Shown here piece by piece: positions 1 through 64,000 of a stretch of 64,000 nucleotides of DNA; within the stretch, counting starts at the first letter, position 1; each line of letters begins with the position of its first letter. The notes beneath the pieces are model-generated. The model did no database searches. It saw only the letters and a program-made list of their open reading frames with translations, and was not told the DNA's origin. The stretch comes from Candidatus Dojkabacteria bacterium. Lineage in GTDB: Bacteria; Patescibacteriota; Dojkabacteria; GCA-002793355. The DNA lies in contig CP129470.1 of assembly GCA_030583685.1 (NCBI GenBank), positions 479,007 through 543,006 of the forward strand, read 5' to 3'. Made by a program: the position numbers and the translations under genes.

Positions 1-2
1 TA

Positions 3-275
3 TTGCAAATTTCGATAAAAAATCCACTTGGTTCAAATAGTTTAACTATTTGGGGTGTATTAATTAATGCACTTAATGTCATTCTTCCTATTGCTGGAGT
101 ACTTTTTGTTGCGTTATTTGTGTATGCTGGGGTTTCGTATATGCTGAGCACTGGTGATCCAGGAAAAGTAAAAAATGCTCAGGCTGTCATGACAAATGCT
201 GTTATCGGATTTCTTATTGTATCCTTTGCCTTTGTTGGCTTGAGACTGATTCAAAGAAGTATAATAGGAACATAA
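3..275 (+). CDS. Small two-helix membrane protein, TrbC/VirB2-type pilin-like. Probably 5'-partial at the window edge (TTG at position 3).
   Basis: Two hydrophobic helices flank a short loop GDPGKVKNAQ. This architecture is typical of T4SS VirB2/TrbC pilins. A paralog lies immediately downstream. Confidence 0.4.
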   Translation: MQISIKNPLGSNSLTIWGVLINALNVILPIAGVLFVALFVYAGVSYMLSTGDPGKVKNAQAVMTNAVIGFLIVSFAFVGLRLIQRSIIGT

Positions 276-293
276 TTTGTAAGTATAATAATA

Positions 294-632
294 ATGACTT
301 TTGTGCAACAACTATATGCGTCTGCTGGCCAGATAATTGGAAATTCTCAAATCCCAACAGGTTATGTAGAACCGAGCTCTGCACCAGCGAGAATTGCTGC
401 TATGCTTAACCTCTTCTTTATTTTTTGTGCTATTCTTGCCACATTTTTTATTATCCGTGGTGGGATTGACTATATTATGAGTGCGGGTGAGGCAGGAAAA
501 GTGAAAAATGCTCAAGGAGCAATTCAGTATGCAATCATTGGTCTTATTGTTGCCGCGGTGGGATGGCTGGTTGTGAGAATAGTTGCAGGTATTTTGGGAT
601 ATAGTCCAGACGCTCTCAATCTTCCTTTATAA
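294..632 (+). CDS. Paralogous TrbC/VirB2-like small membrane (pilin-like) protein.
   Basis: Same two-helix layout with loop motif GEAGKVKNAQ, shared with the upstream ORF. An N-terminal leader-like region is present. Confidence 0.45.
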   Translation: MTFVQQLYASAGQIIGNSQIPTGYVEPSSAPARIAAMLNLFFIFCAILATFFIIRGGIDYIMSAGEAGKVKNAQGAIQYAIIGLIVAAVGWLVVRIVAGILGYSPDALNLPL

Positions 633-668
633 GTGTTATAATTACTCATAAACTAACAAACAAATATC

Positions 669-1058
669 ATGGCGGAAGTAATCAGAGCAACAGAAACAAA
701 TGATGGAACACCAAAAGGTGAATCCGATTCTCGATTAATGGCAGCAATTTCTTGGGGACTCGCACCCATTTCTTCACTTGTGTTTATTCTTTTGGATAAT
801 TACAAGAAAGACCAATATGTGCAGTATTACTCCTGGTTATCGCTTGCCTATTCTGTTTCAGTCTACGTGATTAGTTTGATTATTAACGTTCTGACCCTTG
901 GAATGGGTGTCTGTTTGACGGGACCCGTGATGTTTGTATTGTGGATTGTGGGTATTTGGAAAGCGTATCAAGGAGAAAAATGGGTTCTTCCCTATATTTC
1001 CGAGTGGGCTGAAAAGCAAGTTCAAAAAACTGTTTCCTCTTCCGGAACAACTATCTAG
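669..1058 (+). CDS. Small integral membrane protein (DUF4870-like), hypothetical.
   Basis: 129 aa with 2-3 predicted TM helices. The pattern SWGLAPISSLVFILLDNYKKDQYVQYYSW resembles DUF4870-type proteins. Confidence 0.4.
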   Translation: MAEVIRATETNDGTPKGESDSRLMAAISWGLAPISSLVFILLDNYKKDQYVQYYSWLSLAYSVSVYVISLIINVLTLGMGVCLTGPVMFVLWIVGIWKAYQGEKWVLPYISEWAEKQVQKTVSSSGTTI

Positions 1059-1084
1059 GGTAAAACTGCAACCTAAAAAGGTTT

Positions 1085-1173
1085 GGAGAGATGGCCGAGT
1101 GGCTGAAGGCGACGGTTTGCTAAACCGTTATACCCTTTTTTGGGTATCGAGGGTTCGAATCCCTCTCTCTCCG
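1085..1173 (+). tRNA. tRNA-Ser (anticodon GCU), class II with a long variable arm.
   Basis: Acceptor GGAGAGA/TCTCTCC. Anticodon stem ACGGT/ACCGT with loop TTGCTAA (anticodon GCT). Long variable arm. T-arm GAGGG-TTCGAAT-CCCTC. Discriminator G. No encoded CCA. Confidence 0.85.
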
Positions 1174-1284
1174 TATTTATTAATTCCTCTCTCTCACTAC
1201 TCAAAAGAATATCCATTTTTTTCGTTACGTTCGAGAACCGGAATTAAAAATACGGTAAGTTCTGGAGAGAGGAATTAATAAATA
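1174..1284. repeat. Perfect 20-bp inverted repeat (TATTTATTAATTCCTCTCTC ... GAGAGAGGAATTAATAAATA) flanking a 71-bp loop, directly abutting the tRNA-Ser 3' end.
   Basis: Arms at 1174-1193 and 1265-1284 are exact reverse complements. Confidence 0.6.
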
Positions 1285-1549
1285 TGAAAAAATTGAGGGA
1301 TGAAGAATCCCGAGGAGAACAAACATTTTTGTTCGACGAAGGGCGGGGCTACGCGCAAGGTCCACTATAACTTACAATGTAGTATTTCGGTGCTGAAGAA
1401 TGAAGCCGTGAAGTGACTTAATCCCTTCGTCTCTCCTTACTCGATTGAGCAAGGCCATTCTCGTAGCAATTGAGCTCCTGAAAAGTCAGCTTGACAGATG
1501 TTATGGTGAGTATGTACACTTTTAGAATTCTAATATAATGAGATGAGTT

Positions 1550-1864
1550 ATGGCATTCAATATTGGCGAAGGCATTGAATCACGAATAAATGATGAGTTA
1601 GGCCTAACGAGTCCTTTAAGTACAGAGGAAGAAGCACCGAATGAAGTTGTATCTAGCAATCGAGGTGGAATACGTATAAATGCCGTATTGGAGGAAGATG
1701 ATCAAGGAGGTGAGGATGAATCGATTCTCACACGAGGTGAGTTAGCGGAAGAGCTTAAAAGATCAGGATTCGGAAACAAAAAAAAGGAGGAAAGTAATCC
1801 TCCTCCAGAGGGACCGATTCTCAAAAGAGGTGAGATACAAAGAGCACTACAAGAAGTTGGGTGA
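1550..1864 (+). CDS. Hypothetical acidic protein with an internal repeat (ILTRGELAEELKRSG / ILKRGEIQRALQEVG).
   Basis: ORF only. Low-complexity and acidic. No recognisable domain. Confidence 0.3.
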   Translation: MAFNIGEGIESRINDELGLTSPLSTEEEAPNEVVSSNRGGIRINAVLEEDDQGGEDESILTRGELAEELKRSGFGNKKKEESNPPPEGPILKRGEIQRALQEVG

Positions 1865-2173
1865 AAACTTAGGGTATAATAAATTTCTATTTCCTACTTA
1901 TCAAAAAACCATATTTTGTGGCGTGCTATCTTTCGGTAAAGGCTTCTATTATCCAGCCGAATCACTCGAGCCCGGACCTTTGCATCAGATTGTGATGTTC
2001 CGGAGTCTGAAGCAAATGGCTCTGGAGCACTTTTGCTTGCGACACAGTTGCAAGAACAAATTACGGTAATTCACGGAAAGGGTTCTGTTATTTATGCAGT
2101 GAATGTATCTCACGAGAATGGGAAAATGGGTGGCAGAGTCGCAGTAACTAATACTTCTGTGCGATAATACAGG

Positions 2174-2524
2174 ATGAACGAGCAGTTGATCCTCGACTTG
2201 TACAAAAACAGGAAATACGAAATTACTCCAGAGCAATTACTTGAACCAGTATATGTTGCGGAAAATGCCTCTTGTGGAGACAAAATTGTTTTTTTTCGAA
2301 ATGATGAAGAACAGACCTTTCGGTATTCTGCACAGGCTTGTTCTTTGACCGTTGCAAGTGCGGAATATATTGCAAGAAAGTTGTTTCAAGAACCAACAAT
2401 TGAAATCTCTCTTCTTCAGGAGCAACTTCTGGGCGACTTTGAGATGACCATTCTCGATAAACGTGCCGCCTGTGTTCTTCTGCCCATAAGCGCGATACAA
2501 GGGACTGCACCGGCAGAACGGTAA
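2174..2524 (+). CDS. SufU/NifU-like Fe-S cluster assembly scaffold (N-terminal NifU domain).
   Basis: LYKNRKYE...ENASCGDKIVF matches the SufU/IscU HYKNPRN...NPxCGD signature. Three Cys residues are spaced as in scaffold proteins. Confidence 0.5.
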   Translation: MNEQLILDLYKNRKYEITPEQLLEPVYVAENASCGDKIVFFRNDEEQTFRYSAQACSLTVASAEYIARKLFQEPTIEISLLQEQLLGDFEMTILDKRAACVLLPISAIQGTAPAER

Positions 2525-2562
2525 TCTAGTATAATAAGACACTGCTCCCCATCAGAAACATA

Positions 2563-4413
2563 ATGAGTACTTCTGCAAATATTCAAGAAATAAAAGCGAG
2601 AGCCGACATTGTTGCGGTAATTTCGCGCTACGTAAAGCTAAAAAAGGCAGGAAGAAACTTTACTGGATTATGTCCATTTCACAATGAAAAAACACCCTCT
2701 TTTCATGTGACGCCGACGCTCGGAATCTATAAATGTTTCGGATGTGGCGCTGCGGGTGATGTCATCAAATTTGTTCAAGATATTGAACATCTTGACTTCC
2801 CGCAAACACTTGAAAAGCTGGCGGGAGAGTTAGGTATTACGTTACAAAAAAATAACGATCCGGCATTTAAGCGGGTATCACGTTTCAGGGAAGCGTATAA
2901 AGTTGCTGCAGAGTTTTTTCATTACCTCTTAATGAAACACCCTCAGGGAGCTACAGCACTCCACTATGCAAAGACAAAGAGAAAATTAACAGAAAAGTCG
3001 TTGATTCAATACCAGGTTGGATACGCACCTGCAGCAAAAGATGTCTTGCAGAAATATTTGAAGAAAAAAGGATTTACTGAGCAAGAAATCCGCCAGGCGG
3101 GGTTTGTTAACGAAAAAGGTAATGATAAGTATACGGACAGGTTGGTTTTTCCTGTGTATGACACCGCGGGACATGTTGTTGGTTTTAGTGGGAGGGTGAT
3201 TGCAGGAGATGATCCTCGACCGAAATTCTTGAATTCAGGTGAAACTGAATTATTCAAAAAGAGATATATTCTGTTTAATCTGAACTTTGCAAAAGAAGCA
3301 ATTAGCAAGAAGGATATGGCAATCTTATGTGAAGGGCAAATTGATGCAGTCATTTCTTCCCAAGTTGGCGTTGCAAACATTGTTGCTCCCCTCGGTACAA
3401 GTCTCACGGACACACAACTTTCCGTTCTCTCGCGTTTCACAAAGAACGTTGCTTTTTGCTTTGATAATGACGGCGCCGGACAGAAATCTATTTCCCGAGG
3501 AGCACAACTCGCATTCGCACAAGACCTTAATCCCCTGATTATTCCTCTTCCTGAAGATTGTAACGATGTTGATGATCTGATAAAAAAACGTCCCGATGAT
3601 TGGATTGATCGAGCTGCTCACCCGATTGAGTTTATTACCTTTCGTCTGACCGCATTAAAAGCATTGTTGAAACAAAATATCAAAGAATTCGAAAATCAAT
3701 TGCATGAATTACTCCAAATTGTTTCAGTTTCAACCCCTTTGCGGCAGCAATTGCTCGCACGACAGATTGCCGAAGCGCTCTCGTTAAGCGAAGAGAGTTT
3801 ACTCCAGTCAATTGCCAAGAAAAGTGCTCCTTCTTTTGTACGGCAGGAAATTAAACAAAAACAGGGTGCTATTTCAACTGCAGAGTACATCCTCAGTATT
3901 ATTTTTGTCTTCCCGCTCGTGACTAGTATGATGGGAAAAGCTGAAAACGCAGTACGCTATTTCCCTGCGAAAGAACAGCAAGAGGTGTTTCGGTTATTTG
4001 CCGCTTTCGCAGAAAAACAAAAGCATCTCGTGACGAGCGTGCTTGATAAAAAAACCAAGAAACTGTCGGTTTCTTGGGAAAGTGTGTATACACGTTTTAC
4101 CAATGAAGTTGCCTTAGAGTTTTCCTCTTGGATTGCGGAAATTGCTGAGAAACAGGGGGAGTTGGTGCCATTACTGGAACGTCTCGGACTTTCGGAAGTA
4201 ACATCGAGTGTTGTTATTACTGATGAGGTCATTCAGGATTATTTTCGTGCATGGAATCGTCTGAAAAAACAAACAATTACCTTGCGTTTGGAAGTATTGC
4301 GGAAAAAAATGGTACAGGCAGAGCATGAAGAGGACGACGAGAAAGTGACGAATCTCTCCAAGCAGATACAAGAAGAAATGCTCTTGTTGAGGAAAATTGA
4401 GAAACTAACGTAA
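2563..4413 (+). CDS. dnaG: DNA primase DnaG.
   Basis: CHC2 zinc finger CPFHNEKTPSFHV...YKCFGCGAAGD. TOPRIM motif EGQIDAVIS and DnD acidic patch. 616 aa. Confidence 0.92.
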   Translation: MSTSANIQEIKARADIVAVISRYVKLKKAGRNFTGLCPFHNEKTPSFHVTPTLGIYKCFGCGAAGDVIKFVQDIEHLDFPQTLEKLAGELGITLQKNNDPAFKRVSRFREAYKVAAEFFHYLLMKHPQGATALHYAKTKRKLTEKSLIQYQVGYAPAAKDVLQKYLKKKGFTEQEIRQAGFVNEKGNDKYTDRLVFPVYDTAGHVVGFSGRVIAGDDPRPKFLNSGETELFKKRYILFNLNFAKEAISKKDMAILCEGQIDAVISSQVGVANIVAPLGTSLTDTQLSVLSRFTKNVAFCFDNDGAGQKSISRGAQLAFAQDLNPLIIPLPEDCNDVDDLIKKRPDDWIDRAAHPIEFITFRLTALKALLKQNIKEFENQLHELLQIVSVSTPLRQQLLARQIAEALSLSEESLLQSIAKKSAPSFVRQEIKQKQGAISTAEYILSIIFVFPLVTSMMGKAENAVRYFPAKEQQEVFRLFAAFAEKQKHLVTSVLDKKTKKLSVSWESVYTRFTNEVALEFSSWIAEIAEKQGELVPLLERLGLSEVTSSVVITDEVIQDYFRAWNRLKKQTITLRLEVLRKKMVQAEHEEDDEKVTNLSKQIQEEMLLLRKIEKLT

Positions 4414-4430
4414 GCAGGTTACAATAGTGA

Positions 4431-5738
4431 ATGGTACTACAGCGAGTTGCATTGTTAGATATCCCACAACAACAAGGTGTTATCGTCTGTCATACGCAAA
4501 CAATAGATGCGTTGTTCCGTGTGGCAGTTGTGCCTAAGCAAGTACAGCGTTTATTAGCACTATTGCCGATTTCCCCTTATACCTTGAAACTTCAGAAAAA
4601 GAGTCTTCTTTATGAGCTTTCTGCAATTACGGGGGATGAGTATATATATGTCAGACTTCCGCGAAACAAGCAAGAACGAGAATATTGTACAACCCTAGAA
4701 AAAGCTGAATTGTGGGAAGTTACCGAGGATGAATACGCAATGCTTGTCGACGTGACAGGAGAGAAGGTAGTTTTCTCAGGGGGAACACAAGAGGAGCAGG
4801 CAGCCTTTCTTGCACTTTGGGAGGAAGCTGGTCGGGAACCGTCCTGGATCAAGAAAAGTATGGCTATTTTGAGCGAAGGAGTACTTGGATTGCAATATAA
4901 AACTCGAGCTGGAGCGGTAAAATATCCTTTTCCTTTATTCCGCGCTCACTTTTTAAGTGTCTTTGCGGGGACAAAAAAGCAAGCGATGGAGATGATTTTC
5001 GAACGCCTTCGACAACGATATGTGTCGGAACGAAATAATCAAAAGGTTCCGCAAGGTATAGTGGTTACTCCTAACCTCGATCATCTGCGACTCCTCTTTG
5101 CAGAGAAGGATGAAATCTTTCAACAGGTGTACCAGTCTTCATTCTTACAAACACCAGACGGATTTCCTCCCTTAATTCAGTATGGACGTGCCTCACTTGG
5201 GTATCAGCCACAGGAGCAGATTACGGGAATTGAGTTGTTTATGCAGTTGATAAATAAAATAGGTAGTGAGTCTCTCCCCTACACGATATACTTAGTCGGA
5301 GGGTTTGGAAATATTCCCTACAAAACTCGAGATTATTTCATTTCAATATATCCAGAGTTGGCAAACAATTTTGTCGGAATTAGCACACCACCGTTCGGAT
5401 TTCTCGAAAAAAAAGATATACTCGATACTATTGCCAAGGATATTGAGCAGAAAAAACCAGATATTATCTTTGCAGGAATGACTTCTCCGACGCAGGAGCG
5501 TTTTATTCAGGAACTTATTACACGAAAGGTTAATTTCGGAATTGGGCTCTGTGTTGGCCGTACTATCGAAATGGTTGCCGGTTACCAGAAAAAAGAGCCT
5601 TCGCTTATCGAAAAACTTCATTTGTCGTGGATATATCGCTTGTTCTTCGGAGGCGAAAAACACATTATGCAACGTCAGAGGAAGCGAGTCTATTTAGACC
5701 TTAAGTTCGTGTGGGAGACACTCTTCTCTTCTCGGTAA
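4431..5738 (+). CDS. WecB/TagA/CpsF-family glycosyltransferase with a ~190-aa N-terminal extension of unknown function.
   Basis: The C-terminal half (VVTPNLDHL...PDGFPP...YLVGG...KPDIIFAGMTSPTQE) matches the TagA/WecG family pattern. Confidence 0.6.
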   Translation: MVLQRVALLDIPQQQGVIVCHTQTIDALFRVAVVPKQVQRLLALLPISPYTLKLQKKSLLYELSAITGDEYIYVRLPRNKQEREYCTTLEKAELWEVTEDEYAMLVDVTGEKVVFSGGTQEEQAAFLALWEEAGREPSWIKKSMAILSEGVLGLQYKTRAGAVKYPFPLFRAHFLSVFAGTKKQAMEMIFERLRQRYVSERNNQKVPQGIVVTPNLDHLRLLFAEKDEIFQQVYQSSFLQTPDGFPPLIQYGRASLGYQPQEQITGIELFMQLINKIGSESLPYTIYLVGGFGNIPYKTRDYFISIYPELANNFVGISTPPFGFLEKKDILDTIAKDIEQKKPDIIFAGMTSPTQERFIQELITRKVNFGIGLCVGRTIEMVAGYQKKEPSLIEKLHLSWIYRLFFGGEKHIMQRQRKRVYLDLKFVWETLFSSR

Positions 5739-6057
5739 GCAGGTACTTCTTCGACTTGTTCTGTGTTAAAGGAATGTACGGCGATGTTATGCTTCGAAAT
5801 TTACAAAAAGCTCCGCCCCATCAAGTATACGGCTGAAAAATGATTCGTCAATCATAATCCATCCACGGCAGAGATAGCAGGTGAAATATCTGTGAAACAA
5901 ATCTCTTTCTTCTCTAAACCAACAATATACTCAAAAATACAGGTGATAGTCATAGCAACTCTTTTTACCCACAGTCGTGAAATACCTGTAAAACAAATCA
6001 CCTAAGGCAACAATACAAACAGTTTAAAAAGTGAATAACTACTGAGTCGAGGAATGT

Positions 6058-6990
6058 TTATGTTGTTAGTTCTTTTGCCATCGCTTCTACCGCAATCGCT
6101 GCTTCTGATCCAGCGGTAAGGAGTTGTGCAAATTTGTTCGAGGCGGTTGTGCTATCCCCTGCTGCATAGATACCGGGCACAGAGGTTTCTTGTTCTTCAG
6201 TGACGATAATATATCCCCCTTCATCGGTCTTTATTCCCAATGCATCGGTAAACACGGTGTTTGGCTCGTGTCCAATTTCAATAAATGCGCCCTGAACAGG
6301 AAGCGTTTTCAATTCGGGGTTGTTTGTGTGAATTTCGGTGAGGGCATCGGTTCCAACGAATTTAGTCACGCTTGTTTTGTAGTGAATGGTAATGGCAGGA
6401 TGCGACAGAAGTTTGTCAACCCAATATTGCTCTGCTCGAAGTTTGTCTCCACGAACAAGGAGGTGAATGTTAGGGCAAATATCTGCAAGATATAACGCTG
6501 CAGTCACTGCTGAGTCTCCACCACCAATGACGGCAACGTCTTTTTCTTTGTAAAAGAATCCGTCGCAGGTTGCGCAGTAAGTAACACCTTTTCCGTAAAA
6601 CTCCTGTTCTCCGGGAACGTGAAGCTTCTTTCTGACGACACCTATGGTTAACAGCACTTTCTTTGCATGAATTTTTGTTCCTTCGCGAGAATACAGGACG
6701 AAACGTTCTTCCTGCTTTTCAACCTTCTCGATTCTTTCGTATAACTCTTCGACACCCAATTTAATAGATTGTTGTTGGACTTTTTGCATCAATTCCATGC
6801 CGGTGATTTCCTCAAAGCCAGGATAGTTACCGATTATATGTGCCTCTGCCGTTTGACCTCCAAACATTTCCCCAATTATGAGTGTTTTTAAACCATATCG
6901 AGCTGCATAAATCGCGCCAGAATACCCCGCAAAGCCCATACCTACAATAACGATGTCGTATACTTTCTCCATAGCACGGTATTGTAGCAT
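6058..6990 (-). CDS. trxB: Thioredoxin-disulfide reductase.
   Basis: FAD GxGxxG at the N-terminus. Redox-active CATCDG. NADPH site GGGDSA. 310 aa. Confidence 0.9.
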   Translation of the reverse strand: MLQYRAMEKVYDIVIVGMGFAGYSGAIYAARYGLKTLIIGEMFGGQTAEAHIIGNYPGFEEITGMELMQKVQQQSIKLGVEELYERIEKVEKQEERFVLYSREGTKIHAKKVLLTIGVVRKKLHVPGEQEFYGKGVTYCATCDGFFYKEKDVAVIGGGDSAVTAALYLADICPNIHLLVRGDKLRAEQYWVDKLLSHPAITIHYKTSVTKFVGTDALTEIHTNNPELKTLPVQGAFIEIGHEPNTVFTDALGIKTDEGGYIIVTEEQETSVPGIYAAGDSTTASNKFAQLLTAGSEAAIAVEAMAKELTT

Positions 6991-7060
6991 CTCTTGAAAA
7001 AGGGAGCGCTGAATGGCGTGTATTATTCTTTAAGAATCTACGGTTTTTTACAGGAAATCG

Positions 7061-7068
7061 TGTATAAT
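7061..7068 (+). promoter_or_regulatory. Extended -10 box TGTATAAT, 8 nt upstream of the ftsK ATG (leaderless-type promoter).
   Basis: TGnTATAAT consensus. The same arrangement recurs at the ligase, uvrA, uvrB, uvrC, aspS, murB and PEGA gene starts. Confidence 0.45.
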
Positions 7069-7076
7069 GACGAGAT

Positions 7077-9398
7077 ATGGCGAAACGAGGTCGACCCGCA
7101 AAATCAAAAGAATTGACGATTAAAAGTAAAGAAACCCAAGCGTTTTTGGGGTTTGTGTTTGTTGCGGTTGGTGCCTCACTTTTTTTCAATAACTCGTTGC
7201 GTGGGGTTGTGCCGTTGTTTGTTCAGGCGAGCTTTGGGCAAACAACTTACGTTCTCGGCGCGATTGCGATAGTTATTGGATTGCGAATGATTAATGTAAA
7301 AACGCATATTACGAGCGACCGCTTTCTTGCAGGGTTACTGCTCTTGTTATTTGCGACACTTCCACTGTTTTCTGCAATTGCAGACAAAGGTGATACGTCT
7401 TTATCATATTCAGAAGCGATTCAAGCAAAGGGTGGTGGTTCCATTGGAGCAGCAATTCATCAGTGGTTACAAAGTATTTTAGGAAGACCAGCTGAAATCG
7501 GTGTATTGTGGGCAACGTTACTGTTGTCCGTCTCTGTTATTAGTGGCTTATCTTTGGAACAAGCGGGAGAGTTGTTAACCTCCTTACTCAATTTTATCGG
7601 AAGGCTTTTTTCTGCACTCTTCTCTGCGTTGACGGGAAAACCATCCCCCGCTTCTGCTGCTGAGCAAAAATTGGAGATCGTCAATAAAAGTACTCTCGGG
7701 AAGAAAGGCTTGGCCGATGATTCACGCGAATTAGATCTTGAAAACACATTAAACCCCCATATTAAAGAGTTAGATGTAGCGGAGGTAGAACTACCAGAAC
7801 TTGGTGCGGACGCAGGTCCAAAAAAACAAGGTGAGCCAAAGATTACCATGAGCTTCGGTTCCGATCTCCGAGGAGGTGGTGGCGAGAGCGGAGACAACGA
7901 CACCCTGCAAGTATCCGATCTTGAGCAGGAATTTCAGCGACGTTATGCTCCTCGTTTTTCAAAATGGAAACAGTTCCCGCTTTCTCTCCTGACCGCCCCA
8001 GAGGCTGATCCTGTTGAAGAAGGCGATTTAATTCAAAAAAGTAAGAAAATTGAAGAAACATTAGCGAGTTTTAAAATTCAGGCTAAGGTGGCGAAAGTGT
8101 ATGTTGGTCCCTCTGTTCTTCAGTTCGCACTAAATCTTGCGGTAGGAACGCAATTTTCGAGAGTTCAAGCACGAGCTCAAGATATTGGAATTGCCTTGTC
8201 AGCAGATAAGGTTCGTATCGAAACGATTGGGGGAACCTCTCTCGTTGGCGTTGAAGTCCCGCGTAAAATTGGTCGAATTGTTCGTGCAAGTGAACTCCTC
8301 TCTTCCTCAGAAATGTCTCGTGAAGTAAAAAAACTACCTCTCGCTATTGGTGCAGATATTCGTAATGAATTAACCGTTGTAGATTTAACCTCTATGCCTC
8401 ACCTGTTAGTTGCTGGTGCGACAGGAACCGGTAAATCGGCGGCAATCAATACGATACTTGTTGGCTTGTTGTCCAAATTTACGCCTGATGAGTTACGGCT
8501 TATTTTGGTCGATCCAAAGCAAGTGGAGATGACTTTGTACAACGACATTCCCTATCTTCTGACACCCGCAATTGATGATATGGCAAAAGTCGTTCCCGTT
8601 TTAGATTGGGCAATTGCAGAAATGATGAAACGTTTGGCACTATTTCGCGACAGTACAGTAAGAAACATCGATGAATTTAATAGCAAGTCAACATTTAAAA
8701 TCCCACACATTGTAATCGTCGTCGACGAAATGGCAGACTTGATTTTGCAGAAAAAAGGAGAAGTTGAGACAAAGATTGTTCGTTTGTCTCAGCTCGCTCG
8801 GGCTACCGGTATTCATCTGATTCTTGCAACACAGCGACCAAGCGTTGCCGTAATTACAGGGCTCATTAAGGCAAACATTCCTGCACGTATTTCACTTGCC
8901 GTTACCTCTGGAATAGATTCTCGCGTTATTATCGACCAACAAGGTGCGGAAACCTTGATTGGTAAAGGTGATATGTTACTCAAAACACCGGATAATTCCA
9001 AAATTAAGCGATTACAAGGTGCGTTTGTGAGTACTAAAGAAGTAAGCGAAGTGACGAATTTCATCAAAAAGCAAGCTTTGGAACTTGATCCTGACGGGGA
9101 TTGGTATATACCCGAAATAGAAAACTTTGCAGGTGCAAATGTTGCTACAGGTGATTTGGGTGACTCTGAGTCAGAAATTAGACAGGATCCGCTGTTTCGC
9201 AAAGCAGTTGAATTAGTAATTCAGCATCGCAAAGGATCTTCCTCCTCCCTGCAACGATACCTAAAAATTGGCTTTACTCGTGCCGCTCGATACATCGACT
9301 TAATGGAGCAAATTGGGGTTGTAGCGGCATCAGAAGGAAGTAAGCCCCGTGAAGTTTTAGTATCAGATATATCAGAAGTCGAAGCATTTGATAATTAA
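7077..9398 (+). CDS. ftsK: DNA translocase FtsK/SpoIIIE.
   Basis: N-terminal TM segments. Walker A GATGTGKS. Walker B VIVVDEMADL. C-terminal gamma winged-helix (SSSLQRYLKIGFTRAARYIDLME). Confidence 0.9.
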   Translation: MAKRGRPAKSKELTIKSKETQAFLGFVFVAVGASLFFNNSLRGVVPLFVQASFGQTTYVLGAIAIVIGLRMINVKTHITSDRFLAGLLLLLFATLPLFSAIADKGDTSLSYSEAIQAKGGGSIGAAIHQWLQSILGRPAEIGVLWATLLLSVSVISGLSLEQAGELLTSLLNFIGRLFSALFSALTGKPSPASAAEQKLEIVNKSTLGKKGLADDSRELDLENTLNPHIKELDVAEVELPELGADAGPKKQGEPKITMSFGSDLRGGGGESGDNDTLQVSDLEQEFQRRYAPRFSKWKQFPLSLLTAPEADPVEEGDLIQKSKKIEETLASFKIQAKVAKVYVGPSVLQFALNLAVGTQFSRVQARAQDIGIALSADKVRIETIGGTSLVGVEVPRKIGRIVRASELLSSSEMSREVKKLPLAIGADIRNELTVVDLTSMPHLLVAGATGTGKSAAINTILVGLLSKFTPDELRLILVDPKQVEMTLYNDIPYLLTPAIDDMAKVVPVLDWAIAEMMKRLALFRDSTVRNIDEFNSKSTFKIPHIVIVVDEMADLILQKKGEVETKIVRLSQLARATGIHLILATQRPSVAVITGLIKANIPARISLAVTSGIDSRVIIDQQGAETLIGKGDMLLKTPDNSKIKRLQGAFVSTKEVSEVTNFIKKQALELDPDGDWYIPEIENFAGANVATGDLGDSESEIRQDPLFRKAVELVIQHRKGSSSSLQRYLKIGFTRAARYIDLMEQIGVVAASEGSKPREVLVSDISEVEAFDN

Positions 9399-9414
9399 GT
9401 TAACATAATCTGGT

Positions 9415-10572
9415 GTGCAAAATTTCATCTTTCATAACCCTACCCGCTATATTTTTGGCGAGGGGCAAATTCAGTTACTTTCTCAGGAAATTTCGAAAAT
9501 AGGAAAGAAGGTGTTTTTGGTGTATGGTTCAGGAAGTATCAAGAAGAATGGTGTGTATGAGCAGGTTCTCGCGCAACTTACAGGCTTTGAAGTAAAAGAA
9601 TTTAGCGGTGTTGAGCCAAACCCTCGGCTTGAAACCTTAGCAAAAGCGCTTCCCCTCATTCGTGAGTTTGCTCCAGACATCATTCTCGCTGTCGGAGGAG
9701 GAAGTGTGATTGATGGGGCAAAATTCCTTGCCGTAGCAGCGTATTTTGATGGCGAGGATTTGTGGGAAATTGTAAAAACGCACGGTGAAGCGGTTACTGG
9801 AAAAGTGATTCCCCTGGGAGTAGTGTTAACCATGTCTGCAACGGCGTCCGAGTTTAATGGCGGTTCGGTTATCACTCGTTGGGCAACACATGAAAAAGAT
9901 TATTTCGAAACGGAGGAAACTCGACCTCGCTTCTCTCTTGTTGATCCTCAGGCACAGTATTCACTTCCTGAAGAGCAGATTATTTATGGAATTATTGACC
10001 CATTTTCACATGTATTGGAACAGTATATTACGCAAACTACCGATTTTGAGGTTCAAGACCGTTTAGCCGAAGCGTTATTACTTTCATTGATTGATCAGGG
10101 GCCGAAGGTACTACGAAATAAACAGGATTACTCCGCTCGTGCAAATCTCGCCTTTGCTGCGTCGCTTGCGCTGAATAATCTTATTGGATCCGGTGTGACG
10201 CAAGATTGGGCAACACATAGTTTGGAGCATGTGGTGAGTGGCTTTTATGATATTCCTCACGCGGCTGGGTTGGCAATAATAACACCACACTGGATGCAGG
10301 TGGTCGGGCTTACCCAAAAGTTTGAGAAAATGGTTCGTTATGGTCGCAATGTGTGGGGTTTAACGGGAACTGATGAAGTAGTCGCAGCAGGTGCTATCAC
10401 GAAAACTTCAGAGTTCTTCTCCTCTCTTGGCGCAAAAATGACCCTTACTGCGTGGAATATTCCACACGAGAGTCTTGAACAATTGGTCAGTGCAGCAGTA
10501 AAGTACGGCAATATAGGGGAAAATGCATTATCCGAGGTGCAAATTCGAGATATTTACACTCGCTGTTACTAA
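9415..10572 (+). CDS. Iron-containing (group III) alcohol dehydrogenase.
   Basis: GGGSVIDGAKF NAD-binding motif. Fe-ADH metal-binding His residues. 385 aa. Confidence 0.85.
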   Translation: MQNFIFHNPTRYIFGEGQIQLLSQEISKIGKKVFLVYGSGSIKKNGVYEQVLAQLTGFEVKEFSGVEPNPRLETLAKALPLIREFAPDIILAVGGGSVIDGAKFLAVAAYFDGEDLWEIVKTHGEAVTGKVIPLGVVLTMSATASEFNGGSVITRWATHEKDYFETEETRPRFSLVDPQAQYSLPEEQIIYGIIDPFSHVLEQYITQTTDFEVQDRLAEALLLSLIDQGPKVLRNKQDYSARANLAFAASLALNNLIGSGVTQDWATHSLEHVVSGFYDIPHAAGLAIITPHWMQVVGLTQKFEKMVRYGRNVWGLTGTDEVVAAGAITKTSEFFSSLGAKMTLTAWNIPHESLEQLVSAAVKYGNIGENALSEVQIRDIYTRCY

Positions 10573-12359
10573 ACGGACTTCGCCAGATATTTGTTCTTAA
10601 CGTTTACAATTTTCCTTAGAACTTTGTCTGGTTGGATGTACTGTTTCCACACTGAGGAAGTAGCAAGAAGGTAAACAATACCCGCAAGTATTCCTGTTAA
10701 TCCAGTAATCAGGACAACTCCTATCACCCGTGAACTATCAAAAAGCAGGTCCGTAATGCGGTAGGTTGTATACCCAACAATGAATGTAGCGATTCCGCCA
10801 AAGAGTGCCGTTTTAATCTGTTGCAAAGGAAGCACAACTTGTTTTGCATAGGCCCATAACTGTGTTTGGCGAGAGAGGAGCCAAAAACTCAAGGCAACTT
10901 CAAGGAACAAGCCGATTGAAATTCCAAAAGCGAGTCCAGCCACCGCTGCAAATGAATTGCCTCGCGTGAAAAACCAGCTCGCAATGAGCTGCCATGTTTC
11001 TAGACTCAGGAGTGAAGATGCAGTAAGCGCCATTATCTTGCTGGCGTGGGAGAAAAAATTGGTAAATAAGATGCTAAAGGTGATATTCGAAATAACACCA
11101 GTCAGGCTGATAAGAAGGGGAATTTTTGTATTGTTAAGTGCGTAAAATGTCCTAATATTGAGTGCTGCCATGGCTTGAAACAGAATGGCCGGCGTGAAAA
11201 AAGCAAGGGTAAAACTGGTCGCAATGGTTGCGGTCCAGTCGAAGCGCCCAGCCCCAAGAATTAATCGAACGATAGGCAATCGAAGCACGATGAATAAGAC
11301 TGCTATGGGAATTGCAACATAACAAAGAAGAACTAACGTCCGCCAGTATAATTTATTGAGTGATTGGTTGTTGTCCTGAGCTCGCTCGTGGGCCCGTTCA
11401 TTGAGACGAGGAAATATAACCTGCAAGAAACTACCGGAAATAAGATCGACTGGTACAAGGTAGAGGGTGCTGGCGTATTTGAATACGGAGAGTGCTCCTG
11501 TTCCCAAAGTAAACCCCCAAAACGTATTAAACATGATGGCAATCTGCTCAACTCCTAAGCCAAAAATCCGAGGGAGAGAAAGCTTTGCAATATCTTTGAC
11601 ATGCTGGTTGATTCCAAATGACCATGAAAAATCCTTTTCGTGAAGCCCCAGAATACCGATGAGCTGAGTAATAAAATGAAGCGCTGTTCCCAGTAATACA
11701 GCGTAACTTAACGCATAGATACCGAAATGTGGCGCAAACTTCACAAATAAAGTGATACCTAAGAGTATGCCGAGGTTATACATGAGTGGTGCAATGGCGG
11801 TACTGATAAATCTCTTGTGTGCCTGTAGATATGCGCCGAAAATACTACTCACTGACAATAACAGTGGCGAAACAAGCATAAGTCGGGACAGGTTCAAAAA
11901 TAGTTCTTGGTAATGTTCCTGATTTTCTTGGGTAAGCGCAGTAGCAAGGTCAAAGACCTTGAGCACTTCTTTGCTGGTAAAAACCCAGGTGGTAATTTGA
12001 GGCATGAAAATATAGATAATTCCGAGCAAAACGATCATCGTTCCAAAGAGGAGCGTAATAACGGTATTGAGTGTTGTATGGAGCACTTCAGGTTGATTCT
12101 TTTTAATAATTCTAATGAATATGGGGACAAGTGCTGCATTAACGGTGCCAACTACAAGCAAGGTAAACACCAAATCGGGTAACGCAAAGGCGGCAAAAAA
12201 GATATCACTTTCTTTACTTGTTGCGAATAACCGTGCGATGAAGTGAATTTTGAGGAACCCAAGAAGTTTACTGATGATTGAAATACTCGTAATAAATACG
12301 GAGATAAAGAGTATTTTGCTTTCCCAACGAATAATTTTTTCTCGCAATCTTCGGAACAT
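10569..12359 (-). CDS. murJ: Lipid II flippase MurJ/MviN.
   Basis: About 14 TM helices. N-terminal SKLLGFLK...DIFFAAFALPDL matches the MurJ signature. Confidence 0.75.
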   Translation of the reverse strand: MFRRLREKIIRWESKILFISVFITSISIISKLLGFLKIHFIARLFATSKESDIFFAAFALPDLVFTLLVVGTVNAALVPIFIRIIKKNQPEVLHTTLNTVITLLFGTMIVLLGIIYIFMPQITTWVFTSKEVLKVFDLATALTQENQEHYQELFLNLSRLMLVSPLLLSVSSIFGAYLQAHKRFISTAIAPLMYNLGILLGITLFVKFAPHFGIYALSYAVLLGTALHFITQLIGILGLHEKDFSWSFGINQHVKDIAKLSLPRIFGLGVEQIAIMFNTFWGFTLGTGALSVFKYASTLYLVPVDLISGSFLQVIFPRLNERAHERAQDNNQSLNKLYWRTLVLLCYVAIPIAVLFIVLRLPIVRLILGAGRFDWTATIATSFTLAFFTPAILFQAMAALNIRTFYALNNTKIPLLISLTGVISNITFSILFTNFFSHASKIMALTASSLLSLETWQLIASWFFTRGNSFAAVAGLAFGISIGLFLEVALSFWLLSRQTQLWAYAKQVVLPLQQIKTALFGGIATFIVGYTTYRITDLLFDSSRVIGVVLITGLTGILAGIVYLLATSSVWKQYIQPDKVLRKIVNVKNKYLAKSV

Positions 12360-12361
12360 TA

Positions 12362-12506
12362 TTCAGACAGTTTCAATATAAGCGTAGAATCCGGAACGGT
12401 GGAAAATCTGCTCAACACATAGGTGAGACCGCCAAAACTAAGAAAACTGGCAAGAAGCAGGATTACGACTGCGGCATAGATGATGATGCGGTCTGGTTTT
12501 TTAGTC
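12362..12506 (-). CDS. Possible small (48 aa) single-TM membrane protein. Its stop overlaps the murJ start (TAATG).
   Basis: Short ORF MTKKPDRIIIYAAVVILLLASFLSF... fits between the nuclease and murJ. Weak support. Confidence 0.25.
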
Positions 12507-12539
12507 ATTACGTTGTCATTATATAGTACTTGCCGATCG

Positions 12540-13169
12540 TTAGTAAGACTGGAAAAGATACAATCGTTCCGAAATTGCCTGTTGTTGAGCTTCATAAAAA
12601 TCTGGCTGGTAGGCGACATTGGGTGGAATGGTCAGCAATTGTGCGAGTCCAAGTCTAATCAATGCATGATTAACAAATATGCCGTCTTCTGTATAGACAT
12701 AGCGAAGCAGTCTTCCATATTTGTCAGTATCCTGAGAATCGGCGAGAAGATAAACGGTTTTGTCTGAAACAAGATATTCGTTGAGTCGTTGCGCCTCCAG
12801 TGCAAAAGGGTCATGGTTTTGAGCCTCTGAGCGATCTATTTCCGGGGTGTCAATGCCGATATAGCGAACTGCTGCCTCGTCTCCATTTGCCCGAGTAACG
12901 CGAATGGTGTCGCCATCAACTATGCGTGTTACAACAACTTTTTCGTACTGTTCGCTGGGAAAAGGTTCTTTTGCGTACTTCACTTGAAACGTTTTTTGCA
13001 ATGTCTCGTATTCACGGACATAAGCGGGCTGTTGTGAAATATCAGGTGGGGCAATATTGCTATTGGCGCTGGAGATCAAGTACACGGCAAAAACAATAAA
13101 AGCCAGAAATTCAAGAATTTTGAGGGGACGAAGCGTAATAAATTTTCCTATTGATATTTCTTGAGACAT
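12540..13169 (-). CDS. Thermonuclease (staphylococcal nuclease, SNase) family protein, membrane-anchored.
   Basis: SNase motifs VVTRIVDGDTIRV, GIDTPE and DKYGRLLRYVY. N-terminal signal-anchor. The start was taken at MSQEIS to avoid overlap with sufS. Confidence 0.7.
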   Translation of the reverse strand: MSQEISIGKFITLRPLKILEFLAFIVFAVYLISSANSNIAPPDISQQPAYVREYETLQKTFQVKYAKEPFPSEQYEKVVVTRIVDGDTIRVTRANGDEAAVRYIGIDTPEIDRSEAQNHDPFALEAQRLNEYLVSDKTVYLLADSQDTDKYGRLLRYVYTEDGIFVNHALIRLGLAQLLTIPPNVAYQPDFYEAQQQAISERLYLFQSY

Positions 13170-14332
13170 GCCCTGAGTTGTTCGATACAAAAGTTAACTT
13201 CTTCTTCTGTCGTGAGAAATGATGCAGAAATGCGAGTTGTTGGTCCATAACCAGCGTCAAGGTGAAGTGGTTCTGCACAATGAAATCCAGCGCGTACAGC
13301 AATTCCCTGTTCGTCAAGAAATGACGCGATGTCGTGAGGATGAATTGTTTTGTGTGAGAAGGAATATATAGGAAGATCGTGTGGTTTGTTGTCTCCAAGA
13401 AGTGAAATGTCTGAGAAATGTGACAGTTTTTGTTGAAGAAGAGACGAGATCTCCTTTTCGGCTTGTTGAATATGGGAGAACCCAAGCTCAGTGATAAAAG
13501 AAAGAGCAGCAGAGAGTCCAATAATGCCAGTCACATGGGGAGTGCCGGCTTCAAACGCTTCCTCCGAAGACTTAAAGGTTGTTTCTGTTGTTGAAACATG
13601 GGTAACACTACCTCCGCCCACTATCATCGGTTTTTGTCCTTGCAGGTACTTTTTCTTGGCAATCAGGACGCCGATTCCCTCTGGTCCATAGAGTTTATGA
13701 CCAGAAAACGCGAGAAAGTCTACCGGAGTTTCTGAAAGATTGAGCGGGATGTGTGCAATAGTTTGCGTTGCATCGAGAACGGTGATGCTCTCATTCTTTT
13801 CTGCGTAATCTGAGATTCGCTTCAATGAAAGTACTTGGCCGGTGACATTTGAGCCATGAGTAATCGCAAGGAGAGCCTTTCGAAGTGTGGGAAGTATGTC
13901 AAAAGAAAAAACTCCATTTTCAGTTTTGAGGAGTTGAATTTTTTTGTGAGGGAGTCGCTTCCAGGGGAGGAAATTTGAGTGGTGTTCAAGTGTTGTTGTG
14001 AGTATTGTGGAGAAATCAAGGTTGCGAACGAGATGTGCAGCAAGGTTAAGGGCTTCGGTTGCACTTTTGGTAAAAATAACAGCGTAGGTTTGTGAACTTG
14101 CGTGAACGAAAGAAAGAATCGCCTGTCTCGTGTTTTCAATCGCTTGCTGTGCCTCGAAACTGAGCGCGTGCGTACTTCTGCCTGGGTTACCTGTCCCTTG
14201 CTCGAGGTGTCGTATCATCGCGTTAATGACGGAACGTGGCTTTGGTGTGGTTGCTGAGTAATCAAAATAGGTTACGGGACGGGAAGCAATGTTGCGAGAA
14301 AAAAGGGGAAATTGTTCTCTCAAAGTATTCAT
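13148..14332 (-). CDS. sufS: Cysteine desulfurase (SufS/NifS class-V aminotransferase).
   Basis: PLP-lysine SGHKLYGPEGIGVL. Active-site VRAGFHCAEPL (the SufS RAGHHCA motif). 394 aa. Confidence 0.85.
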   Translation of the reverse strand: MNTLREQFPLFSRNIASRPVTYFDYSATTPKPRSVINAMIRHLEQGTGNPGRSTHALSFEAQQAIENTRQAILSFVHASSQTYAVIFTKSATEALNLAAHLVRNLDFSTILTTTLEHHSNFLPWKRLPHKKIQLLKTENGVFSFDILPTLRKALLAITHGSNVTGQVLSLKRISDYAEKNESITVLDATQTIAHIPLNLSETPVDFLAFSGHKLYGPEGIGVLIAKKKYLQGQKPMIVGGGSVTHVSTTETTFKSSEEAFEAGTPHVTGIIGLSAALSFITELGFSHIQQAEKEISSLLQQKLSHFSDISLLGDNKPHDLPIYSFSHKTIHPHDIASFLDEQGIAVRAGFHCAEPLHLDAGYGPTTRISASFLTTEEEVNFCIEQLRACLKKYQ

Positions 14333-14382
14333 AAATTGACGAAATTACGGTATAATTTACTCCTTAATTATAGCACGAGAAA

Positions 14383-15063
14383 GTGAGAAAGTATTGGTGG
14401 CTTGTACGACAGCAGGTTCGTCTTTTCTTGAGGAAATTAGTATTGAGCATTCGAGGTGTCTTTTTTGTTCCCACGAGCGCAGCGCTGAAAAGTATTAGAT
14501 ATCGCCAGTTACCAAGTCCTGTTCACTGGGAAAAGGTTGCCGGAGACCGTGAAGTTCAGGTAGAAATTGGCTCAGGACATGGGGAAGTTCTGTTGGCAAA
14601 TGACGCAGCTCGATCAATTCGAATAGGGTATGAAATTAAAAGTAGATTTTTTACTTTGACGTTTCGGAAGATTCGAAGAAGGGACGATGTATTCGTCTAT
14701 CAGGGGAGTGGGTACGAATCCTTGAAACTGCATTATACGAAGGAATCTGTTGATATCGTGTATATTCTTTTTCCTGACCCGTGGCACAAAAAACGACATT
14801 CAAAGCGACGGCCGATAACGAGCACTTTCTTTCAAGACGTCGCACAAAAGTTAAAAAAGAATGGGAAGATTCTTGTGGTGACAGATTGGGTTGAGTACGC
14901 AGATTTTATTGCAAATGAAGCAAAGAACGTGACAAGTATCTACGAGGTGACCGTAAAGCCATATAGTGCCCCAGAATTTGGATTACCGATTACTCATTAT
15001 CACCAAAAGTGGATTCGTCACGGCAGGACATTCACGGCAATTCTCCTTCAGAAAAAAAGATAA
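14383..15063 (+). CDS. trmB: tRNA (guanine-N7)-methyltransferase TrmB. The start codon is uncertain (GTG).
   Basis: VEIGSGHGE SAM motif and FPDPWHKKRHSKRR signature. Confidence 0.8.
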   Translation: MRKYWWLVRQQVRLFLRKLVLSIRGVFFVPTSAALKSIRYRQLPSPVHWEKVAGDREVQVEIGSGHGEVLLANDAARSIRIGYEIKSRFFTLTFRKIRRRDDVFVYQGSGYESLKLHYTKESVDIVYILFPDPWHKKRHSKRRPITSTFFQDVAQKLKKNGKILVVTDWVEYADFIANEAKNVTSIYEVTVKPYSAPEFGLPITHYHQKWIRHGRTFTAILLQKKR

Positions 15064-15090
15064 TCATAAAGTGCGCGGTACAGTTGTTCT

Positions 15091-15912
15091 ATGAGTCAAC
15101 AATTGTTCGTCATCAACGAGGTGCGTTTGTGTACGGAACGTTTTTTCCCTCGGATAAGTTTTATAATAGCCGAATATCTTGGACTAATACAATGTGTCTT
15201 ATGTGATCGATATTCGTCTACCATTTGTGATACATGTGCGGAAAATTTTCTTTACTGCTCGCCGAGCTGCGCAGTGTGTGGAAAATTTTCCGCCAACAAT
15301 CAAACGCATCACAATTGTTTAGAAAATGCGCCATTTTATTCTACCGCTGTCACACTTTTTCACTACACAAAAGAGATTAAAAAATTGTTTATTGAGTATA
15401 AGTATCAACAACATTTTGTGTATCAGAACGTTGTCGCATTGTTGATGAATATTGCTCTCAATAAGCCACCCTTTCCACAGGCACTAGAGATGTTGCGAAC
15501 GAGTCGGTCAGTACTTCTGGTACCTGTTCCCATGACGATAAAAAAACAAGAAGAAAGAGGTTTCTCTGTTCCTTATGAATTATGTGTGATACTTGGAAGA
15601 TTTTTGCAGAAACAAGGTATTTACGTACTTATTGCGCCTTGCTTCTTCATTAAAACAAAAGAAACAATTGCGCAGGCAAGGAAGAAGCGGAATGAACGGT
15701 TACTTGGTGTGTCTCAAGTATTCGCAGTTTCTCACACTGCAGTCCAAATGATTGTGCGTCAGAAACCAGAATCAATTGTCATTGTGGATGACATTATTAC
15801 AACCGGTGCAACAACAACCGCACTGTATGACGTGATGAAACGAGATGTACTGCCACACCTTTCTTTCCCGGTAAAACTGATTCGTTTCGCTTTTGCACAG
15901 CGTTTTCGCTAA
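15091..15912 (+). CDS. comF: ComF-family protein (phosphoribosyltransferase domain, competence-associated).
   Basis: N-terminal Cys4 zinc ribbon (CDTC...CSPSCAVCG). C-terminal PRTase motif IVIVDDIITTGATT. Confidence 0.7.
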   Translation: MSQQLFVINEVRLCTERFFPRISFIIAEYLGLIQCVLCDRYSSTICDTCAENFLYCSPSCAVCGKFSANNQTHHNCLENAPFYSTAVTLFHYTKEIKKLFIEYKYQQHFVYQNVVALLMNIALNKPPFPQALEMLRTSRSVLLVPVPMTIKKQEERGFSVPYELCVILGRFLQKQGIYVLIAPCFFIKTKETIAQARKKRNERLLGVSQVFAVSHTAVQMIVRQKPESIVIVDDIITTGATTTALYDVMKRDVLPHLSFPVKLIRFAFAQRFR

Positions 15913-15915
15913 TTG

Positions 15916-18900
15916 CTATTTTTCAATCGTAACCGAGAGTTTTGTTTTCTCTGGGCCAACATCGCCACTGTACGTTGCCGTTTCTGATAGGCCTTGCGTT
16001 ATGGTAAGTTTCGTGAGTAAGGTCGCTTTCTTCAGCTGCTCTTGGTACTTTTCAACAACAGAAGAAAGCGTGGTATCTTCCGTTCCCAGTGACACTGTCA
16101 CGTGCTGGCCAAGTTCTAATTGTGCCTGTTTTCTTGCTGCTTGAATTGCTCTGGTAATTTCTCGCACCAATCCCTGTTCTGCAAGTTCTGGGGTAATTTT
16201 TATATCTAAACCGACTGAATACTGCTGCTCCTGTTTCACTTTGAGCGAATCGGATTCAGTGAGTGACGCAACAAAGCGAGCTGTTTGAACGTTTAGTTCG
16301 TCTGCAATAAGCGTGTTGTAATCAGTTCCAAGATCATTTTCTGATGTATAAGATACAGAGGAAAGAGGCTGTTTGAGAGGAATACCTTGTTCAACCCGAA
16401 TACTTTGCCCAAGTGATACAATTTTTCTTGTCTTCTCCATAGTTTCAAGTAACTTGATTTCCTCTTGAGTGAGTTCAGAAACTGTTGGAAAGTTCTCCAA
16501 ATGAACAGATTCTTTTTGTTCATCTTCTGGGAGTGCTTTTTTCAGCTCTTGGTGGAGGTATTCAGTAATGAAAGGAATGATTGGCGCAAATGCTTTTGTT
16601 ACTAAAAGTAACACCGCAAACAAGGTATTGAGTGCATCTCCATCACCTGAAACAAAACGGTCTCGGGAGCGTCGAATATACCAAGTTGAGATGTCATCAA
16701 TGAGCGGTTTCAACTCGGCAATCGACTTGGGGATGAGATAGGCGTCAAGATTTTTTTGAACTGACAATATCGCCGACGTTGCTCTTGTTAATACCCAGGT
16801 ATCAAGTAATTGTGATGGTTTCCAGGTCTTGTCGTAGGAGAACCCGTGTTGATTCGCGTAAAGGGTGAAGTACTTAAACGTGTTCATAAGTGGCAACAGA
16901 ATCTCCTTTGCTGGGGCACCAATTGCATCTTCGGATACATTCAAATCTTCTCCAATTGGCAAGACGCTTCCCGCGATGTAGAGTCGGAATGAGTCCCCCC
17001 CATGCTTTTCGATTGTTCCGCGTGGGTCTGGATAATTTCCAAGGCTTTTACTCATCTTTCGACCATCAGTTCCATTGATTGTTCCCGTACAGACGACATT
17101 TTTAAACGCATTCGTTCCAAACAATATGGTTGAAACAACGTGCATGACATTAAACCAAGCGCGAGTTTGCCCAACATATTCGGTGATAAAGTCTCCAGGG
17201 AAATTTTGTTCGAATTTTTCCTTATTCTCAAAGGGATAGTGGAATTGGGCAAAAGGCATCGAAGCAGATTCAAGCCAGCAATCGACCACCTCTGGAACAC
17301 GCTTCATCATTCCTGTCTCACATTCTGAGCAAGAGTAGGTGTGCTCATCAATATATGGACGATGTAAATTAGTCACTTTTTTACCCGACTTTTCTTCGAT
17401 TTCTGCGATTGACCCAAGGACATCGCGGTGATCACATGCGTCACATTCCCAGATAGGGAGCGGAGTTGCCCAATAGCGTGTTCTCGAAATTCCCCAATCA
17501 GGGAAAGTTTTGATAGCGTCTTCAAATCTTCCGTGCTTAATATGCTCAGGAATCCAGTTGATATTCTCATTGTTTTTGTACAGTTGGTCTTTGACTGCTT
17601 GAATGTTGACATACCAAGAATCCTGCGCTTTGTACACGAGTGGGGTGCTACAGCGATAGCAAACGGGGTAGCTATGTGTGATTCGTTCTTCTTTCCAAAG
17701 AAGCCCTCGTTCTTTGAGAGCAGCAGAAATTGTAGGGTCTGCTTGTTTGAAATAGATGCCCGCATAGTCAGTGACTTCGGGGATAAATTTTCCTTCCTCA
17801 TCGATAGTCTCGTGCATTGAAAGGCCGATGGTTTTTCCAAGTGCCGTATCGTCTTCTCCAAATCCTGGAGCCATGTGGATAACGCCTGTTCCATCAGATG
17901 TACTAACGAAATCGGCAGCATAAATACGAAAATCTTTCTCACCGGCAGGGAAATAGGAGAAAAGTGGCGCATAAGTATTTCCCACAAGCTCCTTTCCCAG
18001 GTAGGTGTCTTCGATTCGATACTCTTTTCCTTCGAGAACCTGTTCAATGAGATCTTCTGCGAGAATGAGATACTCACCGTCAACAAGACACGTTGCATAG
18101 GTTGCTTTTTCGTCAACCACAAGGGCTGCGTTTGCAGGGAGTGTCCATGGCGTTGTGGTCCATGCGAGAACTGACACAGGAGGCTTGGTGATTGAGGGCT
18201 CTCCGTGAGGAATTTGGCGTGGTTCCTGGGACAACACGTCTTTAAGCGTGTTCTTTGTCGGAATATGAATATTGTCCCAGGGGATGTCTTCGGGTTTTAC
18301 CCAATTAAGTTCAGAATCCATATCTCCCTCCGTATCGACGACACGTGGTGTTCCCGAAACCTTTACTTTAAAGTGATGTGTTTTAAAAAGGCGCCCTTCA
18401 AAAATATCTATATTAAAGCCGTAATAGGTGAGTTCCGTAACCTCACAATCAATCTCTTCTTTAACTTCCCGTCTGACGGTGTTTTCAAGATTTTTCTCAT
18501 CAACGTCTTCATATTTTCCGCCAACAATTCCCATGACTTGGGCTCGGCCTTCTTTGATTCTGCGGATCATCAGAATTTCGCCTTTCTCGTTTTCAACGAC
18601 AACACCGGCACCAACTCCGGTTTTATAATAGTTCACAGGGAATTTTACGAAGACAGACGGATCTTCTAGCTCCCGGTACGAATTATCCATGGCAATTTCA
18701 AAGTTCGAGAGAGGCGTTCCACAACGAGTGCAGTATAACGAGACACGCTTTCCTTTATAAACCAATTCCTTTTCGTAAAATTGTTTAAAAACCCAGATAA
18801 CTGATTCCATGTAATTGAGGTCCATGGTTCGATACGGTTTACTCATGTCTACCCAGCGTGCGATACGGTCGATGTACCATTCCCACTCACCTGACACATC

Positions 18901-19290
18901 CGAAACATAGGTTTCACAAGCATCAATAAAGGCTTGTATGCCAACTTTATTTTCAATATCTCGGCGGTTTTTTGTATTAAATTGTCGCTCAACTTTTTCT
19001 TCAACGGGAATACCGTGACAATCCCAACCCCATACTCGTTCTACGCGTTTGCCACGCATCGTGTGATAGCGAGGAACAATATCTTTTAACACACTGGCGA
19101 GTAGGTGGCCATAATGGGGAAGTCCCGTCACAAAAGGAGGTCCGTCATAAAAAACAAAATGATTTTTTTCAGGTCGTTGCTCAATTGACTTCTCAAAAAT
19201 TCGATTCTTTTTCCAAGTTTCTAAGATTGGTTGTTCGACATCGTGATAAAACGAGCGAATATTTGGTGGTGAGAAGTGTGTTTTTGCCAT
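15916..19290 (-). CDS. ileS: Isoleucyl-tRNA synthetase with an internal Nudix-like insertion.
   Basis: HIGH motif PHYGHLL. KMSKS. WTTTPWTLPAN CP1 editing-domain signature. 1124 aa. Residues ~220-365 form an extra Nudix-like domain. Confidence 0.95.
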   Translation of the reverse strand: MAKTHFSPPNIRSFYHDVEQPILETWKKNRIFEKSIEQRPEKNHFVFYDGPPFVTGLPHYGHLLASVLKDIVPRYHTMRGKRVERVWGWDCHGIPVEEKVERQFNTKNRRDIENKVGIQAFIDACETYVSDVSGEWEWYIDRIARWVDMSKPYRTMDLNYMESVIWVFKQFYEKELVYKGKRVSLYCTRCGTPLSNFEIAMDNSYRELEDPSVFVKFPVNYYKTGVGAGVVVENEKGEILMIRRIKEGRAQVMGIVGGKYEDVDEKNLENTVRREVKEEIDCEVTELTYYGFNIDIFEGRLFKTHHFKVKVSGTPRVVDTEGDMDSELNWVKPEDIPWDNIHIPTKNTLKDVLSQEPRQIPHGEPSITKPPVSVLAWTTTPWTLPANAALVVDEKATYATCLVDGEYLILAEDLIEQVLEGKEYRIEDTYLGKELVGNTYAPLFSYFPAGEKDFRIYAADFVSTSDGTGVIHMAPGFGEDDTALGKTIGLSMHETIDEEGKFIPEVTDYAGIYFKQADPTISAALKERGLLWKEERITHSYPVCYRCSTPLVYKAQDSWYVNIQAVKDQLYKNNENINWIPEHIKHGRFEDAIKTFPDWGISRTRYWATPLPIWECDACDHRDVLGSIAEIEEKSGKKVTNLHRPYIDEHTYSCSECETGMMKRVPEVVDCWLESASMPFAQFHYPFENKEKFEQNFPGDFITEYVGQTRAWFNVMHVVSTILFGTNAFKNVVCTGTINGTDGRKMSKSLGNYPDPRGTIEKHGGDSFRLYIAGSVLPIGEDLNVSEDAIGAPAKEILLPLMNTFKYFTLYANQHGFSYDKTWKPSQLLDTWVLTRATSAILSVQKNLDAYLIPKSIAELKPLIDDISTWYIRRSRDRFVSGDGDALNTLFAVLLLVTKAFAPIIPFITEYLHQELKKALPEDEQKESVHLENFPTVSELTQEEIKLLETMEKTRKIVSLGQSIRVEQGIPLKQPLSSVSYTSENDLGTDYNTLIADELNVQTARFVASLTESDSLKVKQEQQYSVGLDIKITPELAEQGLVREITRAIQAARKQAQLELGQHVTVSLGTEDTTLSSVVEKYQEQLKKATLLTKLTITQGLSETATYSGDVGPEKTKLSVTIEK

Positions 19291-19343
19291 TGGGGATTAT
19301 AACCTAATTGCGCACATATCGCTAGAATTATGTATAATCAGAT

Positions 19344-21164
19344 ATGACGTTTTCTCAAGTGACAGCACTCTTTTCCGCAATCGAACAAACACCAAAACGA
19401 TTGGAAATGCAGGAATTACTTCGTGCTTTTTATGCAAAGAGTGATCCTCGCAACGCAGCAATTGCAACGTATTTATTGATTGGGAGAATTGTTCCCGAAT
19501 TTGTCGCAGTCGAGTTCCAACTTTCAGATAAAAGCTTGCGAGCGGTGGTTGAGCGATTACTTTCTCGAGATATTCGTGAGGATCTCAGCTCTCTGGGAGA
19601 TGTTGGTTCAGTCTGGGAAAAGTATGGAGAAAGCGTTCCCACGTCAGGAGAACTTTTGGAAATTTATGGAAAGCTTTGGGAGATTTCACAAACAACAGGA
19701 ACTGGCTCCCAGCAGAAAAAACAGCAGTTGCTCGAGGAATTGCTCAAACAGAACGATACAATCACGGGAAAATATCTGTTACGAATAATCAATGGAAAGT
19801 TGCGGTTAGGTGCAAGCGAGAGAACGGTTTTGGAGGCACTCGGTAAGTTGTCGGGGCAGAATCTTCAAGAACTAAAACAGCTTTTTGCCAACACCAGCGA
19901 TATTGGACATACGGTCTTTGTGACGTTACAGTATGGTGCCGATGCCTTGTCTCATGGAAGCTTTACTCCCGGTGTCCCTATCGCTGCGAAACTTGTTGAG
20001 CGAGAGGATTCAATAGAAGCAATTTACGAGAGAATTCCAGAACCAATTCTTGAGCCAAAATATGATGGTTTACGATTGCAACTACACATAACATCAAATG
20101 AAACAGTGACGTATCCAGAAAGAATTTGGGCAGAATATCAGGAACGATATAGTCGAGTTTCTGCTTCAGAAGAAATGACGCTGTTTAAGGTTGAATCACC
20201 GACGGCTGAGGAATATAGAGTGTTTTTGTATTCGCGTAATTTAGAGGACATGAGTGCAATGTTTCCAGAAGTAACGAGTGCGGCGAAAAAGCTGCCTGAA
20301 CAGTATGAAAAGAAGTTTGGTGTCAGACCATCATCGCTGGTCTTGGATGGAGAAGTCATAGGATACAACGACATTATTCAGGAATATCTTCCGTTTCAGC
20401 AGACGATGACACGTAAGCGAAAGCATGGGGTTGCCGGGGCTGCTTCCGAGGTGCCGGTAAAAGTATTTGTGTTTGATTTTCTCTTGAAAGACCACGAGTC
20501 CTATCTGGATAAACCGCTGCGAGAGAGAAAACAGGAACTCTCCTTTCTTGATGAGCACACTGAAATTCAATCCGTTATAGTCAAAACACCGTTACATACG
20601 GGACTTACTGTCCAGCAAGCTGAAGAGCAATTTTTAACCTATGTGTCTGAAGGACTGGAGGGCGTTATTTTTAAGGAACTGAACTCGATATATACACCGG
20701 GGACAAGAAACTTTGACTGGCTGAAGTACAAAAAGGCGATGAAGAAAGACTTGGCTGATACGGTTGATGTTGTCCTACTGGGCTATTATCGCGGGGAAGG
20801 AAAGTTAGCGCAGTTTGGAATAGGGGCCTTACTGGCGGGAGTTTACGATCCTGAGACCGACACCTACACGACAGTAACGAAAATTGGTACGGGAGTGACC
20901 CATGAACAGTGGCAACAGATTAAAACTGCCTGTGATGCGGTTAAGTCAGAGAAAATGCTCGATACCGTTGAAATTCCAAAAGCATTATTACCCGATGTTC
21001 TCCTTATCCCAGAACTCGTTGTTGAAGTGGAGGCTGATGAAATTACCAAGAGCCCGCTTCATAGCTCGGGCTATGCATTGCGTTTTCCGCGATTCAAGCG
21101 TTTCCGCGAAAAACGCGCCAATCAAGCTACGACAAAACAGGAGCTTGTGACGCTCTGTAAATGA
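19344..21164 (+). CDS. ATP-dependent DNA ligase (archaeal/eukaryal LigI-type).
   Basis: Adenylation motif I EPKYDGLRLQLH (KxDG). OB-fold region. N-terminal DNA-binding domain. 606 aa. Extended -10 TGTATAAT at 19331-19338. Confidence 0.85.
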   Translation: MTFSQVTALFSAIEQTPKRLEMQELLRAFYAKSDPRNAAIATYLLIGRIVPEFVAVEFQLSDKSLRAVVERLLSRDIREDLSSLGDVGSVWEKYGESVPTSGELLEIYGKLWEISQTTGTGSQQKKQQLLEELLKQNDTITGKYLLRIINGKLRLGASERTVLEALGKLSGQNLQELKQLFANTSDIGHTVFVTLQYGADALSHGSFTPGVPIAAKLVEREDSIEAIYERIPEPILEPKYDGLRLQLHITSNETVTYPERIWAEYQERYSRVSASEEMTLFKVESPTAEEYRVFLYSRNLEDMSAMFPEVTSAAKKLPEQYEKKFGVRPSSLVLDGEVIGYNDIIQEYLPFQQTMTRKRKHGVAGAASEVPVKVFVFDFLLKDHESYLDKPLRERKQELSFLDEHTEIQSVIVKTPLHTGLTVQQAEEQFLTYVSEGLEGVIFKELNSIYTPGTRNFDWLKYKKAMKKDLADTVDVVLLGYYRGEGKLAQFGIGALLAGVYDPETDTYTTVTKIGTGVTHEQWQQIKTACDAVKSEKMLDTVEIPKALLPDVLLIPELVVEVEADEITKSPLHSSGYALRFPRFKRFREKRANQATTKQELVTLCK

Positions 21165-21218
21165 ATGTGATATTCTACTATACCGTTCGGTTCGGTAAAT
21201 AAACTGAAAAAGTGTCGT

Positions 21219-21938
21219 ATGTCGGCCACTGATTCTCAAGTAAAGAAATTGCAACATGTTGTCGTTATTCCCGATGGCGATAGACGGTGGGCGAAGGCAA
21301 AAGGTCTTCCCCCGTGGGAAGGGCATCGACGTGGCGCAGACAATGTGCAGAATATGCTTGCTGCTTGCAAAGAACGAAATATTCCGTATCTAAGTATGTG
21401 GGGATTTTCCACGGAAAACTGGGATCGCAACCCAGAAGAAGTGTCACAGATGATGGACATGTTTCGCAGCTTCCTCAAAACGAAAAGTAAAATGATTCTC
21501 GATAACAAGATTCGTGTCCGCCATCTCGGTCGAAAGGATCGGTTACCTCAGGATTTGTTAGAGGGCATTCACGAACTAGAGCAAAAAACAGCGCATTTTA
21601 CCGAATGGAATTATCAGGTTCTGTTAGATTATGGTGGGCAAGATGAAATTGTACGTGCTACTAAAAAAGTTGTTGCTGCAGTACAAGCGGGAGAACTTTC
21701 AGCGAACGAGATAACCACTGATTCTTTTTACGACTATTTAGACACCGCAGGAATTCCAAACCCAGATTTTATTATTCGTACCTCAGGTGAACAGCGGCTT
21801 TCTGGCATCTTACCGTATCAAGCAGTATATGCAGAGTTGTTATTTGTTCCAGAAAACTTCCCAGATTTTACGAAAGAAAGAATGTTGCAAGTACTTGATG
21901 AATACGAGCACAGGACCAGAAGGTTTGGAGCGGGCTGA
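21219..21938 (+). CDS. uppS: Undecaprenyl-diphosphate synthase (cis-isoprenyl transferase).
   Basis: HVVVIPDGDRRWAK, SMWGFSTENWDR and RTSGEQRLSG motifs. Confidence 0.9.
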   Translation: MSATDSQVKKLQHVVVIPDGDRRWAKAKGLPPWEGHRRGADNVQNMLAACKERNIPYLSMWGFSTENWDRNPEEVSQMMDMFRSFLKTKSKMILDNKIRVRHLGRKDRLPQDLLEGIHELEQKTAHFTEWNYQVLLDYGGQDEIVRATKKVVAAVQAGELSANEITTDSFYDYLDTAGIPNPDFIIRTSGEQRLSGILPYQAVYAELLFVPENFPDFTKERMLQVLDEYEHRTRRFGAG

Positions 21939-22006
21939 GGTAAAACTTTCTTCGCTTCACAGGGTCAACGCTTTACAATCATGTTGTTATCGCATACGCT
22001 ATATTC

Positions 22007-22435
22007 ATGACGATGTATATTATTATCGCGCTAGTGGTTGTTTTGTATCTCATCGCTGTTGTTTTACCAAAGTTTCTCGATAAGGAAGGGAAGGGATTGC
22101 ACCAAGCGGTTCAAGGACTTATTGATGAGTATTTCTTAGCACACACCGATTCTGATATTGAAAAAAAGAGGCTACGTTTTCATCGATTAACCATTGCAAC
22201 GGATCGCGTTATGGGAAAAGTGTTACAACATTACGGTATTTTTGACAAAAGTGTCAAACAGCAACTGCGTCAGGCTTTAGAGAGGAATGTTGTGACGTAT
22301 GACCAATTTTCTCTTCTCAAAAGATTTCATCACATGCGGAATGAGGTCGTCCATGAGGGGTTGCAGGTGTATGGTGATAACGAACAACTCGTGTATAACG
22401 CATTACATATCGTAAAACAATTACTCGGAAGGTAG
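22007..22435 (+). CDS. Hypothetical membrane-anchored alpha-helical protein with a possible HEPN-like Rx4H motif.
   Basis: N-terminal TM helix. C-terminal RNEVVHEG (R-x4-H). No other recognisable domain. Confidence 0.3.
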   Translation: MTMYIIIALVVVLYLIAVVLPKFLDKEGKGLHQAVQGLIDEYFLAHTDSDIEKKRLRFHRLTIATDRVMGKVLQHYGIFDKSVKQQLRQALERNVVTYDQFSLLKRFHHMRNEVVHEGLQVYGDNEQLVYNALHIVKQLLGR

Positions 22436-23260
22436 CGTGTCTGCAAGAAGCATCCATTGGGCGATTGATAATTCGTGGGCTCGAAGGTGCAAGAGATAGG
22501 ACACTTGATCTGGTGCGTGTGCGAGAGATTTTCCAAAAACTGAACGAAGCACTTTACGTTTGGCCGAAAAACCTTTTCTCATGATAGTTGTAATGTGTGC
22601 GAGAGACGCCTTCACTTTTACGGGGAGGCTGTTGTTCCAACCAATTTCAAGGACTGCGCTTTCAACCCGTGGGGGAGGGTAAAAGGCTCCGGGTGGAATT
22701 TTTCTTGTTATACGGCGATATTCAGCATGGAGTGCGAGTCGATTACCGAGAAACGTAGCAGCGGGTGCAGAGGCAATAAAATCGTCTGCCACCTCTTTTT
22801 GAATGATAAATCGTGAGGGGAGGAAGTGTGTTCTCGGAGAAAATTTCAGTAAATTTTGTTCGCATGCGTTTACAATTTTCTTGGAAACATTGTAAGGGAG
22901 TGACCCAAAAATATAGGCAAATTCATAATTGGAAATTGCCGAAAAATCGTGCTTGAGAACATCTTTGTACACAAAATTGGGGGAAATTCGTTTTGGAAGT
23001 GCTGCTCCCGCAACTACTTCTTTTGTCGCGGCAATTGCGTCACTATCTATGTCGATTAAGTCGTAATGAAAACTCAACTGTGAGAAGGGAAGTATTTGTT
23101 CGAGAATTGCCTTGGTGACAACACCACTCCCTGGTCCAATTTCCCCTAAATATATTGCTGTTGGTCTTTGGAGTGACTGTATTTTTTCGAGATAATCGAG
23201 GGGAAATAATAGTTCCTGAGGAACTTGTCGGAGAAAATGCTGACCAAACACTTTTTTCAT
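22421..23260 (-). CDS. rsmA: 16S rRNA (adenine1518/1519-N6)-dimethyltransferase RsmA/KsgA.
   Basis: MKKVFGQHFL start. SAM motif GEIGPGSGVVT. The longest ORF runs to 23404, but the conserved start is at 23260. Confidence 0.85.
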   Translation of the reverse strand: MKKVFGQHFLRQVPQELLFPLDYLEKIQSLQRPTAIYLGEIGPGSGVVTKAILEQILPFSQLSFHYDLIDIDSDAIAATKEVVAGAALPKRISPNFVYKDVLKHDFSAISNYEFAYIFGSLPYNVSKKIVNACEQNLLKFSPRTHFLPSRFIIQKEVADDFIASAPAATFLGNRLALHAEYRRITRKIPPGAFYPPPRVESAVLEIGWNNSLPVKVKASLAHITTIMRKGFSAKRKVLRSVFGKSLAHAPDQVSYLLHLRAHELSIAQWMLLADTLPSE

Positions 23261-23320
23261 ACGAAAAGGCACCATGCAGCAATGTAGCATGTCCGTCGTT
23301 CTCGTGCTACTATAACGCAT

Positions 23321-24028
23321 ATGAAACTTTTCGTTCGATTGGTCTCGCTCATTCTCGTAACGGTGATGTCGATGACGTATGCGGTGCTTCCTGTCGCAGC
23401 GCAAAGTGTGACGGCATCATTTGTTTTATCACCCCGTACCAGATCGGTTCCGCTGAACGGAACTTTTGATGTGTCAATCACTATGCGGGCAACGGCACCA
23501 AAACAAGTAAGTTATGCACGTGTTGTCTTATTTTTTGATCCAACAAGTCTTGAAATTGCAGACGATTTACAAGCGGGATCGTTATTTTGTAATTATCCTG
23601 TTGATCAATCGAACTATATTGCTGACAATGAACAGGGCCAAATTGTGATTACAGGAATATCAACAGGGCAGGCGGGCTGTTCTTTTCCGGAATTGACGAC
23701 AACGGAAGTGGTCTTTGCAAAGGTCACCTTTAAGGCAAAGAAAAATGGTTCTACGAATGTATCTTTTATGTACAATGGTCGCCTTGAAGATGAGATGTCT
23801 GCAATTACCGACACAAACAGTCCTCCGCAAATGATTATGAGTGCACCACAAAACGGTACATACGCGATTGGCTCTTCTGCAACGACGCCACCACCACCGC
23901 CCGATAACCTTGGTGTTGATCCTCGAATTTTAATTGGGGTTGCTGCAACCACTATGGTGCTTGGTTGGTATTTACTCCCACGCAAAGGAAAATCTCAGCG
24001 AGTTGTTACTTCTACTGAAGCTTGGTAA
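23321..24028 (+). CDS. Secreted cohesin-like domain protein with a Pro-rich linker and C-terminal TM anchor.
   Basis: Signal peptide. Beta-rich cohesin-like region (FDVSITM...VVLFFDPTSLEI). TTPPPPPD linker. C-terminal hydrophobic helix plus a basic tail. Confidence 0.4.
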   Translation: MKLFVRLVSLILVTVMSMTYAVLPVAAQSVTASFVLSPRTRSVPLNGTFDVSITMRATAPKQVSYARVVLFFDPTSLEIADDLQAGSLFCNYPVDQSNYIADNEQGQIVITGISTGQAGCSFPELTTTEVVFAKVTFKAKKNGSTNVSFMYNGRLEDEMSAITDTNSPPQMIMSAPQNGTYAIGSSATTPPPPPDNLGVDPRILIGVAATTMVLGWYLLPRKGKSQRVVTSTEAW

Positions 24029-25520
24029 GGGTGATTGAGAGACCACTGGTCACTGCATTCTGTACTGTGGTTGAGGTGTTGTTGTAGTAAACATCTCCGT
24101 TAGTTGCAATACAAAACGCATTGGTAATAACGGTATCTGTTGCAACAGGAAGTAAGTATGCGTCTAAACTCGCTAGACGAACAGGCATAATATTAACGGC
24201 CCAAGAGTGGGAAACGCTTGGAATGGTGGTGATAATCGAAGATGTTTGTGAGTTTCGTTTGATTTGCGTTCGCACTAAACATTCACCAGTTCCATTTGAA
24301 AGATTGCCGGTGATAATTGTTTGTCCAGTTGGGAGAGCAATTTCTGCGGGTGTTGTAAACATTCTTACCGTAGAGTCGTTAGTTGGTTTAAAGTAGTAGG
24401 AAGTCATCGGCTGTAAACTGGGAAGGGTAAAATGATGAATCCTGCGGGCTGTTGCCTGTGCTGCATCTCGATCGTCAACACGATTTGAGGTGAGCGTGTT
24501 TGGCGTAGTCCCCCAATTTAGGGTGTTGATTATGGTCGCGTTGGTTAGGTACATCACACTCATCGAGGTCGCAGTAATATTCGAAACAGAAGGTGTCATA
24601 AATAGTGCAAAAAACTGCTCTCGGGTGGGGAGTTCATTTCCTCCAGGAAGGGTAGTTGTGGGAGTTATCGACGGTGTGGCTCCGATTGGTCGTAGGCTGA
24701 AATCTTGCCTTCCTGTCGTTGGCGAGGGGGTTGGGGTAATCGTTGTCGGGATAGTCGAGGGAGAACCAAGTAGAACACTATCGACTGTAGCCTGCGTGAG
24801 TGGATTCGCAAAAGAAAGTGAGAGAGGGTTTTGTTCGTGTGTCGCAAGTCTTGCTGTGCCTAAAGAGTTCGGGCCGACGGCAATGAGTGCAATTTCTGTT
24901 GTATCTGTGAGTGGTAGGAATTCTCCTGTGTTTCGTCTTCCCTCAGTTATCGCAATTAGCCAAGTTCCATTATTGGTGACATACGTCGCGAGAGGAGCAG
25001 AACTGGTGAACCCTAACGTGCTAGGGACGTAGGCAAGAATAACTGCATCAGTTGTTTGAGAGGAAATATCTCCATAAAGTGTTTTGGGGTCAACCGCAGG
25101 CTGCGCAATAACCGGAAATGTTGTGAAAGTAGCGGGATCAGTTCCTTCGGCAGGGTAAGTCGTGTCACCGGAAACAATGCGGTAGTAGTAGGTTGTGTTT
25201 GGTTGTAAGTTTGTTATGGTCACGTAATGAGTTTTTCTTGGTTTTGTGGTGTTCTCAAGAGAATCTCTATCGTCGGTGACAACGGTGCCGAGAGAAGGCG
25301 TCGTACCCCAGTGAAGGGCAGTGACTACTGCGTTATCGCCGGTGCTCCACACAATACTTGTACTTGAATCGGTCAGATTTGCGACGGTGACCATTTGTGG
25401 CACAGCGCCACTCGCTTGCGGAGTAAAAATGTTAAACCGTTGTAATGCAAAAAGTAACCCAACAAGTGAGGCTACTCCAAAGAGAAGATAAAGAACAATT
25501 TTCACGCGAGGCCAGTACAT
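24012..25520 (-). CDS. Surface protein with an N-terminal signal anchor and two fibronectin-III (PAP-N-like) repeats.
   Basis: Two repeats carry the pattern LHWGTTP...Y.YR / LNWGTTP...YYFKP. Thr/Pro-rich linkers. Confidence 0.45.
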   Translation of the reverse strand: MYWPRVKIVLYLLFGVASLVGLLFALQRFNIFTPQASGAVPQMVTVANLTDSSTSIVWSTGDNAVVTALHWGTTPSLGTVVTDDRDSLENTTKPRKTHYVTITNLQPNTTYYYRIVSGDTTYPAEGTDPATFTTFPVIAQPAVDPKTLYGDISSQTTDAVILAYVPSTLGFTSSAPLATYVTNNGTWLIAITEGRRNTGEFLPLTDTTEIALIAVGPNSLGTARLATHEQNPLSLSFANPLTQATVDSVLLGSPSTIPTTITPTPSPTTGRQDFSLRPIGATPSITPTTTLPGGNELPTREQFFALFMTPSVSNITATSMSVMYLTNATIINTLNWGTTPNTLTSNRVDDRDAAQATARRIHHFTLPSLQPMTSYYFKPTNDSTVRMFTTPAEIALPTGQTIITGNLSNGTGECLVRTQIKRNSQTSSIITTIPSVSHSWAVNIMPVRLASLDAYLLPVATDTVITNAFCIATNGDVYYNNTSTTVQNAVTSGLSITLTKLQ

Positions 25521-25640
25521 GAAACCATTTTAATGCTTTACCCCAATTAAAGCAACAAAGGGAGAATTTATGTAAGGAAAGTTTTTCTATGCTCGCGCAA
25601 CTTTCTTGCAAAATATGTAAACAGTCGGTACACTGTTCCT

Positions 25641-27149
25641 ATGAAAGGATATATCCCGCGCTTTGTTGAAGAACGATTAGAACAATCGATTGCTTCGAAT
25701 CTCATTACTATGGTTATTGGGCCTCGACAGGTTGGAAAAACGACGTTGTTGCAGCAAACACAAGAGAAAGTAGAAAAAAAACAAACAGTACAACAGGGGA
25801 GCGGAGGACTATCATTCACAAGAAACATTTTTACGTATGTTCTTGATGATATTCAACTACGCAGTTCATTGAAAAAAGATATCCGTTATATGCAGAAAGA
25901 TATTGAACTGTCCTTAGGTGAAACATTGGAAAAAACAGAACAGCAGGTATACATTTTTATTGACGAAGTCCAAAAAATGCCAGCACTTTTTGACTGGATA
26001 AAACAAGTGTTTGACAGCAATAACGAACACGTAAAATTCATATTGTCTGGTTCTTCAGCGATATCGATTACTTCTGTCGCAAGTGAAACCCTTGCTGGAC
26101 GTGTCGAATATATAAATGTTTACCCCTTTGTGTATAGCGAACTGTTAGAGGCAAAGACGGAAGTTAAACAACACTTTTTCCTTGATTTGATCGCGTTGAT
26201 GGATTCGCTGGCTGGTGGTGCTGACAATGATGGTTCCGTAGATTCGATACTCTCGCAAATGAGTCAAACTGCCATATCGGTGGACGACACGGTGGCTGCG
26301 TTACGTACCTATTTTGAGAAGCAATTTCCGTTATATCACCGACAACTTCTCCCCGTTGTTCGGGAATCAACCGCAAGTGTTGTAGAAACTTTGTTCTATG
26401 GTGGCTTGCCTCGAGTTATCACGACTCCTGTGCAAGAACGAGTTCGTATGATTAAAAACTATATTGATGTGTACATGGAGAAGGAGATTGGAACAATGGC
26501 ACGCAACCTTGACCTCGAGTTGTTTGGACTCAGTTTACAATCTTTTGCACAACAAAACGGTTCTACCTTGAATATCAATCAGGTCTCAAAAGATGTGGGT
26601 ATTTCTCGTCCGAGTTTGTATAAGTACTTGGATTTATTGGAAAATACCTATTTGATTAAGAAAGTGTATCCTTATGCTTCAGGCGGTATTGCCGAGGAAG
26701 CAACAAAGAGTGTCGTTATGTATTACTTAGATACCGGAATCTTGAACAACTTGTCGTATGTGACATCGATGCAGGAAATGTTGCGTCCAGATGTCTATTC
26801 GAGAACGGTTGGTTCGTGGGTGCTCAGCACGATTTTGTCAGGGTTTAGCTCGTTAGTTTATGTTCCGCAAATAACTTATTGGCAAAACTATTCTGGTCAT
26901 CGAATGGATATCGTCTTCGAACGAGGGGCTGTTACTTTTGGAATACTCTTTTCTCGGCCAAAAGATCCTCGTCGCTACCAAGCAACACTTGAAAAATTTG
27001 CTGAGGCATCTTCAAAAGATGTTGTTGTGGTCTTTTTACCGTTTTTTGATTCAGTTGGGATGTCACTTGCGTATAAGGCGGAAGAAATACATATTGAGTC
27101 AGGAAAGCGGGTGTTTACGGTAGAGGTACCGCTGCAATTCCTAGGGTAA
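25641..27149 (+). CDS. AAA+ ATPase of the COG1373 type (N-terminal P-loop plus C-terminal DUF4143).
   Basis: Walker A GPRQVGKTTLL. Walker B IFIDEVQ. Typical COG1373 length of 502 aa. Confidence 0.75.
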   Translation: MKGYIPRFVEERLEQSIASNLITMVIGPRQVGKTTLLQQTQEKVEKKQTVQQGSGGLSFTRNIFTYVLDDIQLRSSLKKDIRYMQKDIELSLGETLEKTEQQVYIFIDEVQKMPALFDWIKQVFDSNNEHVKFILSGSSAISITSVASETLAGRVEYINVYPFVYSELLEAKTEVKQHFFLDLIALMDSLAGGADNDGSVDSILSQMSQTAISVDDTVAALRTYFEKQFPLYHRQLLPVVRESTASVVETLFYGGLPRVITTPVQERVRMIKNYIDVYMEKEIGTMARNLDLELFGLSLQSFAQQNGSTLNINQVSKDVGISRPSLYKYLDLLENTYLIKKVYPYASGGIAEEATKSVVMYYLDTGILNNLSYVTSMQEMLRPDVYSRTVGSWVLSTILSGFSSLVYVPQITYWQNYSGHRMDIVFERGAVTFGILFSRPKDPRRYQATLEKFAEASSKDVVVVFLPFFDSVGMSLAYKAEEIHIESGKRVFTVEVPLQFLG

Positions 27150-27633
27150 ATACCCATCCAAGTGAAGCAATAGCGCCAAGAAGTAACCCTGCGATAACAT
27201 CAGCAATATAATGAACGCCAACGGCAGGCCTGTTAATCGCATTGAGAATTCCGAAAGTAACTAATACTGTTTCCCAAGGGAAGACGAAGAAAAATGCACT
27301 TGTAATTGCAAACCCCGAGGTGAATGCATGTGAAGAGGGAAAAGAAAATCCTGGCTGTTCACCTGCAGTTTGTGGTCTATGTCGCTGGAAGATCTTTTTG
27401 ATGCCGAGTTCATGGTAGAAGACCCAAAAAAGGGAGTAGGCTGCAAAAAAGAAAGGAGCTGGGTTGCCACCAAAATAGTAGAAGGCGAGAAAGAGTGGGA
27501 GTGCCGGTCCGTCCGAAAGAATTTTGACGGCTTTACTCGCTACCCTGAGCAGGGTATACTTTTGAACAGTCGTGTACAGATGCGCTGTATATCTAACATC
27601 GTAACTATGAACCTGCTCATAAAACTTTATCAT
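27115..27633 (-). CDS. PAP2-family lipid phosphate phosphatase.
   Basis: The three PAP2 motifs: KKIFQRHRP, PSSHA and NRPAVGVHYIADV. Multi-TM. The start was placed at MIKFYEQ; the longer ORF overlaps the UbiA gene. Confidence 0.7.
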   Translation of the reverse strand: MIKFYEQVHSYDVRYTAHLYTTVQKYTLLRVASKAVKILSDGPALPLFLAFYYFGGNPAPFFFAAYSLFWVFYHELGIKKIFQRHRPQTAGEQPGFSFPSSHAFTSGFAITSAFFFVFPWETVLVTFGILNAINRPAVGVHYIADVIAGLLLGAIASLGWVFTLGIAAVPLP

Positions 27634-28482
27634 ATAGCTCAGCAACTTCGGTGGTATCAATGGTACAAGGCGTTTTATACCTTCTTTGCGTTGTTGTGGA
27701 TTCCACATAGTGCCTATACAGCCGTTAGTTTAGTCTTTGTTGCGGCAGTAATTTTCATTATAGCGAGTAGTATAGTGTACATCATTAATGATATTTACGA
27801 TATAGAGCGAGATTCGCTGCATCCAACCAAAAAACAAAGGCCCCTTGCTGCAGGAAAAATTACTTTGTTTGAGGCGTATTCATTATTATTGATTCTGTCA
27901 GGGACATTGCTATTGGCAATGGGCGCAGTGAATAATACCTGGCTCGCAGTAATAATTTTGGTATATCTGTTCGTAAATATTCTGTACACCTTTGGGCTAA
28001 AACATTTGCCGTATATCGACATTATCACGATTGGGATGCTTGCTGGATTGCGTGTTATCGCAGGCTTTGTTGTGCTTGGACTTCCCGTTGCGTGGTATTT
28101 TGTTATGGTTATTGTGACGTTAGTATTGTTTGTGATGTCAGTACAACGATTGGCTGAAATAAGTATGAATCTTGTGGGAACTCGTCCCGTACTTCGTGTC
28201 TATAATCCGAAAGTATTGAAGTTGCTCATGACAGTTTTTATGATGATATCGGTAATTTTGTACTATTTCGCTATGGCAATGGTTGCTATCCCTCTTGTGT
28301 ATACTGACGTCTTGTACTTTCTTGTGCTCTTTTCGGTGCACCAGTTTATGATGTTTTCTCACACAAAAGTCAATAAAATTGATAATGGGTTTAAAATCTT
28401 TGTTGAGAATCGAACGACACTTGTATTATCACTGCTGTTTGCTCTTGTTATGATTGTTTCTCTGGTGTGGTTTCTTCGCTAG
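27607..28482 (+). CDS. UbiA-family prenyltransferase (DPPR-synthase-like).
   Basis: NDIYDIERD first Asp-rich motif (NDxxDxxxD). 8-9 TM helices. The start was placed at MNLLIKL. Confidence 0.7.
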   Translation: MNLLIKLYHIAQQLRWYQWYKAFYTFFALLWIPHSAYTAVSLVFVAAVIFIIASSIVYIINDIYDIERDSLHPTKKQRPLAAGKITLFEAYSLLLILSGTLLLAMGAVNNTWLAVIILVYLFVNILYTFGLKHLPYIDIITIGMLAGLRVIAGFVVLGLPVAWYFVMVIVTLVLFVMSVQRLAEISMNLVGTRPVLRVYNPKVLKLLMTVFMMISVILYYFAMAMVAIPLVYTDVLYFLVLFSVHQFMMFSHTKVNKIDNGFKIFVENRTTLVLSLLFALVMIVSLVWFLR

Positions 28483-29113
28483 TGAGATGATACTGATTCA
28501 AAATATTGTTGGGGTCTTTCATTTGGTGATGATTGGCGAGATGCTGTCCAACAAGCACGAGAATTCTATTAGCACGTCTCCATAAATCAACGGGAAGTTT
28601 TGCTCGCAGGGCAAACTCTGTTTCCTCCGGAGTTGCTGTCTGCACATAGTTGAGGTGGTTCATGATTCGGTGGACATGAGTATCAACACAAATCGCTGGC
28701 TCTTCACCGACAACTGATACCTGAAGGTTCGCAGTTTTTCGCCCAACACCCGGAAGTTTTACTAATTCATCGATAGTCTCGGGAACAATGTCTCGGAGCT
28801 CAGTATGAACAATAGTTCCTAGTTGGATGAGATGTTTCGCTTTTGTTTTGTAAAATCCAATGGGATGGAGTAATGGTTCGAGTTCCGGCTGTTTTATTTC
28901 CATAAAATCTTTTGGTGTTTTTGCTCGTTCCCAGAGTGCGGGAAGTTTTGTGATGGTCAGAGAGTCCTTTGTTCTTGCAGAAAGGATGGTCGATACAAGA
29001 GTAAAAAAGGGTGATTTTGTCCAAGCATAGGTATGCTCAACCAAGGTTGGGGGAAATCCTTTGACAGCTTCTTCGAATATGTCAAAGAGTTCGTAAATGG
29101 TGACTCGCTGCAT
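28448..29113 (-). CDS. nth: Endonuclease III-like HhH-GPD DNA glycosylase, lacking the C-terminal 4Fe-4S Cys cluster.
   Basis: HhH LVKLPGVGRKTANL with catalytic Lys. VDTHV catalytic Asp. No CX6CX2CX5C at the C-terminus. Confidence 0.75.
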   Translation of the reverse strand: MQRVTIYELFDIFEEAVKGFPPTLVEHTYAWTKSPFFTLVSTILSARTKDSLTITKLPALWERAKTPKDFMEIKQPELEPLLHPIGFYKTKAKHLIQLGTIVHTELRDIVPETIDELVKLPGVGRKTANLQVSVVGEEPAICVDTHVHRIMNHLNYVQTATPEETEFALRAKLPVDLWRRANRILVLVGQHLANHHQMKDPNNILNQYHLTSEETTPEKQS

Positions 29114-29131
29114 AGTTAAATTATACCTGAT

Positions 29132-29941
29132 ATGCTAGGCTACGGTATGAATAAGTTCGGGTTATATGGTGCAGCCTTAAAACCAGAAAGAATTATTGTT
29201 GCACACGTTGCATTCTTTGTTGCAATTATTGCGTATTGGCCGGGAAGTAATGGAGTATTAGGAACCCTCTACGGAGTTGCGTTGTTTGTACTTTTTTATG
29301 GTGCAGTATATTTAATGAATGACATTCTCGATTACCGAGAGGACAAGAAAGATCCACATAATAGAAAGCGAGTTCTTGCATCAGGATTGGTTACACGAAG
29401 AGAAGCAGTTTTGGTAGCCGCTCTTCTTCTGCTGCTGACAGCGGGAGGAATGTTTTTTTATGATATTTCTCTGTTTGGATTGGCAATTCTTCTTTGGGGA
29501 ATGAATGTTTTGTATGCACGTTGGTTGAAGGCAATCCCATATCTTGATTTGTTCTTTATTGCATGGACTCAAGCGATAAAGTTCTTAGCGGGAGTTGTGG
29601 TAGTCGGGGTCAGTATCGTGATTCTTTTTGACGTATGGCCATTATTTCTTGCGGTATATTGCGCAGGGTTGCTCATGCATGTTGAGAAGCAGATGGGGCG
29701 ATTACAGGAAGGTCGTGAACGAAAGTTCCGGTTTGGTCATTACACGATGCGCGGCTTGAATAGAATTCGTTGGTTTGCGATTCTTGGTGGTTTTGGATTA
29801 ACCTTCAGCATGTGGGGCCATCCATTCTTCTTTCTCATGCTTCTCGCAATGGGTATTGTGACAACGTTACGGTTTTTATTCCCTGGTGAAAAAACTATGT
29901 CTGCGGTTCATGCCCTTGAAAAAATTTTCCAACCGAGGTAA
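29132..29941 (+). CDS. Second UbiA-family prenyltransferase paralog.
   Basis: LMNDILDYREDK (NDxxDxxxD). Polytopic membrane protein, 269 aa. Confidence 0.65.
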   Translation: MLGYGMNKFGLYGAALKPERIIVAHVAFFVAIIAYWPGSNGVLGTLYGVALFVLFYGAVYLMNDILDYREDKKDPHNRKRVLASGLVTRREAVLVAALLLLLTAGGMFFYDISLFGLAILLWGMNVLYARWLKAIPYLDLFFIAWTQAIKFLAGVVVVGVSIVILFDVWPLFLAVYCAGLLMHVEKQMGRLQEGRERKFRFGHYTMRGLNRIRWFAILGGFGLTFSMWGHPFFFLMLLAMGIVTTLRFLFPGEKTMSAVHALEKIFQPR

Positions 29942-30649
29942 TTAAAACCCATCGGCGATTCCGCAATCTTCGTTGAAGGTGAGGTCTTGCTGTTGTTGAT
30001 AGTCTGCAATTGGCTTTAATTCAAACGTGTCGTAGCGATCTTTGTGTTGTTTTAGTTCTTCTGCTGTTGCCCAGAAGTTCCTTTGATAAGGGGTTTCTTC
30101 AATCAGGTTGCCAGATATTCCCGTAACTAAGTGACGATAAAAGATAACATCTTGAACGGTTTCTTCTTCACGGGTACGTATTTTTCGGAAGATTGAAAGG
30201 AGCTTCACTGACGTAGCGGTTAATCCAGATTCTTCATACAGCTCGCGAAGTGAGGCATCTACAAGTGTTTCTCCAAAGCGAATTTTTCCTGTAATAAGTC
30301 CGATTTTTCCAAAATAGGGATGACGAAGGCGTTTGTTAACGAGATATTCATCTTTTCCGTCTTCACGTGTTCGTGCAACGACCAAAAGTACAGAACTTTT
30401 GGGTTGTTTCTCAACGATGTCAACGGTATCGTCCATGAGGTTTCCGTAATCTTTTCCTTGATCGGAAAGTGAATATCCTGCGTCTGACTTGTTAATAAAG
30501 CCAATATCAAGAAGCTTCTGTAAGTGATAATTCATGTGCTCGCTTTCAAGACCTGCAATCAATAACTGATTGAAGCGAAGAGGTTCACTCGCGACGATCA
30601 ATTTTTTGAGAAGGTCTTTTTGATAATAATGTAGTTTTATTGTTTCCAT
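29942..30649 (-). CDS. Nudix hydrolase with an N-terminal winged-helix domain.
   Basis: Perfect Nudix box GKIRFGETLVDASLRELYEESGL (Gx5Ex7REUxEExGU). N-terminal HTH-like ~70 aa. Confidence 0.75.
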   Translation of the reverse strand: METIKLHYYQKDLLKKLIVASEPLRFNQLLIAGLESEHMNYHLQKLLDIGFINKSDAGYSLSDQGKDYGNLMDDTVDIVEKQPKSSVLLVVARTREDGKDEYLVNKRLRHPYFGKIGLITGKIRFGETLVDASLRELYEESGLTATSVKLLSIFRKIRTREEETVQDVIFYRHLVTGISGNLIEETPYQRNFWATAEELKQHKDRYDTFELKPIADYQQQQDLTFNEDCGIADGF

Positions 30650-30762
30650 ACGGTATTGTTACCTATTTACCGCAGAAATCAACTGAAAAGAATTTTAGTT
30701 GTGAGCATATGCAGAAAAGTGCCTTGTTTGCTCTCAAGGCGCGAAAGCATTATAATTCCCCT

Positions 30763-32565
30763 ATGGAACGAACAATTTCTTCAGGTCTTGCAGCACTCGT
30801 TGGTCAACAAGCGAGAGTGGAAGGCTGGTATCACAATCTACGAGAACTTGGTAAGGTCGGCTTTTTGGTGCTTCGTGATCGAGATGGACTTGTCCAAGTG
30901 GTTATTGACAAGAAAGAGACAATAAAAGAACTAGCAAAACTTCAGCCGGGAACAGTTATTCGAGCTATTGGAACGGTTAAAGAAACAACCGCAACAGATA
31001 TTGGCGTCGAATTGGTTTCTCCTGAAATCGAAGTGCTCGTACCAATTACAGAAGTGAGTCCTGTCTCCTATAACAAGAAATCTCTTGATGTGAATATCGA
31101 TACAGAACTTGATTTTCGGCCGTTAGTGCTGAGAAATCTCAAGAAACAGGCAATATTCAAAGTGCAAGCAAAGATTCTTCAAGCGTTTGCCGATTCCTTA
31201 CGAAATCAAGGATTTATGGAATTTCGTACTCCAATTTTGATGCATGCACCTTCAGAAAGCGGTGCGAGTGTCTTTGAGGTGAATTATTTCGAGGGAAAGG
31301 CATATTTGGCGCAATCTCCGCAGGTGTACAAGCAGATTATGGTTGGCGTATTTGAGCGAGCATTTACCATAACGCCTGTTTTTCGTGCAGAAAAGCACAA
31401 TACGACGCGTCACATTATGGAATTAACGCAAATGGATGCAGAAATGGGATTCATCGAAAGCTATCACGAAATTATGGCAGTTGCTGAAAAGACAATAAGA
31501 GATATTATTGCTACCGTTGTCGCGGAATATGCACAGGTATTTCAAGAATATGGAGTTGCCTTGCCACAAGTACCAGAAAAACCATTTCCAAAAATAAAAG
31601 TAAAGGAAGCACTCGCTGTTATTGAAGCACGAACAGGGAAAAGTGCTGTCAGAGAAGAGTTAGATCTCGACCCGGAGGATGAACGAGAAATGAGTAAATG
31701 GGCCCTTGAAGAGCATGGATCTGACTTCCTTTGGGTTATCAACTTTAAAGCAAATAAGAATTTTTACACCTGGGATGATCCACAAAATGCTGATGAATCA
31801 CTCTGTTTTGATTTAGAGTTCCGCGGATTAGAAATGCTTTCGGGAACGCATCGTATTCACTTGCATGAGCAACTTCTTGAGCGGTTTAAGAAGGAAGGGT
31901 TGACAGAAGAACATTATGAGCATTATTTTCAAGCATTTAAGTACGGCATGCCTTCTGAAGGTGGGTTTTCTTTTGGACTTGAGCGGCTCACGATGAAACT
32001 ATTTGAATTGAAGAATATTCGTGAAGCAACCCTCTTCCCCGCAGACTTAAAGAGAATTGCAGGAGCAAATAGAATTAAAGAAAAAGTCGTTGGCGAGCAT
32101 GCCGTTGTCGAGAAAATTAAGAAATTGTTGGACTCACGCGCGATTAAGTATCACTTTGAGGAACATGAAGCGGTACGAACCAGTGAAGAAGCCGCCGCAT
32201 TACGGGGGACTTCGCTTTCTAGCGGTGCTAAAGCGTTGATTCTTGTGGGAAAAAAGACAGGAAATCACGCTATGGTGGTAATTCCAGGCGATAAGAAACT
32301 TGCGCTTTCGGCGGTAACAGAAAAAATTGGCGAAAAAATGGAATTTGAAAAACCAGAGACAATTCTCGCTGAGTATGGGATTAAAGTGGGGGGAGTCCCT
32401 CCTTTTGGGAATCTTCTCGGAATGAGACTGTTAATGGATACCGGTGTTGCTAAAAATTCACAGATTTCCTTTAATGCAGGCAAGCAAACGTGTTCCATTC
32501 ACATGTCAGGGAAAGATTTAGCAGAAGTAACTGACGCAGAAGTTGGGGAATTTGCACAAAGGTAG
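30763..32565 (+). CDS. aspS: Archaeal-type class IIb Asp(Asn)-tRNA synthetase fused to a C-terminal ProX/YbaK-like deacylase domain.
   Basis: OB anticodon-binding N-terminus. Motif-2 region FRTPIL...LAQSPQVYKQ. Motif 3 GGFSFGLERLTM...FP. C-terminal ~170 aa with GAKALILVG...GGVPPFG (YbaK/ProX). TATAAT at 30751-30756 precedes the ATG at 30763. Confidence 0.8.
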   Translation: MERTISSGLAALVGQQARVEGWYHNLRELGKVGFLVLRDRDGLVQVVIDKKETIKELAKLQPGTVIRAIGTVKETTATDIGVELVSPEIEVLVPITEVSPVSYNKKSLDVNIDTELDFRPLVLRNLKKQAIFKVQAKILQAFADSLRNQGFMEFRTPILMHAPSESGASVFEVNYFEGKAYLAQSPQVYKQIMVGVFERAFTITPVFRAEKHNTTRHIMELTQMDAEMGFIESYHEIMAVAEKTIRDIIATVVAEYAQVFQEYGVALPQVPEKPFPKIKVKEALAVIEARTGKSAVREELDLDPEDEREMSKWALEEHGSDFLWVINFKANKNFYTWDDPQNADESLCFDLEFRGLEMLSGTHRIHLHEQLLERFKKEGLTEEHYEHYFQAFKYGMPSEGGFSFGLERLTMKLFELKNIREATLFPADLKRIAGANRIKEKVVGEHAVVEKIKKLLDSRAIKYHFEEHEAVRTSEEAAALRGTSLSSGAKALILVGKKTGNHAMVVIPGDKKLALSAVTEKIGEKMEFEKPETILAEYGIKVGGVPPFGNLLGMRLLMDTGVAKNSQISFNAGKQTCSIHMSGKDLAEVTDAEVGEFAQR

Positions 32566-32593
32566 CGTTGGCTGCTGCAACTGACCCAGGGAA

Positions 32594-33547
32594 TTATTCT
32601 TGACATTTCCACTCAGTATTTCCTTGTCGTTCGCACACCAGTGCTCCAACACCGTTACGAATTCTCCAGGGGTATTGCTTATTGTCTATGGTAACGACGG
32701 TTGCATTTGGTTTCCCTGAAGTGATTTCCAGCTTTGTGGTTGCGGTGAACGTAACAGAGTAACCTTTACTTTTTACCCCAACTGCCTTTTGTGTGCTGTC
32801 TGCAATTGCTTGGATCCATGCGTCTTCCGATGTTTTTATAGTGACAGAACTTTCTTGCACAGGATTTTGCGATTGTGGTGCTTGTGTTTGCACTTCTGTT
32901 GGACGTCCTGGTGGAATGTAGATGAGAGTCACGACTTGAGTTGCTTTCTGTCCATCAATGTTTTTCTTTGCTGCTTCAAAAGAGTACGTGTTATCGCCTT
33001 CGCGTAGCTCAAGGGTAAGGGAAAAGGTATTATCTTCGCGGAGTTGCACTTGTGAGCCATTAACCGTCACTAACGAGTTTTCTTCAACAACACCCGTTAT
33101 CTCGTAGGTGGGAGAATCTACCGTCGTAATGGGAGCGTTGGGTTGTACAATGCGAAACTCAGGAGGTTGTTGTAAGCGATAGAACTGAGTAATCAAAAAG
33201 GTAAAAATTCCAATAAAAAATACAATAATTGCGAGTGAAATGATTGTTGTTGGAGAAATGACAACGCTTTGTGGCCTGACTAACATTTTTCTTGCTTTCA
33301 GAGGAACATCTTCTTCTCCAATTTGGCGACGAAAAAGGGCAACGACATTTTCTGCATCGAGCCCGAGAAAAGATGCATAACTTCGGATAAATCCCTTAAC
33401 AAACGTAGAGGAGTTAAAGGTACTAAAATCATTTTGTTCAATCTTTTTAAGATAATCTGGTTTAATTCGAAGGGTCTGTGCAATTTCTTCTATTTGTTTT
33501 CCAGAATGTTCTCGTGCTTTTTTGAGTAAATTTCCGACTGTCAGCAT
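32594..33547 (-). CDS. RodZ-like protein: Xre-type HTH, single TM, and a C-terminal DUF4115-like domain.
   Basis: N-terminal HTH LLKKAREHSGKQIEEIAQTLRIKPDYLKKIE. Central TM. C-terminal beta-rich domain. Confidence 0.5.
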   Translation of the reverse strand: MLTVGNLLKKAREHSGKQIEEIAQTLRIKPDYLKKIEQNDFSTFNSSTFVKGFIRSYASFLGLDAENVVALFRRQIGEEDVPLKARKMLVRPQSVVISPTTIISLAIIVFFIGIFTFLITQFYRLQQPPEFRIVQPNAPITTVDSPTYEITGVVEENSLVTVNGSQVQLREDNTFSLTLELREGDNTYSFEAAKKNIDGQKATQVVTLIYIPPGRPTEVQTQAPQSQNPVQESSVTIKTSEDAWIQAIADSTQKAVGVKSKGYSVTFTATTKLEITSGKPNATVVTIDNKQYPWRIRNGVGALVCERQGNTEWKCQE

Positions 33548-33586
33548 GAAGAGATTATAACGCACTTTAACCTGCTATACTCGACA

Positions 33587-34762
33587 ATGAGTAAGTTTGT
33601 ACTGTCAGATGACCAAAAAAAGGTGTTAGACGCGATGCTTTCGTGGAATACTTCGAACCAACGAGAGCCATATATCACGGTTGGAGGCTATGCAGGTACA
33701 GGCAAAACAACTGTTATCGCCGAATTTCGTAAAGAATTGACCAAACTTTCCGAGGCAACAAAAATTGCTTTCTGTAGTTACACAGGTAAAGCTGCAAGGG
33801 TGTTACAACAACGATTAAAGCAGCAAGGTGCCCTGCGTTTGGTGGATTCTGTCGGGACAATCCATTCTTTGATGTATTCTCCTATCACTGATGAGAAAAC
33901 GCAGGAAATTATTCGATGGGATAAGAACAAGGAGATTAAAACTGACCTTATTGTGGTTGATGAAGCATCAATGGTGGATGAAGAAATATGGTTTGATTTG
34001 CTTTCGTATGGTATTCCGATTGTTGCGGTTGGCGACCATGGACAATTGCCACCAGTTCGAGGAACGTTCAACCTTATGCAATCACCCATGATTAAGCTGG
34101 AAAAGATTCACCGACAAAACGAAGGAAATCCAATCATTATGGTTTCCTTGTTGGCGCGGACTGAAGGGGTTATTCCCCTTGGAAAGTTTGGAGAAAAAGT
34201 CAGAAAGGTGAATCGTTATGATCCCGAAGCTCGCGAACAAATTGGCTCAATTTTAGATAGTTATAACACAGAAACTATGTTGTTGTGCGGATACAATAAA
34301 ACTCGTATCGATTTGAATAAATATATTCGTCAGCAGCGCGGTTTTGAAACGGATATTCCAAAACCGCGCGATCGCGTCATCTGCCTTCGGAATAATCATT
34401 CAGCGCAAATTTATAACGGAATGCTTGGTTCTGTGGAGTCGGTGGATATGCGAGATGACGGCAATTATTTCATGCAAATTGCTCTTGACGGTGAAGAGTA
34501 CCCATTTCGTGGTGATGTACTTGCAGAGCAGTTTAACGCGCCAACAAGTTTGAACTTTTCCAAGAACAGAGCAATAACTCGACAGTTCGATTTATTTGAC
34601 TTTGGTTACGCACTTACGGTTCATAAAGCACAAGGTAGCCAAGCTCGGCGAGTGATTCTCTTTGAGGAACGGTTTGCAAAGATGAGTGACGACGAATGGC
34701 GAAGGTGGCTCTACACAGGGGTGACTCGTGCTGAAGAAGAGTTAATTATTGTTGGTGGGTAA
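33587..34762 (+). CDS. RecD-like SF1 DNA helicase (AAA_30 plus UvrD_C_2).
   Basis: Walker A GGYAGTGKTT. Walker B VVDEASMVD. C-terminal LTVHKAQGSQARRVIL. Confidence 0.7.
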   Translation: MSKFVLSDDQKKVLDAMLSWNTSNQREPYITVGGYAGTGKTTVIAEFRKELTKLSEATKIAFCSYTGKAARVLQQRLKQQGALRLVDSVGTIHSLMYSPITDEKTQEIIRWDKNKEIKTDLIVVDEASMVDEEIWFDLLSYGIPIVAVGDHGQLPPVRGTFNLMQSPMIKLEKIHRQNEGNPIIMVSLLARTEGVIPLGKFGEKVRKVNRYDPEAREQIGSILDSYNTETMLLCGYNKTRIDLNKYIRQQRGFETDIPKPRDRVICLRNNHSAQIYNGMLGSVESVDMRDDGNYFMQIALDGEEYPFRGDVLAEQFNAPTSLNFSKNRAITRQFDLFDFGYALTVHKAQGSQARRVILFEERFAKMSDDEWRRWLYTGVTRAEEELIIVGG

Positions 34763-34799
34763 CCCCTTGAATACTTTTGCCAATTTGTTAGAGTAAAGT

Positions 34800-35633
34800 G
34801 TGAAAGCAAATAAAACAAAAATCATTGTCCGTTTCGTCGGAACTTTTTTTTCAATCGTTACAGTCGTCTCGGTAGGGCTGCTACTTCTTGTTCCAGAACT
34901 GAGATTTTGGGAGCCTGAGTCTGAAGCTGCGGCGAATTGTGAATATGGATCATATCCTGCGGGAACTTGTCCAAATACTGTTTGTCCTGACGCACGATAT
35001 TGTGCGATGAACCCAGTTGTTGGCGCTGATTCTGTAAAATGTTTAAGTATATCTACATCTGACATTATCTACGACTGTTGCCCTGCAGGAAAGATACTCA
35101 ATAGAGCAGGAACACTTTGCGTTACTCCTCCAGTAAATAATGTTTGTCAAACCTATGGTATTCATCCTGAGAATACTTGTACGAACACGCGTTGTCCTGT
35201 TGGAAGACATTGTGCGAGTAACCCTGTTGTGGGAGCGGACGCAGTCAAATGTCTTTCTTTGCCCTTGAGTGGTGATTTCATTTATGACTGTTGTCCAGAA
35301 GGAATGGTATTAAATGAAGCGAGAACCCAGTGCATAAGCCCAACGGCAACAACAACGAGTACCCCTTCTGTAACAACAACCGCAACAACGGTGGGAACGC
35401 CTTCCGGGACCGGTAATGTCACCTTTACTGCTTCTGCAACTGCAACTGCAGTTTTAACAACAATCCCTCCTGTTACAACCGGTTCACAAACAGCGACACA
35501 CGTTCCAGCAGATACCGGTTTTAGGGAAGACATTCTTCTTTACCTCGGAGGTGTTTTATACGGCGTCGGCGTACTTGCGTTCATTTATGCCAGAACAATG
35601 ACTCGCAAAGTGGGAAGTCAGCCCGCTGGTTAG
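34800..35633 (+). CDS. Secreted Cys-rich protein with two tandem 8-Cys modules, a Thr-rich linker, and a C-terminal sorting-signal-like anchor.
   Basis: N-terminal signal anchor. Two ~65-aa repeats share the same Cys spacing. C-terminus VPADTG, then a hydrophobic helix, then RTMTRK. Confidence 0.4.
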   Translation: MKANKTKIIVRFVGTFFSIVTVVSVGLLLLVPELRFWEPESEAAANCEYGSYPAGTCPNTVCPDARYCAMNPVVGADSVKCLSISTSDIIYDCCPAGKILNRAGTLCVTPPVNNVCQTYGIHPENTCTNTRCPVGRHCASNPVVGADAVKCLSLPLSGDFIYDCCPEGMVLNEARTQCISPTATTTSTPSVTTTATTVGTPSGTGNVTFTASATATAVLTTIPPVTTGSQTATHVPADTGFREDILLYLGGVLYGVGVLAFIYARTMTRKVGSQPAG

Positions 35634-35671
35634 AGGTACATAGCCCTGATATTCAGTATTTGTAGTATAAT

Positions 35672-37732
35672 ATGCTCATGCGTTTTCAACTTGCGTCAGA
35701 CTACAAACCACTCGGCGATCAACCTGCGGCAATTGAAAAATTGGTTGCTGGAGTAAAAAATGATCAAAGAGCACAAGTACTGCTTGGTGTCACCGGAAGT
35801 GGAAAGACGTTTACGGTCGCAAATGTCATTCAGCAAATTCAGAAGCCCACTCTCATTATTTCTCATAACAAGACGCTTGCAGCACAGCTGTATCAGGAGT
35901 TTAAAGAGTTTTTTCCCAAAAATGCGGTGCAATATTTCGTCAGTTACTATGATTATTACCAACCAGAAGCATACATTCCGCAACGAGATTTGTACATCGA
36001 AAAAGATGCGGATATCAATGAAGAGATCGATAAACTCCGTCTTGCAGCGTCAACTGCGTTAATGACGCGCGAGGATGTCATTGTTGTTGCGTCAGTTTCG
36101 GCAATATACAACTTAGGTTCACCTGAGACATACAGAAAAGCGATGGCGTTGATTGAGATTGGAAAAGGTTCTGGGCCACAAAAATTACAAGAACAACTGG
36201 TAAATCTTTATTATGAGCGTAACGATGTTGATTTTAAGCGAGGGACATTCCGACTTAGAGGTAACGCTCTTGATATTCATATTTCGTATGCGGAACTTGG
36301 AGTTCGAGTTATCTTTTCTGGCGATGTCGTGAGTACTGTCGAGCTTTTTAACCCAATTGACGGTAGTGTTGTGTCTGACTATTCATACTACATTGATCTC
36401 TTGCTCGAAGTCGAAGGGGAGACCATCAAAAAAGTGGTGCTGTACCCTGCAAAGCATTATGTCATGGATGAAGCGGTACAAGAGGAGGCGATTAAACGGA
36501 TTAATGCTGATGTTGAGGCTCGAGTAAAAGAATTTGAGAAACAAGGAAAAATGATTGAGGCACACCGACTCAAACAAAAAGTTCAGTACGATATGGAGAT
36601 GATTCGAGAAATTGGATATTGCAAGGGAATTGAAAATTATTCTTACTACTTTGACGGCAGAAAAATTGGGGAACCTCCGTATTCTTTAATGGATTACTTT
36701 CCAAAAGATCATCTGTTGATTATCGATGAATCCCACATGACGATTCCCCAGGTTCGTGGCATGTTTAATGGTGATCAGGCGCGGAAAGAGAATCTTATAG
36801 AGTATGGCTTCCGATTGCCAACAGCACGTGAAAATCGACCACTTCGCTTTCCAGAGTTTGAAGAGAGAATGGGGAATACGATATTTCTTTCCGCAACTCC
36901 CGAAGAGTACGAAATGCAAAAGGCTGGAAAAGAAAACGTCGCAGAGCAATTAATTCGTCCAACCGGAATTATCGACCCAATTGTCGAAGTTCGCCCTGCT
37001 TCAAACCAAGTACAAGATTTAGTCGGGGAAATTAAAGTGGTGCTCGAGAAAAAAGAACGTGTTTTGGTAACCACTATGACCAAAAGAATGGCAGAGGATT
37101 TATCAGAATATTTAAAAGAACTTGGGATTCGGGTTACTTACCTGCACTCGGATATCGACACACTTGAGAGAACTGATATTTTGGCTGATCTTCGCGCAGG
37201 AAATTACGATGTTCTGGTCGGAATTAACTTACTGCGAGAAGGACTCGACTTACCAGAGGTTTCTCTTGTTGCGATTTTAGATGCCGACAAAGAAGGTTTC
37301 CTTCGTTCGCGAACCAGTTTGATTCAGACCATGGGAAGAGCTGCGCGACATATTGAAGGCCGTGTTATTTTATATGCCGAAAAAAAGACAAGGAGCATGC
37401 AAGAAGCATTGTTTGAGGTTGAACGTAGACGTGCAATTCAGCTGGAGTATAACAAAGAACACGGCATAACTCCGCAGTCGATTCACAAAGCGATTCGCCA
37501 AAGAATTCTTCCGAAACAAGTTGAGGAGTCGGATGAAGCAAGAGATCAGAAAATTCACACCATGCTTGGCAAAGATATTGAAGTTATGGTTGCCTCGTAT
37601 CGAACAATGCCAAAGAAAGAGCAGAAATCAACGATAGATTGGCTCACTAAGGAAATGAAGAAAGAAGCGCTCGCGTTGAACTTCGAAAAAGCAATCGAAT
37701 TGCGAGAATTACTTAAGGGGTTGCGAGGATGA
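35672..37732 (+). CDS. uvrB: Excinuclease ABC subunit B.
   Basis: GVTGSGKTF Walker A. Helicase motifs. C-terminal UvrB/C interaction motif (EFEKAIELRE). TATAAT abuts the first ATG, so the true start may be the ATG at 35678. Confidence 0.95.
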   Translation: MLMRFQLASDYKPLGDQPAAIEKLVAGVKNDQRAQVLLGVTGSGKTFTVANVIQQIQKPTLIISHNKTLAAQLYQEFKEFFPKNAVQYFVSYYDYYQPEAYIPQRDLYIEKDADINEEIDKLRLAASTALMTREDVIVVASVSAIYNLGSPETYRKAMALIEIGKGSGPQKLQEQLVNLYYERNDVDFKRGTFRLRGNALDIHISYAELGVRVIFSGDVVSTVELFNPIDGSVVSDYSYYIDLLLEVEGETIKKVVLYPAKHYVMDEAVQEEAIKRINADVEARVKEFEKQGKMIEAHRLKQKVQYDMEMIREIGYCKGIENYSYYFDGRKIGEPPYSLMDYFPKDHLLIIDESHMTIPQVRGMFNGDQARKENLIEYGFRLPTARENRPLRFPEFEERMGNTIFLSATPEEYEMQKAGKENVAEQLIRPTGIIDPIVEVRPASNQVQDLVGEIKVVLEKKERVLVTTMTKRMAEDLSEYLKELGIRVTYLHSDIDTLERTDILADLRAGNYDVLVGINLLREGLDLPEVSLVAILDADKEGFLRSRTSLIQTMGRAARHIEGRVILYAEKKTRSMQEALFEVERRRAIQLEYNKEHGITPQSIHKAIRQRILPKQVEESDEARDQKIHTMLGKDIEVMVASYRTMPKKEQKSTIDWLTKEMKKEALALNFEKAIELRELLKGLRG

Positions 37733-38277
37733 GTACATCTTTTAGTCCGATAAGAGGCAATATCTGTGCTCGCGATTTTACTGGAGAACGACCATCACAT
37801 GAGCAAAAAAATATTTCCGAGAGGGAAGAAGCCAGATTGTTAATAGCTATGTGTCGGGAATATTCTCATCTCTTTGCAAGTCATTTCCGTTCAAATCTTC
37901 GGTACGATGGAAAATTAACTAAAATTGAGATCAAAACTGAGCGAGAAAGAAACATAGAGCTTTTTATGACAAGTTCTCCAAGAATATTAGCACTTACATG
38001 GAATATGTTGGTATCCAGTATAACCGATGAGAATAAGTCTGAGGTAAGGTCAATTTTAAATACATATTATTGGTTTCTAGCAATGTCGTTATATAGGAAA
38101 AAAGTAAAAAATCTAATTGAAGGAGAGATTCCTGATTATTTTGCAAGTATAATAAAAGAAGTTAGGGCCCTGGAAAAACTCTCCCCAAAACGTCTTGTAT
38201 TTCCAAGTGCAAAGAAATTTGGTGAATTTGTACCTGATTGCCTCAAAATAGTACTCTTCAAGGTTTACGAATTTTGA
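37729..38277 (+). CDS. Hypothetical 182-aa protein, translationally coupled to uvrB (ATGA overlap).
   Basis: ORF with a 4-nt stop/start overlap. No recognisable domain. Confidence 0.35.
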   Translation: MSTSFSPIRGNICARDFTGERPSHEQKNISEREEARLLIAMCREYSHLFASHFRSNLRYDGKLTKIEIKTERERNIELFMTSSPRILALTWNMLVSSITDENKSEVRSILNTYYWFLAMSLYRKKVKNLIEGEIPDYFASIIKEVRALEKLSPKRLVFPSAKKFGEFVPDCLKIVLFKVYEF

Positions 38278-38413
38278 GGTAAGGAGTGACAGGTCTTCGT
38301 GCTCACTTTACCAAACTCTTCGTGTATCTGAACTTTCCGGAACTGACTAACTCCATACTGATTTTACCACGAGAAAAACCTGGCAGTTTAACGGCACGTC
38401 CTTTTTATAGATA

Positions 38414-39790
38414 CTATCTCGTAACTTCAAACGACCTCACCTGTTCCAGTAATGCCTTTGCCTCTGCATCGTTCTCAAAGTGATCCCGGACTGGCTGTAG
38501 GAGTGCGTTCAAGTACGTAACGACTGCGTTTTTCAAGTCAAGAGGAAACACCTCTTTATTGACATAGGCGGCTTCTAATTCTGCGTACGAGGTAAATGAA
38601 ATATCACCTCCATGTTCAGGTTTTCGAGAAATTACGAACAGGTCATTTTCAAGTAAGGGAGTTTCTCGCTTCAAATATTTTGCATTGAAAATGATTTGTT
38701 TACAGTAATCAAGAACCGGGTTATCCTCTGCAACTCCTTCAGGGCAGTACGCCTTGGTAATTTTTCGCTGTACCTCTTCATCAGTGTCGGTCATAAAAAT
38801 TGCCGTATCCGGTTTCGATTTACTCATTTTCATGGAGATTGTACGGTCTTGCGTATTTTCTGTGACGCGTATGGTACCCGGCTCAGGCATATCAACTTCA
38901 AGGTCGAAGTATTTCTCAACGGTCATTTGAGGTGATACGGTAATGGTACGCAATATGTCGTTGTTGGCATTTACAAAATTTATTTGAAAAGTGTCAACGT
39001 CGGTTTCGAGCTTTTCTGCATCTAATCCAATCTTTTTTTCGGAAGTATAGAACGGAACTTTGGCGTTATTGAGGATATCTTCCCGCTGGAAAAGAGTCAT
39101 TTTCTTTTCAACGGGCTTTTGCAACCCTTGTAACATGCCGTGACTGACGATGACTGGCTTCCAGTAACCAAGTTCTTCGCCAATTTCTCGTGCTAAGACA
39201 TTCACTTTCTGCTGATCAAGCCCAAGTTGCGTGACACGTGCCTTCATGACACCAAAAATATCTGCTGCTTGCATGCACGGGTAGAGGATTTGCCCTGCGG
39301 AAAGATCGTCGCTCTCGTTCCTTCCCATAATGGCGGTTGTGCGCAGTGCTCGTTTTAACGTGACAGCTTTTGCTACTTTCATAACCAACTCCCAATACCA
39401 GCGTTGGCCAACGAAATCTGAGGTCCACAAGAACTCTGTTTTTTCTACATTCATGCCGCTTGCTTTCCATACTTCAATGAAATATTTTCCGACGGTCTGA
39501 ATTTTTTCTAAATCTCCACCAAGTTTGTTGTTTAAAAAGGCAAACCAATCTGCTACCCACATGCGGAAGATAAATCCGGCGTCAATCATTTTATTGACGT
39601 TGATTGCGCGAATAATTCCTTGTGCTATGTGCATTTGTCCCGAAGGCTCAAAACCATCGTAAGTATAGAGTTGCTCTGATGATTGTAAAACTTCAGGAAG
39701 TTCGTTCGCTCCGATGAGCTCTCCACCGTGTTCGGTAATCGAAGTAATCAGGGCAATTCGTTGTTCTAGGGAAAGTTGTGACATATCCAC
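38414..39790 (-). CDS. trpS: Tryptophanyl-tRNA synthetase, archaeal/eukaryal type.
   Basis: GFEPSGQMHIAQG HIGH-region. LGLDQ. KMSKSKPDTAIFMTDTDEEVQRKITKAY closely parallels eukaryotic TrpRS [29 protein letters not shown]. 458 aa. Confidence 0.75.
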   Translation of the reverse strand: MDMSQLSLEQRIALITSITEHGGELIGANELPEVLQSSEQLYTYDGFEPSGQMHIAQGIIRAINVNKMIDAGFIFRMWVADWFAFLNNKLGGDLEKIQTVGKYFIEVWKASGMNVEKTEFLWTSDFVGQRWYWELVMKVAKAVTLKRALRTTAIMGRNESDDLSAGQILYPCMQAADIFGVMKARVTQLGLDQQKVNVLAREIGEELGYWKPVIVSHGMLQGLQKPVEKKMTLFQREDILNNAKVPFYTSEKKIGLDAEKLETDVDTFQINFVNANNDILRTITVSPQMTVEKYFDLEVDMPEPGTIRVTENTQDRTISMKMSKSKPDTAIFMTDTDEEVQRKITKAYCPEGVAEDNPVLDYCKQIIFNAKYLKRETPLLENDLFVISRKPEHGGDISFTSYAELEAAYVNKEVFPLDLKNAVVTYLNALLQPVRDHFENDAEAKALLEQVRSFEVTR

Positions 39791-39997
39791 TTACCTAATT
39801 TAACTCAGGCAAGGGCGATGGGTACGCGGTACCACCTTGCTTCCACTCAAAAAAGAGTGCTTATTACTGCTATTTCGGGCTTACCCGAAGGGTTCTACTG
39901 ACGCAGTGCGCTTTCTTCCCTTAGCTCAGGCGTGTAATTCGCCGTCAAAGCTCTGCCATATTGTAGCATTTTTCAGAAATGAGCGATATACTGATGA
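39791..39997 (-). promoter_or_regulatory. T-box riboswitch leader upstream of trpS (minus-strand RNA).
   Basis: Reverse complement of 39825-39840 is AAGGUGGUACCGCG, matching the T-box consensus AGGGUGGNACCGCG. Overlapping alternative hairpin GCAAGG...CCUUGC. Upstream extended -10 TGCTACAAT on the minus strand. Confidence 0.6.
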
Positions 39998-40804
39998 ATG
40001 GAAGAACAAACAAACAATAAAGAAACAGAAGTAAGTGTTGAGCAACCCTCTCAAGAAGGCACTGGTACCAATCAAAAAGTAATGAAATGGCCAGTGATTC
40101 TACTGGTTGTCACCTTATTTGCTGTTGTCGTGTCTTCTGTTGCAGGGTATTATGCAGGAAGAAAAAGTGCTATGTCAGAAAAGGAGCCAACTCCAACGCC
40201 ACTTGTGACAGAAACGCCAACCCCAACAGAGACGCCAGAGGTAACCTCAACCCCAACTGAAGAACCAACAGGAACTCCGACTGCTACGCCAACGCCAAGC
40301 CCAACAGTCGCAAAAGTAAAGAAAACCGGCTCAATCAAAGAATATGGGGGAGATTACACGTTGAAATTTACGTTTGAGGTGCCTGCTGATGTGGTGGTTT
40401 CTGAAACAAAAATAGGAAGCTGGAATGGAATTTTGATGCGACGCGGAACAAAAGCATTTATGGCATTTAACTTGCCGTACGAACTATACGAGCAGCAAGG
40501 CTACTCAAGCTTGACGAATGTTGCATCGGACACTATTTCTAATCTCAGAAGGGTCCGCTCGAAGAAGGTTTTTGCAAACTCGGGAAGCTACAGTTTTGCC
40601 ATTGCATATGTAACTCCAGGCTCTCTTCAAAGTGGTGCGAATTGTACCGATCCGGTTGTGTCTGAGCCAACATCATCACCGTGCGCGGTTCCTGCGTTGC
40701 AATATGGTTCAGGAATTGGTTTTAGTGCGTATTGTTCAATTGACACAACGTATCTGGCGATTTGCGATCAAGTCATGAAGACAGTGAAGGTGGTGAAGGA
40801 ATGA
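39998..40804 (+). CDS. Membrane-anchored secreted protein with a Thr/Pro-rich linker and a C-terminal globular domain.
   Basis: N-terminal TM. (T/P)-rich repeat TPTPTETPEVTSTPTEEPTGTPTATPTPSPT. Four Cys in the C-terminal domain. Confidence 0.4.
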   Translation: MEEQTNNKETEVSVEQPSQEGTGTNQKVMKWPVILLVVTLFAVVVSSVAGYYAGRKSAMSEKEPTPTPLVTETPTPTETPEVTSTPTEEPTGTPTATPTPSPTVAKVKKTGSIKEYGGDYTLKFTFEVPADVVVSETKIGSWNGILMRRGTKAFMAFNLPYELYEQQGYSSLTNVASDTISNLRRVRSKKVFANSGSYSFAIAYVTPGSLQSGANCTDPVVSEPTSSPCAVPALQYGSGIGFSAYCSIDTTYLAICDQVMKTVKVVKE

Positions 40805-40853
40805 GTTCAAGCACAAAAATGTGTTCCATTTTGCAAGATTTTTTTAACTGTCA

Positions 40854-41150
40854 CTAAGTTCCGTCGTTAGCTGTGCCATCGGGGTAACCCTTTGGATTTC
40901 CCGAATGGTGTACAGGGTTCTCGCCTTCAGTTTCTTTATCAGGTTCCTCGTCAGCAGGTTCCTCATATTCGTCGTCAGGGTCAGGTTTCGCGAGTGCCCG
41001 GGCCTGAGCCTGAGCCACCTCCAACATATACCGAGCATAAGCTTTATTATAGGGAGTTCCGGTATTTGTATCAACTGCATCAAGAAGAAGAATTTGTAGG
41101 GGTGTAGAAGTTAACTCTTCTCGTAAAGGGCGTTGATCTGTAGCATCCAT
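40854..41150 (-). CDS. Hypothetical, highly acidic 98-aa protein.
   Basis: ORF only. D/E/P-rich C-terminus. Confidence 0.3.
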   Translation of the reverse strand: MDATDQRPLREELTSTPLQILLLDAVDTNTGTPYNKAYARYMLEVAQAQARALAKPDPDDEYEEPADEEPDKETEGENPVHHSGNPKGYPDGTANDGT

Positions 41151-41167
41151 TATTACAGTTAGTAATT

Positions 41168-41680
41168 TTATTTAATACCTAACACAGATTTGTGTATTAC
41201 AAGTAAATCATCCTTAATGACACTGTCTCCGAATCTTCGATTGTACCATAGCAACCTGTCTTCTGTAACTTTGTCTGGCGGGTGTCCGCAATGGATAAAT
41301 GTGAAATCCGAGCATGTTTGCCAGTCGATAGAAGCTAATTTACGAAAAGGTTCCGGGTCCTGTACTATCCCCAAAACCAACCTGTTTGTAACTGTTTGTC
41401 CAGGATGTTCAGTTTCGAGCAAACCATTAGGTGTTCTATTTTTCCAAATAATAGAAGATGGTGTTAATTCGTCAGGATAAGGGAATGTTTTTTTTGGAAA
41501 TCCTTTATTGGCTTCAATCCAGTCAAATTCTGATAACCAAAACGTCGGGAGAGGAATTGGTGGCATATATTCCTCATTTTCATCCATACCTGAAAGGTAC
41601 CCCATAAAGTATTCTACCATACCTTGCTTGGCTTGAAGAGAAATAAATAAGTCTTCTCTCCATCTTCCAAAATTCCCCAA
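41168..41680 (-). CDS. Hypothetical 170-aa protein. The start is uncertain; alternative Met codons lie downstream.
   Basis: ORF only, upstream of and co-oriented with the acidic ORF. No recognisable domain. Confidence 0.35.
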
Positions 41681-41700
41681 TTTCCTGTATAATACTCCTC

Positions 41701-44700
41701 ATGGACTTTCTGTCGATTCGCGGTGCGCGCGAGAACAATCTCAAGAATGTAAGTGTTGATTTACCCAAGAATAAACTGATTGTTTTTACCGGACTTTCGG
41801 GTTCAGGAAAGAGTTCCTTGGCGATGGATACCATCTATGCAGAAGGGCAACGAAAATATGTAGAAAGTTTGTCTGCGTATGCTCGGCAATTTCTCGGTGA
41901 GCTCAGAAAGCCTGATGTCGATAAAATTGAAGGGTTGTCTCCGTCAATTGCGATCGATCAGAAGACGGTGTCGCATAATCCTCGCTCGACTGTTGGAACA
42001 ATTACCGAAATTTATGATTATCTCCGTTTATTGTATGCACGGGTTGGAACGGCTCATTGTCCACAATGTGGAGCGGTTTTGACCTCGCAGACCATTGATC
42101 AGGTTGTGGATGGATTGTTAACGAAAATCAAGAAAGAGTACAAAACGGATAAAATTGTTCAGAAATTTGGCTTTCGGTTTATGATTACCGCCGTACCGAT
42201 TTCTGGTCGAAAGGGTGAGTACGAACAGGTTTTCATGAACTTGCGGAAGCAGGGATGGAACTTAGTGCGGGTCGATGGTGAGTACATCGATTTAAAACTA
42301 ATGTTACCGCAACTTGATAAATATAAGCAGCATGATATTGAAGTAGTCATTGACACCTTAAGTGTGTCGCGGCATGCTTTTGACGATGAGACGTTTTTGA
42401 AAGAGTTACGCTCTCGAATTTTTCAATCGGTTGAGGCGGCTTTGAAAATTCAACCAACCTTTGTCCGAATTATTGAAATTCGAGACCCGCAACCGGGTAT
42501 GCCTGCCAAACCCGACGTGACCTTGAACCATGATTACAGTGTGAGCAAAAGTTGTAAGCAGTGTGGTATTTCTGTTCCGGATTTTGAGCCTCGAGACTTT
42601 TCATTTAACTCTCCGCATGGAGCGTGTTCAACGTGTGACGGACTTGGGGTTATTAAGAAAATTTCGACGGAGGGAATAATTGATGGTAAGCGTTCAATTC
42701 TCGCAGGTGGCATTATGCCGTATGCAAAAATGCTTGAACGAGATTCTTATTTCCGCAGGTTGCTTGAAATTGTTTGTGATGAGCATACTATTTCAATCCA
42801 CACACCAGTGAGTATGTTAACGGAAGGGAAATTGAATACCATCCTCTATGGAACTGGCGATAAAAAATACAAAGTTACGTATTTCTCTAGCCAAGATGGT
42901 TCTGAGCGGTCCTTGTTCACAAAATATGAAGGGATTATTCCGAATCTTGAGCGTCGTTACAAAGAAACGAATTCTGATTTTATTCGAACAGAAATTGAAA
43001 AGTTTATGACGACGGTAACGTGTCCAGATTGTCAGGGAAAGCGATTAAAAGATATGGTGCTTGCAGTTACTATCGCGGGTAAGAATATTGCTGAAGTTTG
43101 CGATATGACGATTAAGGATTTCACCGCAGACGTTACTGCGTTTCCGAAAAACCTTGATGAGAAATCAATGCTGATTGCGCAGCCGGTCATTAAAGAAATC
43201 TTATTACGAAGTCAGTTCTTGTTGGATGTTGGCCTTGAGTATTTGACTGTCAGTCGAACGGCAACGACCCTTTCAGGAGGAGAAGCGCAGCGAATTCGCT
43301 TAGCAAGTCAAATTGGGACAGGATTGTCGGGGGTTATTTATGTGTTAGACGAACCTTCAATCGGACTTCATGCACGAGATCAACATCGATTGATTACGAC
43401 ACTCAAACAACTGCGGGATTTAGGCAATACAGTTATTGTTGTTGAACATGATCGAGACACGATGATGAATGCAGATGTACTAGTTGATTTTGGTAAAGGT
43501 GCGGGAAATAACGGTGGAGAAATCGTTGCAATCGGTACTCCTGAAGAAGTCATGAAGAATGTAAACTCCGTAACGGGGCCATATCTTTCAGGAAAGAAAA
43601 ACATTGCAAAAGAAGTTTCCAAAATCGTGGAAGCAAATAAAGACAAGAACAAAAAATTGACCTTGGCTCAGGTGCAACAACAACGAAATCGCGCTGCTGA
43701 TCGATACATCGAGTTGTCAGGCGCAAAAACGCACAACTTGAAAGATGTTACGGTGAAGTTCCCGTTGGGTAAATTTGTTTGTGTCACCGGTGTTTCTGGT
43801 TCAGGGAAAAGCTCCTTGGTGGTTGAAACACTTCTCCCTGCACTCAAAAAAACCTTAGGACTTCGAGTTGATAGCCCAGATACTGAATACAAAAATATCT
43901 ATATTTCCGATGTCGTAGACAAAATGTTGTACATTGATCAATCACCTATTGGTCGAACGCCTCGAAGTAATCCAGCAACCTATACAAAGGTGTTTGATGA
44001 TATCAGAGAATTATTTGCGCAAACAAAAGATTCAAAAGTCCGCGGCTATACGGCGAGTCGTTTTAGTTTCAATTTGAAAGGTGGACGATGCGAAGCGTGT
44101 AAAGGAGAGGGCAAAATCAAAATTGAGATGCAGTTCATGCCAGATGTGTATATCAATTGTGACGTTTGTCACGGGAAACGATATGTGTCAGAAGTATTGG
44201 ATGTTTTGTACAAAGGCAAGAATGTCTCCGAAGTACTGAATATGTCTGTTGACGAAGCTGCCGGTTTCTTTTCAGAAATTTCCTCAATTCGCGAGAAGTT
44301 TGAAGTGTTGCAGCAGGTAGGACTTGGTTATTTAAAAATTGGAGAACCTGCCCCGATGTTGTCAGGTGGAGAGGCACAGCGAGTTAAGTTGTCTGCAGAA
44401 CTTGGTCGTCGCTCAACGGGTAAGACCATTTATATTCTTGATGAACCGACAACGGGGTTGCATTTCGCAGATATCGAAAAGTTGGTTGCAGTACTCAAAA
44501 CCCTCGTTGCAGGCGGGAATAGCGTGTTTGTTATTGAGCACAACCTTGATTTTATCGCAGAAGCTGATCATTTGATTGATCTTGGTCCTGAAGGGGGAAG
44601 TGGCGGTGGACAGATTATTGCCACAGGAAGTGTTGCGGAAATCCGTAAAAATCCAAAAAGCTGGACCGGAAGGATGATGAAAGAGGAATTACATAGGTAA
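41701..44700 (+). CDS. uvrA: Excinuclease ABC subunit A.
   Basis: Two ABC modules ([22 protein letters not shown]). ABC signatures LSGGEAQR. Zinc-finger Cys clusters. 999 aa. TGTATAAT at 41686-41693. Confidence 0.95.
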
Positions 44701-44706
44701 GGTTTA

Positions 44707-44997
44707 TTGAAGCGGAGTAAAAACCTAAGGAGGAATATACTGATGAACAAAGAGTTTGAAGGGGGAAAATGCGAGGGGAAGGAGCACGTTGTTTCCTTTG
44801 AGGAAGATCCTCGTATCTATATGACAATTGAAGATGCAGAAGAAACGGTCTTATCAGAAAGCTCTCACCTGTGTCCAAGGTGTCCTATTCGTATTAAGAA
44901 GTGCGTTCCGATTGTTGATAGGTGGGTACCACAAACGAAGAGAATGAATAAGGGGGCTACTGCCGTAGTACATCCAAAAGCAGTAACCCCTCTTTAG
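44707..44997 (+). CDS. Small hypothetical protein with a CPRCP Cys pair.
   Basis: ORF only. Confidence 0.25.
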   Translation: MKRSKNLRRNILMNKEFEGGKCEGKEHVVSFEEDPRIYMTIEDAEETVLSESSHLCPRCPIRIKKCVPIVDRWVPQTKRMNKGATAVVHPKAVTPL

Positions 44998-45014
44998 TTG
45001 CTATAATTCCTTTA

Positions 45015-46343
45015 ATGAACTCCGAAAAGTTGGTGAAAAAGATTTCAAATTTACCTAATACTCCAGGTTGTTATCTGTATTTCAACGACAAAAAAGAAGT
45101 TATTTATGTTGGAAAAGCAAAAAATATCAAGAATCGTGTTTCTAGTTACTTTGTCGCGACCTACAAAGGACCAAAGACCGAAGCGTTAGTATCGCAAATT
45201 GCCGATTTTGAAGTCATTCAAGTTCGCTCTGAAATTGAAGCATTTCTTTTGGAAGCAGCATTAATCAAGCAATATAGACCACACTATAACATTTCGTTGA
45301 AAGACGACAAATCGTATAAATATATTGTTGCTCAGGATTATGATATTACCTATGAGGGGAAAAAATATACCTTCACGAAAATTTTTGGAGTTCATGGTAA
45401 ATTGTTAAAACGCGCAAGGTTTTATGGTCCGTTTCCTGATGGCTCCTTAGTGAATGCCGTACTTCGGCAATTACGAAAAATTTATCCTCATTGTGAATAT
45501 GGAAAAATAAAAATCCAACAGTCTCTGAAAAGTGGGAGAGCCTGTTTATACGCGCATCTTGGGTTGTGTACAGGAGCTTGCGGTGATATCACTCAATATA
45601 CACAAAACAGAAAAAATGTGAATGAGTTGGAAAAGTTTCTTGAGAAAGGGTATTCACGGGCAATTGAAGATTTGGAAAAAAGAATGAGACTGTTAGCAGG
45701 AGAAGAGCAATTCGAGGCAGCGAAAGAAATTCGCGATACTCTCGGGAAATTGCAACAGTTAGAAACTGCAAGTATTTTACCTGATCAGTATGTAGATAAT
45801 CCAAATCTCATGGAGGATATTTATCGAGAAAGAGCGCAGCGAATTGCAGCGTTCCTGCAGATTTCTTCAGCGGAAAGGATTGAGTGCTACGATATCTCGA
45901 ACATGATGGAACAATGGACGGTTGGTTCGATGGTCGTGAGTGAGAACGGAAAACTTGAGAAGTCGCAATATCGAAAATTTCGTATTAAATACACGAAAGG
46001 AATTTCAGATTTTGGCATGATGAAAGAGATTTTGTCACGAAGGATACACAAAGCAGAATGGAAACATCCGACTCTCCTCCTTATTGATGGCGGGAAGGGG
46101 CAGGTGAGTGCAGTGCTGGATGCAATAAAAGGTACCGCATTTGAAAAGATTCCGGTAATAGGTATTTTCAAGCCGCATGACTATTTTCTACAACAGCGTG
46201 CTGGTAAATGGAAAATCACAAAAGTTCAAAAAAACGATATAGGTTATCTGCATCTCAGAGAGCTTCGAGATGAAGCACATCGCTTTGCAAATCGTTATCG
46301 AAAAGTGAGAATGAAGAATGAAGGTGAACTCGCAAAAGCATAG
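45015..46343 (+). CDS. uvrC: Excinuclease ABC subunit C, short form lacking the C-terminal (HhH)2 domain.
   Basis: GIY-YIG (GCYLYFNDKKEVIYVGKAKNIKNRVSSYF). UvrBC motif EQFEAAKEIRD. RNaseH-like endonuclease domain (LLLIDGGKGQ). 442 aa. Confidence 0.8.
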   Translation: MNSEKLVKKISNLPNTPGCYLYFNDKKEVIYVGKAKNIKNRVSSYFVATYKGPKTEALVSQIADFEVIQVRSEIEAFLLEAALIKQYRPHYNISLKDDKSYKYIVAQDYDITYEGKKYTFTKIFGVHGKLLKRARFYGPFPDGSLVNAVLRQLRKIYPHCEYGKIKIQQSLKSGRACLYAHLGLCTGACGDITQYTQNRKNVNELEKFLEKGYSRAIEDLEKRMRLLAGEEQFEAAKEIRDTLGKLQQLETASILPDQYVDNPNLMEDIYRERAQRIAAFLQISSAERIECYDISNMMEQWTVGSMVVSENGKLEKSQYRKFRIKYTKGISDFGMMKEILSRRIHKAEWKHPTLLLIDGGKGQVSAVLDAIKGTAFEKIPVIGIFKPHDYFLQQRAGKWKITKVQKNDIGYLHLRELRDEAHRFANRYRKVRMKNEGELAKA

Positions 46344-46374
46344 CGTAATCTGGTAAATGTTGCTATACTGACCT

Positions 46375-47151
46375 ATGCCTCTTTCTTTTTTACGCAAAAA
46401 GAAAATTCGAACCTCCACTGAGAATCAGACGCGGGTCATTGCTCGGAACGGAAAACGTGAAGAAATGTATGATTCTGTTGAAGCAGGTCTATTTCCTGCT
46501 CGAGTGGCTTCACGCCAAGGGGTCAAACGCGTTAAGTTGGCAATTCAAATAGCACTTCTTACGGTTATTGCGATTGTTGTCGCGAGTTATTTTGGGCTCA
46601 TTGAACCGGTAAGGAAATTACTCCAACCGTTACAAGTCGGGAATGGAGGGCTTGTTGTTTCTTCGGATTATGTGCGTACGCAGGTGTCGCTTAATGGTAA
46701 ACTGCTTGGACAAACGCCTTTCTCGAGTGAAACGATTCCTGCAGGGAGACATCAACTGTCAATCGAGGTAGCAGAAAATCCTACAGATTTTTTTCAAAAA
46801 GCGACCATGGACATTGTCATTTACCCAGGAAATACAACGTTCGTTAAGGCAAATCCCGCACCAGATCAAGAATTATTCGGGTATACGGTAGTGACGTCTC
46901 GAAACCGAGCAGGTGGAGATCCGCTGTTAGTTGTTAAAGCACTTCCTGACGATGTTCAAATCAGAATAGATGGGAATATAGTAGGTTCAGCCCCATTTGT
47001 GAGTGAAAGCGTAACAGAAGGACCACATCAAATTCAACTGGACAAAACGGGGTACAAGCCTGTGTTACTTGACATAACCATCGATCATCGTAAAGTTATT
47101 GAAATAGAAGGGAAGTTGTATCAATATCAAGTAACAATCGAGAGAGAATGA
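46375..47151 (+). CDS. PEGA-domain protein (two PEGA repeats), membrane-anchored.
   Basis: TM helix, then two ~70-aa PEGA-like repeats (VSLNGKLLGQTPF...AGRHQL; IRIDGNIVGSAPF...GPHQIQLDKTGYKP). Confidence 0.7.
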   Translation: MPLSFLRKKKIRTSTENQTRVIARNGKREEMYDSVEAGLFPARVASRQGVKRVKLAIQIALLTVIAIVVASYFGLIEPVRKLLQPLQVGNGGLVVSSDYVRTQVSLNGKLLGQTPFSSETIPAGRHQLSIEVAENPTDFFQKATMDIVIYPGNTTFVKANPAPDQELFGYTVVTSRNRAGGDPLLVVKALPDDVQIRIDGNIVGSAPFVSESVTEGPHQIQLDKTGYKPVLLDITIDHRKVIEIEGKLYQYQVTIERE

Positions 47152-50129
47152 CCATAGACCAATTTACAAAATCTTCAGCTCCTGTCACTGTGATTGTGAA
47201 TATTGCAAACCCTGTTGCAGTTAAACTGATAAAGATTCTTCTAGATCAAGGGAGTCGCTTGTTGATTGTTGACAAGTTAACTAAAAGTAAACGCCAATTA
47301 TTAGGCAATTTGCTCACTCATGCCGATTGCTTATTCATGGATTCCGAAAGTACCTTTAAAAATATTCAAAAGTTCAAAAAAATTGATTATGTCTATTATT
47401 TTCTTTCGCAAATTACTGCAGGAAGTACCTATCCTGAGGTGTTTGCCGAAACGATGGATGTACAAAAACTTGATCACCGTGAATTTATGCGTGAATCAAA
47501 TAGAATTGACGCCTACTTAAAGTTGGCACAATCCTTTGATTCCTCGTTCACTTTAGTGACCTCGGCGTATCTGAGCCAATTCTTAGAATTATTGCCCGAA
47601 GCTAATCTTCAACTTCAGAAATACGCAGAATCTCTTGTGCTCGATGCGGTTCAGCAGAGTAATCTTATGGGGAGAATTGTTCGTCTTGGTGAGTTGATTG
47701 GTCGCGACTCTGATGTTGCTTCACCTACGTATTTTGCACGACTCTTGCGTGAAGTACTGGTGAGAAAAAAGCTAAATGTGTTCGCTGATGGAATGCAACA
47801 AAACTATCTGATTCATACAGAAGATGCGGTGTATGCGGTTCTTAAGGCAGCGTTTAGCCCGGAAACCAAGGGGAAGACATATCTTGCGGCGTATCCTCAA
47901 CCATTCACCTCTCTTGGAATAGCGTATCAACTTCTAGAATTGACTCAGGAAGAAAAACAAGTTGTCTTTAATGAAGTACTTCCCCATTACAACGAAATTG
48001 CTGGTCTTAAAACGCTTTGTCTGGCACCGTCTTTGGGAAGTGTTGGGTGGGAAACGCAAATTCCTTTTGAACAAGCAGTTGCTGAGACTACCCATGCCTT
48101 GGCGCAACAACTACACGTTGAATGGAAAGCATTGGGTTCGAAGGCTGCACTACTCGACCGTGAAGACGAAGAGGTTCTAGACAAGCCGACGAAAACCTCG
48201 TCGTTCTCTTTTGAACAAGCAAGTGTCTCGTTGTATCAATTTTTTATTGCGCAACCCATCCTCTGGCTCGTCTCTTTGCTGAAACCAAAACAGATTTCAA
48301 ATAAACGAAAACAGACACGTTCGGGAGTCGGCAAGATACTGTTTGGAGGAGTTATTGCCCTTATCGTTGCTGTAATACTTACCCCGTATATTCACTTCGG
48401 AGTATCAAGCTTTAAGGTGTGGTCATTGGTTACCGCGATGAAGCATGATATTGGTGCACTGCAAAGTGACCAATTCGACAGGTATTCACAAGAACTCCCA
48501 GCGTTATTAGAAGGTATGGTCAGTGATTATCGAGCGGTTGCGTATTTACAGCACATTCCAGGAGTAACTCAGGTATATGAAGATGTTGGGAATATTCTCT
48601 ATGGCGGACAATCACTTGCATTCAGCGCGTCCGCAACTTTTTCCTCGTTGCGTCCTGCTTTGGGAATAGTTGATGGGTTAAAAAACCTTTCTCCGAATAA
48701 TCCCGCCGGAACTGTATCAAGAGACTATTATCAAGATATTGGGCAAATGATTTCACATCGTAGTGCCTTAATACAGGCAGTACAGGACGCAAAAATCGGG
48801 AATTCAAGGCTTCAGCGAATTGAAATCTCCCGTTATCCTCTTGGTGTGCAACAACAACTCCTTCAAGTACAGCATGTTGCCCGTTCGTATTCTCAGACAC
48901 TCGAGGAAGTAACCCGTGTTTACGACATTGTTCCGTATCTGCTTGGGTATAAAGAGAGAACAAATTACTTTCTTATGATTCAAAATGAAACAGAGTTACG
49001 TTCGACTGGTGGATGGTTTACCCATTATGCAATTGTTGGCATTGAAAATGGACAGGTGCGAGAGTTGGTTGTCAATGATGTTTATGATTTTGATGGTAAA
49101 GCCGCAGGTATTCCCGCACCTCCTGCAATGCAATCGGGGTTAGATGTAAAAACGATGAAACTCGCGCTCAGTAATTGGGATCCTTCACTTCGTGTTACCT
49201 CGGAAACTGTCGAAACGCTGTTTGCGCAACAAGGATTGATGAAGAAAAACGATGTGACGGTTACTATCACCTTCGATCTCGTGAAAAAACTACTAGCCGT
49301 AGTGGGAAGTGTGTCAGTTGACTCATTGGGGGAGGTTACTGCTGATAATTTGTATGAGAAAGTAGGAGTATTACACGGACAATTTGTCCCCGGTTCTCAG
49401 CAAAAGAATACGGTGGTGTCTGAGTTCATGCCAAAATTTATGGAATCTCTCATGACGTCGTCAATTGAGCAGAAACAACAAATTCTTGTCGTCCTGGGGA
49501 ATGCAATTGAAGAACGCTCGGTTATGGTGTATTCAACTAATGCACGGGTAATGCAAGCTCTTCTTACTCCACATCAGACATATCGCGAGATAAAACCAGA
49601 GGATTCACCAATTGCGATAATTGATTGGAATTGGGGAGGGAACAAAGCGAACCAGTTCATGAAGCGCTCAACAGATTATCTTATCAATGAGCGGGATGGG
49701 AAAATGACTATAACGCTTCTTTATACAAATGAAAGTAAAACTGATACATATCCCGAAGGTCGCTATGTGAATGTTCAGCGACTGTATTATCCAAAGAACT
49801 TCACATTGCGGTCGTTGGTTGGCTATTCGACTCAGGCTAAACAGTTTACCACTGAACAAGGATTGCCGTATTTTGTGGCGGAAATGCGTGTTGATAAGCA
49901 AGAGACAAAACCTGTGTCGATAGAATTGGATATGAAATCATTGCCAAACAGTCTGACACTGTATAAGCAGCCAGGTATTGGTGTCGAAGCTAACCGTGTC
50001 ATTATTACTCGTGCCGCAGACTCGACCATAAGTGAAGATATGTTACGCCAACAAGGATTCACCGCAGTTGACGATAAATGGGTAAAAACGTATGTGAGTA
50101 AAAGCGATGTTGTAGTGCGTTTCCGTTAG
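47148..50129 (+). CDS. Large 993-aa membrane protein. It has an N-terminal degenerate Rossmann/epimerase-like domain, central TM helices and a large extracytoplasmic domain (DUF4012-like?).
   Basis: ATGA overlap with the PEGA gene. Hydrophobic segments around aa 370-420. No catalytic motifs identified. Confidence 0.45.
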   Translation: MTIDQFTKSSAPVTVIVNIANPVAVKLIKILLDQGSRLLIVDKLTKSKRQLLGNLLTHADCLFMDSESTFKNIQKFKKIDYVYYFLSQITAGSTYPEVFAETMDVQKLDHREFMRESNRIDAYLKLAQSFDSSFTLVTSAYLSQFLELLPEANLQLQKYAESLVLDAVQQSNLMGRIVRLGELIGRDSDVASPTYFARLLREVLVRKKLNVFADGMQQNYLIHTEDAVYAVLKAAFSPETKGKTYLAAYPQPFTSLGIAYQLLELTQEEKQVVFNEVLPHYNEIAGLKTLCLAPSLGSVGWETQIPFEQAVAETTHALAQQLHVEWKALGSKAALLDREDEEVLDKPTKTSSFSFEQASVSLYQFFIAQPILWLVSLLKPKQISNKRKQTRSGVGKILFGGVIALIVAVILTPYIHFGVSSFKVWSLVTAMKHDIGALQSDQFDRYSQELPALLEGMVSDYRAVAYLQHIPGVTQVYEDVGNILYGGQSLAFSASATFSSLRPALGIVDGLKNLSPNNPAGTVSRDYYQDIGQMISHRSALIQAVQDAKIGNSRLQRIEISRYPLGVQQQLLQVQHVARSYSQTLEEVTRVYDIVPYLLGYKERTNYFLMIQNETELRSTGGWFTHYAIVGIENGQVRELVVNDVYDFDGKAAGIPAPPAMQSGLDVKTMKLALSNWDPSLRVTSETVETLFAQQGLMKKNDVTVTITFDLVKKLLAVVGSVSVDSLGEVTADNLYEKVGVLHGQFVPGSQQKNTVVSEFMPKFMESLMTSSIEQKQQILVVLGNAIEERSVMVYSTNARVMQALLTPHQTYREIKPEDSPIAIIDWNWGGNKANQFMKRSTDYLINERDGKMTITLLYTNESKTDTYPEGRYVNVQRLYYPKNFTLRSLVGYSTQAKQFTTEQGLPYFVAEMRVDKQETKPVSIELDMKSLPNSLTLYKQPGIGVEANRVIITRAADSTISEDMLRQQGFTAVDDKWVKTYVSKSDVVVRFR

Positions 50130-50863
50130 ACCAAAAGAAACAAGCTTATTCCTGAAGCGATGACGATCAGTTGTAGAACTCTTTCTCGTAAGCGCGATGC
50201 GCCAAAATGATGGAGATCGGGGATTAAATCGGTACAAGCGATATACAAGAATCCGCCTGCAGTAACGGAAAGTGTGTAGAGGGAAAACTGGTCGAGATTG
50301 GCCGTAAGAATATATCCCGTGATTGCGCCAAGAAGTGCAAGTGCACCAGATAAAATACTGACCAGAAAAATTTTACGGAGAGCCCATTTCGCATGAAACA
50401 TTATACTGAAATCCGCGATCTCTTGGGGTATTTCGTGAAGTGCTACCGCAAGTGCAGTTGCCCACCCAAGTGATGGATTAACCAAGAAACTTCCGACGAT
50501 GAGCAGGCCGTCGAGAAAGTTGTGTGCGGAGTCCCCGAATACAGACATAACCGCTGCAGGGTGTCGTGATCGGCTTTCTTGTGGGTCGTGATGATGCCAA
50601 CGGAGAAATTGTTCGAGTCCATAAAACAATAAGATGCCTCCAATAATGAGGAGACTTGAAAAAGTTGTATTTTCTGTTTCTGCAAAAATTTCAGGTATCA
50701 AATGAAGGAGTGCATTTCCCAGTAGAGCTCCAATTGCGAAACTAACCAACCAATGAGTGCTTTTTGTGAGTGATTTTCCCGCGACTTTTGCGATAACCAC
50801 GATAAACACTGGAATTGAACCAACCAGTACAACGGCAACAAGTGATTGAAGAAATGGTGTCAT
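50126..50863 (-). CDS. zupT: ZIP-family divalent metal (zinc) transporter.
   Basis: HEIPQEIADFSIMF signature. 8 TM helices. His-rich loop HHHDPQESRSRH. Confidence 0.85.
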   Translation of the reverse strand: MTPFLQSLVAVVLVGSIPVFIVVIAKVAGKSLTKSTHWLVSFAIGALLGNALLHLIPEIFAETENTTFSSLLIIGGILLFYGLEQFLRWHHHDPQESRSRHPAAVMSVFGDSAHNFLDGLLIVGSFLVNPSLGWATALAVALHEIPQEIADFSIMFHAKWALRKIFLVSILSGALALLGAITGYILTANLDQFSLYTLSVTAGGFLYIACTDLIPDLHHFGASRLRERVLQLIVIASGISLFLLV

Positions 50864-50949
50864 AAGCAGTATGATAGCACAAAAAGGACAGTTCAGGTGA
50901 AGTTTGCGTTACTTTGTGCTATAATACACCTGTCTCGACCACACTTTCG

Positions 50950-51371
50950 GGGGTGATCGGCTTAGACGGTTGTTCGTTGAAAGAAGAAGCCAAGCGGGCT
51001 GATATCCCGTACTCCTATCAAAGCACATAAAGTGCCAAACAAACCCTTTCTGCAAAAATTGCTAACGCACTTAACAGCGTCGTTGCGGCTTTCAGCCGTC
51101 CCGCAGCTGCTTTGAACGTTATGCAAATTGCATAAGTCATTGCGACTTTCCTTAGTGTCCCTCCTTTGCCTGACAAGCGGACAATAAGGAGTAATAAAGT
51201 TCAGGCCGACGTATTCTCGAGCTCCTCTGTGAGAATACTGTTGTATACGTGAGGGCGAGTGTTACTTTTTTGCCTCGGTTTTAGGTGACACTTCGTATAT
51301 AATCAAGGCTGTCTTGGGAGAATCTTCTTTTAGAAAACAGCTGCACAGGGGTTCGATTCCCCTCACCTCCA
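50950..51371 (+). ncRNA. ssrA: tmRNA (ssrA).
   Basis: 5' GGGGGUGAUCGGCUUAGACGG. 3' T-arm GGGGUUCGAUUCCCC. Acceptor GGGGGUG/CACCUCC with a G3:U70 wobble (Ala identity). Discriminator A. Internal ORF with Ala-rich tag candidates. Extended -10 TGCTATAAT at 50917-50925. Confidence 0.85.
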
Positions 51372-51513
51372 TTTTGGAAATTTACGGTGCAACCGTAGAT
51401 TTTCAAAATAGAACAGAGAATCGAACCGTAGGTTCTCTTGCGAATTCCTTGCTTATGCGATTTTCGAATGAGCAATACAAAGCCCGATAAAGTTTCAATG
51501 TATCCGAAGTATT

Positions 51514-51533
51514 CCCCTCACCTCCACCAAAAA
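51514..51533 (+). repeat. Direct-repeat copy of the tmRNA 3' end (UUCCCCUCACCUCCA+CCA), 143 bp downstream of ssrA. It looks like an att-like integration scar.
   Basis: A 15-nt exact duplicate of 51356-51370, here followed by CCA. Confidence 0.55.
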
Positions 51534-51755
51534 TATCCCTACACTCGCTACAGAAAAAGGCACAGCCTTTGTTCTGTGACGCTCGCCGGAATATTTTTTG
51601 TGGAGAATACAGTAGGGATGTTTTTGGTGGAGATTGGTTGGCGGTTTGGGAACATGTTGTCATACAGCGTTCTCTGTCCTTGAATACAGCACAGGTTAAT
51701 TGCGGAGTAACTCCTCATTATACATAGGCAAGTACCGCTTTTGATATAATTAACT

Positions 51756-52472
51756 ATGCAGATAGAAGAGTCTCTTAAAGAGATAGTTGAGCTCGAGGCA
51801 GAGTGGAATCGAACAAAGTCAAGGCAAATATATACGAAATTGACTGCTAAGATTTTTGAAGTGGTTGAAAAGAACACTCTTGAAAAAGAGTTACTCGAAC
51901 ACTATTTCAGGATTCTTGATACGAAAAGTGCAAAATTAAAGTTGTCGAGACTCATGCGGAGACCAAAAGTGCAATTCACCCTTGAAGATCCACGATATGA
52001 TTTGAAGGTGACGGGAGTAGCGGATGTAGAAAGCGGAGTGTTGATTTTAGGGAATGAGATTGGCCAGCAGCTAAAACAGCAAGAAAGCTCTCTGGATTTT
52101 CATAAACAGGTCGCGATACTTCATGAACGTGGAGATGCCGTCATGCTTGAACTCGGAGGTGATGGTGCAATCGGGATTGAACTTCGAGTCATGTCATCTG
52201 GTGTACCGAGTATTTCGAAAAAAGAAGCAAAAATTTGCCGTTCCATCTCTCAAGAATATAGCCTGCGCGTTACGAACCCTACGGTTTTATACGGGGATCT
52301 TGGTTGTACACGAGACGATGAGACAAGGAAGATTATGGTTCAGATGAAAACTGGATATTATAAGGTTCGTTTTTTTATTCTAGAAATTGTTGGAAAGTTC
52401 ACGAAGTATGTTGCCATTATTGCTCCTACGGAAACAGTGGAGTTAAATCCACATATTGAAATGCTTGAATAG
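51756..52472 (+). CDS. Hypothetical 238-aa protein immediately downstream of the ssrA att-like scar.
   Basis: ORF only. No recognisable domain. Confidence 0.4.
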   Translation: MQIEESLKEIVELEAEWNRTKSRQIYTKLTAKIFEVVEKNTLEKELLEHYFRILDTKSAKLKLSRLMRRPKVQFTLEDPRYDLKVTGVADVESGVLILGNEIGQQLKQQESSLDFHKQVAILHERGDAVMLELGGDGAIGIELRVMSSGVPSISKKEAKICRSISQEYSLRVTNPTVLYGDLGCTRDDETRKIMVQMKTGYYKVRFFILEIVGKFTKYVAIIAPTETVELNPHIEMLE

Positions 52473-52682
52473 TGAGATAAGCGCATTCCTATGCAATAAT
52501 GAAAAATAACAGGGGAAGCAATCATTATTAGAGTTAATTAATACCAAACATGATGACAATAGAAGATGCAAAAGAACTGATAGACTACCTCGTATCTTCC
52601 GGAAAAAGAATAGCGAGCACGCGGGAAAAGTCTCTGATATTGGGGTAAGCTCATCAAAATGTAATTCCTAGATAATCTTCTT

Positions 52683-52698
52683 ATGACAATTTTGTCAT
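52683..52698. terminator. Palindrome ATGACAA-TT-TTGTCAT in the convergent intergenic region. Possible bidirectional terminator or operator.
   Basis: 7-bp perfect inverted arms with an AT-rich context. Lies between the stop of the 51756 ORF and the stop of the MFS gene. Confidence 0.25.
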
Positions 52699-52784
52699 TT
52701 TCATCATCATCGCGGCAGAATTGTTCATTTTCAAAATAAAACCCGATCATTTGTGGGTAAAGGTTCTTTCGGCACTCATCGCCA

Positions 52785-53993
52785 TTACTGGTATTTACTT
52801 GATTTCTTACTTTTAACCAATAATCCACTTATTACGATATATCCAAACGAGAGAAGAGCAGGTAGCCAAAACGCGTCAAAAACGGTAGTATTGTCTGCTA
52901 AAACTCCAAAGGAATAGGCAACAGGAACATACCAGATATTCTTGGCAAAACTAAGAATTGAGGTTGTTGTTGCACGATATTTACTTTCAATTCCGTGCTG
53001 CCAATCGGTATTAACCGCTATTTCCCCATAGGCGTGAATTATCCTCATAAAGAGCAGTGCAATGACAACAATACTCAGGGAGTGAGTTATCATGAGCAGT
53101 ATTCCACCAAGCATCGCGAAGGTGAGCTTTTGATACACAAGTACCGTAACTGGCTTCTTTTCTGCATACTGAACGCCGATTAAGAATGAAAGCATTTCAA
53201 AAAATGCAAAAATTCCAATAATGGTGAAAGAAAGACCTAACTCTTTTAATGTAATGAGAGCAAATTCTGAGACTAAGGTGTATGCGATAACAGTTGTCAG
53301 AGAAAAGAGTGCAATTGTTCTCAGGTGGGTATGCGTTGCTATTTTTTTGACTAATTTCAGTACATCGAAAGCGAGTAATTCCTGTTCTGAACTCGCTTGT
53401 GAGCTGCTTGCTCGTGGCAGTAAAAGCGCAAAGTAAACGGCAATTGTTGCGCTAACAACTGATGAAAACATCACTAAAACCATATTCGCATCTGCAACAA
53501 ATCCTGCAATGAGAACACCAACACCAAGCCCTATCTCTCTGCTCGAGGTAGCAAGAGACAGAACTTTTTGGAAATAATTTTGTTGTTGTTTTTCTTTCAG
53601 ATCGTCATAGATTAACGCCTCTAATGCACCTGACAAAAATGCGTCATGAATTCCCCAGAAAAGCATACCGATGACAAAACCAGTAAAATTCTGAAAAAGA
53701 AAGAAACATAAGAGTCCTGCTAAGAACGCTAATTTTCCTGCGATAACCACCACCTTTCTTCCAAATTTGTCTGCCAAAATTCCGCTCGGAATCTCCAATA
53801 GGACGATTGACACAGACCACACTCCCAAAACAATCGAGAGTTGCTTGTAGTCAATACCACTTTCGAGAAAGAAGATATTTTGAATCAACCAGAAGAAATT
53901 GAAATAATAGAAGAATTGAAGCAGGGAGTAAATAACCGAGGTCCTTCGTATTTCAGGAGGGAGAGAGGATAAGACTTTAAATTTTTGCATCAT
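52785..53993 (-). CDS. MFS-family transporter.
   Basis: 12 predicted TM helices. MFS loop motif GILADKFGRK. Confidence 0.75.
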   Translation of the reverse strand: MMQKFKVLSSLPPEIRRTSVIYSLLQFFYYFNFFWLIQNIFFLESGIDYKQLSIVLGVWSVSIVLLEIPSGILADKFGRKVVVIAGKLAFLAGLLCFFLFQNFTGFVIGMLFWGIHDAFLSGALEALIYDDLKEKQQQNYFQKVLSLATSSREIGLGVGVLIAGFVADANMVLVMFSSVVSATIAVYFALLLPRASSSQASSEQELLAFDVLKLVKKIATHTHLRTIALFSLTTVIAYTLVSEFALITLKELGLSFTIIGIFAFFEMLSFLIGVQYAEKKPVTVLVYQKLTFAMLGGILLMITHSLSIVVIALLFMRIIHAYGEIAVNTDWQHGIESKYRATTTSILSFAKNIWYVPVAYSFGVLADNTTVFDAFWLPALLSFGYIVISGLLVKSKKSSKYQ

Positions 53994-54352
53994 AGCGTAC
54001 TAAACCACTTTTGATAGTGAAAGAAAAGTCTTTGGACGTGGCGGTTTAAGTCAATAATAAGGTTATAGAAAAGAAAGGTGATGGTGGCTACTAGGAGAAA
54101 AAACGGTATTTGCGATACTTTTGTCATAGAAATGGAGATCATTAAGCCAATGAATACGTATTTTAATAGGAGCAGGATAGTGCGATTTCCGAGAGCTTTT
54201 GTATTACCCTTTTGATAAAGGATGCGACCAATCTTTTTATTACATTGTAATGCTGCAACAACGCAATAACAATAAAACCCTATGATATACAATCCTGATG
54301 GCAATATCGTTGTTGTGACCAGAAGAGTGCCAACAATAAATTTCATCCTCAC
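53990..54352 (-). CDS. Small hydrophobic membrane protein, hypothetical.
   Basis: ORF with 3-4 TM helices. Its stop overlaps the MFS gene start. Confidence 0.3.
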   Translation of the reverse strand: MRMKFIVGTLLVTTTILPSGLYIIGFYCYCVVAALQCNKKIGRILYQKGNTKALGNRTILLLLKYVFIGLMISISMTKVSQIPFFLLVATITFLFYNLIIDLNRHVQRLFFHYQKWFSTL

Positions 54353-54384
54353 TCATTGTAGCAAGTTTTATTTACCGTGTAGAC

Positions 54385-55509
54385 TTGAGAAATAGAGGTA
54401 CGTTGATTACAATTCCCCATATGTCTCAAAGGCGCATCACGCTTCGCGGTTGGCAATCATGGACTCATTGCAAACATGGTCCAACGTTTATTAAGCGAAT
54501 TCGGAATCATTCACCTTTCCCTTATGATGATGTAGTCGTTACGATTCCAGAAGATAAGAAAAGTAAGTCCCCCATAACTGGCTGGTGTTCATGGAATTCT
54601 TTTATGTTGCAGGTTTCCGAGCAAGGAATTCTAACGGTAGTTGACTGGTTGGTGAAGCGAAAAAAAGATATTCCGGTTGAGTACATTCTGATTGACGATG
54701 GCTGGTGTGAATGGGGTGACTGGGTAACGCCAAAAAGAAAGACATTTCCTGATGGAATTCACGGGACTGCAAAGAAAATCAGAGAAAAAGGCTTCAAAAC
54801 GGGATTGTGGCTCGCCCCATTTCTTGCGAGTGAACACTCGAATCTCGTGAAAGAGAAACCAGAATGGTTTTGTCGCAAACGTTTTGGACGATGGGTTGAA
54901 GGGAGAAAGAATTATCGATTGGATAGACTTGTTCCAGGGAGAAAATATTTACTTGATTTCGAAAATCCAGAGGTTTTCGAGTACATTTTGCAGAGCATCA
55001 GGAAAATTGTGCAAGAGTGGGGTATCACATTACTGAAACTCGACTTTCTCTATGCGGGGCATTTTAATCCGAAGTATAGAACTGGGGAACAAGCAGATGC
55101 AAAACTACAAGAATTATTGCGTGCAATAAAAGCAATGAGTCCAGAACTTCAAATTATTGCTTGTGGGTGCCCACTCGCGCCAGCTGTTGGGTTAGTCGAT
55201 GCAATGAGAATTAGTGACGATGTCATCCTTCCTCCTCTTAAAAGAGTGCCCGTAATTAATTGGTTGGTACATTCGATACGCTTGAGACAATTGCAAGATA
55301 ACTTTCAAGCCAGAAAAGAAACGAACGTGCTTTGGAACATTGACCCCGATATGTTTGTCTGTCACCCTTCGTATGGCCTTTCACATCTGCAGAGAAAAAA
55401 GTTTCAAGCAGTTATTAAACAAGCAAATGGGGTCATGATGCTTGGTGATTACCTTCCGGAGCTTTCAGAAGAGGAGATTGCTACCTACCTGATTCCTCTA
55501 TTTCGGTAA
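54385..55509 (+). CDS. Glycoside hydrolase clan GH-D (GH36/GH27 alpha-galactosidase-like).
   Basis: GWCSWNSF and ILIDDGW motifs typical of GH36/GH27 (beta/alpha)8 catalytic domains. Confidence 0.55.
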   Translation: MRNRGTLITIPHMSQRRITLRGWQSWTHCKHGPTFIKRIRNHSPFPYDDVVVTIPEDKKSKSPITGWCSWNSFMLQVSEQGILTVVDWLVKRKKDIPVEYILIDDGWCEWGDWVTPKRKTFPDGIHGTAKKIREKGFKTGLWLAPFLASEHSNLVKEKPEWFCRKRFGRWVEGRKNYRLDRLVPGRKYLLDFENPEVFEYILQSIRKIVQEWGITLLKLDFLYAGHFNPKYRTGEQADAKLQELLRAIKAMSPELQIIACGCPLAPAVGLVDAMRISDDVILPPLKRVPVINWLVHSIRLRQLQDNFQARKETNVLWNIDPDMFVCHPSYGLSHLQRKKFQAVIKQANGVMMLGDYLPELSEEEIATYLIPLFR

Positions 55510-55530
55510 CGTGTATGCGACTTTGGTAAA

Positions 55531-56559
55531 TTGATGTTATACTCGTCTATGACAGTCATTTTAAACATCTTCCGCTGGCTCTTTGGGCTTGTTTTCGCTT
55601 TTCTCTTTTTCATTTTCGCCGTCACTGGAATTCCACTCTCGTTGATATTTCAGCAAGTGACAAAAACTGAGGTCGGCATGTCTTGGGCGCGAGCTATCGC
55701 TGAAGATCCAGCTACGGTGAGCATCTTGTTTGATAGTTTTCTTGAAGGAATTGCAGAATCCGGTGCAATTGATGATCCTGCCTTACAGCAAACGTTTCGA
55801 CAAGCGGCAAGTCCAACAACCGAATTAGGAAAAGCACTCCGTACCTTAGCAACACCAGAGATTATAGGGAGAAATATCATCGAGAATACTGAAAAGTATT
55901 ACGTTTGGAGAGATGGCGACTCTTTGGATCTCGATATTCGATTAAAACTCGCAGAGGATGACGCGAGTTGGGCTCAACTTGTCGCTGTTATGCTGCAATC
56001 ACGCTACGAATCATTGGAGGCATGTACGCCACAGCAGCGAGCATCACTTGGTCGAGTTGATGCCAAAACTATCGCAGAAATACCTTGTTCGGTTGGTTCA
56101 ATGTCACCTGCAACGTTTCGAGCAGCTGCGAGGGAAATGGTTGCAAAGCCAGAGGAGCAAAAAATTATTCGTGAAGGTTTTCCTTTACTGACGTACGACG
56201 CAACGAACCGTGCGGAGGCTCAAGAAGCAAAGGATTCCATTCTCCGGTCTGAGAGAGGCCTGACGACGTTAAGAACAGTGATGTGGATTGGCTTGTTACT
56301 CTTATTATTACTGATGCTTGTCCTTTTTACTCCAACAAATGGCGTGAATTTTATTGTTACTGGTGTCATCGCAATCGGAACGGGAATTGCTATTTCGGGG
56401 ATTGGAAGAATGTTACTGACCATCCACGAAGTTGTTCGAGAAACTTTATCTCAACCGTTGGTTAATCAGGGAATGGTGCTGGTGCTCCTTGGGGTTGTGA
56501 GTATTGGCTTCGGAATCTGGAAATTGGCAAAGAAAGGGAAAGAGGCGAAGGTGGTTTAG
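55531..56559 (+). CDS. Hypothetical membrane protein (one N-terminal TM plus 3 C-terminal TM helices).
   Basis: ORF only, with hydrophobic segments. Confidence 0.4.
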   Translation: MMLYSSMTVILNIFRWLFGLVFAFLFFIFAVTGIPLSLIFQQVTKTEVGMSWARAIAEDPATVSILFDSFLEGIAESGAIDDPALQQTFRQAASPTTELGKALRTLATPEIIGRNIIENTEKYYVWRDGDSLDLDIRLKLAEDDASWAQLVAVMLQSRYESLEACTPQQRASLGRVDAKTIAEIPCSVGSMSPATFRAAAREMVAKPEEQKIIREGFPLLTYDATNRAEAQEAKDSILRSERGLTTLRTVMWIGLLLLLLLMLVLFTPTNGVNFIVTGVIAIGTGIAISGIGRMLLTIHEVVRETLSQPLVNQGMVLVLLGVVSIGFGIWKLAKKGKEAKVV

Positions 56560-58145
56560 GAGAGTAATTGATTTACCATGTCGATATCATTCCAGGGGTA
56601 TTCTGTTGTTCCAAAACAGAGTGATTGTTCATGTGCTTTACCCGCAATTAAGACTATGTCGCCTTCTTGTGCAAGTTCAAGTGCTTTTTCTATTGCTTGT
56701 TTTCTCACTTCCGTCAGGAGCGAATCATCATCAAAGCGAATGAGTTGTTTTTCTGGAGTTGCTGTTCGCTTCCACCCACTTGCAATTGCATCATTAATGT
56801 CCTGTAAACGCTCTGTTCTCGGATCCTCTGCGGTGAGAAGAGAAATGTCTGCAAATTTTCCAGCGGCTTCTCCCATGGGTTCACGCTTCGTTGCGTCACG
56901 TTTTCCCGCGCAACCGAAAACAACGATAAGTTTTTTCCCTTGGGGAAGAATTTTTCGCATAGCGGTTAAGGCGTTAGTGAGGGCATTTGCTGTGTGTGCG
57001 AAATCGACGATAACTTTAAAAGGTATATCTTGCATAACCTGCATTCTTCCGGTCACTGTTTCAAAGTCTGATAAGTGTGGAGCAATTTTTGTAACGGGAA
57101 GATCTTGAACGGCAGCAACAGTTGCAATTGCGGCTAATGCATTAGACACGTTATACAACCCAAGAATTGGGAGTTCACAATAGGTGTTTTCAACCATAAA
57201 GGCGAGATAAGGTGTTTCAGTAATTTTTTCTGCAAATAAGGTTGCTGTGGCATCATGAATACTGTAACTGAGGATTTTTCTTGAGAGCCTCGTTGCTTGT
57301 GCAAGTAGAGGAGCATACGAGCGATCATCTTTATTAAGAATCACTGCACTCGTAGGGAAGGTATGTTCTGTCAAGAGCAACTCTTTTGCGGCATAATAAT
57401 TTTCCCATGTTTTATGGTAGTCGAGGTGTTCGCTCGTTATGTTTGTATACGCAATTGCATGAAACTTCAATCCGGGAATCCTTCCCATTGCCAAGCCATG
57501 TGAGGTTACTTCAATAATTGCGTGTGTACATTTTGCGGCCTCTAACTTGAGTATGAGCGTATGCAGTTCCTGTGCAGACGGAGTTGTAGTATGGAAACCT
57601 GTATCGATTTCTTCCTCCCCGATCTTAGCGGAAACAGTTGAAACAAGCCCCGGTTTGAACCCAGCTTTTTTGAGAAGATGATAAATCATCGTGCTGGTAC
57701 TTGTTTTTCCATCTGTACCAGTAACTGCGATATAGGTCATTTTTTTTGAATCAATACTATACAAGGGAGCAATGTTGGAGTTATGAAATGCAGATACTTC
57801 AGATTCAGAAAGTATTTTTGCTTCAAAGGCATGCTGAAGCGTTGTCGTGAACTCACCGACGTCATAATGCTCTATATTTTGATTTTCATTGAGCAATACA
57901 TCAAGAATCTGGTTGGGGAGTCCGGGAGAGTAGACGAATAAAGTCGTTCCGTCTTCAAGTCTTCCTTTAGGATTTTGGTAAGTAATTCTTGCACCAAGCT
58001 TTTCAAGCTCTTCTGTTTTTTCAGATTTTGTGATGTCGAAACCATAAACAGGTACCCCCAAGTGAAGGAAAAACTTCGCGACAAAATAAACGCCTCCACC
58101 TCCAATTCCTATACAAGCGACTTTCTTCTGACTTTCATAGTTCAT
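56556..58145 (-). CDS. murE: Mur ligase, MurE-like C-terminal domain with a MurC/MurD-type N-terminal Rossmann domain.
   Basis: VTGTDGKTSTSTMI P-loop. C-terminal VFGCAGKRDATKREPMG...TAEDPRTE (MurE signature). N-terminal ACIGIGGGG...GFD resembles MurC/MurD. Confidence 0.65.
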   Translation of the reverse strand: MNYESQKKVACIGIGGGGVYFVAKFFLHLGVPVYGFDITKSEKTEELEKLGARITYQNPKGRLEDGTTLFVYSPGLPNQILDVLLNENQNIEHYDVGEFTTTLQHAFEAKILSESEVSAFHNSNIAPLYSIDSKKMTYIAVTGTDGKTSTSTMIYHLLKKAGFKPGLVSTVSAKIGEEEIDTGFHTTTPSAQELHTLILKLEAAKCTHAIIEVTSHGLAMGRIPGLKFHAIAYTNITSEHLDYHKTWENYYAAKELLLTEHTFPTSAVILNKDDRSYAPLLAQATRLSRKILSYSIHDATATLFAEKITETPYLAFMVENTYCELPILGLYNVSNALAAIATVAAVQDLPVTKIAPHLSDFETVTGRMQVMQDIPFKVIVDFAHTANALTNALTAMRKILPQGKKLIVVFGCAGKRDATKREPMGEAAGKFADISLLTAEDPRTERLQDINDAIASGWKRTATPEKQLIRFDDDSLLTEVRKQAIEKALELAQEGDIVLIAGKAHEQSLCFGTTEYPWNDIDMVNQLLS

Positions 58146-59509
58146 GTGAGCAATTCTGGAATAATTTTATCTATATCCCCTGCACTGACGAGCAATAGCA
58201 ACGTTTGGTCATCACTCTGTTTCATTGCCAGTTCCCTTGTTTTTTCGTACGGCGGAGTGTCATTTGTAGAGAAAAATGTTTTTTTAGGAAATCGCTTTTG
58301 GATGGCGTCTGCGAATTCTTGATTGCTTATCAGTTGCTTGTCTGCATCGCTTTCTCGTACTGAGTAAATATTGGGGAAGATAATGACATCCGCAAGTTTC
58401 AGGGACTCCACGAGTGCATCTTTAAATGTCGCTGTTCTTTCGTAATTGTGAGGTTGGTAGATGACCACTAATTTCTTTTCTGGAAATGCCTCCTTGGCTC
58501 CTTGCAAACAAGCCTCAACTTTCTGTGGATTATGCGCGAAATCTTTATAGACTAAGGTACCTTTCTTTGTGATTCCTTTATATTCAAAGCGAGCAGAGAC
58601 GCCGGGAAATGTCGCAAGCGCGTTACGGATATCAGCGTCTGTAAGTCCAAGCACCGTTCCAACTGCATAGGCACGCAGCAAATTTTCTTGATTATGATGT
58701 CCAAAAAGAAGTGGAGACTCGATTTTTCCAACGGTTTGGCGTAGCGAAGCAATATCAAGTATTGTTGCCTTTCCTTTGTATTTTTGAAGAGCGGCTGATT
58801 CATTTTTCCTTTGTGCATCAATGATGACGTGCGATTGTGTCGGATGAAGAAATTCCGTAAACGCGGCGTTATACGATTCTTGTGTAGGGTAGTAGTCGGT
58901 ATGATCAAGATCAATATGGGTGATAACAGAAATAAATGGTTCTGGTGCACGACTTAAGAATTGTTTTTTATACTCGCACGCTTCAAGAACGAGATAGGGA
59001 CTTTCGGGGTGAATTTCCCAGTTGGTATTAATCTCTGCAATCGTATCTTTTGCATCACCAACAATAAAATTAGGGGTACCGATAATCTTATGGAGTAGCC
59101 AGGTAATTAGAGAGGTCGTTGTTGTTTTTCCATGTGTTCCTGCAATTGCAATCGTTTTGAACTGTGTACTGATTGCCCCAAGTAGTTCTTGTACAAGTAC
59201 ATAAGGTCTCTTTTTATTCTCTGTTTCTTGCACTTCCGGATTTCCGGGAATGATACCGTTGGGAAAAATGACTAAGTCGATATCATCAGTGATATATTCA
59301 GCACTGTGGCCACCAACGTAGAGTACTTTTTCAGCAATCCATCTCTTTGCTGCATCTGACTCCTGATTTGCTTCTGAAGCAGTAACGGTGATTTCTTTTT
59401 GTTGCAAGAAACGTGCCGAAAAACTGCAAAAAGGAGAAGTGATACCGATGAAGTGAACTTTTCGCAATCGTGGCAAGAGTGAAAGTAATTGTTCTCGTGA
59501 CAAATGCAT
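58142..59509 (-). CDS. murC: UDP-N-acetylmuramate--L-alanine ligase.
   Basis: IAIAGTHGKTTTTSLI. C-terminal VVIYQPHNYERT...ADVIIFPNIYSVRE (MurC pattern). Confidence 0.75.
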   Translation of the reverse strand: MHLSREQLLSLLPRLRKVHFIGITSPFCSFSARFLQQKEITVTASEANQESDAAKRWIAEKVLYVGGHSAEYITDDIDLVIFPNGIIPGNPEVQETENKKRPYVLVQELLGAISTQFKTIAIAGTHGKTTTTSLITWLLHKIIGTPNFIVGDAKDTIAEINTNWEIHPESPYLVLEACEYKKQFLSRAPEPFISVITHIDLDHTDYYPTQESYNAAFTEFLHPTQSHVIIDAQRKNESAALQKYKGKATILDIASLRQTVGKIESPLLFGHHNQENLLRAYAVGTVLGLTDADIRNALATFPGVSARFEYKGITKKGTLVYKDFAHNPQKVEACLQGAKEAFPEKKLVVIYQPHNYERTATFKDALVESLKLADVIIFPNIYSVRESDADKQLISNQEFADAIQKRFPKKTFFSTNDTPPYEKTRELAMKQSDDQTLLLLVSAGDIDKIIPELLT

Positions 59510-59515
59510 GCTGTG

Positions 59516-60913
59516 TTATTTCAATTGATGTACCAAGTTGACATATTTTTCACCTCGGTCAAATTCGTTGATAAACATATTGAAGCTTGCTGCTCCTGGG
59601 CAGAGGATGACCATATCACCGGGTTCGGCGATTTCGTATGCCGTCGCGACCGCCTTTGCGAAATCGCCGAAATACTTTTCAACTCGAACGTGAGAGTTTT
59701 TCATCCCTTCTGCCATTTTCTCTGAGGCAGTTCCTTCAAGAAGAATGATTGCTTTTGCATATTTTTCCCAAAGAGGGAAAACTGGGGAATAATCCATTCC
59801 TTTATCCATTCCACCGGAAATCATGAGTATCTTACCGGTATATTTGGGTCCAAATCGTTGTAAGGCAACGAGCATCGCCTCCATAGCTGTTGCTGTGGTG
59901 TCGTTATAGAATGAAACCCCTCCAACTTCTCTTACAAACTGCTGTCGCCCTTCAACCCCGGTAAATTCTTGTAATACTTCTTGTATTTGCTGAGGAGTTA
60001 CTCCAAGTTGTCTTGCAATCGCGATAGCACCAAGCGCATTTTGATAATTATGATCTCCGTCAATGCGTAACATATTGAGGTCTACTAGTTTCTCTCCCTT
60101 CTCGAAGATTTCAAACTCATTTCTGTGATAGTCTGCAGTCGCTGAGTTGCTTGAAAAGGTGAGAGAGATTTGCTTTCCGGTACGCATCTGTTCGTGTATA
60201 TGCGAGACTCGAGGGTCATCGATATTGAAGATTGCGATATCAGATTCTTTTTGGAAGGTAAACAGAGTCTTCTTGCAATCGATATAATCTGCTAAGTCCT
60301 TGTGCCAGTTAAGATGATCTTCGTAGATGTTGGTGAGTAATCCAATATTGGGGGAGAGCTGAGCTTCTCGTAATGCATCAAGTTGAAAGCTTGACATTTC
60401 TAAAACAACAATGTGTTTATCTGTTAAATTGGGTAACTCTCTGATGGCACTTTTTCCAATATTTCCTGCAAGAACGGCAAGGTTCCCAAACTTTTTATGC
60501 AGAAGTAAATACGTTAGCGTTGTTGTCGTTGATTTTCCTTTTGTGCCAGAAATGCCAATAATCTTGCACGGTGCTAGTTTGTAAAACAAGGACATTTCCA
60601 TTTCGATTGTTTTGCCGGCCTTGCGTGCAATTTCTAGATAGGGATTGTCAGGTTTGATGGCGGGATTTCTGATGATAATATCATGTTCACGAAAATCTTG
60701 TTCATCGTGACCCCCTAATTTGTAGACAATACTGAGGCCTTTTGTATCAATTTTCGCAAGTGTTTTCTCCAGTTGTTCTGCAGTTTTTCCATCAGTTATG
60801 GTTATTTTTGCCCCTTGGTCGATAAAGAAATCAACCATACCAAGTCCTCCATCGTTGAGTCCAAGACCAAAAATAAGTACTTTTTTATCCTTAAATTGTG
60901 GAAATTTCTTCAT
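59516..60913 (-). CDS. murD: UDP-N-acetylmuramoylalanine--D-glutamate ligase.
   Basis: MKKFPQFKDKKVLIFGLG N-terminus. IGISGTKGKSTTTTL. C-terminal ILMISGGMDKG. The longest ORF extends to 60964, but the conserved start is at 60913. Confidence 0.8.
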   Translation of the reverse strand: MKKFPQFKDKKVLIFGLGLNDGGLGMVDFFIDQGAKITITDGKTAEQLEKTLAKIDTKGLSIVYKLGGHDEQDFREHDIIIRNPAIKPDNPYLEIARKAGKTIEMEMSLFYKLAPCKIIGISGTKGKSTTTTLTYLLLHKKFGNLAVLAGNIGKSAIRELPNLTDKHIVVLEMSSFQLDALREAQLSPNIGLLTNIYEDHLNWHKDLADYIDCKKTLFTFQKESDIAIFNIDDPRVSHIHEQMRTGKQISLTFSSNSATADYHRNEFEIFEKGEKLVDLNMLRIDGDHNYQNALGAIAIARQLGVTPQQIQEVLQEFTGVEGRQQFVREVGGVSFYNDTTATAMEAMLVALQRFGPKYTGKILMISGGMDKGMDYSPVFPLWEKYAKAIILLEGTASEKMAEGMKNSHVRVEKYFGDFAKAVATAYEIAEPGDMVILCPGAASFNMFINEFDRGEKYVNLVHQLK

Positions 60914-60970
60914 TACTACGATTGTACCACCGATTGCAACAGAGTCTCGACAGGCAGTGTACAATCGAAT

Positions 60971-62038
60971 ATGGAAGCATTTACGAATAAATCATTGAAA
61001 GAGTACAATTATTACGGTGTTGACGTTGTTGCTGAAACTTTCTATGCAATTTCTGAGCAAGGTGAGTTGACAAACTTCGTGGGAAAAGTGTCAACACTGG
61101 ACGACCTTCTTGTTTTGGGTGGAGGAAGTAATTTGCTCCTAACAAAAAATGTTCCCATTGTTTTATTTATTGCAATTACTGGGAGAACGATTATTGAGGA
61201 TACTGAAGAAACCGTTCTTGTTGAACTTGGCGCGGGAGAAGAGTGGCACGACTTTGTGACCTGGGCAGTTGATCACGATTACGAAGGAGTCGAAAATATG
61301 GCGTTGATTCCCGGAACAATTGGCGGTGCAGTTGTGGGAAATATTGCGGCGTATGGGCAAAATCTGAGTGATGTCTTTGTGTCTGCAGAAGTGTTTGATG
61401 TGGTTTCGGGTAAGTTTTCAACCTTTACAAAGGAAGAATGCCGTCTGCAGTATCGAGACAGTCGTTTCAAGCATGAACGGCAGTATATTGTGGTCTCAGC
61501 GCGGTTTGAGTTGAAGAAACAGTATGAAGCGCTAGAAACGACCTATCATGAGCGGAAGGGGCGCTATGGTTCGCTAGAAGAGGTATTACAAGAGACTGCG
61601 AAACCTCCCTATTCGATTCGAGATGTGTATCGGGCGGTCATCACCATTCGAACGAGAAAATTGCCCAATCCCGCGGAAGAAGGAACGGTCGGAAGTTTCT
61701 TTGTAAACCCAACCGTATCGAAGGAAAAGTTTGCTGAGTTAAGTCAACTCGTCCCAGAGCTGCAGTCATATCCGGTTGAGGACTTACGGTACACACAGAA
61801 GAACTGGCAAGAAATTCAGGCAAATTACGTCAAGATTCCTGCAGGAAGGCTGCTCGACGAACTCGGTTGGCGAGGAAAATGGGAAGGGAATGTCGGCGTC
61901 TCTGCAAAACATGCACTCTGTGTTATTTCAAATCGAAACGCAACAGGAAAAGAAATTTTCGAGTTTACCGAAAAAATGAGAAAATCAGTTTTAGAAGCAT
62001 ACGGCGTAGAGCTGGAATCGGAAATTAGAATTGTGTAG
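60971..62038 (+). CDS. murB: UDP-N-acetylenolpyruvoylglucosamine reductase.
   Basis: FAD-binding GGGSNLL. LIPGTIGGAVVGNIAAYG. CRLQYRDSRFK. Start at MEAFTNK, with extended -10 TGTACAAT 5 nt upstream. Confidence 0.8.
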   Translation: MEAFTNKSLKEYNYYGVDVVAETFYAISEQGELTNFVGKVSTLDDLLVLGGGSNLLLTKNVPIVLFIAITGRTIIEDTEETVLVELGAGEEWHDFVTWAVDHDYEGVENMALIPGTIGGAVVGNIAAYGQNLSDVFVSAEVFDVVSGKFSTFTKEECRLQYRDSRFKHERQYIVVSARFELKKQYEALETTYHERKGRYGSLEEVLQETAKPPYSIRDVYRAVITIRTRKLPNPAEEGTVGSFFVNPTVSKEKFAELSQLVPELQSYPVEDLRYTQKNWQEIQANYVKIPAGRLLDELGWRGKWEGNVGVSAKHALCVISNRNATGKEIFEFTEKMRKSVLEAYGVELESEIRIV

Positions 62039-62049
62039 AATTTGACAGG

Positions 62050-62832
62050 ATGAGTAAAGTGCAAATCCCACTGTCAATAGTCATCATTGCAAAAAACGAG
62101 GAGAAGTATATTCCCTTATTATTGAAAAGTATCCGTCAACAGTCTGCTCTCGTAAATGAAATAATCGTTGCTGATGCGGAATCGAGTGATAAAACGAAAG
62201 AAATAGCGTTACAGTTCGGTTGTCACGTTGTTCCAGGAGGACCACCTGCTGTTGGCAGAAACTCTGGAGGAGTTGCTGCCAGCTCAGAGTATATGCTATT
62301 TTTAGATGCAGACATGATTCTGCCAACAAACCATACTTTATTGACTATGTATTCTCGTTTTCTTGTTTCAGGGGCAGATATTGCGTCTGTTCGGTTTGTT
62401 TCTCACCAGAGGAGTAAAAAGAGGTCCTTCGAAGAGAAATTTGGAGACATTGTCTATTCTGGTTGGAATGTACTAAGGCAAGTGCAAAAAGTTACGGGAA
62501 AGATTGTCAGTCAGGGCGGAGGTTGCATTCTTGTGAAGCGCGAAGTATTTACCCAAATAAAAGGTTTTGATACCACATTAGCGGTCGCGGAAGATACAGA
62601 CTTTTTTAAGCGTGCTGTTGGGAGAGGCTACAGATATACGCATTTTCCTGACATTGCGTTGTACACATCTGCTCGAAGGTTTTCCCAACCAAAGAATTTG
62701 CCTCGGTATTTTGTGTCAACACTAGCAGTCGGAGCGTTGATTGTCTTGGGGCTTTACACAAGAAAGAAACTAGTTGAAAGATTTTCTAAGGGATATGGGA
62801 AACTTGGTGGAGATGGCAAGAATGATAACTAA
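62050..62832 (+). CDS. Family-2 glycosyltransferase (DPM/GtrB-like) with a C-terminal TM.
   Basis: LSIVIIAKNEE...DAESSDKT...FLDADM (GT-A DxD region). Confidence 0.75.
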   Translation: MSKVQIPLSIVIIAKNEEKYIPLLLKSIRQQSALVNEIIVADAESSDKTKEIALQFGCHVVPGGPPAVGRNSGGVAASSEYMLFLDADMILPTNHTLLTMYSRFLVSGADIASVRFVSHQRSKKRSFEEKFGDIVYSGWNVLRQVQKVTGKIVSQGGGCILVKREVFTQIKGFDTTLAVAEDTDFFKRAVGRGYRYTHFPDIALYTSARRFSQPKNLPRYFVSTLAVGALIVLGLYTRKKLVERFSKGYGKLGGDGKNDN

Positions 62833-62877
62833 CCCTCTTTATCTCTGTAATCCTTTTATAGATTCAGAACGTTAATG

Positions 62878-64000
62878 TTATTCCCAACTAATATTTGCAC
62901 CAAGTTCTGTTAGTTTTTCGTTAAAGTGTGGATGAGCTCGTTTAATTGAATCTGCATTGAGTATTGTGCTTTTTCCTTCAGTGGAAAGTGCAAGCATGGT
63001 TAGCGCTATTGCAGCTCGAATAATGTTTGGTGCTGCAACAGTTGCCGGAGTTAATGGTTCTCCTCCAAAGATAATCAGTCGATGTGGGTCAGAAAGCGAG
63101 ACTTTTGCCCCAAATTTTAATAGTTCTGGAGCCCAGAAGAGTCCACCTTCATATACTTTATTCCAAAACATGACTTCTCCTTTTGCTTTAATGGCAAGAG
63201 CAATGAGTAAGGGCATTAAGTCAACCGGAAAGTATGGCCATGGGGCAGCCTCAATTTTTTGTAACATGTTGTGAGTAAACGGTCTTTGAACAATCAGCGA
63301 TTGATTCTCTCGAACAATGGCAGTGTCATTTTCATATTCAATATGAACGCCGAGTTTATTAAAGGAACGAACAATAAGGGGGAAGTGTTCTGGAATTGCT
63401 TTGTGGACGCGAATTTCGCCACCGGTCATTGCGCCAAGTGCTAAAAAGGTGGTAATTTCATGATGATCACTGCCAATGGTATAGTCAGTACCTGATAGTT
63501 CTTGAACACCGTGGATAGTAAGCGTGCTGGTCCCTATGCCTTCAATCTTTGCACCCATTTGCTCAAGAAAACGGCAAAGCTCTTGGACGTGTGGTTCGCT
63601 TGCTGCATTAGTCATACGGGAGGTTCCCTTCGCGACAACCGCCCCGTTGATAAAATTTTCTGTAGTCGTGACACTCATATAGTCTGGCCATAATTTTCCA
63701 CTCGTGAATTGTTGGTCAATCGAGAATTCGAGAATTTCACCTTTCTTAACTGTTGCCCCAAGTGCCTCGAGAACGTCAATATGTGGGTCAATTTCACGAA
63801 TCCCTAATGAGCAACCTCCGATTTCGTTCTTCATACGAAATTTCTTAAGTCGATTCAGTAACGGCGAAAACAATAAGATAGAACCTCTCATTCCAACGGG
63901 AAAATCTTCAGCGAAGAATGTTGGATTAAAGGTCGAGTGGTTAATAGTCATGGTCGCCGTTTCTTTGTCCCACGTAATAGTAGAGCCAACTTCTTGGAGC
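62878..64000 (-). CDS. murA: UDP-N-acetylglucosamine 1-carboxyvinyltransferase, 5'-partial (continues beyond the window end).
   Basis: Active-site GGCSLGIREID. C-terminal RAHPHFNEKLTELGANI. The frame stays open upstream of the annotated Met to position 64000. Confidence 0.75.
   Translation of the reverse strand, partial: LQEVGSTITWDKETATMTINHSTFNPTFFAEDFPVGMRGSILLFSPLLNRLKKFRMKNEIGGCSLGIREIDPHIDVLEALGATVKKGEILEFSIDQQFTSGKLWPDYMSVTTTENFINGAVVAKGTSRMTNAASEPHVQELCRFLEQMGAKIEGIGTSTLTIHGVQELSGTDYTIGSDHHEITTFLALGAMTGGEIRVHKAIPEHFPLIVRSFNKLGVHIEYENDTAIVRENQSLIVQRPFTHNMLQKIEAAPWPYFPVDLMPLLIALAIKAKGEVMFWNKVYEGGLFWAPELLKFGAKVSLSDPHRLIIFGGEPLTPATVAAPNIIRAAIALTMLALSTEGKSTILNADSIKRAHPHFNEKLTELGANISWE

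Follow-up and report, generated by a model that had tools for sequence, protein, structure and literature searches.

A Nudix domain nested in the CP1 editing domain of type-2 isoleucyl-tRNA synthetase from Candidatus Dojkabacteria

The isoleucyl-tRNA synthetase (IleRS) of an uncultivated Candidatus Dojkabacteria bacterium carries a Nudix domain in the first β-hairpin of its CP1 editing domain. We found it in a window of 64,000 nt (GCA_030583685.1, contig CP129470.1, positions 479,007-543,006 of the forward strand), to which all nucleotide positions below refer. The synthetase is encoded at 15916..19290 on the minus strand by a single ORF of 1124 aa. The whole insertion, made up of the Nudix domain and a return linker, spans aa 220-368 (18187..18633, minus strand), and the Nudix fold proper, taken from the Pfam envelope, covers aa 224-338 (18277..18621, minus strand). 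An earlier note, made from the letters of the window, had proposed a Nudix domain in the stretch that separates the KFPV strand from the WTTTPWTLP motif; sequence, fold, and comparison support this placement, and we are nearly certain that the insert is a genuine nested Nudix domain.

The host protein is a type-2 IleRS with intact synthetic (HYGH, KMSKS) and editing (TTT, His472, Asp481) motifs. The TIGR00392 ileS equivalog HMM scored 782.4 bits against a cutoff of 621.4 and matched two stretches with the insert between them. The HIGH-type motif consists of P58 and HYGH at aa 59-62 (H59-Y60-G61-H62), and KMSKS lies at aa 745-749; H59, K745, S747, and K748 do not vary in the IleRS alignments, and G61 and M746 vary little or not at all. 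The Thr-rich CP1 editing motif WTTTPWTLP occupies aa 377-385 (18136..18162, minus strand). Its residues W377, T378, T379, T380, P381, and W382, together with D481, are invariant in alignments A1 and A4 (22 and 50 homologues), and H472 of the editing site is invariant in A1 and nearly so in A4. We take the roles of these motifs to be those assigned in the literature on the E. coli and T. thermophilus IleRS. The full-length AF2 model (pLDDT 89.8, pTM 0.77) had P. megaterium IleRS2 as its top structural match (8C9D; Foldseek E = 3e-88, TMt 0.82, 30% identity), and 8C9D, 8C8V, and 8WND ranked above the type-1 structures 8C9E and 1QU2. With type-2 IleRS, the eukaryote-like, mupirocin-resistant type (P. 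megaterium IleRS2, 8C8U/8C8V/8C9D; yeast, 8WND), the window protein shares the overall fold, the HIGH-type and KMSKS motifs, a CP1 domain with WTTTPW, His, and Asp, an anticodon-binding domain, and DUF5915 at the C-terminus (PF19302, 63 bits). It differs in that these enzymes have a turn of 3-7 residues where the window protein has ~147 aa of Nudix domain and linker.

The boundaries of the insertion were taken from alignment A1 with the closest orthologues that lack it (P0009, P0010, and P0014; 70-73% identical to the window IleRS). The spacing from KFPV219 to A376-W377 is 156 residues in the window protein versus 9 ('V-GQEKTFIV') in P0009, with which P0010 and P0014 agree, giving a net insertion of ~147 aa. 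According to the alignments and the model, the insert is entered from CP1 strand β-1, SVFVKFPV (aa 212-219; 18634..18657, minus strand), which belongs to a continuous strand of aa 205-219 in the full-length model. A Y-x-K-T-G junction motif follows, with K223 and G225 invariant and Y221 and T224 nearly so. The return linker (aa 341-368; 18187..18270, minus strand) leads back into CP1 strand β-2; its length differs among homologues, and the confidence of the model is lower there (pLDDT 60-77). W377 lies 9 residues past the end of the insert. The earlier note had placed an insertion of ~140 aa at 18198-18633, only a few codons away from our limits. Its figure of ~20 residues at this site in canonical bacterial IleS was too generous, since the solved structures have 7 residues (T. 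thermophilus 1ILE, 213-221) or 3 (human IARS1, 214-218).

In the 1124-aa protein, Pfam tRNA-synt_1 matched aa 22-784 and NUDIX (PF00293) gave a separate match at aa 224-338 with 51.9 bits (E = 1e-13; gathering score 21.1). The insert alone scored 56.9 bits (E = 2.8e-15), and it has the α/β/α sandwich of the Nudix fold. The Nudix box, read directly from the sequence, lies at aa 258-282 (GKYEDVDEKNLENTVRREVKEEIDC; 18445..18519, minus strand) with the layout G258-GKYEDVDEKNLENTV-R274 E275 V K E278 E279 I D281 C282. Compared with the canonical box, the loop is two residues longer and the box glycine is replaced by D281, just as the earlier note had read it; the strict 23-residue consensus GX5EX7REUXEEXGU does not fit the window protein. 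Many genuine Nudix enzymes depart from this consensus. Aspartate, asparagine, or glutamine stands at the glycine position in the window protein and in the relatives P0003, P0004, P0022, and P0032, and two distant embedded proteins, P0030 and P0124, have boxes that match the consensus exactly. G257, G258, R274, E275, E278, and E279 are invariant both in alignment A2 (21 embedded and 9 free-standing Nudix domains; columns G41, G42, R58, E59, E62, and E63) and in alignment A3 (21 sequences). With no variation at the residues for metal binding and catalysis, the domain is probably catalytically active. The suggestion in the earlier note that it may be inactive fits poorly with GG, RE, and EE being invariant in 30 sequences and with the canonical boxes of the two relatives.

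Nudix domains within IleRS were found in at least 23 protein clusters. Inserts at the site described here (site A) occur in 8 GTDB species-level genomes, mostly of Candidatus Dojkabacteria, and the nested architecture recurs in independent NCBI, JGI, ENA, and Logan assemblies. Across 22 homologues, the identity of the insert correlates with that of the synthetase core (r = 0.92; for example, 0.66 versus 0.69 and 0.51 versus 0.50). Recent horizontal acquisition was assessed by base composition and rejected, as the insert is indistinguishable from the rest of the gene in GC (0.436 versus 0.436) and GC3 (0.42 versus 0.40). The insert is inherited vertically, and purifying selection acts on it about as strongly as on the core of the synthetase. 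It is absent from the close relatives P0009-15, P0025/26, and P0033. One locus without the insert (L010) and one with it (L011) have neighbors in common with the window, namely ligase, IleS, TrmB-like, Aminotran_5, SNase, MurJ, Fe-ADH, and FtsK genes. The presence of insert-less orthologues at the same syntenic locus points to an old gain followed by several clean losses, and these losses in close relatives indicate that the insert is dispensable for IleRS function.

Full-text literature searches returned no description of a Nudix domain within or fused to an aminoacyl-tRNA synthetase. As far as these searches reach, the claim of an undescribed architecture stands for the literature; the proteins themselves are already public with precomputed PF00293 matches. 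Their NCBI name is just 'class I tRNA ligase family protein', a downgrade by the NCBI pipeline that the Nudix insert explains. A curated precedent for an IleRS with an extra enzymatic domain is NCBIfam NF040702 (IleRS, N-acetyltransferase domain-containing). Its extra domain is a GNAT rather than a Nudix domain, and the window IleRS, at 284.7 bits against a cutoff of 1999, is no member; searches for relevant literature on IleRS and GNAT found none. In NadM-Nudix (NMN adenylyltransferase/ADP-ribose pyrophosphatase; 2QJO, 2QJT), the Nudix domain is fused end to end, whereas that of the window protein is nested, and the partner is an enzyme other than IleRS with no tRNA involved. The MutT/Nudix hydrolases 4DYW (Burkholderia pseudomallei), 4KYX (Rickettsia felis), and 1VC8 (T. 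thermophilus Ndx1 Ap6A hydrolase) are stand-alone proteins of 126-160 aa; the embedded clade differs from them by motifs of its own, the YxKTG junction, FEGRLFxTHH, and IPWxxxHIPTxN.

Sister IleRSs of the same lineage in Dojkabacteria/Patescibacteria (P0039, P0121, P0027/28, and P0124) likewise have hydrolases set into CP1 or into the region that binds Zn. In P0039, P0121, and P0027/28, a Nudix domain (PF00293, 45-47 bits) of another lineage occupies another CP1 site, ~30 aa past WTTTPWTLP (site B). With the site-A profile, these site-B domains scored only 16-30 bits, versus up to 82 bits for free-standing Nudix proteins, and they therefore represent an independent acquisition into the same CP1 domain. 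The notion of exactly one intact Nudix domain per IleRS was discarded, as both boxes of P0028, at site A and at site B, are intact, even though the site-B box of P0027 is destroyed (KIIKDN). P0124 combines NUDIX with His_Phos_1 (113.8 bits) and P0121 combines NUDIX with Ser_hydrolase; the window protein has neither of these additional domains. P0067 carries a site-B insert of ~190 aa, for which a by-eye guess of a CYTH-like domain was dropped when Pfam gave no support.

As our tentatively preferred explanation, a little short of an even chance, the window protein would be a bifunctional polypeptide in which an autonomous Nudix pyrophosphohydrolase, nested in the hairpin turn of CP1, clears by-products of the synthetase. 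Among 21 homologues, the net charge of the insert averages -5.3 (range -11 to +2), and this consistent acidity suggests that the substrate would be a small soluble nucleoside-diphosphate-X compound and not RNA. Best guesses are adenine dinucleoside polyphosphates (Ap4A/ApnN) or other by-products derived from ATP; synthetases of classes I and II make these when ATP reacts with the aminoacyl-adenylate bound to the enzyme. Scavenger and producer would in that case be physically joined and expressed together. The candidates of the earlier note, Ile-AMP and Ap4A-type side products, are likewise guesses. It is well established that aminoacyl-tRNA synthetases produce Ap4A (reviews: PMC10148737, PMC7705103). 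Against this guess, IleRS makes little Ap4A next to LysRS or PheRS. The structural neighbors of the Nudix domain include Ap4A/Ap6A hydrolases (1VC8 Ndx1, 26-27% identity; 4KTB; 9CXX); MutT, NUDT15, NudC, ADP-ribose pyrophosphatase, and RppH are also represented, and no type is clearly favored. ADP-ribose pyrophosphatases have a proline ~16 residues downstream of the Nudix box; this marker is absent from the window protein, in which positions +15 and +16 are F and E. ApnA hydrolases reportedly carry a tyrosine 16-18 residues downstream of the box, a marker ascribed to Dunn et al. 1999; it is likewise absent, as positions +16 to +18 after C282 read E-G-R within the conserved FEGR motif and tyrosines occur at +7 and +8. 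With both subfamily markers missing, we assign no substrate and claim no membership in the ApnA subfamily, although the domain could act in a similar way. An Ap4A-type substrate in particular is rather unlikely, even as the best guess.

Whether the Nudix domain is functionally coupled to the chemistry of IleRS is close to evenly balanced, with a slight lean against. We counted the two unrelated Nudix lineages in CP1 as a sign of a functional link to this domain, and the conserved Y-x-K-T-G junction suggests a putative fixed geometry. The heterogeneous inserts of related IleRSs count against coupling, as they fit a merely permissive scaffold. The main rival to by-product clearing builds on this point: the domain may be a housekeeping nucleotide-sanitizing or metabolite pyrophosphatase (MutT/YjhB-like) that works independently of IleRS. 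It would have been captured in a surface hairpin that tolerates insertions, within an essential gene that a tiny genome expresses constitutively. The same broad clade tolerates several unrelated inserts in several loops (P0124, P0121, P0067), clean losses occurred repeatedly with fully kept synteny (L010 versus L011), and among free-standing proteins the nearest kin are generic NUDIX proteins of Patescibacteria that carry the annotation 8-oxo-dGTP diphosphatase or YjhB. On the other hand, two unrelated Nudix lineages at two sites of one CP1 domain look non-random, the junction is conserved with K223 and G225 invariant, and the genome already has another Nudix gene (29942-30649 in the window).

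The isolation of the embedded clade also speaks against such an independent housekeeping enzyme. A profile built from the 21 embedded inserts (A3) was searched against 5.8 billion proteins. Its matches were short Nudix proteins alone, all at ≤35% identity, and did not include the long IleRS proteins, so that the search measures the distance to free-standing relatives and does not count how often the architecture occurs; this word-indexed search of 5.8 billion proteins yielded no free-standing member of the embedded clade above ~35% identity or 80 bits. An index-free search gave one free-standing relative at 41% identity (P0126). Two candidates for closer kin were rejected. The only strong word-indexed match to the insert, P0001 (157 aa), had been considered as a free-standing donor gene; it begins with IleS flank sequence (MDNSYKDLEDPSVFVKFPLNYY) and lies on a frameshift-ridden contig in which IleS is broken into three calls, and it is a fragment of IleS. 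A free-standing Nudix 1.4 kb from IleS at locus L006 shares only 29% identity with the insert and is thus a generic MutT-like protein rather than a paralogue. Taking both sides together, we consider the independent housekeeping enzyme rather unlikely.

It is improbable that the fold has been kept as an inert module, a nucleotide-binding regulatory or structural decoration of CP1. NrtR, AraR, and the C-terminal Nudix-like domain of MutY would be its analogues. The non-canonical boxes of the window protein and its nearest relatives, with two extra loop residues and D, N, or Q for glycine, would agree with such a module, and the KIIKDN box of P0027 shows that decay does occur in this setting. Against it stand the RE-x2-EE and GG residues, kept in 21 of 21 site-A inserts at identities down to 29%, and the canonical boxes of P0030 and P0124; moreover, aspartate and asparagine are probably tolerated turn residues at the glycine position. 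We give a similarly small chance to a broader reading, in which CP1 of Dojkabacteria/Patescibacteria IleRS would be an evolutionary docking platform for hydrolases that carry editing further than deacylation, and the Nudix domain would clear blocking or toxic pyrophosphate species at the enzyme. The modules in this reading are the two Nudix lineages at two sites, the histidine phosphatase, and the serine hydrolase; candidate substrates are tRNA CCA ends pyrophosphorylated by toxSAS-type toxins or adenylate-derived dinucleotides. An essential synthetase would then have repair or immunity built in.

About as doubtful is an RNA-directed role, in which the Nudix domain would strip a blocking pyrophosphate, 5' cap, or triphosphate from tRNA(Ile), for example by removing a toxSAS-type 3'-CCA pyrophosphorylation so that the tRNA can be charged again. 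The editing site binds the CCA end, and its Thr-rich motif begins a few residues downstream of the insert; all identified domains inserted in related IleRSs are hydrolases (Nudix, His-phosphatase, Ser hydrolase), and the RppH-type RNA pyrophosphohydrolase 3EES is among the structural neighbors. CCA pyrophosphorylation of tRNA and its enzymatic reversal do exist (10.1101/2021.04.30.441581; PMC11559606). However, the enzymes known to reverse it are SAH/HD-domain hydrolases, not Nudix proteins (10.1101/2021.04.30.441581). In addition, the acidity of the domain is unusual for an RNA-binding surface, no toxin context was seen at the locus, and there is no reason why IleRS alone should need such a repair. 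Finally, the possibility that the assembly is chimeric, or that IleS was wrongly called as one gene with a neighboring Nudix gene, as the 157-aa P0001 at first seemed to suggest, is refuted by the recurrence in independent assemblies (at least 23 clusters, four data sources, 8 GTDB species genomes, and a 99%-identical copy, WKZ23590.1, on an 888,748-bp NCBI contig), as well as by the IleS flank of the frameshifted P0001, the single ORF with the insert in frame at both ends, and the uniform base composition of the gene, and we give it practically no weight.

Few enzymes are as conserved as the aminoacyl-tRNA synthetases, and new catalytic domains nested in bacterial synthetases are, to our knowledge, rare. 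In this IleRS, a complete and, judging from its residues, apparently active nucleotide pyrophosphatase sits inside the proofreading domain of an essential translation enzyme, and it is conserved across a candidate phylum about as tightly as the synthetase itself. If the domain were only a passenger, it would mark a permissive CP1 insertion site that is useful for engineering. If it is coupled to the chemistry of IleRS, this would be the first synthetase with its own scavenger for adenylate-derived by-products or damaged tRNA ends, and it would offer a tractable in vitro system for the cellular cost of Ap4A-type side products.

The region under study lies within an isoleucyl-tRNA synthetase (IleRS) encoded by a single open reading frame of 1124 aa (window 15916-19290, minus strand). 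In Pfam, tRNA-synt_1 covers one stretch of this protein (aa 22-784), and Anticodon_1 and DUF5915 were matched as well. The NCBIfam model TIGR00392 (ileS) reached 782 bits against a cutoff of 621, its match being broken into two stretches by the insert. Among the homologues, HYGH, KMSKS, T378-T380, H472, and D481 are invariant or almost so, and nothing suggests a disabled synthetase or editing site. In the full-length AF2 model (pLDDT 89.8, pTM 0.77), the Nudix portion has a pLDDT of ~91-93; confidence drops, to 73-77, solely in the return linker (aa ~350-370). This model matched type-2 IleRSs best, namely 8C9D (IleRS2 of P. megaterium, E = 3e-88) and 8WND (yeast). The host enzyme is an otherwise normal type-2 IleRS with a Nudix domain nested in its editing domain, CP1.

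The insertion was delimited in an alignment of 22 related IleRSs, in which the nearest orthologues without insert are P0009, P0010, and P0014 (70-73% identity). The spacer between KFPV and AWTTTPW comprises 9 residues in P0009, with P0010 and P0014 aligned likewise, versus 156 in the window protein, corresponding to a net insertion of ~147 aa (aa 220-368; window 18187-18633, minus strand). The equivalent position in solved structures is a β-hairpin turn (residues 213-221 in T. thermophilus IleRS, 214-218 in human IARS1), which places the insert in the first hairpin of CP1 (site A). The Thr-rich editing motif WTTTPW follows closely, with W377 at 9 residues past the end of the insert. The GC content is 0.436 both in the insert and in the remaining gene, with a flat profile, and GC3 (0.42 vs 0.40) stays inside the gene's own range. 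We consider it practically excluded that the architecture is an artefact.

Within the tRNA-synt_1 envelope, Pfam NUDIX (PF00293) matched aa 224-338 with E = 1e-13 and 51.9 bits (gathering score, 21.1), and the excised insert (145 aa) alone scored 56.9 bits; NCBIfam gave only weak MutT-type matches. An AF2 model of aa 217-369, built from 21 embedded and 9 free-standing homologues, showed the strand and helix order expected for Nudix (pLDDT 88.3, pTM 0.84). All of the top 50 Foldseek matches in the PDB were Nudix hydrolases (probability 1.0, TM 0.6-0.73). These results bear out the Nudix domain in IleS proposed in the earlier note. The insert is a conserved domain of Nudix fold, and its catalytic residues are intact.

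A whole-protein search retrieved a 99% identical copy, P0002, whose 90% cluster includes WKZ23590.1 from a Candidatus Dojkabacteria bacterium (888,748-bp contig). In NCBI, WKZ23590.1 and MCX6807234.1, from the same or related clusters, are merely named "class I tRNA ligase family protein", probably owing to the nested domain. Precomputed PF00293 matches occur in at least 23 IleRS clusters (44-69% identity), among which IleRSs without insert are interspersed at 65-69% and 55-57% identity. Scanning GTDB species genomes for the insert motif yielded eight positives, five labelled Ca. Dojkabacteria and the others Saccharibacteria, "bacterium", and Patescibacteria group. Carriers are scattered over the clade in a neighbour-joining tree of the IleRS core, and the insert-less P0009-15, P0025/26, and P0033 are nested among them. 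The gene neighbourhoods of P0014 (without insert) and P0007 (with insert) match that of the window, sharing ATP-dependent DNA ligase, IleS, TrmB-like methyltransferase, Aminotran_5, SNase, MurJ, Fe-ADH, and FtsK; the two are orthologues separated by a clean domain indel. The ligase-IleS synteny is kept in genomes with and without the insert. By position and length, the putative ATP-dependent DNA ligase of 606 aa divergent from IleS (window 19344-21164, plus strand) corresponds to the ligase (DNA_ligase_A_N/M/C) adjoining IleS at one locus without (L010) and one with the insert (L011). Insert identity follows core identity across 22 homologues (r = 0.92) and almost equals it. A word-indexed profile search revealed no free-standing Nudix protein above ~35% identity or 80 bits to the embedded profile, on which an embedded fragment scores 192 bits, and the best five matches of an index-free search were all IleRS-embedded. 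In the simplest history, the domain was inserted once, long ago, was then inherited vertically under purifying selection, and was lost completely several times. On the ENA contig L001 (5198-7994), an orthologous Nudix-bearing IleS is broken into three gene calls beside a fragmentary ligase; the apparently free-standing Nudix P0001 is a spurious product of this frameshift-ridden contig.

Both constituents belong to well-known families. Among the closest analogues, type-2 IleRSs resemble the host but lack the insert, MutT-like enzymes resemble the insert but are free-standing, NadM-Nudix (PMC7824862; 2QJO/2QJT) is an end-to-end fusion, and the GNAT-containing IleRS of NCBIfam is an analogue with another additional domain. 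In full-text literature searches, no aminoacyl-tRNA synthetase described as containing or bearing a Nudix domain came up, in agreement with the earlier note. As public databases already contain the sequences along with precomputed Pfam matches, the architecture is undescribed, not unseen.

The window encodes a second synthetase with an additional hydrolase domain, an archaeal-type non-discriminating AspRS of 641 aa (30640-32565, plus strand; NF003483, 460 bits, cutoff 353) with an aminoacyl-tRNA deacylase domain of the YbaK/EbsC type at its C-terminus (aa 509-629; PF04073, 80.7 bits). Adjoining it in divergent orientation is a gene for a separate 235-aa Nudix protein (29942-30649, minus strand; NUDIX 38.7 bits, canonical box) with a winged-helix-like N-terminus (DUF7347, 27.1 bits, slightly under the 27.6 cutoff), so the embedded Nudix is not the only one of the genome. 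Homologues of UvrB (35672-37732), UvrA (41701-44700), and UvrC (45015-46343), all on the plus strand, lie within 11 kb. At gathering level, Rfam matched only a tmRNA (50949-51374, plus strand, 79 bits) and one long-arm tRNA (1085-1173, plus strand) in the window.

Sister IleRSs carry further nested domains. In P0039, P0121, and P0027/28, a Nudix domain (PF00293, 45-47 bits) sits ~30 residues past WTTTPWTLP (site B). On the site-A profile, these domains score 16-30 bits, lower than more than 200 free-standing Nudix proteins; judged by these scores, they are a second, unrelated lineage that was acquired independently. P0027 and P0028 contain both inserts, the site-B box being degenerate in the former (KIIKDN) and intact in the latter. 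P0124 bears His_Phos_1 (aa 642-819, 113.8 bits) and P0121 Ser_hydrolase (aa 663-823, 34.3 bits). The ~190-aa insert of P0067 (~aa 256-450) had no Pfam match, and a by-eye assignment as CYTH was not supported by the scan. That IleRS loops accept Nudix, His_Phos_1, Ser_hydrolase, and the P0067 insert indicates permissiveness and favours the view that the Nudix is an independent housekeeping enzyme merely carried along. The convergent recruitment of Nudix to CP1, however, favours functional coupling. We regard such hitch-hiking as possible but less probable than coupling.

The Nudix box of the window protein (GGKYEDVDEKNLENTVRREVKEEIDC) has, as read previously, a loop two residues above canonical length and Asp in place of the box Gly. 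By profile, motifs, and structure, each part belongs to its family, Nudix or IleRS, except that the box departs from the strict 23-residue consensus. The suggestion that the domain might be inactive is countered by the invariance of G257, G258, R274, E275, E278, and E279 in all 30 aligned Nudix sequences and by textbook GX5EX7REUXEEXGU boxes in the more distant embedded relatives P0030 and P0124. On these grounds the domain is probably active, and an inert module appears very improbable.

Sequence markers exist for the ApnA hydrolase and ADP-ribose pyrophosphatase subfamilies of Nudix enzymes. Their absence from the window Nudix, the functionally mixed structural neighbours of the insert, and the other Nudix gene in the genome all count against a specific substrate assignment. 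Because the insert is acidic throughout the homologues (mean net charge, -5.3), we infer a small soluble nucleotide as substrate; repair of tRNA ends appears, like an inert module, very improbable. Aminoacyl-tRNA synthetases make Ap4A (PMC10148737, PMC7705103), and the most plausible link between insert and host, which we favour tentatively, is that the nested Nudix domain would clear adenylate-derived by-products such as Ap4A made by its host synthetase.

Follow-up and report, generated by a model that had tools for sequence, protein, structure and literature searches.

The window analysed here, a 64,000-nucleotide stretch of DNA from a Dojkabacteria-like lineage of the CPR/Patescibacteria, carries a head-to-head pair of membrane-enzyme genes. 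One encodes a 197-aa PAP2-family integral-membrane phosphatase (27115..27708, minus strand; Pfam PAP2 E=5.4e-10, above the cutoff) and the other, UbiA1, a 291-aa UbiA-superfamily enzyme of the PPPRS/DPPRS clade (27607..28482, plus strand; Pfam UbiA E=3.6e-21, motif NDIYDIERD). Their coding sequences overlap by 102 nt, or 34 codons (27607..27708). Convergent with UbiA1, with a 35-nt 3′ overlap, is nth, the gene for an endonuclease III-like glycosylase (28448..29113, minus strand; Pfam HhH-GPD; TIGR01083 143 bits, below the cutoff). It is followed head-to-head, after 18 nt, by UbiA2, a divergent UbiA paralogue (29132..29941, plus strand, alternative start at 29147; Pfam UbiA E=1.2e-20, motif NDILDYRED). 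A preliminary description of this DNA had located PAP2, UbiA1 and UbiA2, and all three genes are real, with PAP2 and UbiA1 intact and divergent. It had also placed the second UbiA across nth, as confirmed here, but at a distance of 1.4 kb; UbiA2 lies 650 nt from the UbiA1 stop, and the two starts are 1.5 kb apart. The nth gene, which thus sits between two UbiA genes, also lies beside UbiA1 in relatives (an M20 peptidase intervenes in L088) and is a syntenic bystander. The 3′ part of a third paralogue, UbiA3, is found at 53993..54346 on the minus strand (118 codons).

A cis-prenyltransferase of the undecaprenyl-diphosphate synthase family (21219..21938, plus strand; Pfam Prenyltransf PF01255, identical contig) is syntenic in all relatives. 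It is the likely source of the polyprenyl carrier, and is context rather than an operon partner. The block around the PAP2/UbiA1 pair is conserved and of housekeeping character, which suggests a core envelope function of this Dojkabacteria-like CPR clade and not a variable serotype island.

The PAP2 phosphatase

The three PAP2 catalytic motifs reported earlier (C1, C2 and C3) are all present. They read K104-x6-R111-P112, P124-S-S-H127 and N159-R160-x5-H166-x3-D170, and an ungapped alignment of 12 sequences shows no variation at K104, R111, P112, S125/S126, H127, R160, H166 and D170. Codon-position variability fits a coding gene (1.15 at position 3 and 0.35 at position 2). The best fold matches of an AF2 model (pLDDT 78) were BsPgpB and LpxE, with TM-scores of 0.53-0.58, and the sequence match to 5JKI had E=0.018. 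PAP2 shares its fold and three catalytic motifs with BsPgpB (5JKI), A. aeolicus LpxE (6EBU) and E. coli PgpB and YbjG. In contrast, sequence similarity to these proteins is marginal, and the family cutoffs are missed by about 200 bits or more.

The suggestion that PAP2 is the counterpart of mycobacterial Rv3807c did not survive, as no relation was found beyond the superfamily level. A profile of the CPR PAP2s scored at most 31 bits against 70 Rv3807c orthologues, as opposed to at least 50 bits against 150 generic small PAP2s. The reverse profile, built from 70 PAP2 genes that immediately precede Rv3806c orthologues, gave 20-31 bits with the CPR PAP2s. The family is narrow (6 clusters below 1e-30 among 1.8 billion representatives) and is known only head-to-head with UbiA1. 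Judged by these profile comparisons, PAP2 is a separately recruited clade that is non-orthologous to Rv3807c.

In all 12 family members, 13-19 K/R residues lie on the N-terminus/active-site side and 0-3 on the other, which predicts an active site facing the cytoplasm, opposite to the orientation of BsPgpB, LpxE, PgpB and YbjG. The charge rule is the sole basis of this topology, because BsPgpB, to which the AF2 model can be aligned from end to end, has six helices and an outward-facing active site.

This orientation bears on another possible role, that of a general polyprenyl-diphosphate (C55-PP) phosphatase supplying or recycling carrier for both peptidoglycan and UbiA1. The only named families that PAP2 matches are the undecaprenyl-diphosphatases SepP and PRK11837, and PgpB, and both of its best fold matches act on C55-PP. 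Further, the stop of a UPP synthase gene (21938) is 5.2 kb away from that of PAP2 (27115) on the upstream side, many mur genes and MurJ are encoded in the window, and BacA/UppP was not seen there. However, scores fall well below the undecaprenyl-diphosphatase cutoffs (27.1 vs 250 bits for SepP, 20.2 vs 229 for YbjG and 15 vs 261 for PgpB), and a housekeeping UppP should be distributed more broadly than this narrow clade tied to UbiA1. The K/R pattern also predicts a cytoplasmic site, unlike that of characterised recycling phosphatases, although cytoplasmic action on de novo C55-PP would still fit. We regard this general role as a genuine but minor possibility.

The mirrored overlap and its expression

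Overlapping divergent starts had been noted in the preliminary description, and these stand, but the extent given (27 nt) was too short. The overlap spans 27607-27708, because the conserved starts are ATG 27607 for UbiA1 and ATG 27708 for PAP2. A PAP2 start at Met 27633 was rejected. Likewise, the 370-codon UbiA1 ORF that begins at 27370 is a strain accident; in three relatives (L002, L005 and L006) a stop lies one codon upstream of the ATG. The register of the overlap is exactly antisense, with the ATG of either gene forming the His34 codon (CAT) of the other. R15 and K21 of UbiA1, residues essential in Rv3806c, fall within it.

The identical 102-nt geometry was found on the contigs of eight relatives (L002-L007, L015 and the distant L088), and it persists at protein identity as low as 31-35% (L088). 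The pair is strictly co-conserved, as a head-to-head overlapping PAP2 is present in 9/9 CPR loci spanning the region (L001-L007, L015 and L088). A tight and ancient coupling of PAP2 to UbiA1 is thereby upheld in every CPR relative with the region available. Nevertheless, co-conservation is weaker evidence of a shared function than it may seem, because physical overlap forces joint inheritance.

Long divergent coding overlaps are rare, and misannotation is the usual explanation given for them. Here, an artefact would mean that PAP2 begins internally (at Met26, position 27633, for example, or further downstream) and that the genes merely abut. Certain gene callers did pick a 172- or 180-aa PAP2 (P0027, P0033-36), conservation of the protein is lowest in residues 1-21, whose conserved prolines mirror UbiA1 Trp codons, and codon-position variability within the overlap tracks the UbiA1 frame. 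Against this, ATG 27708 is the sole start codon common to 8/8 relatives. L006 offers no alternative PAP2 start: its ORF has only a TTG at codon index 3 and the ATG at index 7, and the following 52 codons contain no ATG, GTG or TTG; in that stretch L002 has a single TTG, still within the overlap. The stop-to-stop ORF measures 204 codons in all close relatives, and called homologues are mostly 197 aa. In addition, both genes avoid the antisense-stop codons TTA, CTA and TCA throughout the 34-codon stretch (naive joint P ~1e-5 and ~1e-7). An artefact is therefore improbable. While the enzymes are of a known kind, the deeply conserved overlap is the notable feature of this locus.

Leaderless expression offers a way for such an arrangement to work. 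A TATAAT hexamer (at least 5/6 matches) ends 4-12 nt before the ATG in 14/33 genes; the corresponding figure for control ATGs is 4.8% (p~1e-10). Only 3/33 starts have an SD-like tetramer before them, two of these ~25 nt upstream, and the genome appears largely leaderless. Since many genes in the window have a -10 box directly upstream of the ATG and no Shine-Dalgarno sequence, UbiA1 and PAP2 are probably both expressed from (near-)leaderless mRNAs, with promoters inside each other's coding sequence. Leaderless mRNAs would make the overlap workable. The 5′ ends of the two mRNAs would also be mutually antisense and, because the transcripts are predicted to be (near-)leaderless, perfectly complementary over at least 102 nt.

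UbiA1 and its paralogues

The four best NCBIfam matches of UbiA1 were three DPPRS models (117, 108 and 91 bits) and the HAD-UbiA PPPRS model PRK08238 (97 bits), compared with at most 37 bits for other UbiA families. Because its scores are about half the equivalog cutoffs (117.3 vs 234 for NF008977 and 108 vs 207 for NF008978), UbiA1 does not count as an equivalog of the enzymes characterised so far. In the PDB search, the best match was Rv3806c (~31% identity), at 1.1e-24 with the single sequence and 2.7e-34 with a profile. ApUbiA followed at 1e-5 to 1e-6 (3.5e-5 with the profile), and no match was obtained to MenA, UBIAD1 or COX10. Eleven residues of Rv3806c contact PRPP/Mg2+: R22, K28, Y70, N73, D77, K87, R90, Q135, Y138, K143 and Y157 (PMC10994848). 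Nine are identical in UbiA1; Q135 is replaced by N, as it is in every non-mycobacterial homologue examined, and Y157 by A (A/T in the clade). The conserved site of UbiA1 comprises R15, K21, Y58, N61, D65, K75, R78, N124, Y127 and K132, and its contact residues are invariant or nearly so across the clade.

In an NJ tree, the kind of check that the preliminary description had proposed, the UbiA1 clade fell within the group of Rv3806c and PPPRS-like proteins (bootstrap 0.90), apart from E. coli UbiA, MenA and CyoE; UbiA2 branched beside the PPPRS clade, as its sister (support 0.67). Taken together, the family and PDB matches, the PRPP residues and the tree bear out the assignment of UbiA1 to the DPPR-synthase (Rv3806c-like) clade. 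On sequence grounds, UbiA1 very probably transfers ribose-phosphate to a lipid carrier.

UbiA2 is not the mere second UbiA copy first described. Equivalents of Lys28 and Lys87 are absent, with V/P/I at the first position and N at the second across its clade. Its best NCBIfam score is with a DPPRS model (75 bits, cutoff 234), with the next family 24 bits lower at 51 bits, and it matches Rv3806c in the PDB at 3.6e-6. Orthologues occur in L003-L007 (37-47% identity) and are absent in L002 and L088. UbiA3 is intact (261 aa, Pfam UbiA) in a ~99% identical strain (L093 1503-2288); the window keeps only residues 144-261, at 100% identity, and nucleotide alignment shows a deletion of ~414 nt. It is highly improbable that UbiA1, UbiA2 or both act as conventional prenyltransferases in quinone, heme O or archaeal-type lipid synthesis: Pfam gives nothing beyond UbiA for either, and UbiA2 lacks the two PRPP-binding lysines and matches archaeal-type models (PRK12884 at 51 bits, GGGP transferase at 32 bits and, weakly, DGGGP synthase in the PDB), but every test indicates the PPPRS clade for UbiA1, the 64 kb contain no respiratory or quinone genes, and UbiA2 scores best with a DPPRS model and does not group with MenA, UbiA or CyoE.

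A putative pentofuranose donor and its parallels

Based on these observations, we propose that UbiA1 acts as a membrane phosphoribosyltransferase. PAP2 would then strip the 5′-phosphate from polyprenyl-P-ribose-5-P to yield polyprenyl-P-ribofuranose, a lipid-linked pentofuranose donor. Once flipped across the membrane, this donor would serve, on the outer side, a GT-C glycosyltransferase whose gene would lie in another part of the genome. On balance, we lean towards this scheme, in which the substrates, flippase, transferase and acceptor are all putative and the role of PAP2, itself recruited independently, is assigned by analogy to Rv3807c. More doubtful is a fuller version, in which a core pentofuranose donor pathway employs an independent, cytoplasm-facing PAP2 and the antisense 5′ ends created by the 34-codon mirrored overlap set the enzyme ratio; on that version, Patescibacteria would possess an undescribed pentofuranose-containing wall polymer or glycoprotein.

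As seen in the regions searched, the pathway is incomplete. The 64-kb window, 10 kb beyond it and the flanks in CPR relatives contain no GT-C, flippase or epimerase and no unknown protein with at least 8 TM segments, and the search of these regions for SMR or MATE proteins returned only MurJ. DprE1/DprE2 are likewise absent from the 64 kb, where the sole FAD_binding_4 protein is MurB, and the pair has no SDR beside it. The polyprenyl-phospho-pentose donor suggested earlier is retained, with polyprenyl-P-ribofuranose the likeliest product as far as sequence can indicate, but an arabinose donor is unsupported, because no DprE1/E2, GT-C or flippase was found in the 64 kb.

As at this locus, the M. 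tuberculosis gene for a UbiA PRPP-dependent transferase (Rv3806c) adjoins one for a small PAP2 membrane phosphatase (Rv3807c), and both pairs look like core-genome envelope functions. In contrast, the mycobacterial genes are co-directional, with the Rv3807c orthologue directly upstream on the same strand in 74/80 mycobacterial-type loci, whereas the CPR pair is divergent with its 102-nt overlap. The CPR PAP2 also has a 66-residue charged N-terminal extension and the opposite charge bias to Rv3807c, and DprE1/E2, AftA-D/Emb and an SMR flippase are not found near the CPR pair.

The idea of such a donor is no longer exotic, since a 2024 study described 'three-component' pentofuranose systems built on a PPPRS as widespread (PMC11127046). 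That of Citrobacter youngae consists of ORF15 PPPRS-PRP, a MATE flippase and a GT136 GT-C (Kelly et al. 2024, PMC11127046). The first enzyme is of the same type as UbiA1, which matches the HAD-UbiA fusion model PRK08238, and the layout of HAD plus large membrane protein is that of UbiA1's relatives at 30-40% identity in Firmicutes and other phyla. Among these relatives, a HAD phosphatase is fused or adjacent in 20 loci, and large multi-TM proteins adjoin the genes. One locus (L065) has a GMC oxidoreductase, an NAD-epimerase and an SMR pair nearby, and in a DPANN archaeon a 707-aa GT22-like GT-C overlaps the UbiA1-relative gene, with a PAP2 2.3 kb away. These relatives sit in pentofuranose-type glycosylation clusters, which adds to the evidence for the clade assignment of UbiA1. 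No PAP2 was found within 10 kb of a UbiA1-type gene in 75 non-CPR genome loci. Unlike the three-component systems, with their fused or adjacent HAD, linked flippase and GT-C and polysaccharide locus, the CPR locus pairs UbiA1 with a separate PAP2 in a housekeeping synteny block.

Pilin D-arabinofuranosylation in Pseudomonas aeruginosa Pa5196/PA7 also uses a PPPRS and a separate phosphatase, the latter from another structural family (PMC11127046). This is likewise a PPPRS outside Actinobacteria with its own phosphatase protein, and it feeds an extracytoplasmic GT-C; however, DprE1/E2 homologues and TfpW (GT-C) are clustered there and absent in the window here.

In conclusion, the PAP2/UbiA1 pair would extend a known pathway type, that of mycobacterial DPPR or the 'three-component' pentofuranose systems, to a Dojkabacteria-like lineage. 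Pentofuranose chemistry is so far known chiefly from mycobacterial arabinan, some O-antigens and Pseudomonas pili. To our knowledge, nothing is known of pentofuranose decoration in Patescibacteria, and the lineage is, as first described, one not known for such glycans. The pair is also a clean, deeply conserved case of a long divergent coding overlap. Gene finders left PAP2 uncalled on contigs of L001-L004 and missed UbiA1 on another; because the overlap is conserved, gene callers drop one partner, and metabolic reconstructions will therefore systematically miss half of the module. If the proposed pathway is correct, ultra-small and probably host-dependent bacteria would decorate their envelope with pentofuranose sugars.

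UbiA1 and its family

The preliminary description of this locus reported a PAP2 phosphatase gene and two UbiA-family prenyltransferase genes, and all three were found in place with Pfam support, together with every PAP2 and UbiA motif it quoted. The PAP2 gene (27115-27708, minus strand) encodes 197 aa (Pfam PAP2, E=5.4e-10; 39.6 bits, where the cutoff is 27.2). UbiA1 (27607-28482, plus strand; Pfam UbiA, E=3.6e-21) diverges from it, and the paralogue UbiA2 (29132-29941, plus strand; Pfam UbiA, E=1.2e-20) is separated from UbiA1 by nth (28448-29113, minus strand), identified by Pfam and NCBIfam as an endonuclease III-like glycosylase gene. The Nth protein has one cysteine, and thus lacks the usual C-terminal 4Fe-4S cluster motif. 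The 3′ end of nth overlaps UbiA1 by 35 nt, and that of the PAP2 gene overlaps an ATPase gene, also by 35 nt.

In NCBIfam, UbiA1 scored highest on four models, PRK08238 for the HAD-UbiA fusion (97 bits) and three for decaprenyl-phosphate phosphoribosyltransferase (DPPR synthase; 117, 108 and 91 bits). No other family exceeded 37 bits (ubiA 27, cyoE 22.5), and every score was under its equivalog cutoff. Against all PDB sequences, the sole strong match was M. tuberculosis Rv3806c, a polyprenyl-phosphate phosphoribosyltransferase (PPPRS; 1.1e-24, and 2.7e-34 with a clade profile), followed by ApUbiA (7e-6 and 3.5e-5), and no further UbiA-fold entry was matched. The cryo-EM structure of Rv3806c shows contacts to Mg2+ (N73, D77), ribose (N73, Q135), the 5′-phosphate (K28, Y70, Y157) and pyrophosphate (R22, K87, R90, K143, Y138), and ordinary UbiA enzymes lack these phosphoribose sites (PMC10994848). 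The equivalent UbiA1 residues are R15, K21, Y58, N61, D65, K75, R78, N124, Y127, K132 and A146, of which nine of 11 are identical to Rv3806c. The exceptions are an asparagine for Q135, which is the state in every non-mycobacterial homologue aligned, and an alanine for Y157, a position that is phenylalanine in most others. Across the UbiA1 clade, the contact residues are invariant or nearly so.

A Poisson-distance neighbour-joining tree (210 columns), a simple method applied here with few outgroups, grouped the UbiA1 clade with Rv3806c and with homologues from Firmicutes, Ignavibacteria, Chloroflexi, Rickettsiales and a DPANN archaeon (bootstrap 0.90), apart from E. coli UbiA, MenA and CyoE and from an actinobacterial MenA. 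Since the tree separates UbiA1 from these enzymes, the clustering with conventional prenyltransferases that the preliminary description had set against its own reading was not found. By these sequence-based family tests UbiA1 belongs to the PPPRS clade, despite the sub-cutoff scores, and we consider it quite probable that the protein is a PPPRS.

The gene clusters around UbiA1 homologues at 30-40% identity resemble those that Kelly et al. 2024 reported (PMC11127046). At 20 loci, mostly in Firmicutes, a HAD phosphatase adjoins or is fused to a large multi-TM protein. Genes flanking the homologues also encode proteins of 10-13 TM segments that match no Pfam family. The neighbours in a Rickettsiales MAG are a GMC oxidoreductase, an NAD-dependent epimerase and an SMR protein pair. 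The closest non-CPR relative (39% identity) is on a Woesearchaeota contig, where a 707-aa protein with a weak GT22 match (a membrane glycosyltransferase of the GT-C type) overlaps the homologue's start and a 146-aa PAP2 is encoded 2.3 kb away. These settings support, at the family level, a function in making a lipid-linked pentofuranose donor for extracytoplasmic glycosylation, which may be extended to the CPR enzyme by analogy. The PAP2/UbiA1 module would then resemble the PPPRS step of the three-component pentofuranose systems (PMC11127046).

The PAP2 phosphatase and the proposed pathway

In an ungapped alignment of 12 PAP2 homologues, K104, R111, P112, P124, S125, S126, H127, R160, H166 and D170 are invariant. 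The CPR PAP2s form a narrow clade: when 1.84 billion representatives were searched with their profile, just 6 clusters fell below 1e-30 and 28 below 1e-10, and the matches then graded into generic small PAP2s at 50-60 bits. Scores for named families were negligible (SepP 27 bits, YbjG-type 20, PgpB 15), and almost none of the generic PAP2s nearest to the clade is annotated. One near-profile generic PAP2 occurs in a Micrococcaceae MAG (L089, 1843-5555) in the order MenB ... MenA - DUF4229 - PAP2, a further case of recurrent UbiA-family and PAP2 neighbours, whose menaquinone context is unrelated to the CPR setting.

The pair had been likened to mycobacterial Rv3806c and its partner phosphatase, Rv3807c. 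With an Rv3806c fragment, 80 mycobacterial-type ubiA loci were fetched from metagenomes; a PAP2 gene lay directly upstream on the same strand in 74 of them, and 70 of these genes were used to build an Rv3807c-type profile for comparison in both directions. Against the mycobacterial profile the CPR PAP2s reached 20-31 bits, and searching the other way round gave at most 31 bits, which is superfamily-level likeness only. Orthology was therefore rejected, and the phosphatase is not a counterpart of Rv3807c in the sense of family membership. Since the two share only the superfamily, the pairing with a PPPRS arose independently. No PAP2 was found within 10 kb of the UbiA1 homologue at any of 75 non-CPR genome loci. 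The CPR and mycobacterial modules would, by analogy, work alike, although the CPR PAP2 lies outside the Rv3807c family.

An AF2 model of PAP2 with eight helices (pLDDT 78) confirmed the fold, its matches being BsPgpB (TM-score 0.58) and LpxE (0.53/0.61). By hydropathy, clearly hydrophobic segments are present only from residue 67 onward, and residues 1-66 are polar, conserved and K/R-rich. In all 12 family members counted, the N-terminus and the C1-C2 and C3 loops carry 13-19 K/R residues and the opposite loops 0-3. Based on this distribution and the positive-inside rule, the active site is predicted to face the cytoplasm; this orientation is probable rather than settled, because the model superposes on the six-helix PgpB. 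An inward-facing PAP2 would be well placed for a substrate produced at the cytoplasmic side of the membrane.

We propose that UbiA1 would convert PRPP to polyprenyl-P-ribose-5-P, that PAP2 would then remove the 5′-phosphate, and that the dephosphorylated product would serve an unlinked GT-C. We lean, if only slightly, towards this chain as a whole. The main rival is that PAP2 acts as a C55-PP phosphatase supplying the carrier. The fold search does not discriminate substrate or orientation. The predicted cytoplasm-facing active site is unlike that of characterised C55-PP-recycling PAP2s, and we regard this rival as rather unlikely.

A GT-C was sought in three ways: by Pfam on 38 window proteins (8 + 10 + 10 + 10), by counting TM segments in the unknowns, and by tblastn with the products of 12 genes that neighbour distant UbiA1 homologues, of which nine are large membrane proteins. 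None of the three turned one up. A DprE1/E2-like epimerase pair, a GT-C, a GtrA/SMR/MATE flippase (MurJ excepted) and a HAD phosphatase were all absent from the 64-kb window, from the 10 kb past its right end, which hold only mur/ddl/groEL genes, and from the 10-kb flanks in CPR relatives. The transferase that consumes the product must be encoded outside the searched region. The lipid-linked pentose donor suggested earlier thus survives in part: with no DprE1/E2-like pair in the window, arabinose is unsupported and the decaprenyl-P-arabinose reading was rejected, while polyprenyl-P-ribofuranose is the simplest product. A literature search found no paper linking CPR/Patescibacteria with DPPR synthase.

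The window also encodes three membrane-anchored surface proteins with Thr/Pro-rich linkers, one with a cohesin domain (23321-24028, plus strand), one with two Pur_ac_phosph_N/fn3 modules (24012-25520, minus strand) and one with two Cys-rich repeats (34800-35633, plus strand). It is conceivable that these are targets of O-glycosylation.

The head-to-head overlap and probable leaderless starts

The suspected overlap of the PAP2 and UbiA1 5′ ends was borne out. A 370-codon reading of UbiA1 is confined to the window strain; three related contigs (L002, L005 and L006) have a stop codon just one codon before the conserved ATG (27607 in the window), with no further start ahead of the conserved R-W-x-Q-W-x-K motif. 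The PAP2 stop-to-stop ORF has 204 codons in every close relative, and these ORFs have just one start in common, the ATG of the 8th codon (codon index 7; window position 27708), with no other ATG, GTG or TTG in the next 52 codons in L006. From these shared starts, the overlap is exactly 102 nt (27607-27708). It is in exact antisense register, such that each gene's ATG is the CAT of its partner's His34, which is invariant in both alignments. The geometry is identical in a much more distant CPR contig, L088 (UbiA1 31%, PAP2 35.5% identity).

Within the overlap, variability at the three codon positions is 0.68/0.31/0.89 bits and tracks the UbiA1 frame, third positions vary less than in UbiA1-only sequence (1.11), and conserved N-terminal prolines of PAP2 mirror UbiA1 Trp codons. 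The codons TTA, CTA and TCA, which are stops on the opposite strand, do not occur among the 34 codons of the overlap in any of seven genomes, yet make up 12-48% of Leu/Ser codons elsewhere in the two genes; the naive joint probabilities (~1e-5 and ~1e-7) are both overstated because the seven genomes are related. Taken together, the conserved starts, the geometry in L088, the codon patterns and the antisense-stop avoidance lead us to the conclusion that the overlap is genuine and subject to selection, and an artefact is very unlikely. Gene callers missed PAP2 on contigs L001-L004 and UbiA1 entirely in L088 (4236-5102), and some automatic calls stretch UbiA1 to 367 aa across the PAP2 ORF. Since one partner is dropped or mis-extended in this way, public protein sets under-represent both families.

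Start codons were analyzed at 33 confident gene starts of the window, with TATAAT hexamers scored at ≥5/6 and other ATGs as the control. Tetramers resembling Shine-Dalgarno sequences preceded only 3 of the 33, two of them ~25 nt upstream. A TATAAT hexamer (5/6 or better) ended 4-12 nt before the ATG at 14 starts, versus 4.8% of control ATGs (binomial p ~1e-10), most commonly at -6 to -8; examples are 7062-7067, 19333-19338, 29120-29125 (minus strand), 41687-41692, 45001-45006 and 51745-51750. We infer that most mRNAs of this genome are probably leaderless or nearly so. UbiA1 has TAACAT ending at -8, and its relatives have a conserved TATATT at -19 to -14, within the PAP2 codons for the invariant Y40-T41. 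The nth and UbiA2 starts are 18 nt apart. Divergent genes that need no room for a 5′ UTR or a ribosome-binding site could abut (nth/UbiA2) or overlap, each promoter lying inside the partner's coding sequence. With leaderless overlapping starts, the 5′ ends of the PAP2 and UbiA1 mRNAs would be mutually complementary for at least 102 nt.

A Sigma-70 scan of 27000-30100 gave 11 sites against 6.4±3.0 expected and was thus uninformative, and the start-codon analysis of -10 boxes proved more useful. Rfam matched neither a riboswitch nor any other RNA family close to the PAP2/UbiA1 pair. A tmRNA (50949-51374, plus strand; 79 bits) and a tRNA-Ser(GCT) (1084-1174, plus strand) are the window's only Rfam/ARAGORN RNA genes.

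Paralogues and genomic setting

Orthologues of UbiA2 (37-47% identity) occupy the same position in contigs L003-L007 and are missing at the locus in L002 and L088. UbiA2 shares 22% identity with UbiA1, no closer than to PPPRS homologues of other phyla, and is sister to the entire PPPRS group in the neighbour-joining tree (0.67 support). Throughout its clade, the Lys28 equivalent is V, P or I and the Lys87 equivalent is N; H84 is also replaced by D and K191/R192 are lost, with the Mg2+/Asp motif kept. Its donor or acceptor probably differs from that of PPPRS. A conventional prenyltransferase activity, from which the tree sets UbiA1 apart, is highly improbable, and would be likelier for UbiA2 than for UbiA1. 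A third, UbiA2-like paralogue, UbiA3, is intact in a near-identical (~99%) strain (L093, 1503-2288; 261 aa, motif NEVFDVKRD), beside an MFS transporter. The window strain has lost the 5′ part of this gene to a ~414-nt deletion and retains the last 118 codons (53993-54346, minus strand; 120-codon ORF 53990-54352), with no Pfam match.

Housekeeping genes are closely packed in the window (~42% GC), among them primase, FtsK, MurJ, IleRS, ATP-dependent ligase, UPP synthase, KsgA, AspRS, UvrABC, Mur ligases, MurA/B and tmRNA. The isoleucyl-tRNA synthetase-like protein (15916-19290, minus strand; 1124 aa) has a NUDIX domain inserted in its catalytic domain (residues 224-338, E=1e-13). An aspartyl/asparaginyl-type synthetase (30640-32565, plus strand) carries a C-terminal YbaK-like tRNA_edit domain, a fusion kept in relatives. 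A 993-aa protein with DUF4012 and a weak NAD-epimerase match (47148-50129, plus strand) follows a PEGA-domain protein.

The nearest carriers of UbiA1 (49-55% identity) are Patescibacteria MAGs, namely Candidatus Dojkabacteria WS6, 'Patescibacteria group bacterium BroJett019', one carrying the label Saccharibacteria, and isolate SJ560. All of them share, in synteny, the block ligase - UPPS - x - KsgA - cohesin protein - fn3/PurAcPhos_N protein - AAA_14/DUF4143 ATPase - [PAP2] - UbiA1 - Nth - (UbiA2) - NUDIX - AspRS, and the PAP2/UbiA1 pair is therefore a core-genome feature of the clade rather than a polysaccharide island. This placement, the independently recruited PAP2 with its predicted inward orientation, and the deeply conserved, mirrored head-to-head overlap of 34 codons are what distinguish the CPR module.

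Follow-up and report, generated by a model that had tools for sequence, protein, structure and literature searches.

An archaeal-type aspartyl-tRNA synthetase fused to a predicted YeaK/ProXp-ST1-like editing domain in Candidatus Dojkabacteria

Results

A stretch of 64,000 nucleotides from a Candidatus Dojkabacteria genome (contig CP129470.1, positions 479,007 to 543,006), hereafter the window, contains a gene encoding, in this order, an archaeal-type aspartyl-tRNA synthetase (AspRS), a linker of roughly 15 residues and a 155-aa PF04073 domain. The product is tentatively interpreted as a working AspRS tethered to a domain for post-transfer editing, which is predicted to be catalytically competent and belongs to the YeaK/ProXp-ST1 branch.

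The gene and its reading frame

The open reading frame extends without interruption from 30640 to 32565 on the forward strand and, counted from its first TTG at 30640, encodes 641 aa. The probable coding sequence is 30763..32565, corresponding to 600 aa plus stop: homologues, 599-603 aa long, begin at the equivalent of ORF residue M42 and, because they open with M-x-R-x-x-S, the ATG at 30763 is the likely start. The ATG at 30709 was chosen by another gene caller. A TATAAT box is located at 30751-30756.

A preliminary description of this DNA had proposed that an AspRS is fused here to a C-terminal deacylase domain, and had indicated the region near ~32040 as the point where continuity of the frame should be verified. 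The junction DNA (32030-32110, LFPADLKRIAGANRIKEKVVGEH) is read through with no stops or frameshifts, and the proposal was borne out, both halves of the single ORF scoring above curated thresholds. All of the motifs quoted in that description were found (GGFSFGLERLTM, EATLFPADLKRI, GAKALILVGKK, GGVPPFGNL and FNAGK). The same three-domain architecture, at ~599 aa, is present in about 60 of the 120 best database homologues, which derive from independent assemblies and show 42-75% identity. Since independent assemblies have the architecture in common, neither chance read-through nor a mis-join can account for it, and the fusion is confirmed as real, not an assembly artefact.

The synthetase half and the linker

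Two domains were identified in the synthetase half, both on the forward strand: an N-terminal OB-fold anticodon-binding domain (30814..31038; Pfam PF01336, tRNA_anti-codon, E = 1e-14, ORF residues 59-133) and a class IIb catalytic core (31096..32043; Pfam PF00152, tRNA-synt_2, E = 3e-75, ORF residues 153-468). Together with these matches, a score of 460 bits against NCBIfam NF003483 (aspartate--tRNA(Asn) ligase; cutoff 353) and the lack of a GAD match assign the enzyme to the archaeal/eukaryal type, as had been suggested for the core. The score against TIGR00458, 364 bits, falls slightly under the cutoff of 368.

The anticodon-binding domain aligns with those of Thermus thermophilus AspRS2 (PDB 1n9w), a non-discriminating archaeal-type enzyme which is its best PDB match, and of T. 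kodakarensis AspRS. Non-discriminating archaeal-type AspRS are recognized by a His at the equivalent of W26 and a Pro at the equivalent of K85 (T. kodakarensis numbering), and the loop proline is reportedly needed, according to work from the Soll laboratory, for recognition of tRNAAsn. In the window protein the two positions are occupied by His and Asp, respectively. It therefore has in common with 1n9w the His at the first position, but lacks the loop proline of 1n9w, which in turn has no editing domain. Among the fusions, the first position is His in 44 of 55, while the second is never Pro, being either Asp or Glu.

The linker (32044..32094, forward strand) follows the motif DLKRIAGxxIxxxxxxG, kept in 28 fusions, and is conserved but predicted to be flexible, with pLDDT <50 at model residues 430-438. 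The full-length model consists of two confident domains separated by this linker, with a pTM of 0.68, a combination indicating that the tether between AspRS and editing domain would be flexible.

The predicted editing domain

The region 32095..32562 of the forward strand is predicted, on the basis of Pfam, fold and profile comparisons, to encode an aminoacyl-tRNA deacylase domain of the INS superfamily, YeaK/ProXp-ST1-like. The match to PF04073 (tRNA_edit) suggested as a check in the preliminary description was obtained at ORF residues 509-629 (E = 1.2e-22); its 80.7 bits exceed the gathering threshold of 25.5. An AF2 model of the domain has a pLDDT of 90.7, and its best Foldseek match is 1wdv (TM 0.80/0.91, rmsd 1.5 A). 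All 37 significant PDB matches (E<=0.001) have the INS/YbaK fold; they comprise free-standing INS-family proteins, 2cx5-scaffold designs, ProRS INS domains and SadB-type proteins.

The domain had been described as YbaK/ProX-like. This stands at the level of the superfamily and of tRNA_edit, but not in the strict sense. Identity with YbaK proper, the Cys-tRNAPro deacylase, was rejected, since the YbaK equivalogs TIGR00011 and NF007951 score 62 bits (cutoff 153) and 33 bits (cutoff 243), and a profile of the fused domains ranks E. coli and H. influenzae YbaK (45-51 bits) below Legionella lpg1207/3op6 (74-75 bits) and E. coli YeaK (ProXp-ST1, 73 bits). ProXp-x reaches 52 bits and ProXp-ala 29-48. 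Identity with ProXp-ala was likewise rejected: its structures 1vki (47.6 bits) and 5vxb (29 bits) both score under YeaK and 3op6, and what we take to be the position equivalent to Cc H130, in the FHP motif of ProXp-ala, is Asn (FNAG).

Comparison of the fused domains with YeaK by hhalign gave a probability of 98.9%, and the YeaK signature positions H/K/PPF/D/FNxG/S are common to the fused domains. In sequence comparisons made with references other than ProXp-ST2 and ProXp-7/8/9, YeaK nests within the stand-alone radiation surrounding the fused domains (neighbour-joining tree), and the editing domain groups with E. coli YeaK and Legionella lpg1207. The identity to YeaK, only 27%, is at this level too low for its specificity to be transferred.

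The INS superfamily is defined by a strictly conserved catalytic Lys and a Gly-XXX-Pro loop (PMC11286415). Conservation of the Lys had been raised as a point to be examined, and across 24-28 fusions neither K62 (GAKAL) nor G115-P119 (GGVPP) varies. On the forward strand, the codon of the catalytic Lys of GAKALIL (domain K62, protein K490; unchanged in every fusion and every relative) is at 32230..32232, and the GXXXP loop, GGVPP followed by FG, in which G115 and P119 are invariant, at 32389..32403. The His of the EHE motif (domain H40, protein H468; codon 32164..32166, forward strand) is invariant in fusion alignments A1 and A2 and present in 119 of 122 stand-alone relatives. Overall, little or no variation is seen at H40, K62, G115, P119, D131, F142, N143, G145 and S150, and E. 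coli YeaK has the same residues. Active-site residues are kept among fusions down to 42% full-length identity, and the alignments show intact catalytic motifs under long-term purifying selection. A further residue, E101 of the FExP motif, is invariant in the fused domains; it was considered as a reader of the G73 discriminator and rejected, as it is replaced by Ala in bacterial-type fusions and in other AspRS-linked members.

Distribution and genomic context

Among the 80 best GTDB species loci, at least 76 have the aspS::edit fusion, mainly in Dojkabacteria/Patescibacteria and in environmental Chlamydiota, the latter accounting for most of the fusions found. The fusion had initially been regarded as unusual; this holds in so far as no description of an AspRS-INS/YbaK fusion was found in the literature searched, including a 2026 deacylase-mining paper, but the arrangement is not rare and is also found with bacterial-type AspRS. 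C-terminal fusions of the same subfamily involve bacterial-type AspRS both with GAD (P0400, P0387) and without it (P0363, P0386, L083). Of the top 150 representatives at 50% identity, at least 24 are AspRS fusions, and no fusion to any other synthetase was found among the 150; within this set, the partnership of the subfamily with AspRS is shown to be recurrent, and to involve no other synthetase. Separately, a YbaK-like domain is fused to the N-terminus of some AsnRS.

Most members of the family are stand-alone, and close stand-alone homologues are present in CPR bacteria, which is to be set beside the suggestion in the preliminary description that a deacylase may have been recruited in a lineage with few free-standing proofreaders. 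Many close relatives of the AspRS have lost the editing domain, and in unfused CPR AspRS the linker motif persists at the C-terminus as a stub; the domain is thus dispensable in some lineages.

Gene neighbourhoods were inspected over about 20 kb per locus. In locus L093 a stand-alone homologue begins in overlap with the stop codon of aspS (ATGA), while in L066 a stand-alone homologue is divergent from tRNA-Asn-aspS-asnS; aspS, editing gene, tRNA-Asn and asnS are clustered in both. The stand-alone editing gene is adjoined by tRNA-Asn in L021 and has no synthetase nearby in L092. The acceptor stem of tRNA-Asn begins with U1-A72 in L066 and G1-C72 in L093, a feature which does not discriminate between pathways. 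Dojkabacteria encode AsnRS, and in the complete genome AP024679.1 aspS::edit is followed 0.5 kb downstream by asnS. The idea that AsnRS is absent from fusion-bearing genomes was contradicted in the case of one complete genome (L012). Within the 64-kb window no genes for GatCAB, DTD, ProRS or a stand-alone INS paralogue were found.

Discussion

Comparison with known systems

E. coli YeaK has in common with the window domain the fold and the signature residues HEAV, RGTxLxxGAKAL, PPF and FNAGxxxxS, but is a single-domain factor acting in trans with broad tRNA specificity, while the window domain is covalently tethered to AspRS. The closest solved structures, Legionella lpg1207 (PDB 3op6) by sequence (75 bits) and Aeropyrum APE2540 (PDB 1wdv) by fold, are both stand-alone proteins from structural genomics, to which no function has been assigned. 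The INS domain of ProRS and the N-terminal ProXp-ala-ProRS fusions of protists provide the precedent of an INS editing domain within a class II synthetase, clearing the errors of its own enzyme. In these cases, however, the partner is ProRS, the domain is inserted or N-terminal and the subfamily is Ala-specific, while in the window the partner is AspRS and the domain is C-terminal. According to a 2024 review, the remaining members of the INS superfamily all consist of a single domain.

Proposed tethered editing of an AspRS error

In the preferred interpretation, AspRS would bind tRNAAsp, and possibly tRNAAsn, through the anticodon-binding domain and charge it. The tethered domain would sample the aminoacylated 3' end of the tRNA, either still held or just released, and, by means of its conserved Lys and GXXXP loop, would hydrolyse ester bonds to residues other than L-aspartate. 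As the active-site signature agrees with that of E. coli YeaK, the domain would most likely act on small polar near-cognates, Ser or Thr for example. Against this, to our knowledge, no misacylation by AspRS with either amino acid is on record, AspRS is not among the ten synthetases with described editing, and it is regarded as accurate enough to do without. In favour, YeaK/ProXp-ST1 hydrolyses Ser- and Thr-tRNAs, among them those that LysRS, a sister enzyme of class IIb, produces (PMC11295145); the number of synthetases with described editing, 10, is taken from PMC7373986.

The preliminary description had suggested cis-editing of tRNAAsp/Asn. The idea is plausible and is strengthened by the exclusive and recurrent partnership with AspRS, while the substrate is putative. 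The fusion probably corrects an AspRS charging error so far undescribed. The domain would be active and would act on AspRS-bound tRNA, and three substrates may be considered, namely an amino-acid error of the Ser/Thr type, Asp-tRNAAsn and D-Asp.

Alternative interpretations

The second of these substrates would imply proofreading of tRNA identity: a relaxed archaeal-type AspRS would accept tRNAAsn (anticodon GUU vs GUC), and the domain would hydrolyse the resulting Asp-tRNAAsn in organisms provided with AsnRS, as an alternative to GatCAB transamidation. This appears rather unlikely as a whole, although several data agree with it. AsnRS is encoded by Dojkabacteria, in AP024679.1 next to the fusion itself, and the linkage of asnS and tRNA-Asn described above for L066, L093 and L021 points towards a tRNAAsn-related role more than towards the Ser/Thr model. 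The His at the W26 position is as in the non-discriminating AspRS structures 1n9w and 1wyd, and a YbaK-like domain has been independently joined to AsnRS, Asp-tRNAAsn being a product that either enzyme could make. In the known bifunctional AspRS-GatC (NF009460), the AspRS C-terminus carries a module acting on the aminoacyl end of bound tRNA, so that a module acting on Asp-tRNAAsn can join this terminus; that module, however, is an amidotransferase subunit converting Asp-tRNAAsn and not a hydrolase, and the score of the window protein against NF009460 is as low as 103 bits (cutoff 1379). On the opposite side, Asp or Glu takes the place of the loop proline, and the active site conserves the residues of YeaK and has gained no conserved basic residue that might bind a carboxylate. 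Asp-tRNAAsn is an obligatory intermediate in classical Chlamydiaceae, and its hydrolysis would be wasteful if environmental Chlamydiota also need it. The idea that the domain would provide the first case in which an error of tRNA identity is proofread by hydrolysis, either through removal of Asp from tRNAAsn or through correction of Asp/Asn cross-charging in general, is given a low probability.

A generic trans-editing factor, anchored to AspRS as an abundant tRNA-binding scaffold and clearing Ser/Thr/Ala errors of other synthetases, is improbable. It would fit ProXp-ST1's broad tRNA specificity, the prevalence of stand-alone homologues, some of them, as in L092, without a synthetase nearby, the predicted flexibility of the tether and the tolerance to repeated loss of the domain. 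Neutral anchoring, however, predicts varied partners, while the top 150 representatives gave three AspRS architectures and no other synthetase, and translationally coupled aspS-edit gene pairs also speak against it.

Very improbable is a chiral proofreading, in which the domain would strip D-Asp from tRNAAsp, replacing or supplementing D-aminoacyl-tRNA deacylase. Transfer of a D-amino acid has been shown for few synthetases, among them AspRS with D-Asp, and members of the subfamily are fused to or located beside DD-carboxypeptidases of peptidoglycan metabolism (P0457, P0458, L095); but we know of no INS-superfamily member selecting by chirality, and a recurrent DD-carboxypeptidase link was rejected, as it concerns one locus and two fusion representatives and is missing in about 90 other loci. 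Finally, a non-catalytic appendage, only raising tRNA affinity or mediating complex formation, is scarcely credible: appended domains of other synthetases often bind tRNA, as does the C-terminal domain of plant ProXp-ala, but a catalytic Lys, GXXXP loop and family signature invariant across very divergent fusions are unexpected for a binding module.

Implications

For the tethered editing of an AspRS error, the significant fact is that an intact deacylase domain is joined to three AspRS architectures, is kept in more than 75 species' genomes from CPR bacteria and environmental chlamydiae, host-associated lineages that differ greatly from each other, and is also encoded beside aspS in translational coupling. 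This is a signal of the Rosetta-stone type, suggesting that AspRS makes a biologically relevant error not yet characterized. It also suggests that the physiological partner of the free-standing YeaK/ProXp-ST1 proteins may be AspRS, a role which would apply by extension if the proofreading of tRNA identity proved true.

The fused gene and its product

A single ORF without interruption, 30640..32565 (+), encodes 641 aa when counted from its first TTG. Three Pfam domains were detected in it: tRNA_anti-codon (residues 59-133 of the 641-aa ORF, 1e-14), tRNA-synt_2 (residues 153-468, 3e-75) and tRNA_edit, PF04073 (residues 509-629, 1.2e-22, 80.7 bits where the gathering score is 25.5). The preliminary description of an AspRS followed, in one ORF, by a C-terminal deacylase-type domain matching PF04073 was thus confirmed. 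Continuity of the frame near 32040, on which it depended, was also verified, as the junction DNA (32030-32110, LFPADLKRIAGANRIKEKVVGEH) reads through with no stop and no change of frame. The protein scores 460 bits with NF003483, the NCBIfam model for archaeal-type AspRS (cutoff 353).

Since homologues are 599-603 aa long and their first residue matches M42 of the ORF, the likely CDS is 30763..32565 (+). The probable start, ATG 30763, is preceded at 7 nt by a perfect TATAAT box and lacks a Shine-Dalgarno sequence (window 30751-30765); this arrangement suggests a leaderless or near-leaderless mRNA. In the full-length AlphaFold2 model two confident halves are separated by a linker (residues 430-438) with pLDDT below 50, and the overall pTM is 0.68, which indicates that a flexible tether would join the AspRS and editing halves.

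Distribution and history of the fusion

The same three-domain architecture was found in about 60 of the 120 best database homologues (42-75% identity), which come from independent assemblies with source names including Candidatus Dojkabacteria and Doudnabacteria. Their source annotations read aspartate--tRNA(Asn) ligase (NCBI) or nondiscriminating aspartyl-tRNA synthetase (JGI), leaving the editing domain unmentioned. A profile of linker and editing domain was also scanned against one genome per GTDB species, and the best 80 of 112 relatives were kept. By record title, Chlamydiota account for 37 of these 80 (among them Parachlamydiales, Rhabdochlamydiaceae and the Parachlamydiaceae record HS-T3), about 15 are labelled Dojkabacteria, Patescibacteria or 'Saccharibacteria', and a few bear the labels Bdellovibrionota, Verrucomicrobiota or Pseudomonadota. 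The window protein has its closest relative (75%) in Patescibacteria BroJett019. This is a genuine and widely distributed fusion. It had been called unusual, which holds for the literature, where full-text searches and a 2026 deacylase-mining paper gave no description of an AspRS-INS fusion, but not for sequence databases, where it is no rarity: an ORF of about 600 aa runs upstream into AspRS in at least 76 of the 80 best GTDB loci. Immediately downstream of one chlamydial fusion gene, ARAGORN reports a 101-nt 'tRNA-Pyl (CUA)' (L034 6647-6747, -), which may be a spurious call or else a suppressor-like tRNA of unusual kind.

Unfused CPR AspRS often finish with ...LFPSDLxRIAGQRIxK, the beginning of the fusion linker (database representatives P0046, P0053-P0076 and others; locus L004, 6001-7317). 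The DLxRIAGQRIxK ending resembles what a lost editing domain would leave behind. When AspRS cores are placed in a neighbour-joining tree, which is only rough, these enzymes intermix with the fusions, sister to classical enzymes ending in ...RDVERLTP, and such intermixing suggests an old fusion followed by repeated losses.

Identity of the editing domain

Seven residues are invariant in 28 fusions (600-aa numbering): H468, K490, G543, P547, G549, D559 and F570. K490, within GAKALIL, is the catalytic Lys, the conservation of which had been in question, and G543 and P547 belong to the GXXXP loop, here GGVPP; a conserved Lys and this loop define the INS superfamily (PMC11286415). AlphaFold2 modelled the domain with confidence (pLDDT 90.7). 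The model can be superposed on structures of the INS superfamily (1wdv, TM 0.80/0.91, rmsd 1.5 A), and the INS/YbaK fold is contained in 37/37 of its significant Foldseek matches.

A profile of 24 fused domains was used to rank a reference set lacking ProXp-ST2 and ProXp-7/8/9. Legionella lpg1207 (3op6, 74-75 bits) and E. coli YeaK, i.e. ProXp-ST1 (73 bits; MG1655 sequence, RefSeq name 'mischarged aminoacyl-tRNA deacylase'), were followed by APE2540 (1wdv, 57 bits), ProXp-x (2cx5, 52 bits), YbaK (2dxa and 1dbu, 45-51 bits) and ProXp-ala (1vki and 5vxb, 48 and 29 bits). Comparison of the fused domain with YeaK by hhalign gave 98.9% probability. H40, K62, G115, P119, D131, F142, N143, G145 and S150 (domain numbering, H40 and K62 being H468 and K490) recur in YeaK, in the fused domains and in 122 stand-alone relatives, and in a neighbour-joining tree on a short alignment YeaK sits inside the stand-alone radiation giving rise to the fused domains. 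Because of these common positions and this nesting, the domain is classed, by sequence, as YeaK/ProXp-ST1-like and not as YbaK or ProX proper. The original assignment to YbaK/ProX is replaced accordingly: the C-terminal part scores 62 bits with the YbaK equivalog model, under its cutoff of 153, and both YbaK and ProXp-ala rank below YeaK. ProXp-ST1 acts as a hydrolase on Ser- and Thr-tRNAs and is broad in its tRNA specificity; its substrates include products of LysRS, a sister class IIb enzyme (PMC11295145).

Proteins with two or three tandem tRNA_edit domains (P0393, 491 aa; P0372, 448 aa; P0419, 303 aa) cluster with lpg1207 in a neighbour-joining domain tree.

Partnership with AspRS

An exhaustive HMM search over 1.84 billion representatives gave 6873 matches, mostly stand-alone proteins of 150-170 aa. 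The top 150 include at least 24 AspRS fusions or fragments, of which about 10 have an archaeal-type and about 14 a bacterial-type AspRS. Bacterial-type AspRS carry the C-terminal editing domain either with GAD (P0400, 744 aa, NF001750 815 bits; P0387, 748 aa, 706 bits) or without it (P0363, P0386 and Dojkabacteria locus L083). Within the same top 150 no other synthetase partner was found, the only non-AspRS architectures being tandem editing domains and two Peptidase_S11 fusions. The partnership of this subfamily with AspRS is specific and recurrent. At locus L093 an archaeal-type aspS and a stand-alone homologue (44% identity to the window domain) overlap, the stop of the former and the start of the latter sharing ATGA, and a tRNA-Asn gene and asnS lie within 3 kb; at Dojkabacteria locus L066 a stand-alone editing gene is divergent from the cluster tRNA-Asn-aspS-asnS.

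The two S11 fusions, P0457 and P0458, are DD-carboxypeptidases with the editing domain at the N-terminus. An S11 gene also lies directly 3' of a bacterial-type fusion gene at locus L095 (12309-13391), near which NUDIX genes occur; the S11 linkage did not recur over about 90 other loci.

Genomic context

The window, of about 42% GC, carries a tmRNA gene (50949-51374, +), Mur ligases and an ATP-dependent DNA ligase (19344..21164, +), and looks like a CPR genome. The ligase is a member of DNA_ligase_A, a family characteristic of archaea and eukaryotes. In a 1124-aa IleRS (15916..19290, -) the catalytic domain is interrupted at residues 224-338 by a NUDIX domain (PF00293, 51.9 bits), near the usual site of the CP1 editing domain; it is unusual for a synthetase to contain a nucleotide-diphosphate hydrolase, and this one might act on aminoacyl-adenylates or Ap4A. 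A DUF7347 and NUDIX gene (29942..30649, -) is divergent from the fusion gene.

Dojkabacteria encode AsnRS: asnS is directly upstream of an unfused aspS at L004, and 0.5 kb downstream of the fusion gene in the complete genome AP024679.1. A search seeded by the latter AsnRS revealed AsnRS with an N-terminal tRNA_edit domain and a linker of about 45 aa (P0259, P0260, at L008 10001-11899, and P0263; 632-634 aa). Their editing domain is closest to true YbaK of E. coli/H. influenzae (2dxa, 2e-13) and shares just 31% identity with the window domain; this is an independent fusion, of a different INS subfamily to the sister synthetase. At L004 (4612-7317 and 11954-13317) asnS and aspS lie within 9 kb of sequence together with a third class IIb synthetase gene, which encodes 505 aa and is probably lysS; genes for GlyRS alpha and beta subunits are just upstream.

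Proposed function

In the best-supported account the fused domain would be a tethered post-transfer editing module, of predicted activity, dedicated to tRNAs handled by AspRS. Its substrates were ranked by inference only. Ser/Thr-like amino-acid errors come first, as a tentative choice, because the active-site signature is identical to that of YeaK. Asp-tRNAAsn is a distinctly less probable substrate, favoured by the linkage to asnS and tRNA-Asn, by the independent editing fusion on AsnRS and by the His at the W26-equivalent position of the anticodon-binding domain, as in ND-AspRS structures. The K85-equivalent residue is Asp/Glu, not Pro, and the two positions thus give a mixed picture of whether the enzyme would discriminate tRNAAsn. 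That the domain is a generic trans-editor anchored on AspRS is improbable, its exclusive partnership weakening this reading. Proofreading of D-Asp, favoured by documented mischarging with D-Asp and by a weak DD-carboxypeptidase link, is rated lower still, and a non-catalytic role, contradicted by the invariant catalytic residues, is very improbable.

Fused INS-superfamily domains are known only on ProRS, inserted (INS) or, in protists, as N-terminal ProXp-ala, other members being single-domain proteins (2024 review); editing is found in 10 of 23 synthetases (2020 review, PMC7373986). In contrast to the ProRS fusions, the window domain is C-terminal and its partner is AspRS. AspRS is not known to be one of the 10 synthetases with editing. 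The fusion is thus not a new category, but a known editing fold with a new, unexpected synthetase partner.

Follow-up and report, generated by a model that had tools for sequence, protein, structure and literature searches.

A tyrosine-specific T-box leader with an ultrashort Stem I upstream of an archaeal/eukaryal-type tyrS in Candidatus Dojkabacteria, with probable control at translation initiation

Introduction

T-box riboswitches that combine an ultrashort Stem I with sequestration of the Shine-Dalgarno (SD) sequence have been described for actinobacterial ileS genes (PMC7583486). [quoted passage not shown] TBDB ran its class II model in Actinobacteria only and additionally contains hits of the class I model whose Stem I is truncated (PMC7778990). 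Our full-text search, whose coverage was incomplete, found no publication linking T-boxes to the Candidate Phyla Radiation (CPR), to Patescibacteria or to individual CPR phyla.

Here, we analyse a 64-kb stretch of Candidatus Dojkabacteria DNA (the window), in which an earlier reading made from the letters alone (hereafter, the sequence-only reading) had proposed a T-box leader upstream of an archaeal/eukaryal-type trpS. The leader shares with the actinobacterial ileS ultrashort T-box the missing distal elbow platform and the K-turn at the base of Stem I, and it keeps Stem II with an S-turn, Stem IIA, the linker, the RAG motif, Stem III and the A1/bulge/A2 element. Likewise, there is no terminator, the predicted competing helix would extend into the region where translation starts, and ~145 nt suffice to reach the end of A1. 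In contrast to the ileS system, the window leader combines a UAC specifier with tyrS, a Dojkabacteria host and an enzyme of archaeal/eukaryal type; the segment that would be sequestered shows no clear SD, the genome seems SD-poor, and the window copy has no insertions in Stem III or A2 (the Mycobacterium tuberculosis leader being compared by description). As far as comparison of sequences can tell, it is a genuine, functional-looking riboswitch that adds one more member to a kind already described, and our findings on the leader do not overturn the known T-box mechanism.

The downstream gene encodes a tyrosyl-tRNA synthetase

The region of interest is a 207-base intergenic stretch (39791-39997) between two divergent genes. 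On the plus strand, it is followed by an ORF (39998-40804) coding a Thr/Pro-rich, membrane-anchored protein. On the minus strand lies a 456-aa ORF (38414-39784, start ATG 39784-39782), which we identify as tyrS, coding an archaeal/eukaryal-type tyrosyl-tRNA synthetase (TyrRS), and not as trpS as first proposed. Its product passes the NCBIfam equivalog NF006330 (tyrosine--tRNA ligase) with 315 bits vs a cutoff of 220, whereas the best trpS model on the same ORF, TIGR00233, reaches 93 bits vs a cutoff of 177. The ORF also matches Pfam PF00579, a family common to TrpRS and TyrRS. Its PDB sequence matches, which fall in two stretches, are TyrRS of eukaryal/archaeal type without exception (48/48), with relatives in Plasmodium, Leishmania, Aeropyrum, Pyrococcus and M. 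jannaschii, and an insertion of ~90 aa occupies residues 228-317. A Candidatus Dojkabacteria MAG encodes a 456-aa protein with which the product shares 100% identity, so the start is ATG 39784 and the window belongs to the CPR. The nearest relatives of this TyrRS outside the CPR are those of DPANN archaea (50-60% identity).

The broader proposal, that a T-box controls an aminoacyl-tRNA synthetase of archaeal/eukaryal type, is supported with TyrRS as the enzyme. Such an arrangement had been termed chimeric, which is real but has a precedent in the T box on lysK, the gene for the archaeal-type (class I) LysRS of Bacillus cereus (PMC2916919). There too, a bacterial T-box precedes the gene of an archaeal-type synthetase, although amino acid, enzyme family and host phylum differ. 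At Rfam gathering thresholds, the whole window yields a tmRNA and one tRNA only. No tRNA-Tyr gene lies within the 64 kb, the sole tRNA there being tRNA-Ser.

Identification of the leader as a T-box riboswitch

The minus-strand RNA of the region reads GGAAGCAAGGUGGUACCGCGUACCC. The leader comprises ~170 nt (about 39953-39785 on the minus strand, to which all leader coordinates below refer). In E-value reporting mode, the Rfam T-box model RF00230 matches 39957-39808(-) over the full model (positions 1-219) with 42.6 bits, corresponding to an E-value of 4.4e-8 in a 601-nt scan and 4.7e-6 over the whole window. The scan suggested by the sequence-only reading therefore does return a match, albeit at less than half of the gathering score of 93 bits, and a default Rfam scan at gathering thresholds reports no T-box in the window. 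The score is low because 74 Stem I model positions are absent and replaced by 5 nt; the rest of the model aligns, i.e., the basal K-turn, Stem II, Stem IIA, Stem III and the T-box/antiterminator element.

The conserved motif contributes less. Within 64 kb, AGGUGGUACCGCG at 39837-39825 is the sole match to RGGTGGNACCGCG with at most one mismatch. Shuffled sequences give 0.15 matches on average, and 14/100 shuffles give at least one at that tolerance, so that the 13-nt motif is weak evidence by itself. The full T-box sequence AAGGUGGUACCGCG (39838-39825) agrees with the consensus AGGGUGGNACCGCG at 13/14 positions, not at all 14 as had been claimed, the odd base being part of a paired A-U in helix A1. 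It lies 41-54 nt from the ATG (39784) and not ~150 nt upstream.

We built a covariance model (R1) from homologous tyrS leaders, which matches the window at one site only (39807-39954(-), 170 bits). R1 matched none of the archaeal tyrS loci scanned, and no T-box was found at any DPANN tyrS locus. Taken together, the Rfam E-value, R1 and 11 covarying pairs in nine homologues bear out the presence of a T-box leader, and we regard its identity as a tyrosine-specific T-box riboswitch as near certain. Within the limits of sequence analysis, it is the comparative evidence, rather than the motif, that settles T-box identity.

Homologous leaders and covariation

Orthologous tyrS loci were gathered from GTDB genomes and from assemblies encoding close homologues. 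The same leader is found upstream of tyrS in nine of them (L002, L003, L006, L201, L204, L208, L209, L211 and L212), whose TyrRS are 62-87% identical to that of the window. In the nine-sequence alignment, 99.6% of the cells of the 31-pair T-box fold are paired, and compensatory changes occur in 11 pairs: three in Stem I, three in lower Stem II, one in upper Stem II, three in Stem III and one in A1. None of 500 shuffles reached the observed covariation values (0/500), and pairing falls to 28-49% when partners are slid by 1-3 columns. Unguided RNAalifold recovers Stem I, Stem II, Stem IIA, Stem III and A1.

The leader is not uniformly present in the lineage. In five close relatives (L001, L202, L203, L206 and L207), no leader is found and tyrS directly follows a TATAAT-like box, implying that the gene is leaderless there and, therefore, that the leader is dispensable. 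A further related CPR genome (L018) carries a canonical T-box of 99.5 bits, above the Rfam threshold, with a UAC specifier in front of the same type of tyrS. On this basis, the ultrashort tyrS T-box probably arose from a canonical T-box within this lineage.

Architecture of the leader

An extended -10 element, TGCTACAAT, is present at 39968-39960 (39960..39968, minus strand) as the sequence-only reading had noted, and it is conserved in homologous loci. In 10/10 loci, exactly 8 nt separate the end of the TGnTAnAAT element from the Stem I base pair, a spacing that places the predicted transcription start at ~39952-39954, 1-3 nt before Stem I. Because the promoter sits 8 nt before the base of Stem I, no longer Stem I can lie upstream.

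The ultrashort Stem I (39924..39951) is delineated by the Rfam alignment, covariation and RNAalifold. It consists of a basal GC/GC helix (39951-39950 with 39925-39924), a K-turn-like GA motif (UUUGA 39949-39945 opposite UGA 39928-39926) and a 4-bp helix (39943-39940 with 39932-39929) capped by a 7-nt terminal loop. The helix is 100% paired and shows compensatory changes (GC/AU, CG/UA) in three of its four pairs, and a Stem I with a specifier loop can accordingly form, which was one of the points on which the initial proposal hinged. The canonical long Stem I, with its AG bulge and distal loop forming the elbow platform, is absent from the leader. The specifier loop AAUUACA (39933..39939) contains the tyrosine codon UAC (39936-39934) followed by a conserved purine, A 39933; UAC-A is invariant in the nine leaders and adjoins the closing helix. 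A UGG codon, as expected for tryptophan, is found nowhere in Stem I. The same register of codon, A and helix recurs in other ultrashort metagenomic T-boxes (AUC/ileS, GUC/valS and GAC/aspS), which provides an independent check on our reading of the loop.

Stem II (39888..39922) is supported by covariation and conserved motifs. Its lower helix (39922-39918 with 39892-39888) has five pairs, 100% paired with three compensatory changes, and is followed by an internal loop that we judge by its sequence motif to be of the S-turn type (GAA 39915-39913 opposite AGUA 39899-39896). The upper helix (39911-39908 with 39904-39901) shows covariation as well as differences in length, and the motifs AGUAGAA and GAAGAAA are conserved. 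The Stem IIA region (39873..39887) comprises the hairpin CGGG-UAAG-CCCG (39887-39876) and an F-box-like CCCGAAA, and aligns to Stem IIA of RF00230. Stem IIA is nearly invariant and so carries no covariation signal, and the loop and linker residues of a putative IIA/IIB pseudoknot are invariant as well.

In the linker (39860..39875), an invariant A (39873) and an invariant AGC (39871-39869) precede the RAG motif AAG (39862-39860), which lies just 5' of Stem III and reads R-A-G in 9/9 leaders. The M. tuberculosis ileS T-box features an A-minor adenosine, a linker pseudoknot pairing and a conserved RAG (PMC11297988), to which the linker of the window leader corresponds by position only. Stem III (39844..39859; CACUC/GAGUG with a U6 loop) has five pairs that are 100% paired, three of them with compensatory changes.

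The antisequestrator (antiterminator-like) element (39809..39840), as defined by the Rfam alignment, begins with helix A1 (39840-39835 with 39814-39809, six pairs). The 7-nt T-box bulge UGGUACC (39834-39828) lies between A1 and helix A2 (39827-39825 with 39817-39815, three pairs), which closes a UACCCAU loop. A1 and A2 are 100% paired in nine leaders, with one compensatory G-C to A-U change in A1 (L211), which is otherwise invariant. The GCAAGG...CCUUGC helix, which had been taken as an alternative terminator or sequestrator, is in fact A1 of the antisequestrator, and the rival helix is instead CCCUUGCCUGA / UUAGGUAAG-GG (39815-39787). The UGGU in the bulge, with U as its fourth base, implies pairing with a tRNA 3' end ACCA, i.e., with discriminator A73. 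A tRNA scan of 38 related loci returned one tRNA-Tyr, in L024, whose GUA anticodon and A73 would fit UAC and UGGU.

Mode of control

Our preferred reading, to which we assign a probability of roughly 0.75, is that the ~170-nt tyrS 5' leader is a tRNA-Tyr-specific T-box with a naturally truncated ('ultrashort') Stem I and control at translation initiation. In the proposed mechanism, the GUA anticodon of tRNA-Tyr would pair with the UAC specifier, and Stem II would assist this pairing, since there is no distal platform to bind the elbow. An uncharged tRNA would pair through its 3' end ACCA with UGGU in the bulge and so stabilise the antisequestrator. With a charged tRNA, or with none bound, the 3' strand of A1, CCCUUGCC, would pair instead with the last ~20 nt ahead of AUG. 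The resulting sequestrator hairpin would block ribosome access, and TyrRS would be made only when tRNA-Tyr charging falls.

The predicted sequestrator hairpin (39787..39815, minus strand) has 11 bp, formed by CCCUUGCCUGA (39805-39815) with UUAGGUAAG-GG (39787-39798). It uses the 3' strand of A1, spans -31 to -4 relative to AUG, includes the purine-rich AGGUAAG (39796-39790) and is part of the minimum free energy (MFE) structure of the whole leader in the window. With identical decoding-domain helices, the sequestrator state of the window leader is more stable than the antisequestrator state (-39.1 vs -34.6, a gap of 4.5 kcal/mol), which fits a default-OFF switch needing tRNA for ON. In 8/8 distinct leaders, the A1 3' strand and the pre-AUG region are joined in the MFE structure of the 3' domain. 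Left to fold freely, this domain is 4.2-10.3 kcal/mol more stable than with the antisequestrator enforced (8 leaders), typical values being ~4-9. The 3' partner in the sequestrator differs, being UUAGGUAAG (the AGGUAAG type) in most leaders, UUCUGGCG in L006 and UUCGGAC in L211; the distance from the A1 3' end to AUG is constant at 24-26 nt across homologues.

A terminator scan detected no terminator-like site overlapping the 3' end of the leader, and no U-tract follows it in the window or in any of the nine homologues, which bears out the earlier remark that an obvious U-tract is lacking. Translational control is suggested both by the missing U-tract and by the ability of the A1 3' strand to pair with the ~20 nt preceding AUG. 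The suggestion that regulation may be translational is thereby upheld as probable, the short Stem I being a further argument for it.

The folding results are not uniform. Held in a single fixed register (alignment A3), the sequestrator is 77% paired, no better than shuffles, and shows no covariation, because L006, L212 and L211 use a different partner sequence; per-sequence folding was used in place of the single register. Enforcing the antisequestrator in whole-leader folds opens the start region in 3/8 leaders and leaves it unchanged or lower in 5/8. When only the 3' domain is folded under this constraint, -20..-1 gains in unpaired probability in 8/8, a modest effect (e.g., 0.43 to 0.45 in L003). 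The pre-AUG hairpin of L006 shares no more than ~4 nt with A1. On these models, we consider occlusion of the start region to be a fairly likely means of translational control.

What exactly would be occluded depends on how translation starts in this genome. We examined the start signals of 43 window ORFs of at least 200 aa. A TAnAnT hexamer ends 3-10 nt before the ATG in 18/43 of them vs 3.6% of all ATGs, and a core SD motif at -16..-5 is found in 1/43 vs a background of 6.9%, so the genome, by these counts, appears largely leaderless and SD-poor. The hexamer type of the tyrS promoter precedes many other window genes. In a genome nearly without SD use, the block would probably be an occlusion of the start region and not the masking of a classical SD, and AGGUAAG, the purine-rich stretch within the sequestrator, may not represent a classical SD. 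The leader prompts the question of how an RNA switch can govern translation in a genome that is poor in SDs and rich in leaderless mRNAs.

This same genomic setting favours a post-transcriptional switch that does not act via ribosome access (e.g., an RNase site, Rho-dependent termination or processing to a leaderless mRNA), as do the weak or inconsistent in silico opening of the start region and the RNase III cleavage of a T-box leader reported in S. aureus (PMC7913692). We nonetheless regard such a switch as unlikely, as no specific evidence points to a cleavage or Rho site, and the constant 24-26 nt spacing together with the pairing of the A1 3' strand to the pre-AUG region in all homologues is what a sequestrator predicts.

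Premature transcription termination, with the hairpin at 39815-39787 as an intrinsic terminator, is decidedly improbable. Transcriptional control prevails among known T-boxes (PMC7583486), the competing hairpin is stable with its 11 bp, and other metagenomic ultrashort-Stem-I T-boxes carry a hairpin followed by U6. However, the hairpin in the window is followed by AUAUGUCACAAC, which contains no U-run, the terminator scan is empty there, a U-tract occurs in 0/9 homologues, and the 3' strand of the hairpin abuts the start codon in all of them. We therefore rejected the transcription-terminator reading for lack of a U-tract.

That the leader is a decaying, non-functional T-box remnant or a chance resemblance is very hard to sustain. 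It could be argued from the score under the Rfam gathering threshold, the truncated Stem I, and the close relatives that have lost the leader and have the promoter directly at the ATG. Such a remnant is difficult to reconcile with 11 compensatory pairs and 99.6% pairing maintained while TyrRS identity drops to 62%, with the invariant specifier, T-box bulge, RAG and promoter spacing, or with a truncation already known from a functional class. Control of trpS by a tryptophan-specific, glyQS-like T-box can be practically dismissed: PF00579 is common to both enzymes and weak, sub-threshold trpS matches exist, but the tyrS equivalog passes where trpS models fail, the PDB relatives are all TyrRS, the specifier loop holds UAC-A with no UGG in Stem I, and Stem II and IIA are present, unlike in glyQS. 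The UAC specifier, the NF006330 match and the TyrRS PDB relatives led us to reject the trpS/UGG reading.

Relation to other T-boxes and implications

We also compared the leader with T-boxes outside the ultrashort class. Like the canonical tyrS T-box (e.g., that of Bacillus subtilis tyrS), it combines UAC plus purine with a UGGU bulge for A73 and shares Stem II, Stem IIA, Stem III and the T-box sequence. Unlike the canonical class I tyrS T-box, the window copy is without ~74 Stem I positions, is sub-threshold in Rfam and has no terminator. With glyQS it has in common a short leader and the same discriminator core. The glyQS-like architecture initially attributed to the leader does not apply, however, as it retains Stem II and Stem IIA, which glyQS is without, and truncates Stem I instead.

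As a probably translational member, the leader takes the ultrashort-Stem-I class from ileS in Actinobacteria to tyrosine and into the CPR. As ultrashort leaders fall under the gathering threshold and are missed by default Rfam annotation, the riboswitch content of the CPR is probably under-counted. At ~145 nt, this is a very compact natural Tyr T-box, which could help to compare decoding without elbow contact. The tRNA-Tyr in L024 is archaeal-like, with C1-G72 and a short variable arm, and the leader may recognise an archaeal-like tRNA-Tyr.

More tentatively, the observations can be joined into one possible scenario, in which the CPR harbours a radiation of minimal T-boxes with the specifier in a terminal hairpin loop. 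The Dojkabacteria leader would have derived from a canonical Tyr T-box (cf. L018) after the acquisition of an archaeal-type tyrS, possibly together with an archaeal-like tRNA-Tyr (cf. L024), and would now be an SD-independent translational switch amid leaderless mRNAs, while related CPR or uncultured lineages would pair an ultrashort Stem I with intrinsic terminators. If true, the combination of an ultrashort Stem I with an intrinsic terminator would run against the view that transcriptional T-boxes depend on the elbow platform of a long Stem I. This CPR-wide reading rests mostly on sequences outside the window.

The metagenome pattern CGGGTAAGCCCG...GGTGGNACCGC was unspecific, occurring in T-boxes from many phyla, and revealed other ultrashort T-boxes; among the matches listed, no further Tyr leaders were found. 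R1 also recovers metagenomic ileS leaders, in which AUC occupies the equivalent hairpin loop. For one metagenomic contig with an ultrashort T-box, a cluster look-up names a Falkowbacteria protein.

Conservation and distribution of the tyrS leader

Between the window and L201, a related tyrS locus, the intergenic region that carries the predicted tRNA-Tyr T-box with an ultrashort Stem I (39785-39997) is 100% identical over all 213 nt, as opposed to 91% identity across the tyrS coding sequence (38414-39784(-)). Within the coding sequence, near-identity extends over the first 450 nt and identity is 82% over the middle third. The perfect match of the leaders may have arisen by recent recombination or because the leader is strongly constrained. 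We found that the T-box is absent from the tyrS loci of the Dojkabacteria relatives L001, L202, L203, L206, L207, L004/L210, L011 and L015 (TyrRS 66-75% identical), in several of which a TATAAT box directly abuts the tyrS ATG. This distribution points to repeated gain or loss of the leader among close lineages.

Related genomes of the Candidate Phyla Radiation (CPR) carry other T-box or T-box-like forms. In one of them (L018, 2540-2816), an archaeal-type tyrS is preceded, at a distance of 185 nt, by a canonical long-Stem-I T-box with a UAC specifier, whose RF00230 score of 99.5 bits exceeds the gathering score; canonical and ultrashort forms thus coexist within the lineage. In another (L024, 2450-3001), a tRNA-Tyr(GUA) gene lies between tyrS and a T-box-like element further upstream, which scores 41 bits and has a UAC specifier and the bulge UGGC. 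This tRNA has a C1-G72 pair, A73, an encoded CCA and a variable loop of 5 nt, which is archaeal/eukaryal in style rather than the long-arm bacterial type; the bulge base C of the T-box-like element is mismatched to its A73.

Ultrashort T-boxes with terminator-like hairpins

Six metagenome contigs (L130, L179, L116, L129, L113 and L094, the last with an AspRS from the CPR lineage Candidatus Falkowbacteria) carry T-boxes whose Stem I is as short as that of the window leader, located upstream of aspS, ileS or valS; their terminal loop presents GAC, AUC, AAC or GUC followed by A. In every case the 3' strand of A1, a helix of the antiterminator element, forms part of a strong downstream hairpin that ends in U6, an arrangement that looks like an intrinsic terminator. 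According to PMC7583486 (section 6.2), transcriptional T-boxes generally require the elbow platform of a long Stem I, a statement with which terminator-like hairpins on ultrashort T-boxes fit awkwardly.

Domain architecture of TyrRS

An insertion of ~90 aa (residues ~228-317) separates the Rossmann-fold half of the window TyrRS from its KMSKS loop, and the Pfam and PDB matches to the protein are split in two, covering 3-227 and 318-442. Common to the ~20 closest homologues, the insertion is not found in the ~375-aa TyrRS of other Dojkabacteria, and it holds the bulk of the divergence between the window and L201 proteins. Other Dojkabacteria TyrRS (P0033, P0038, P0042 and others) bear an extra tRNA-binding domain, PF01588 (EMAP/Myf-like); at loci L007-L010 and L013 it is encoded in frame, 5' of the catalytic domain and upstream of the tyrS match.

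Start signals and other RNA genes in the window

A TATAAT-like -10 box ends 3-10 nt 5' of the ATG in 18 of 43 window ORFs of at least 200 aa, compared with 3.6% of all ATGs (for example at 41701(+), 35672(+), 7077(+), 19290(-) and 33547(-)), and core Shine-Dalgarno (SD) motifs are nearly missing from the same ORFs (1/43). Together, these start signals make the genome look largely leaderless and SD-poor.

The window also encodes a 426-nt tmRNA (50949-51374(+); RF00023, 79 bits), in which a large insertion not represented in the 374-position model lies past the tag-reading frame, and a tRNA-Ser(GCU) at 1084-1174(+). Antisense to the latter, a just sub-threshold match to RF04351, a plastid 3'UTR family (1120-1173(-); 67.2 versus 68 bits), is almost certainly an artefact of the tRNA-like sequence.
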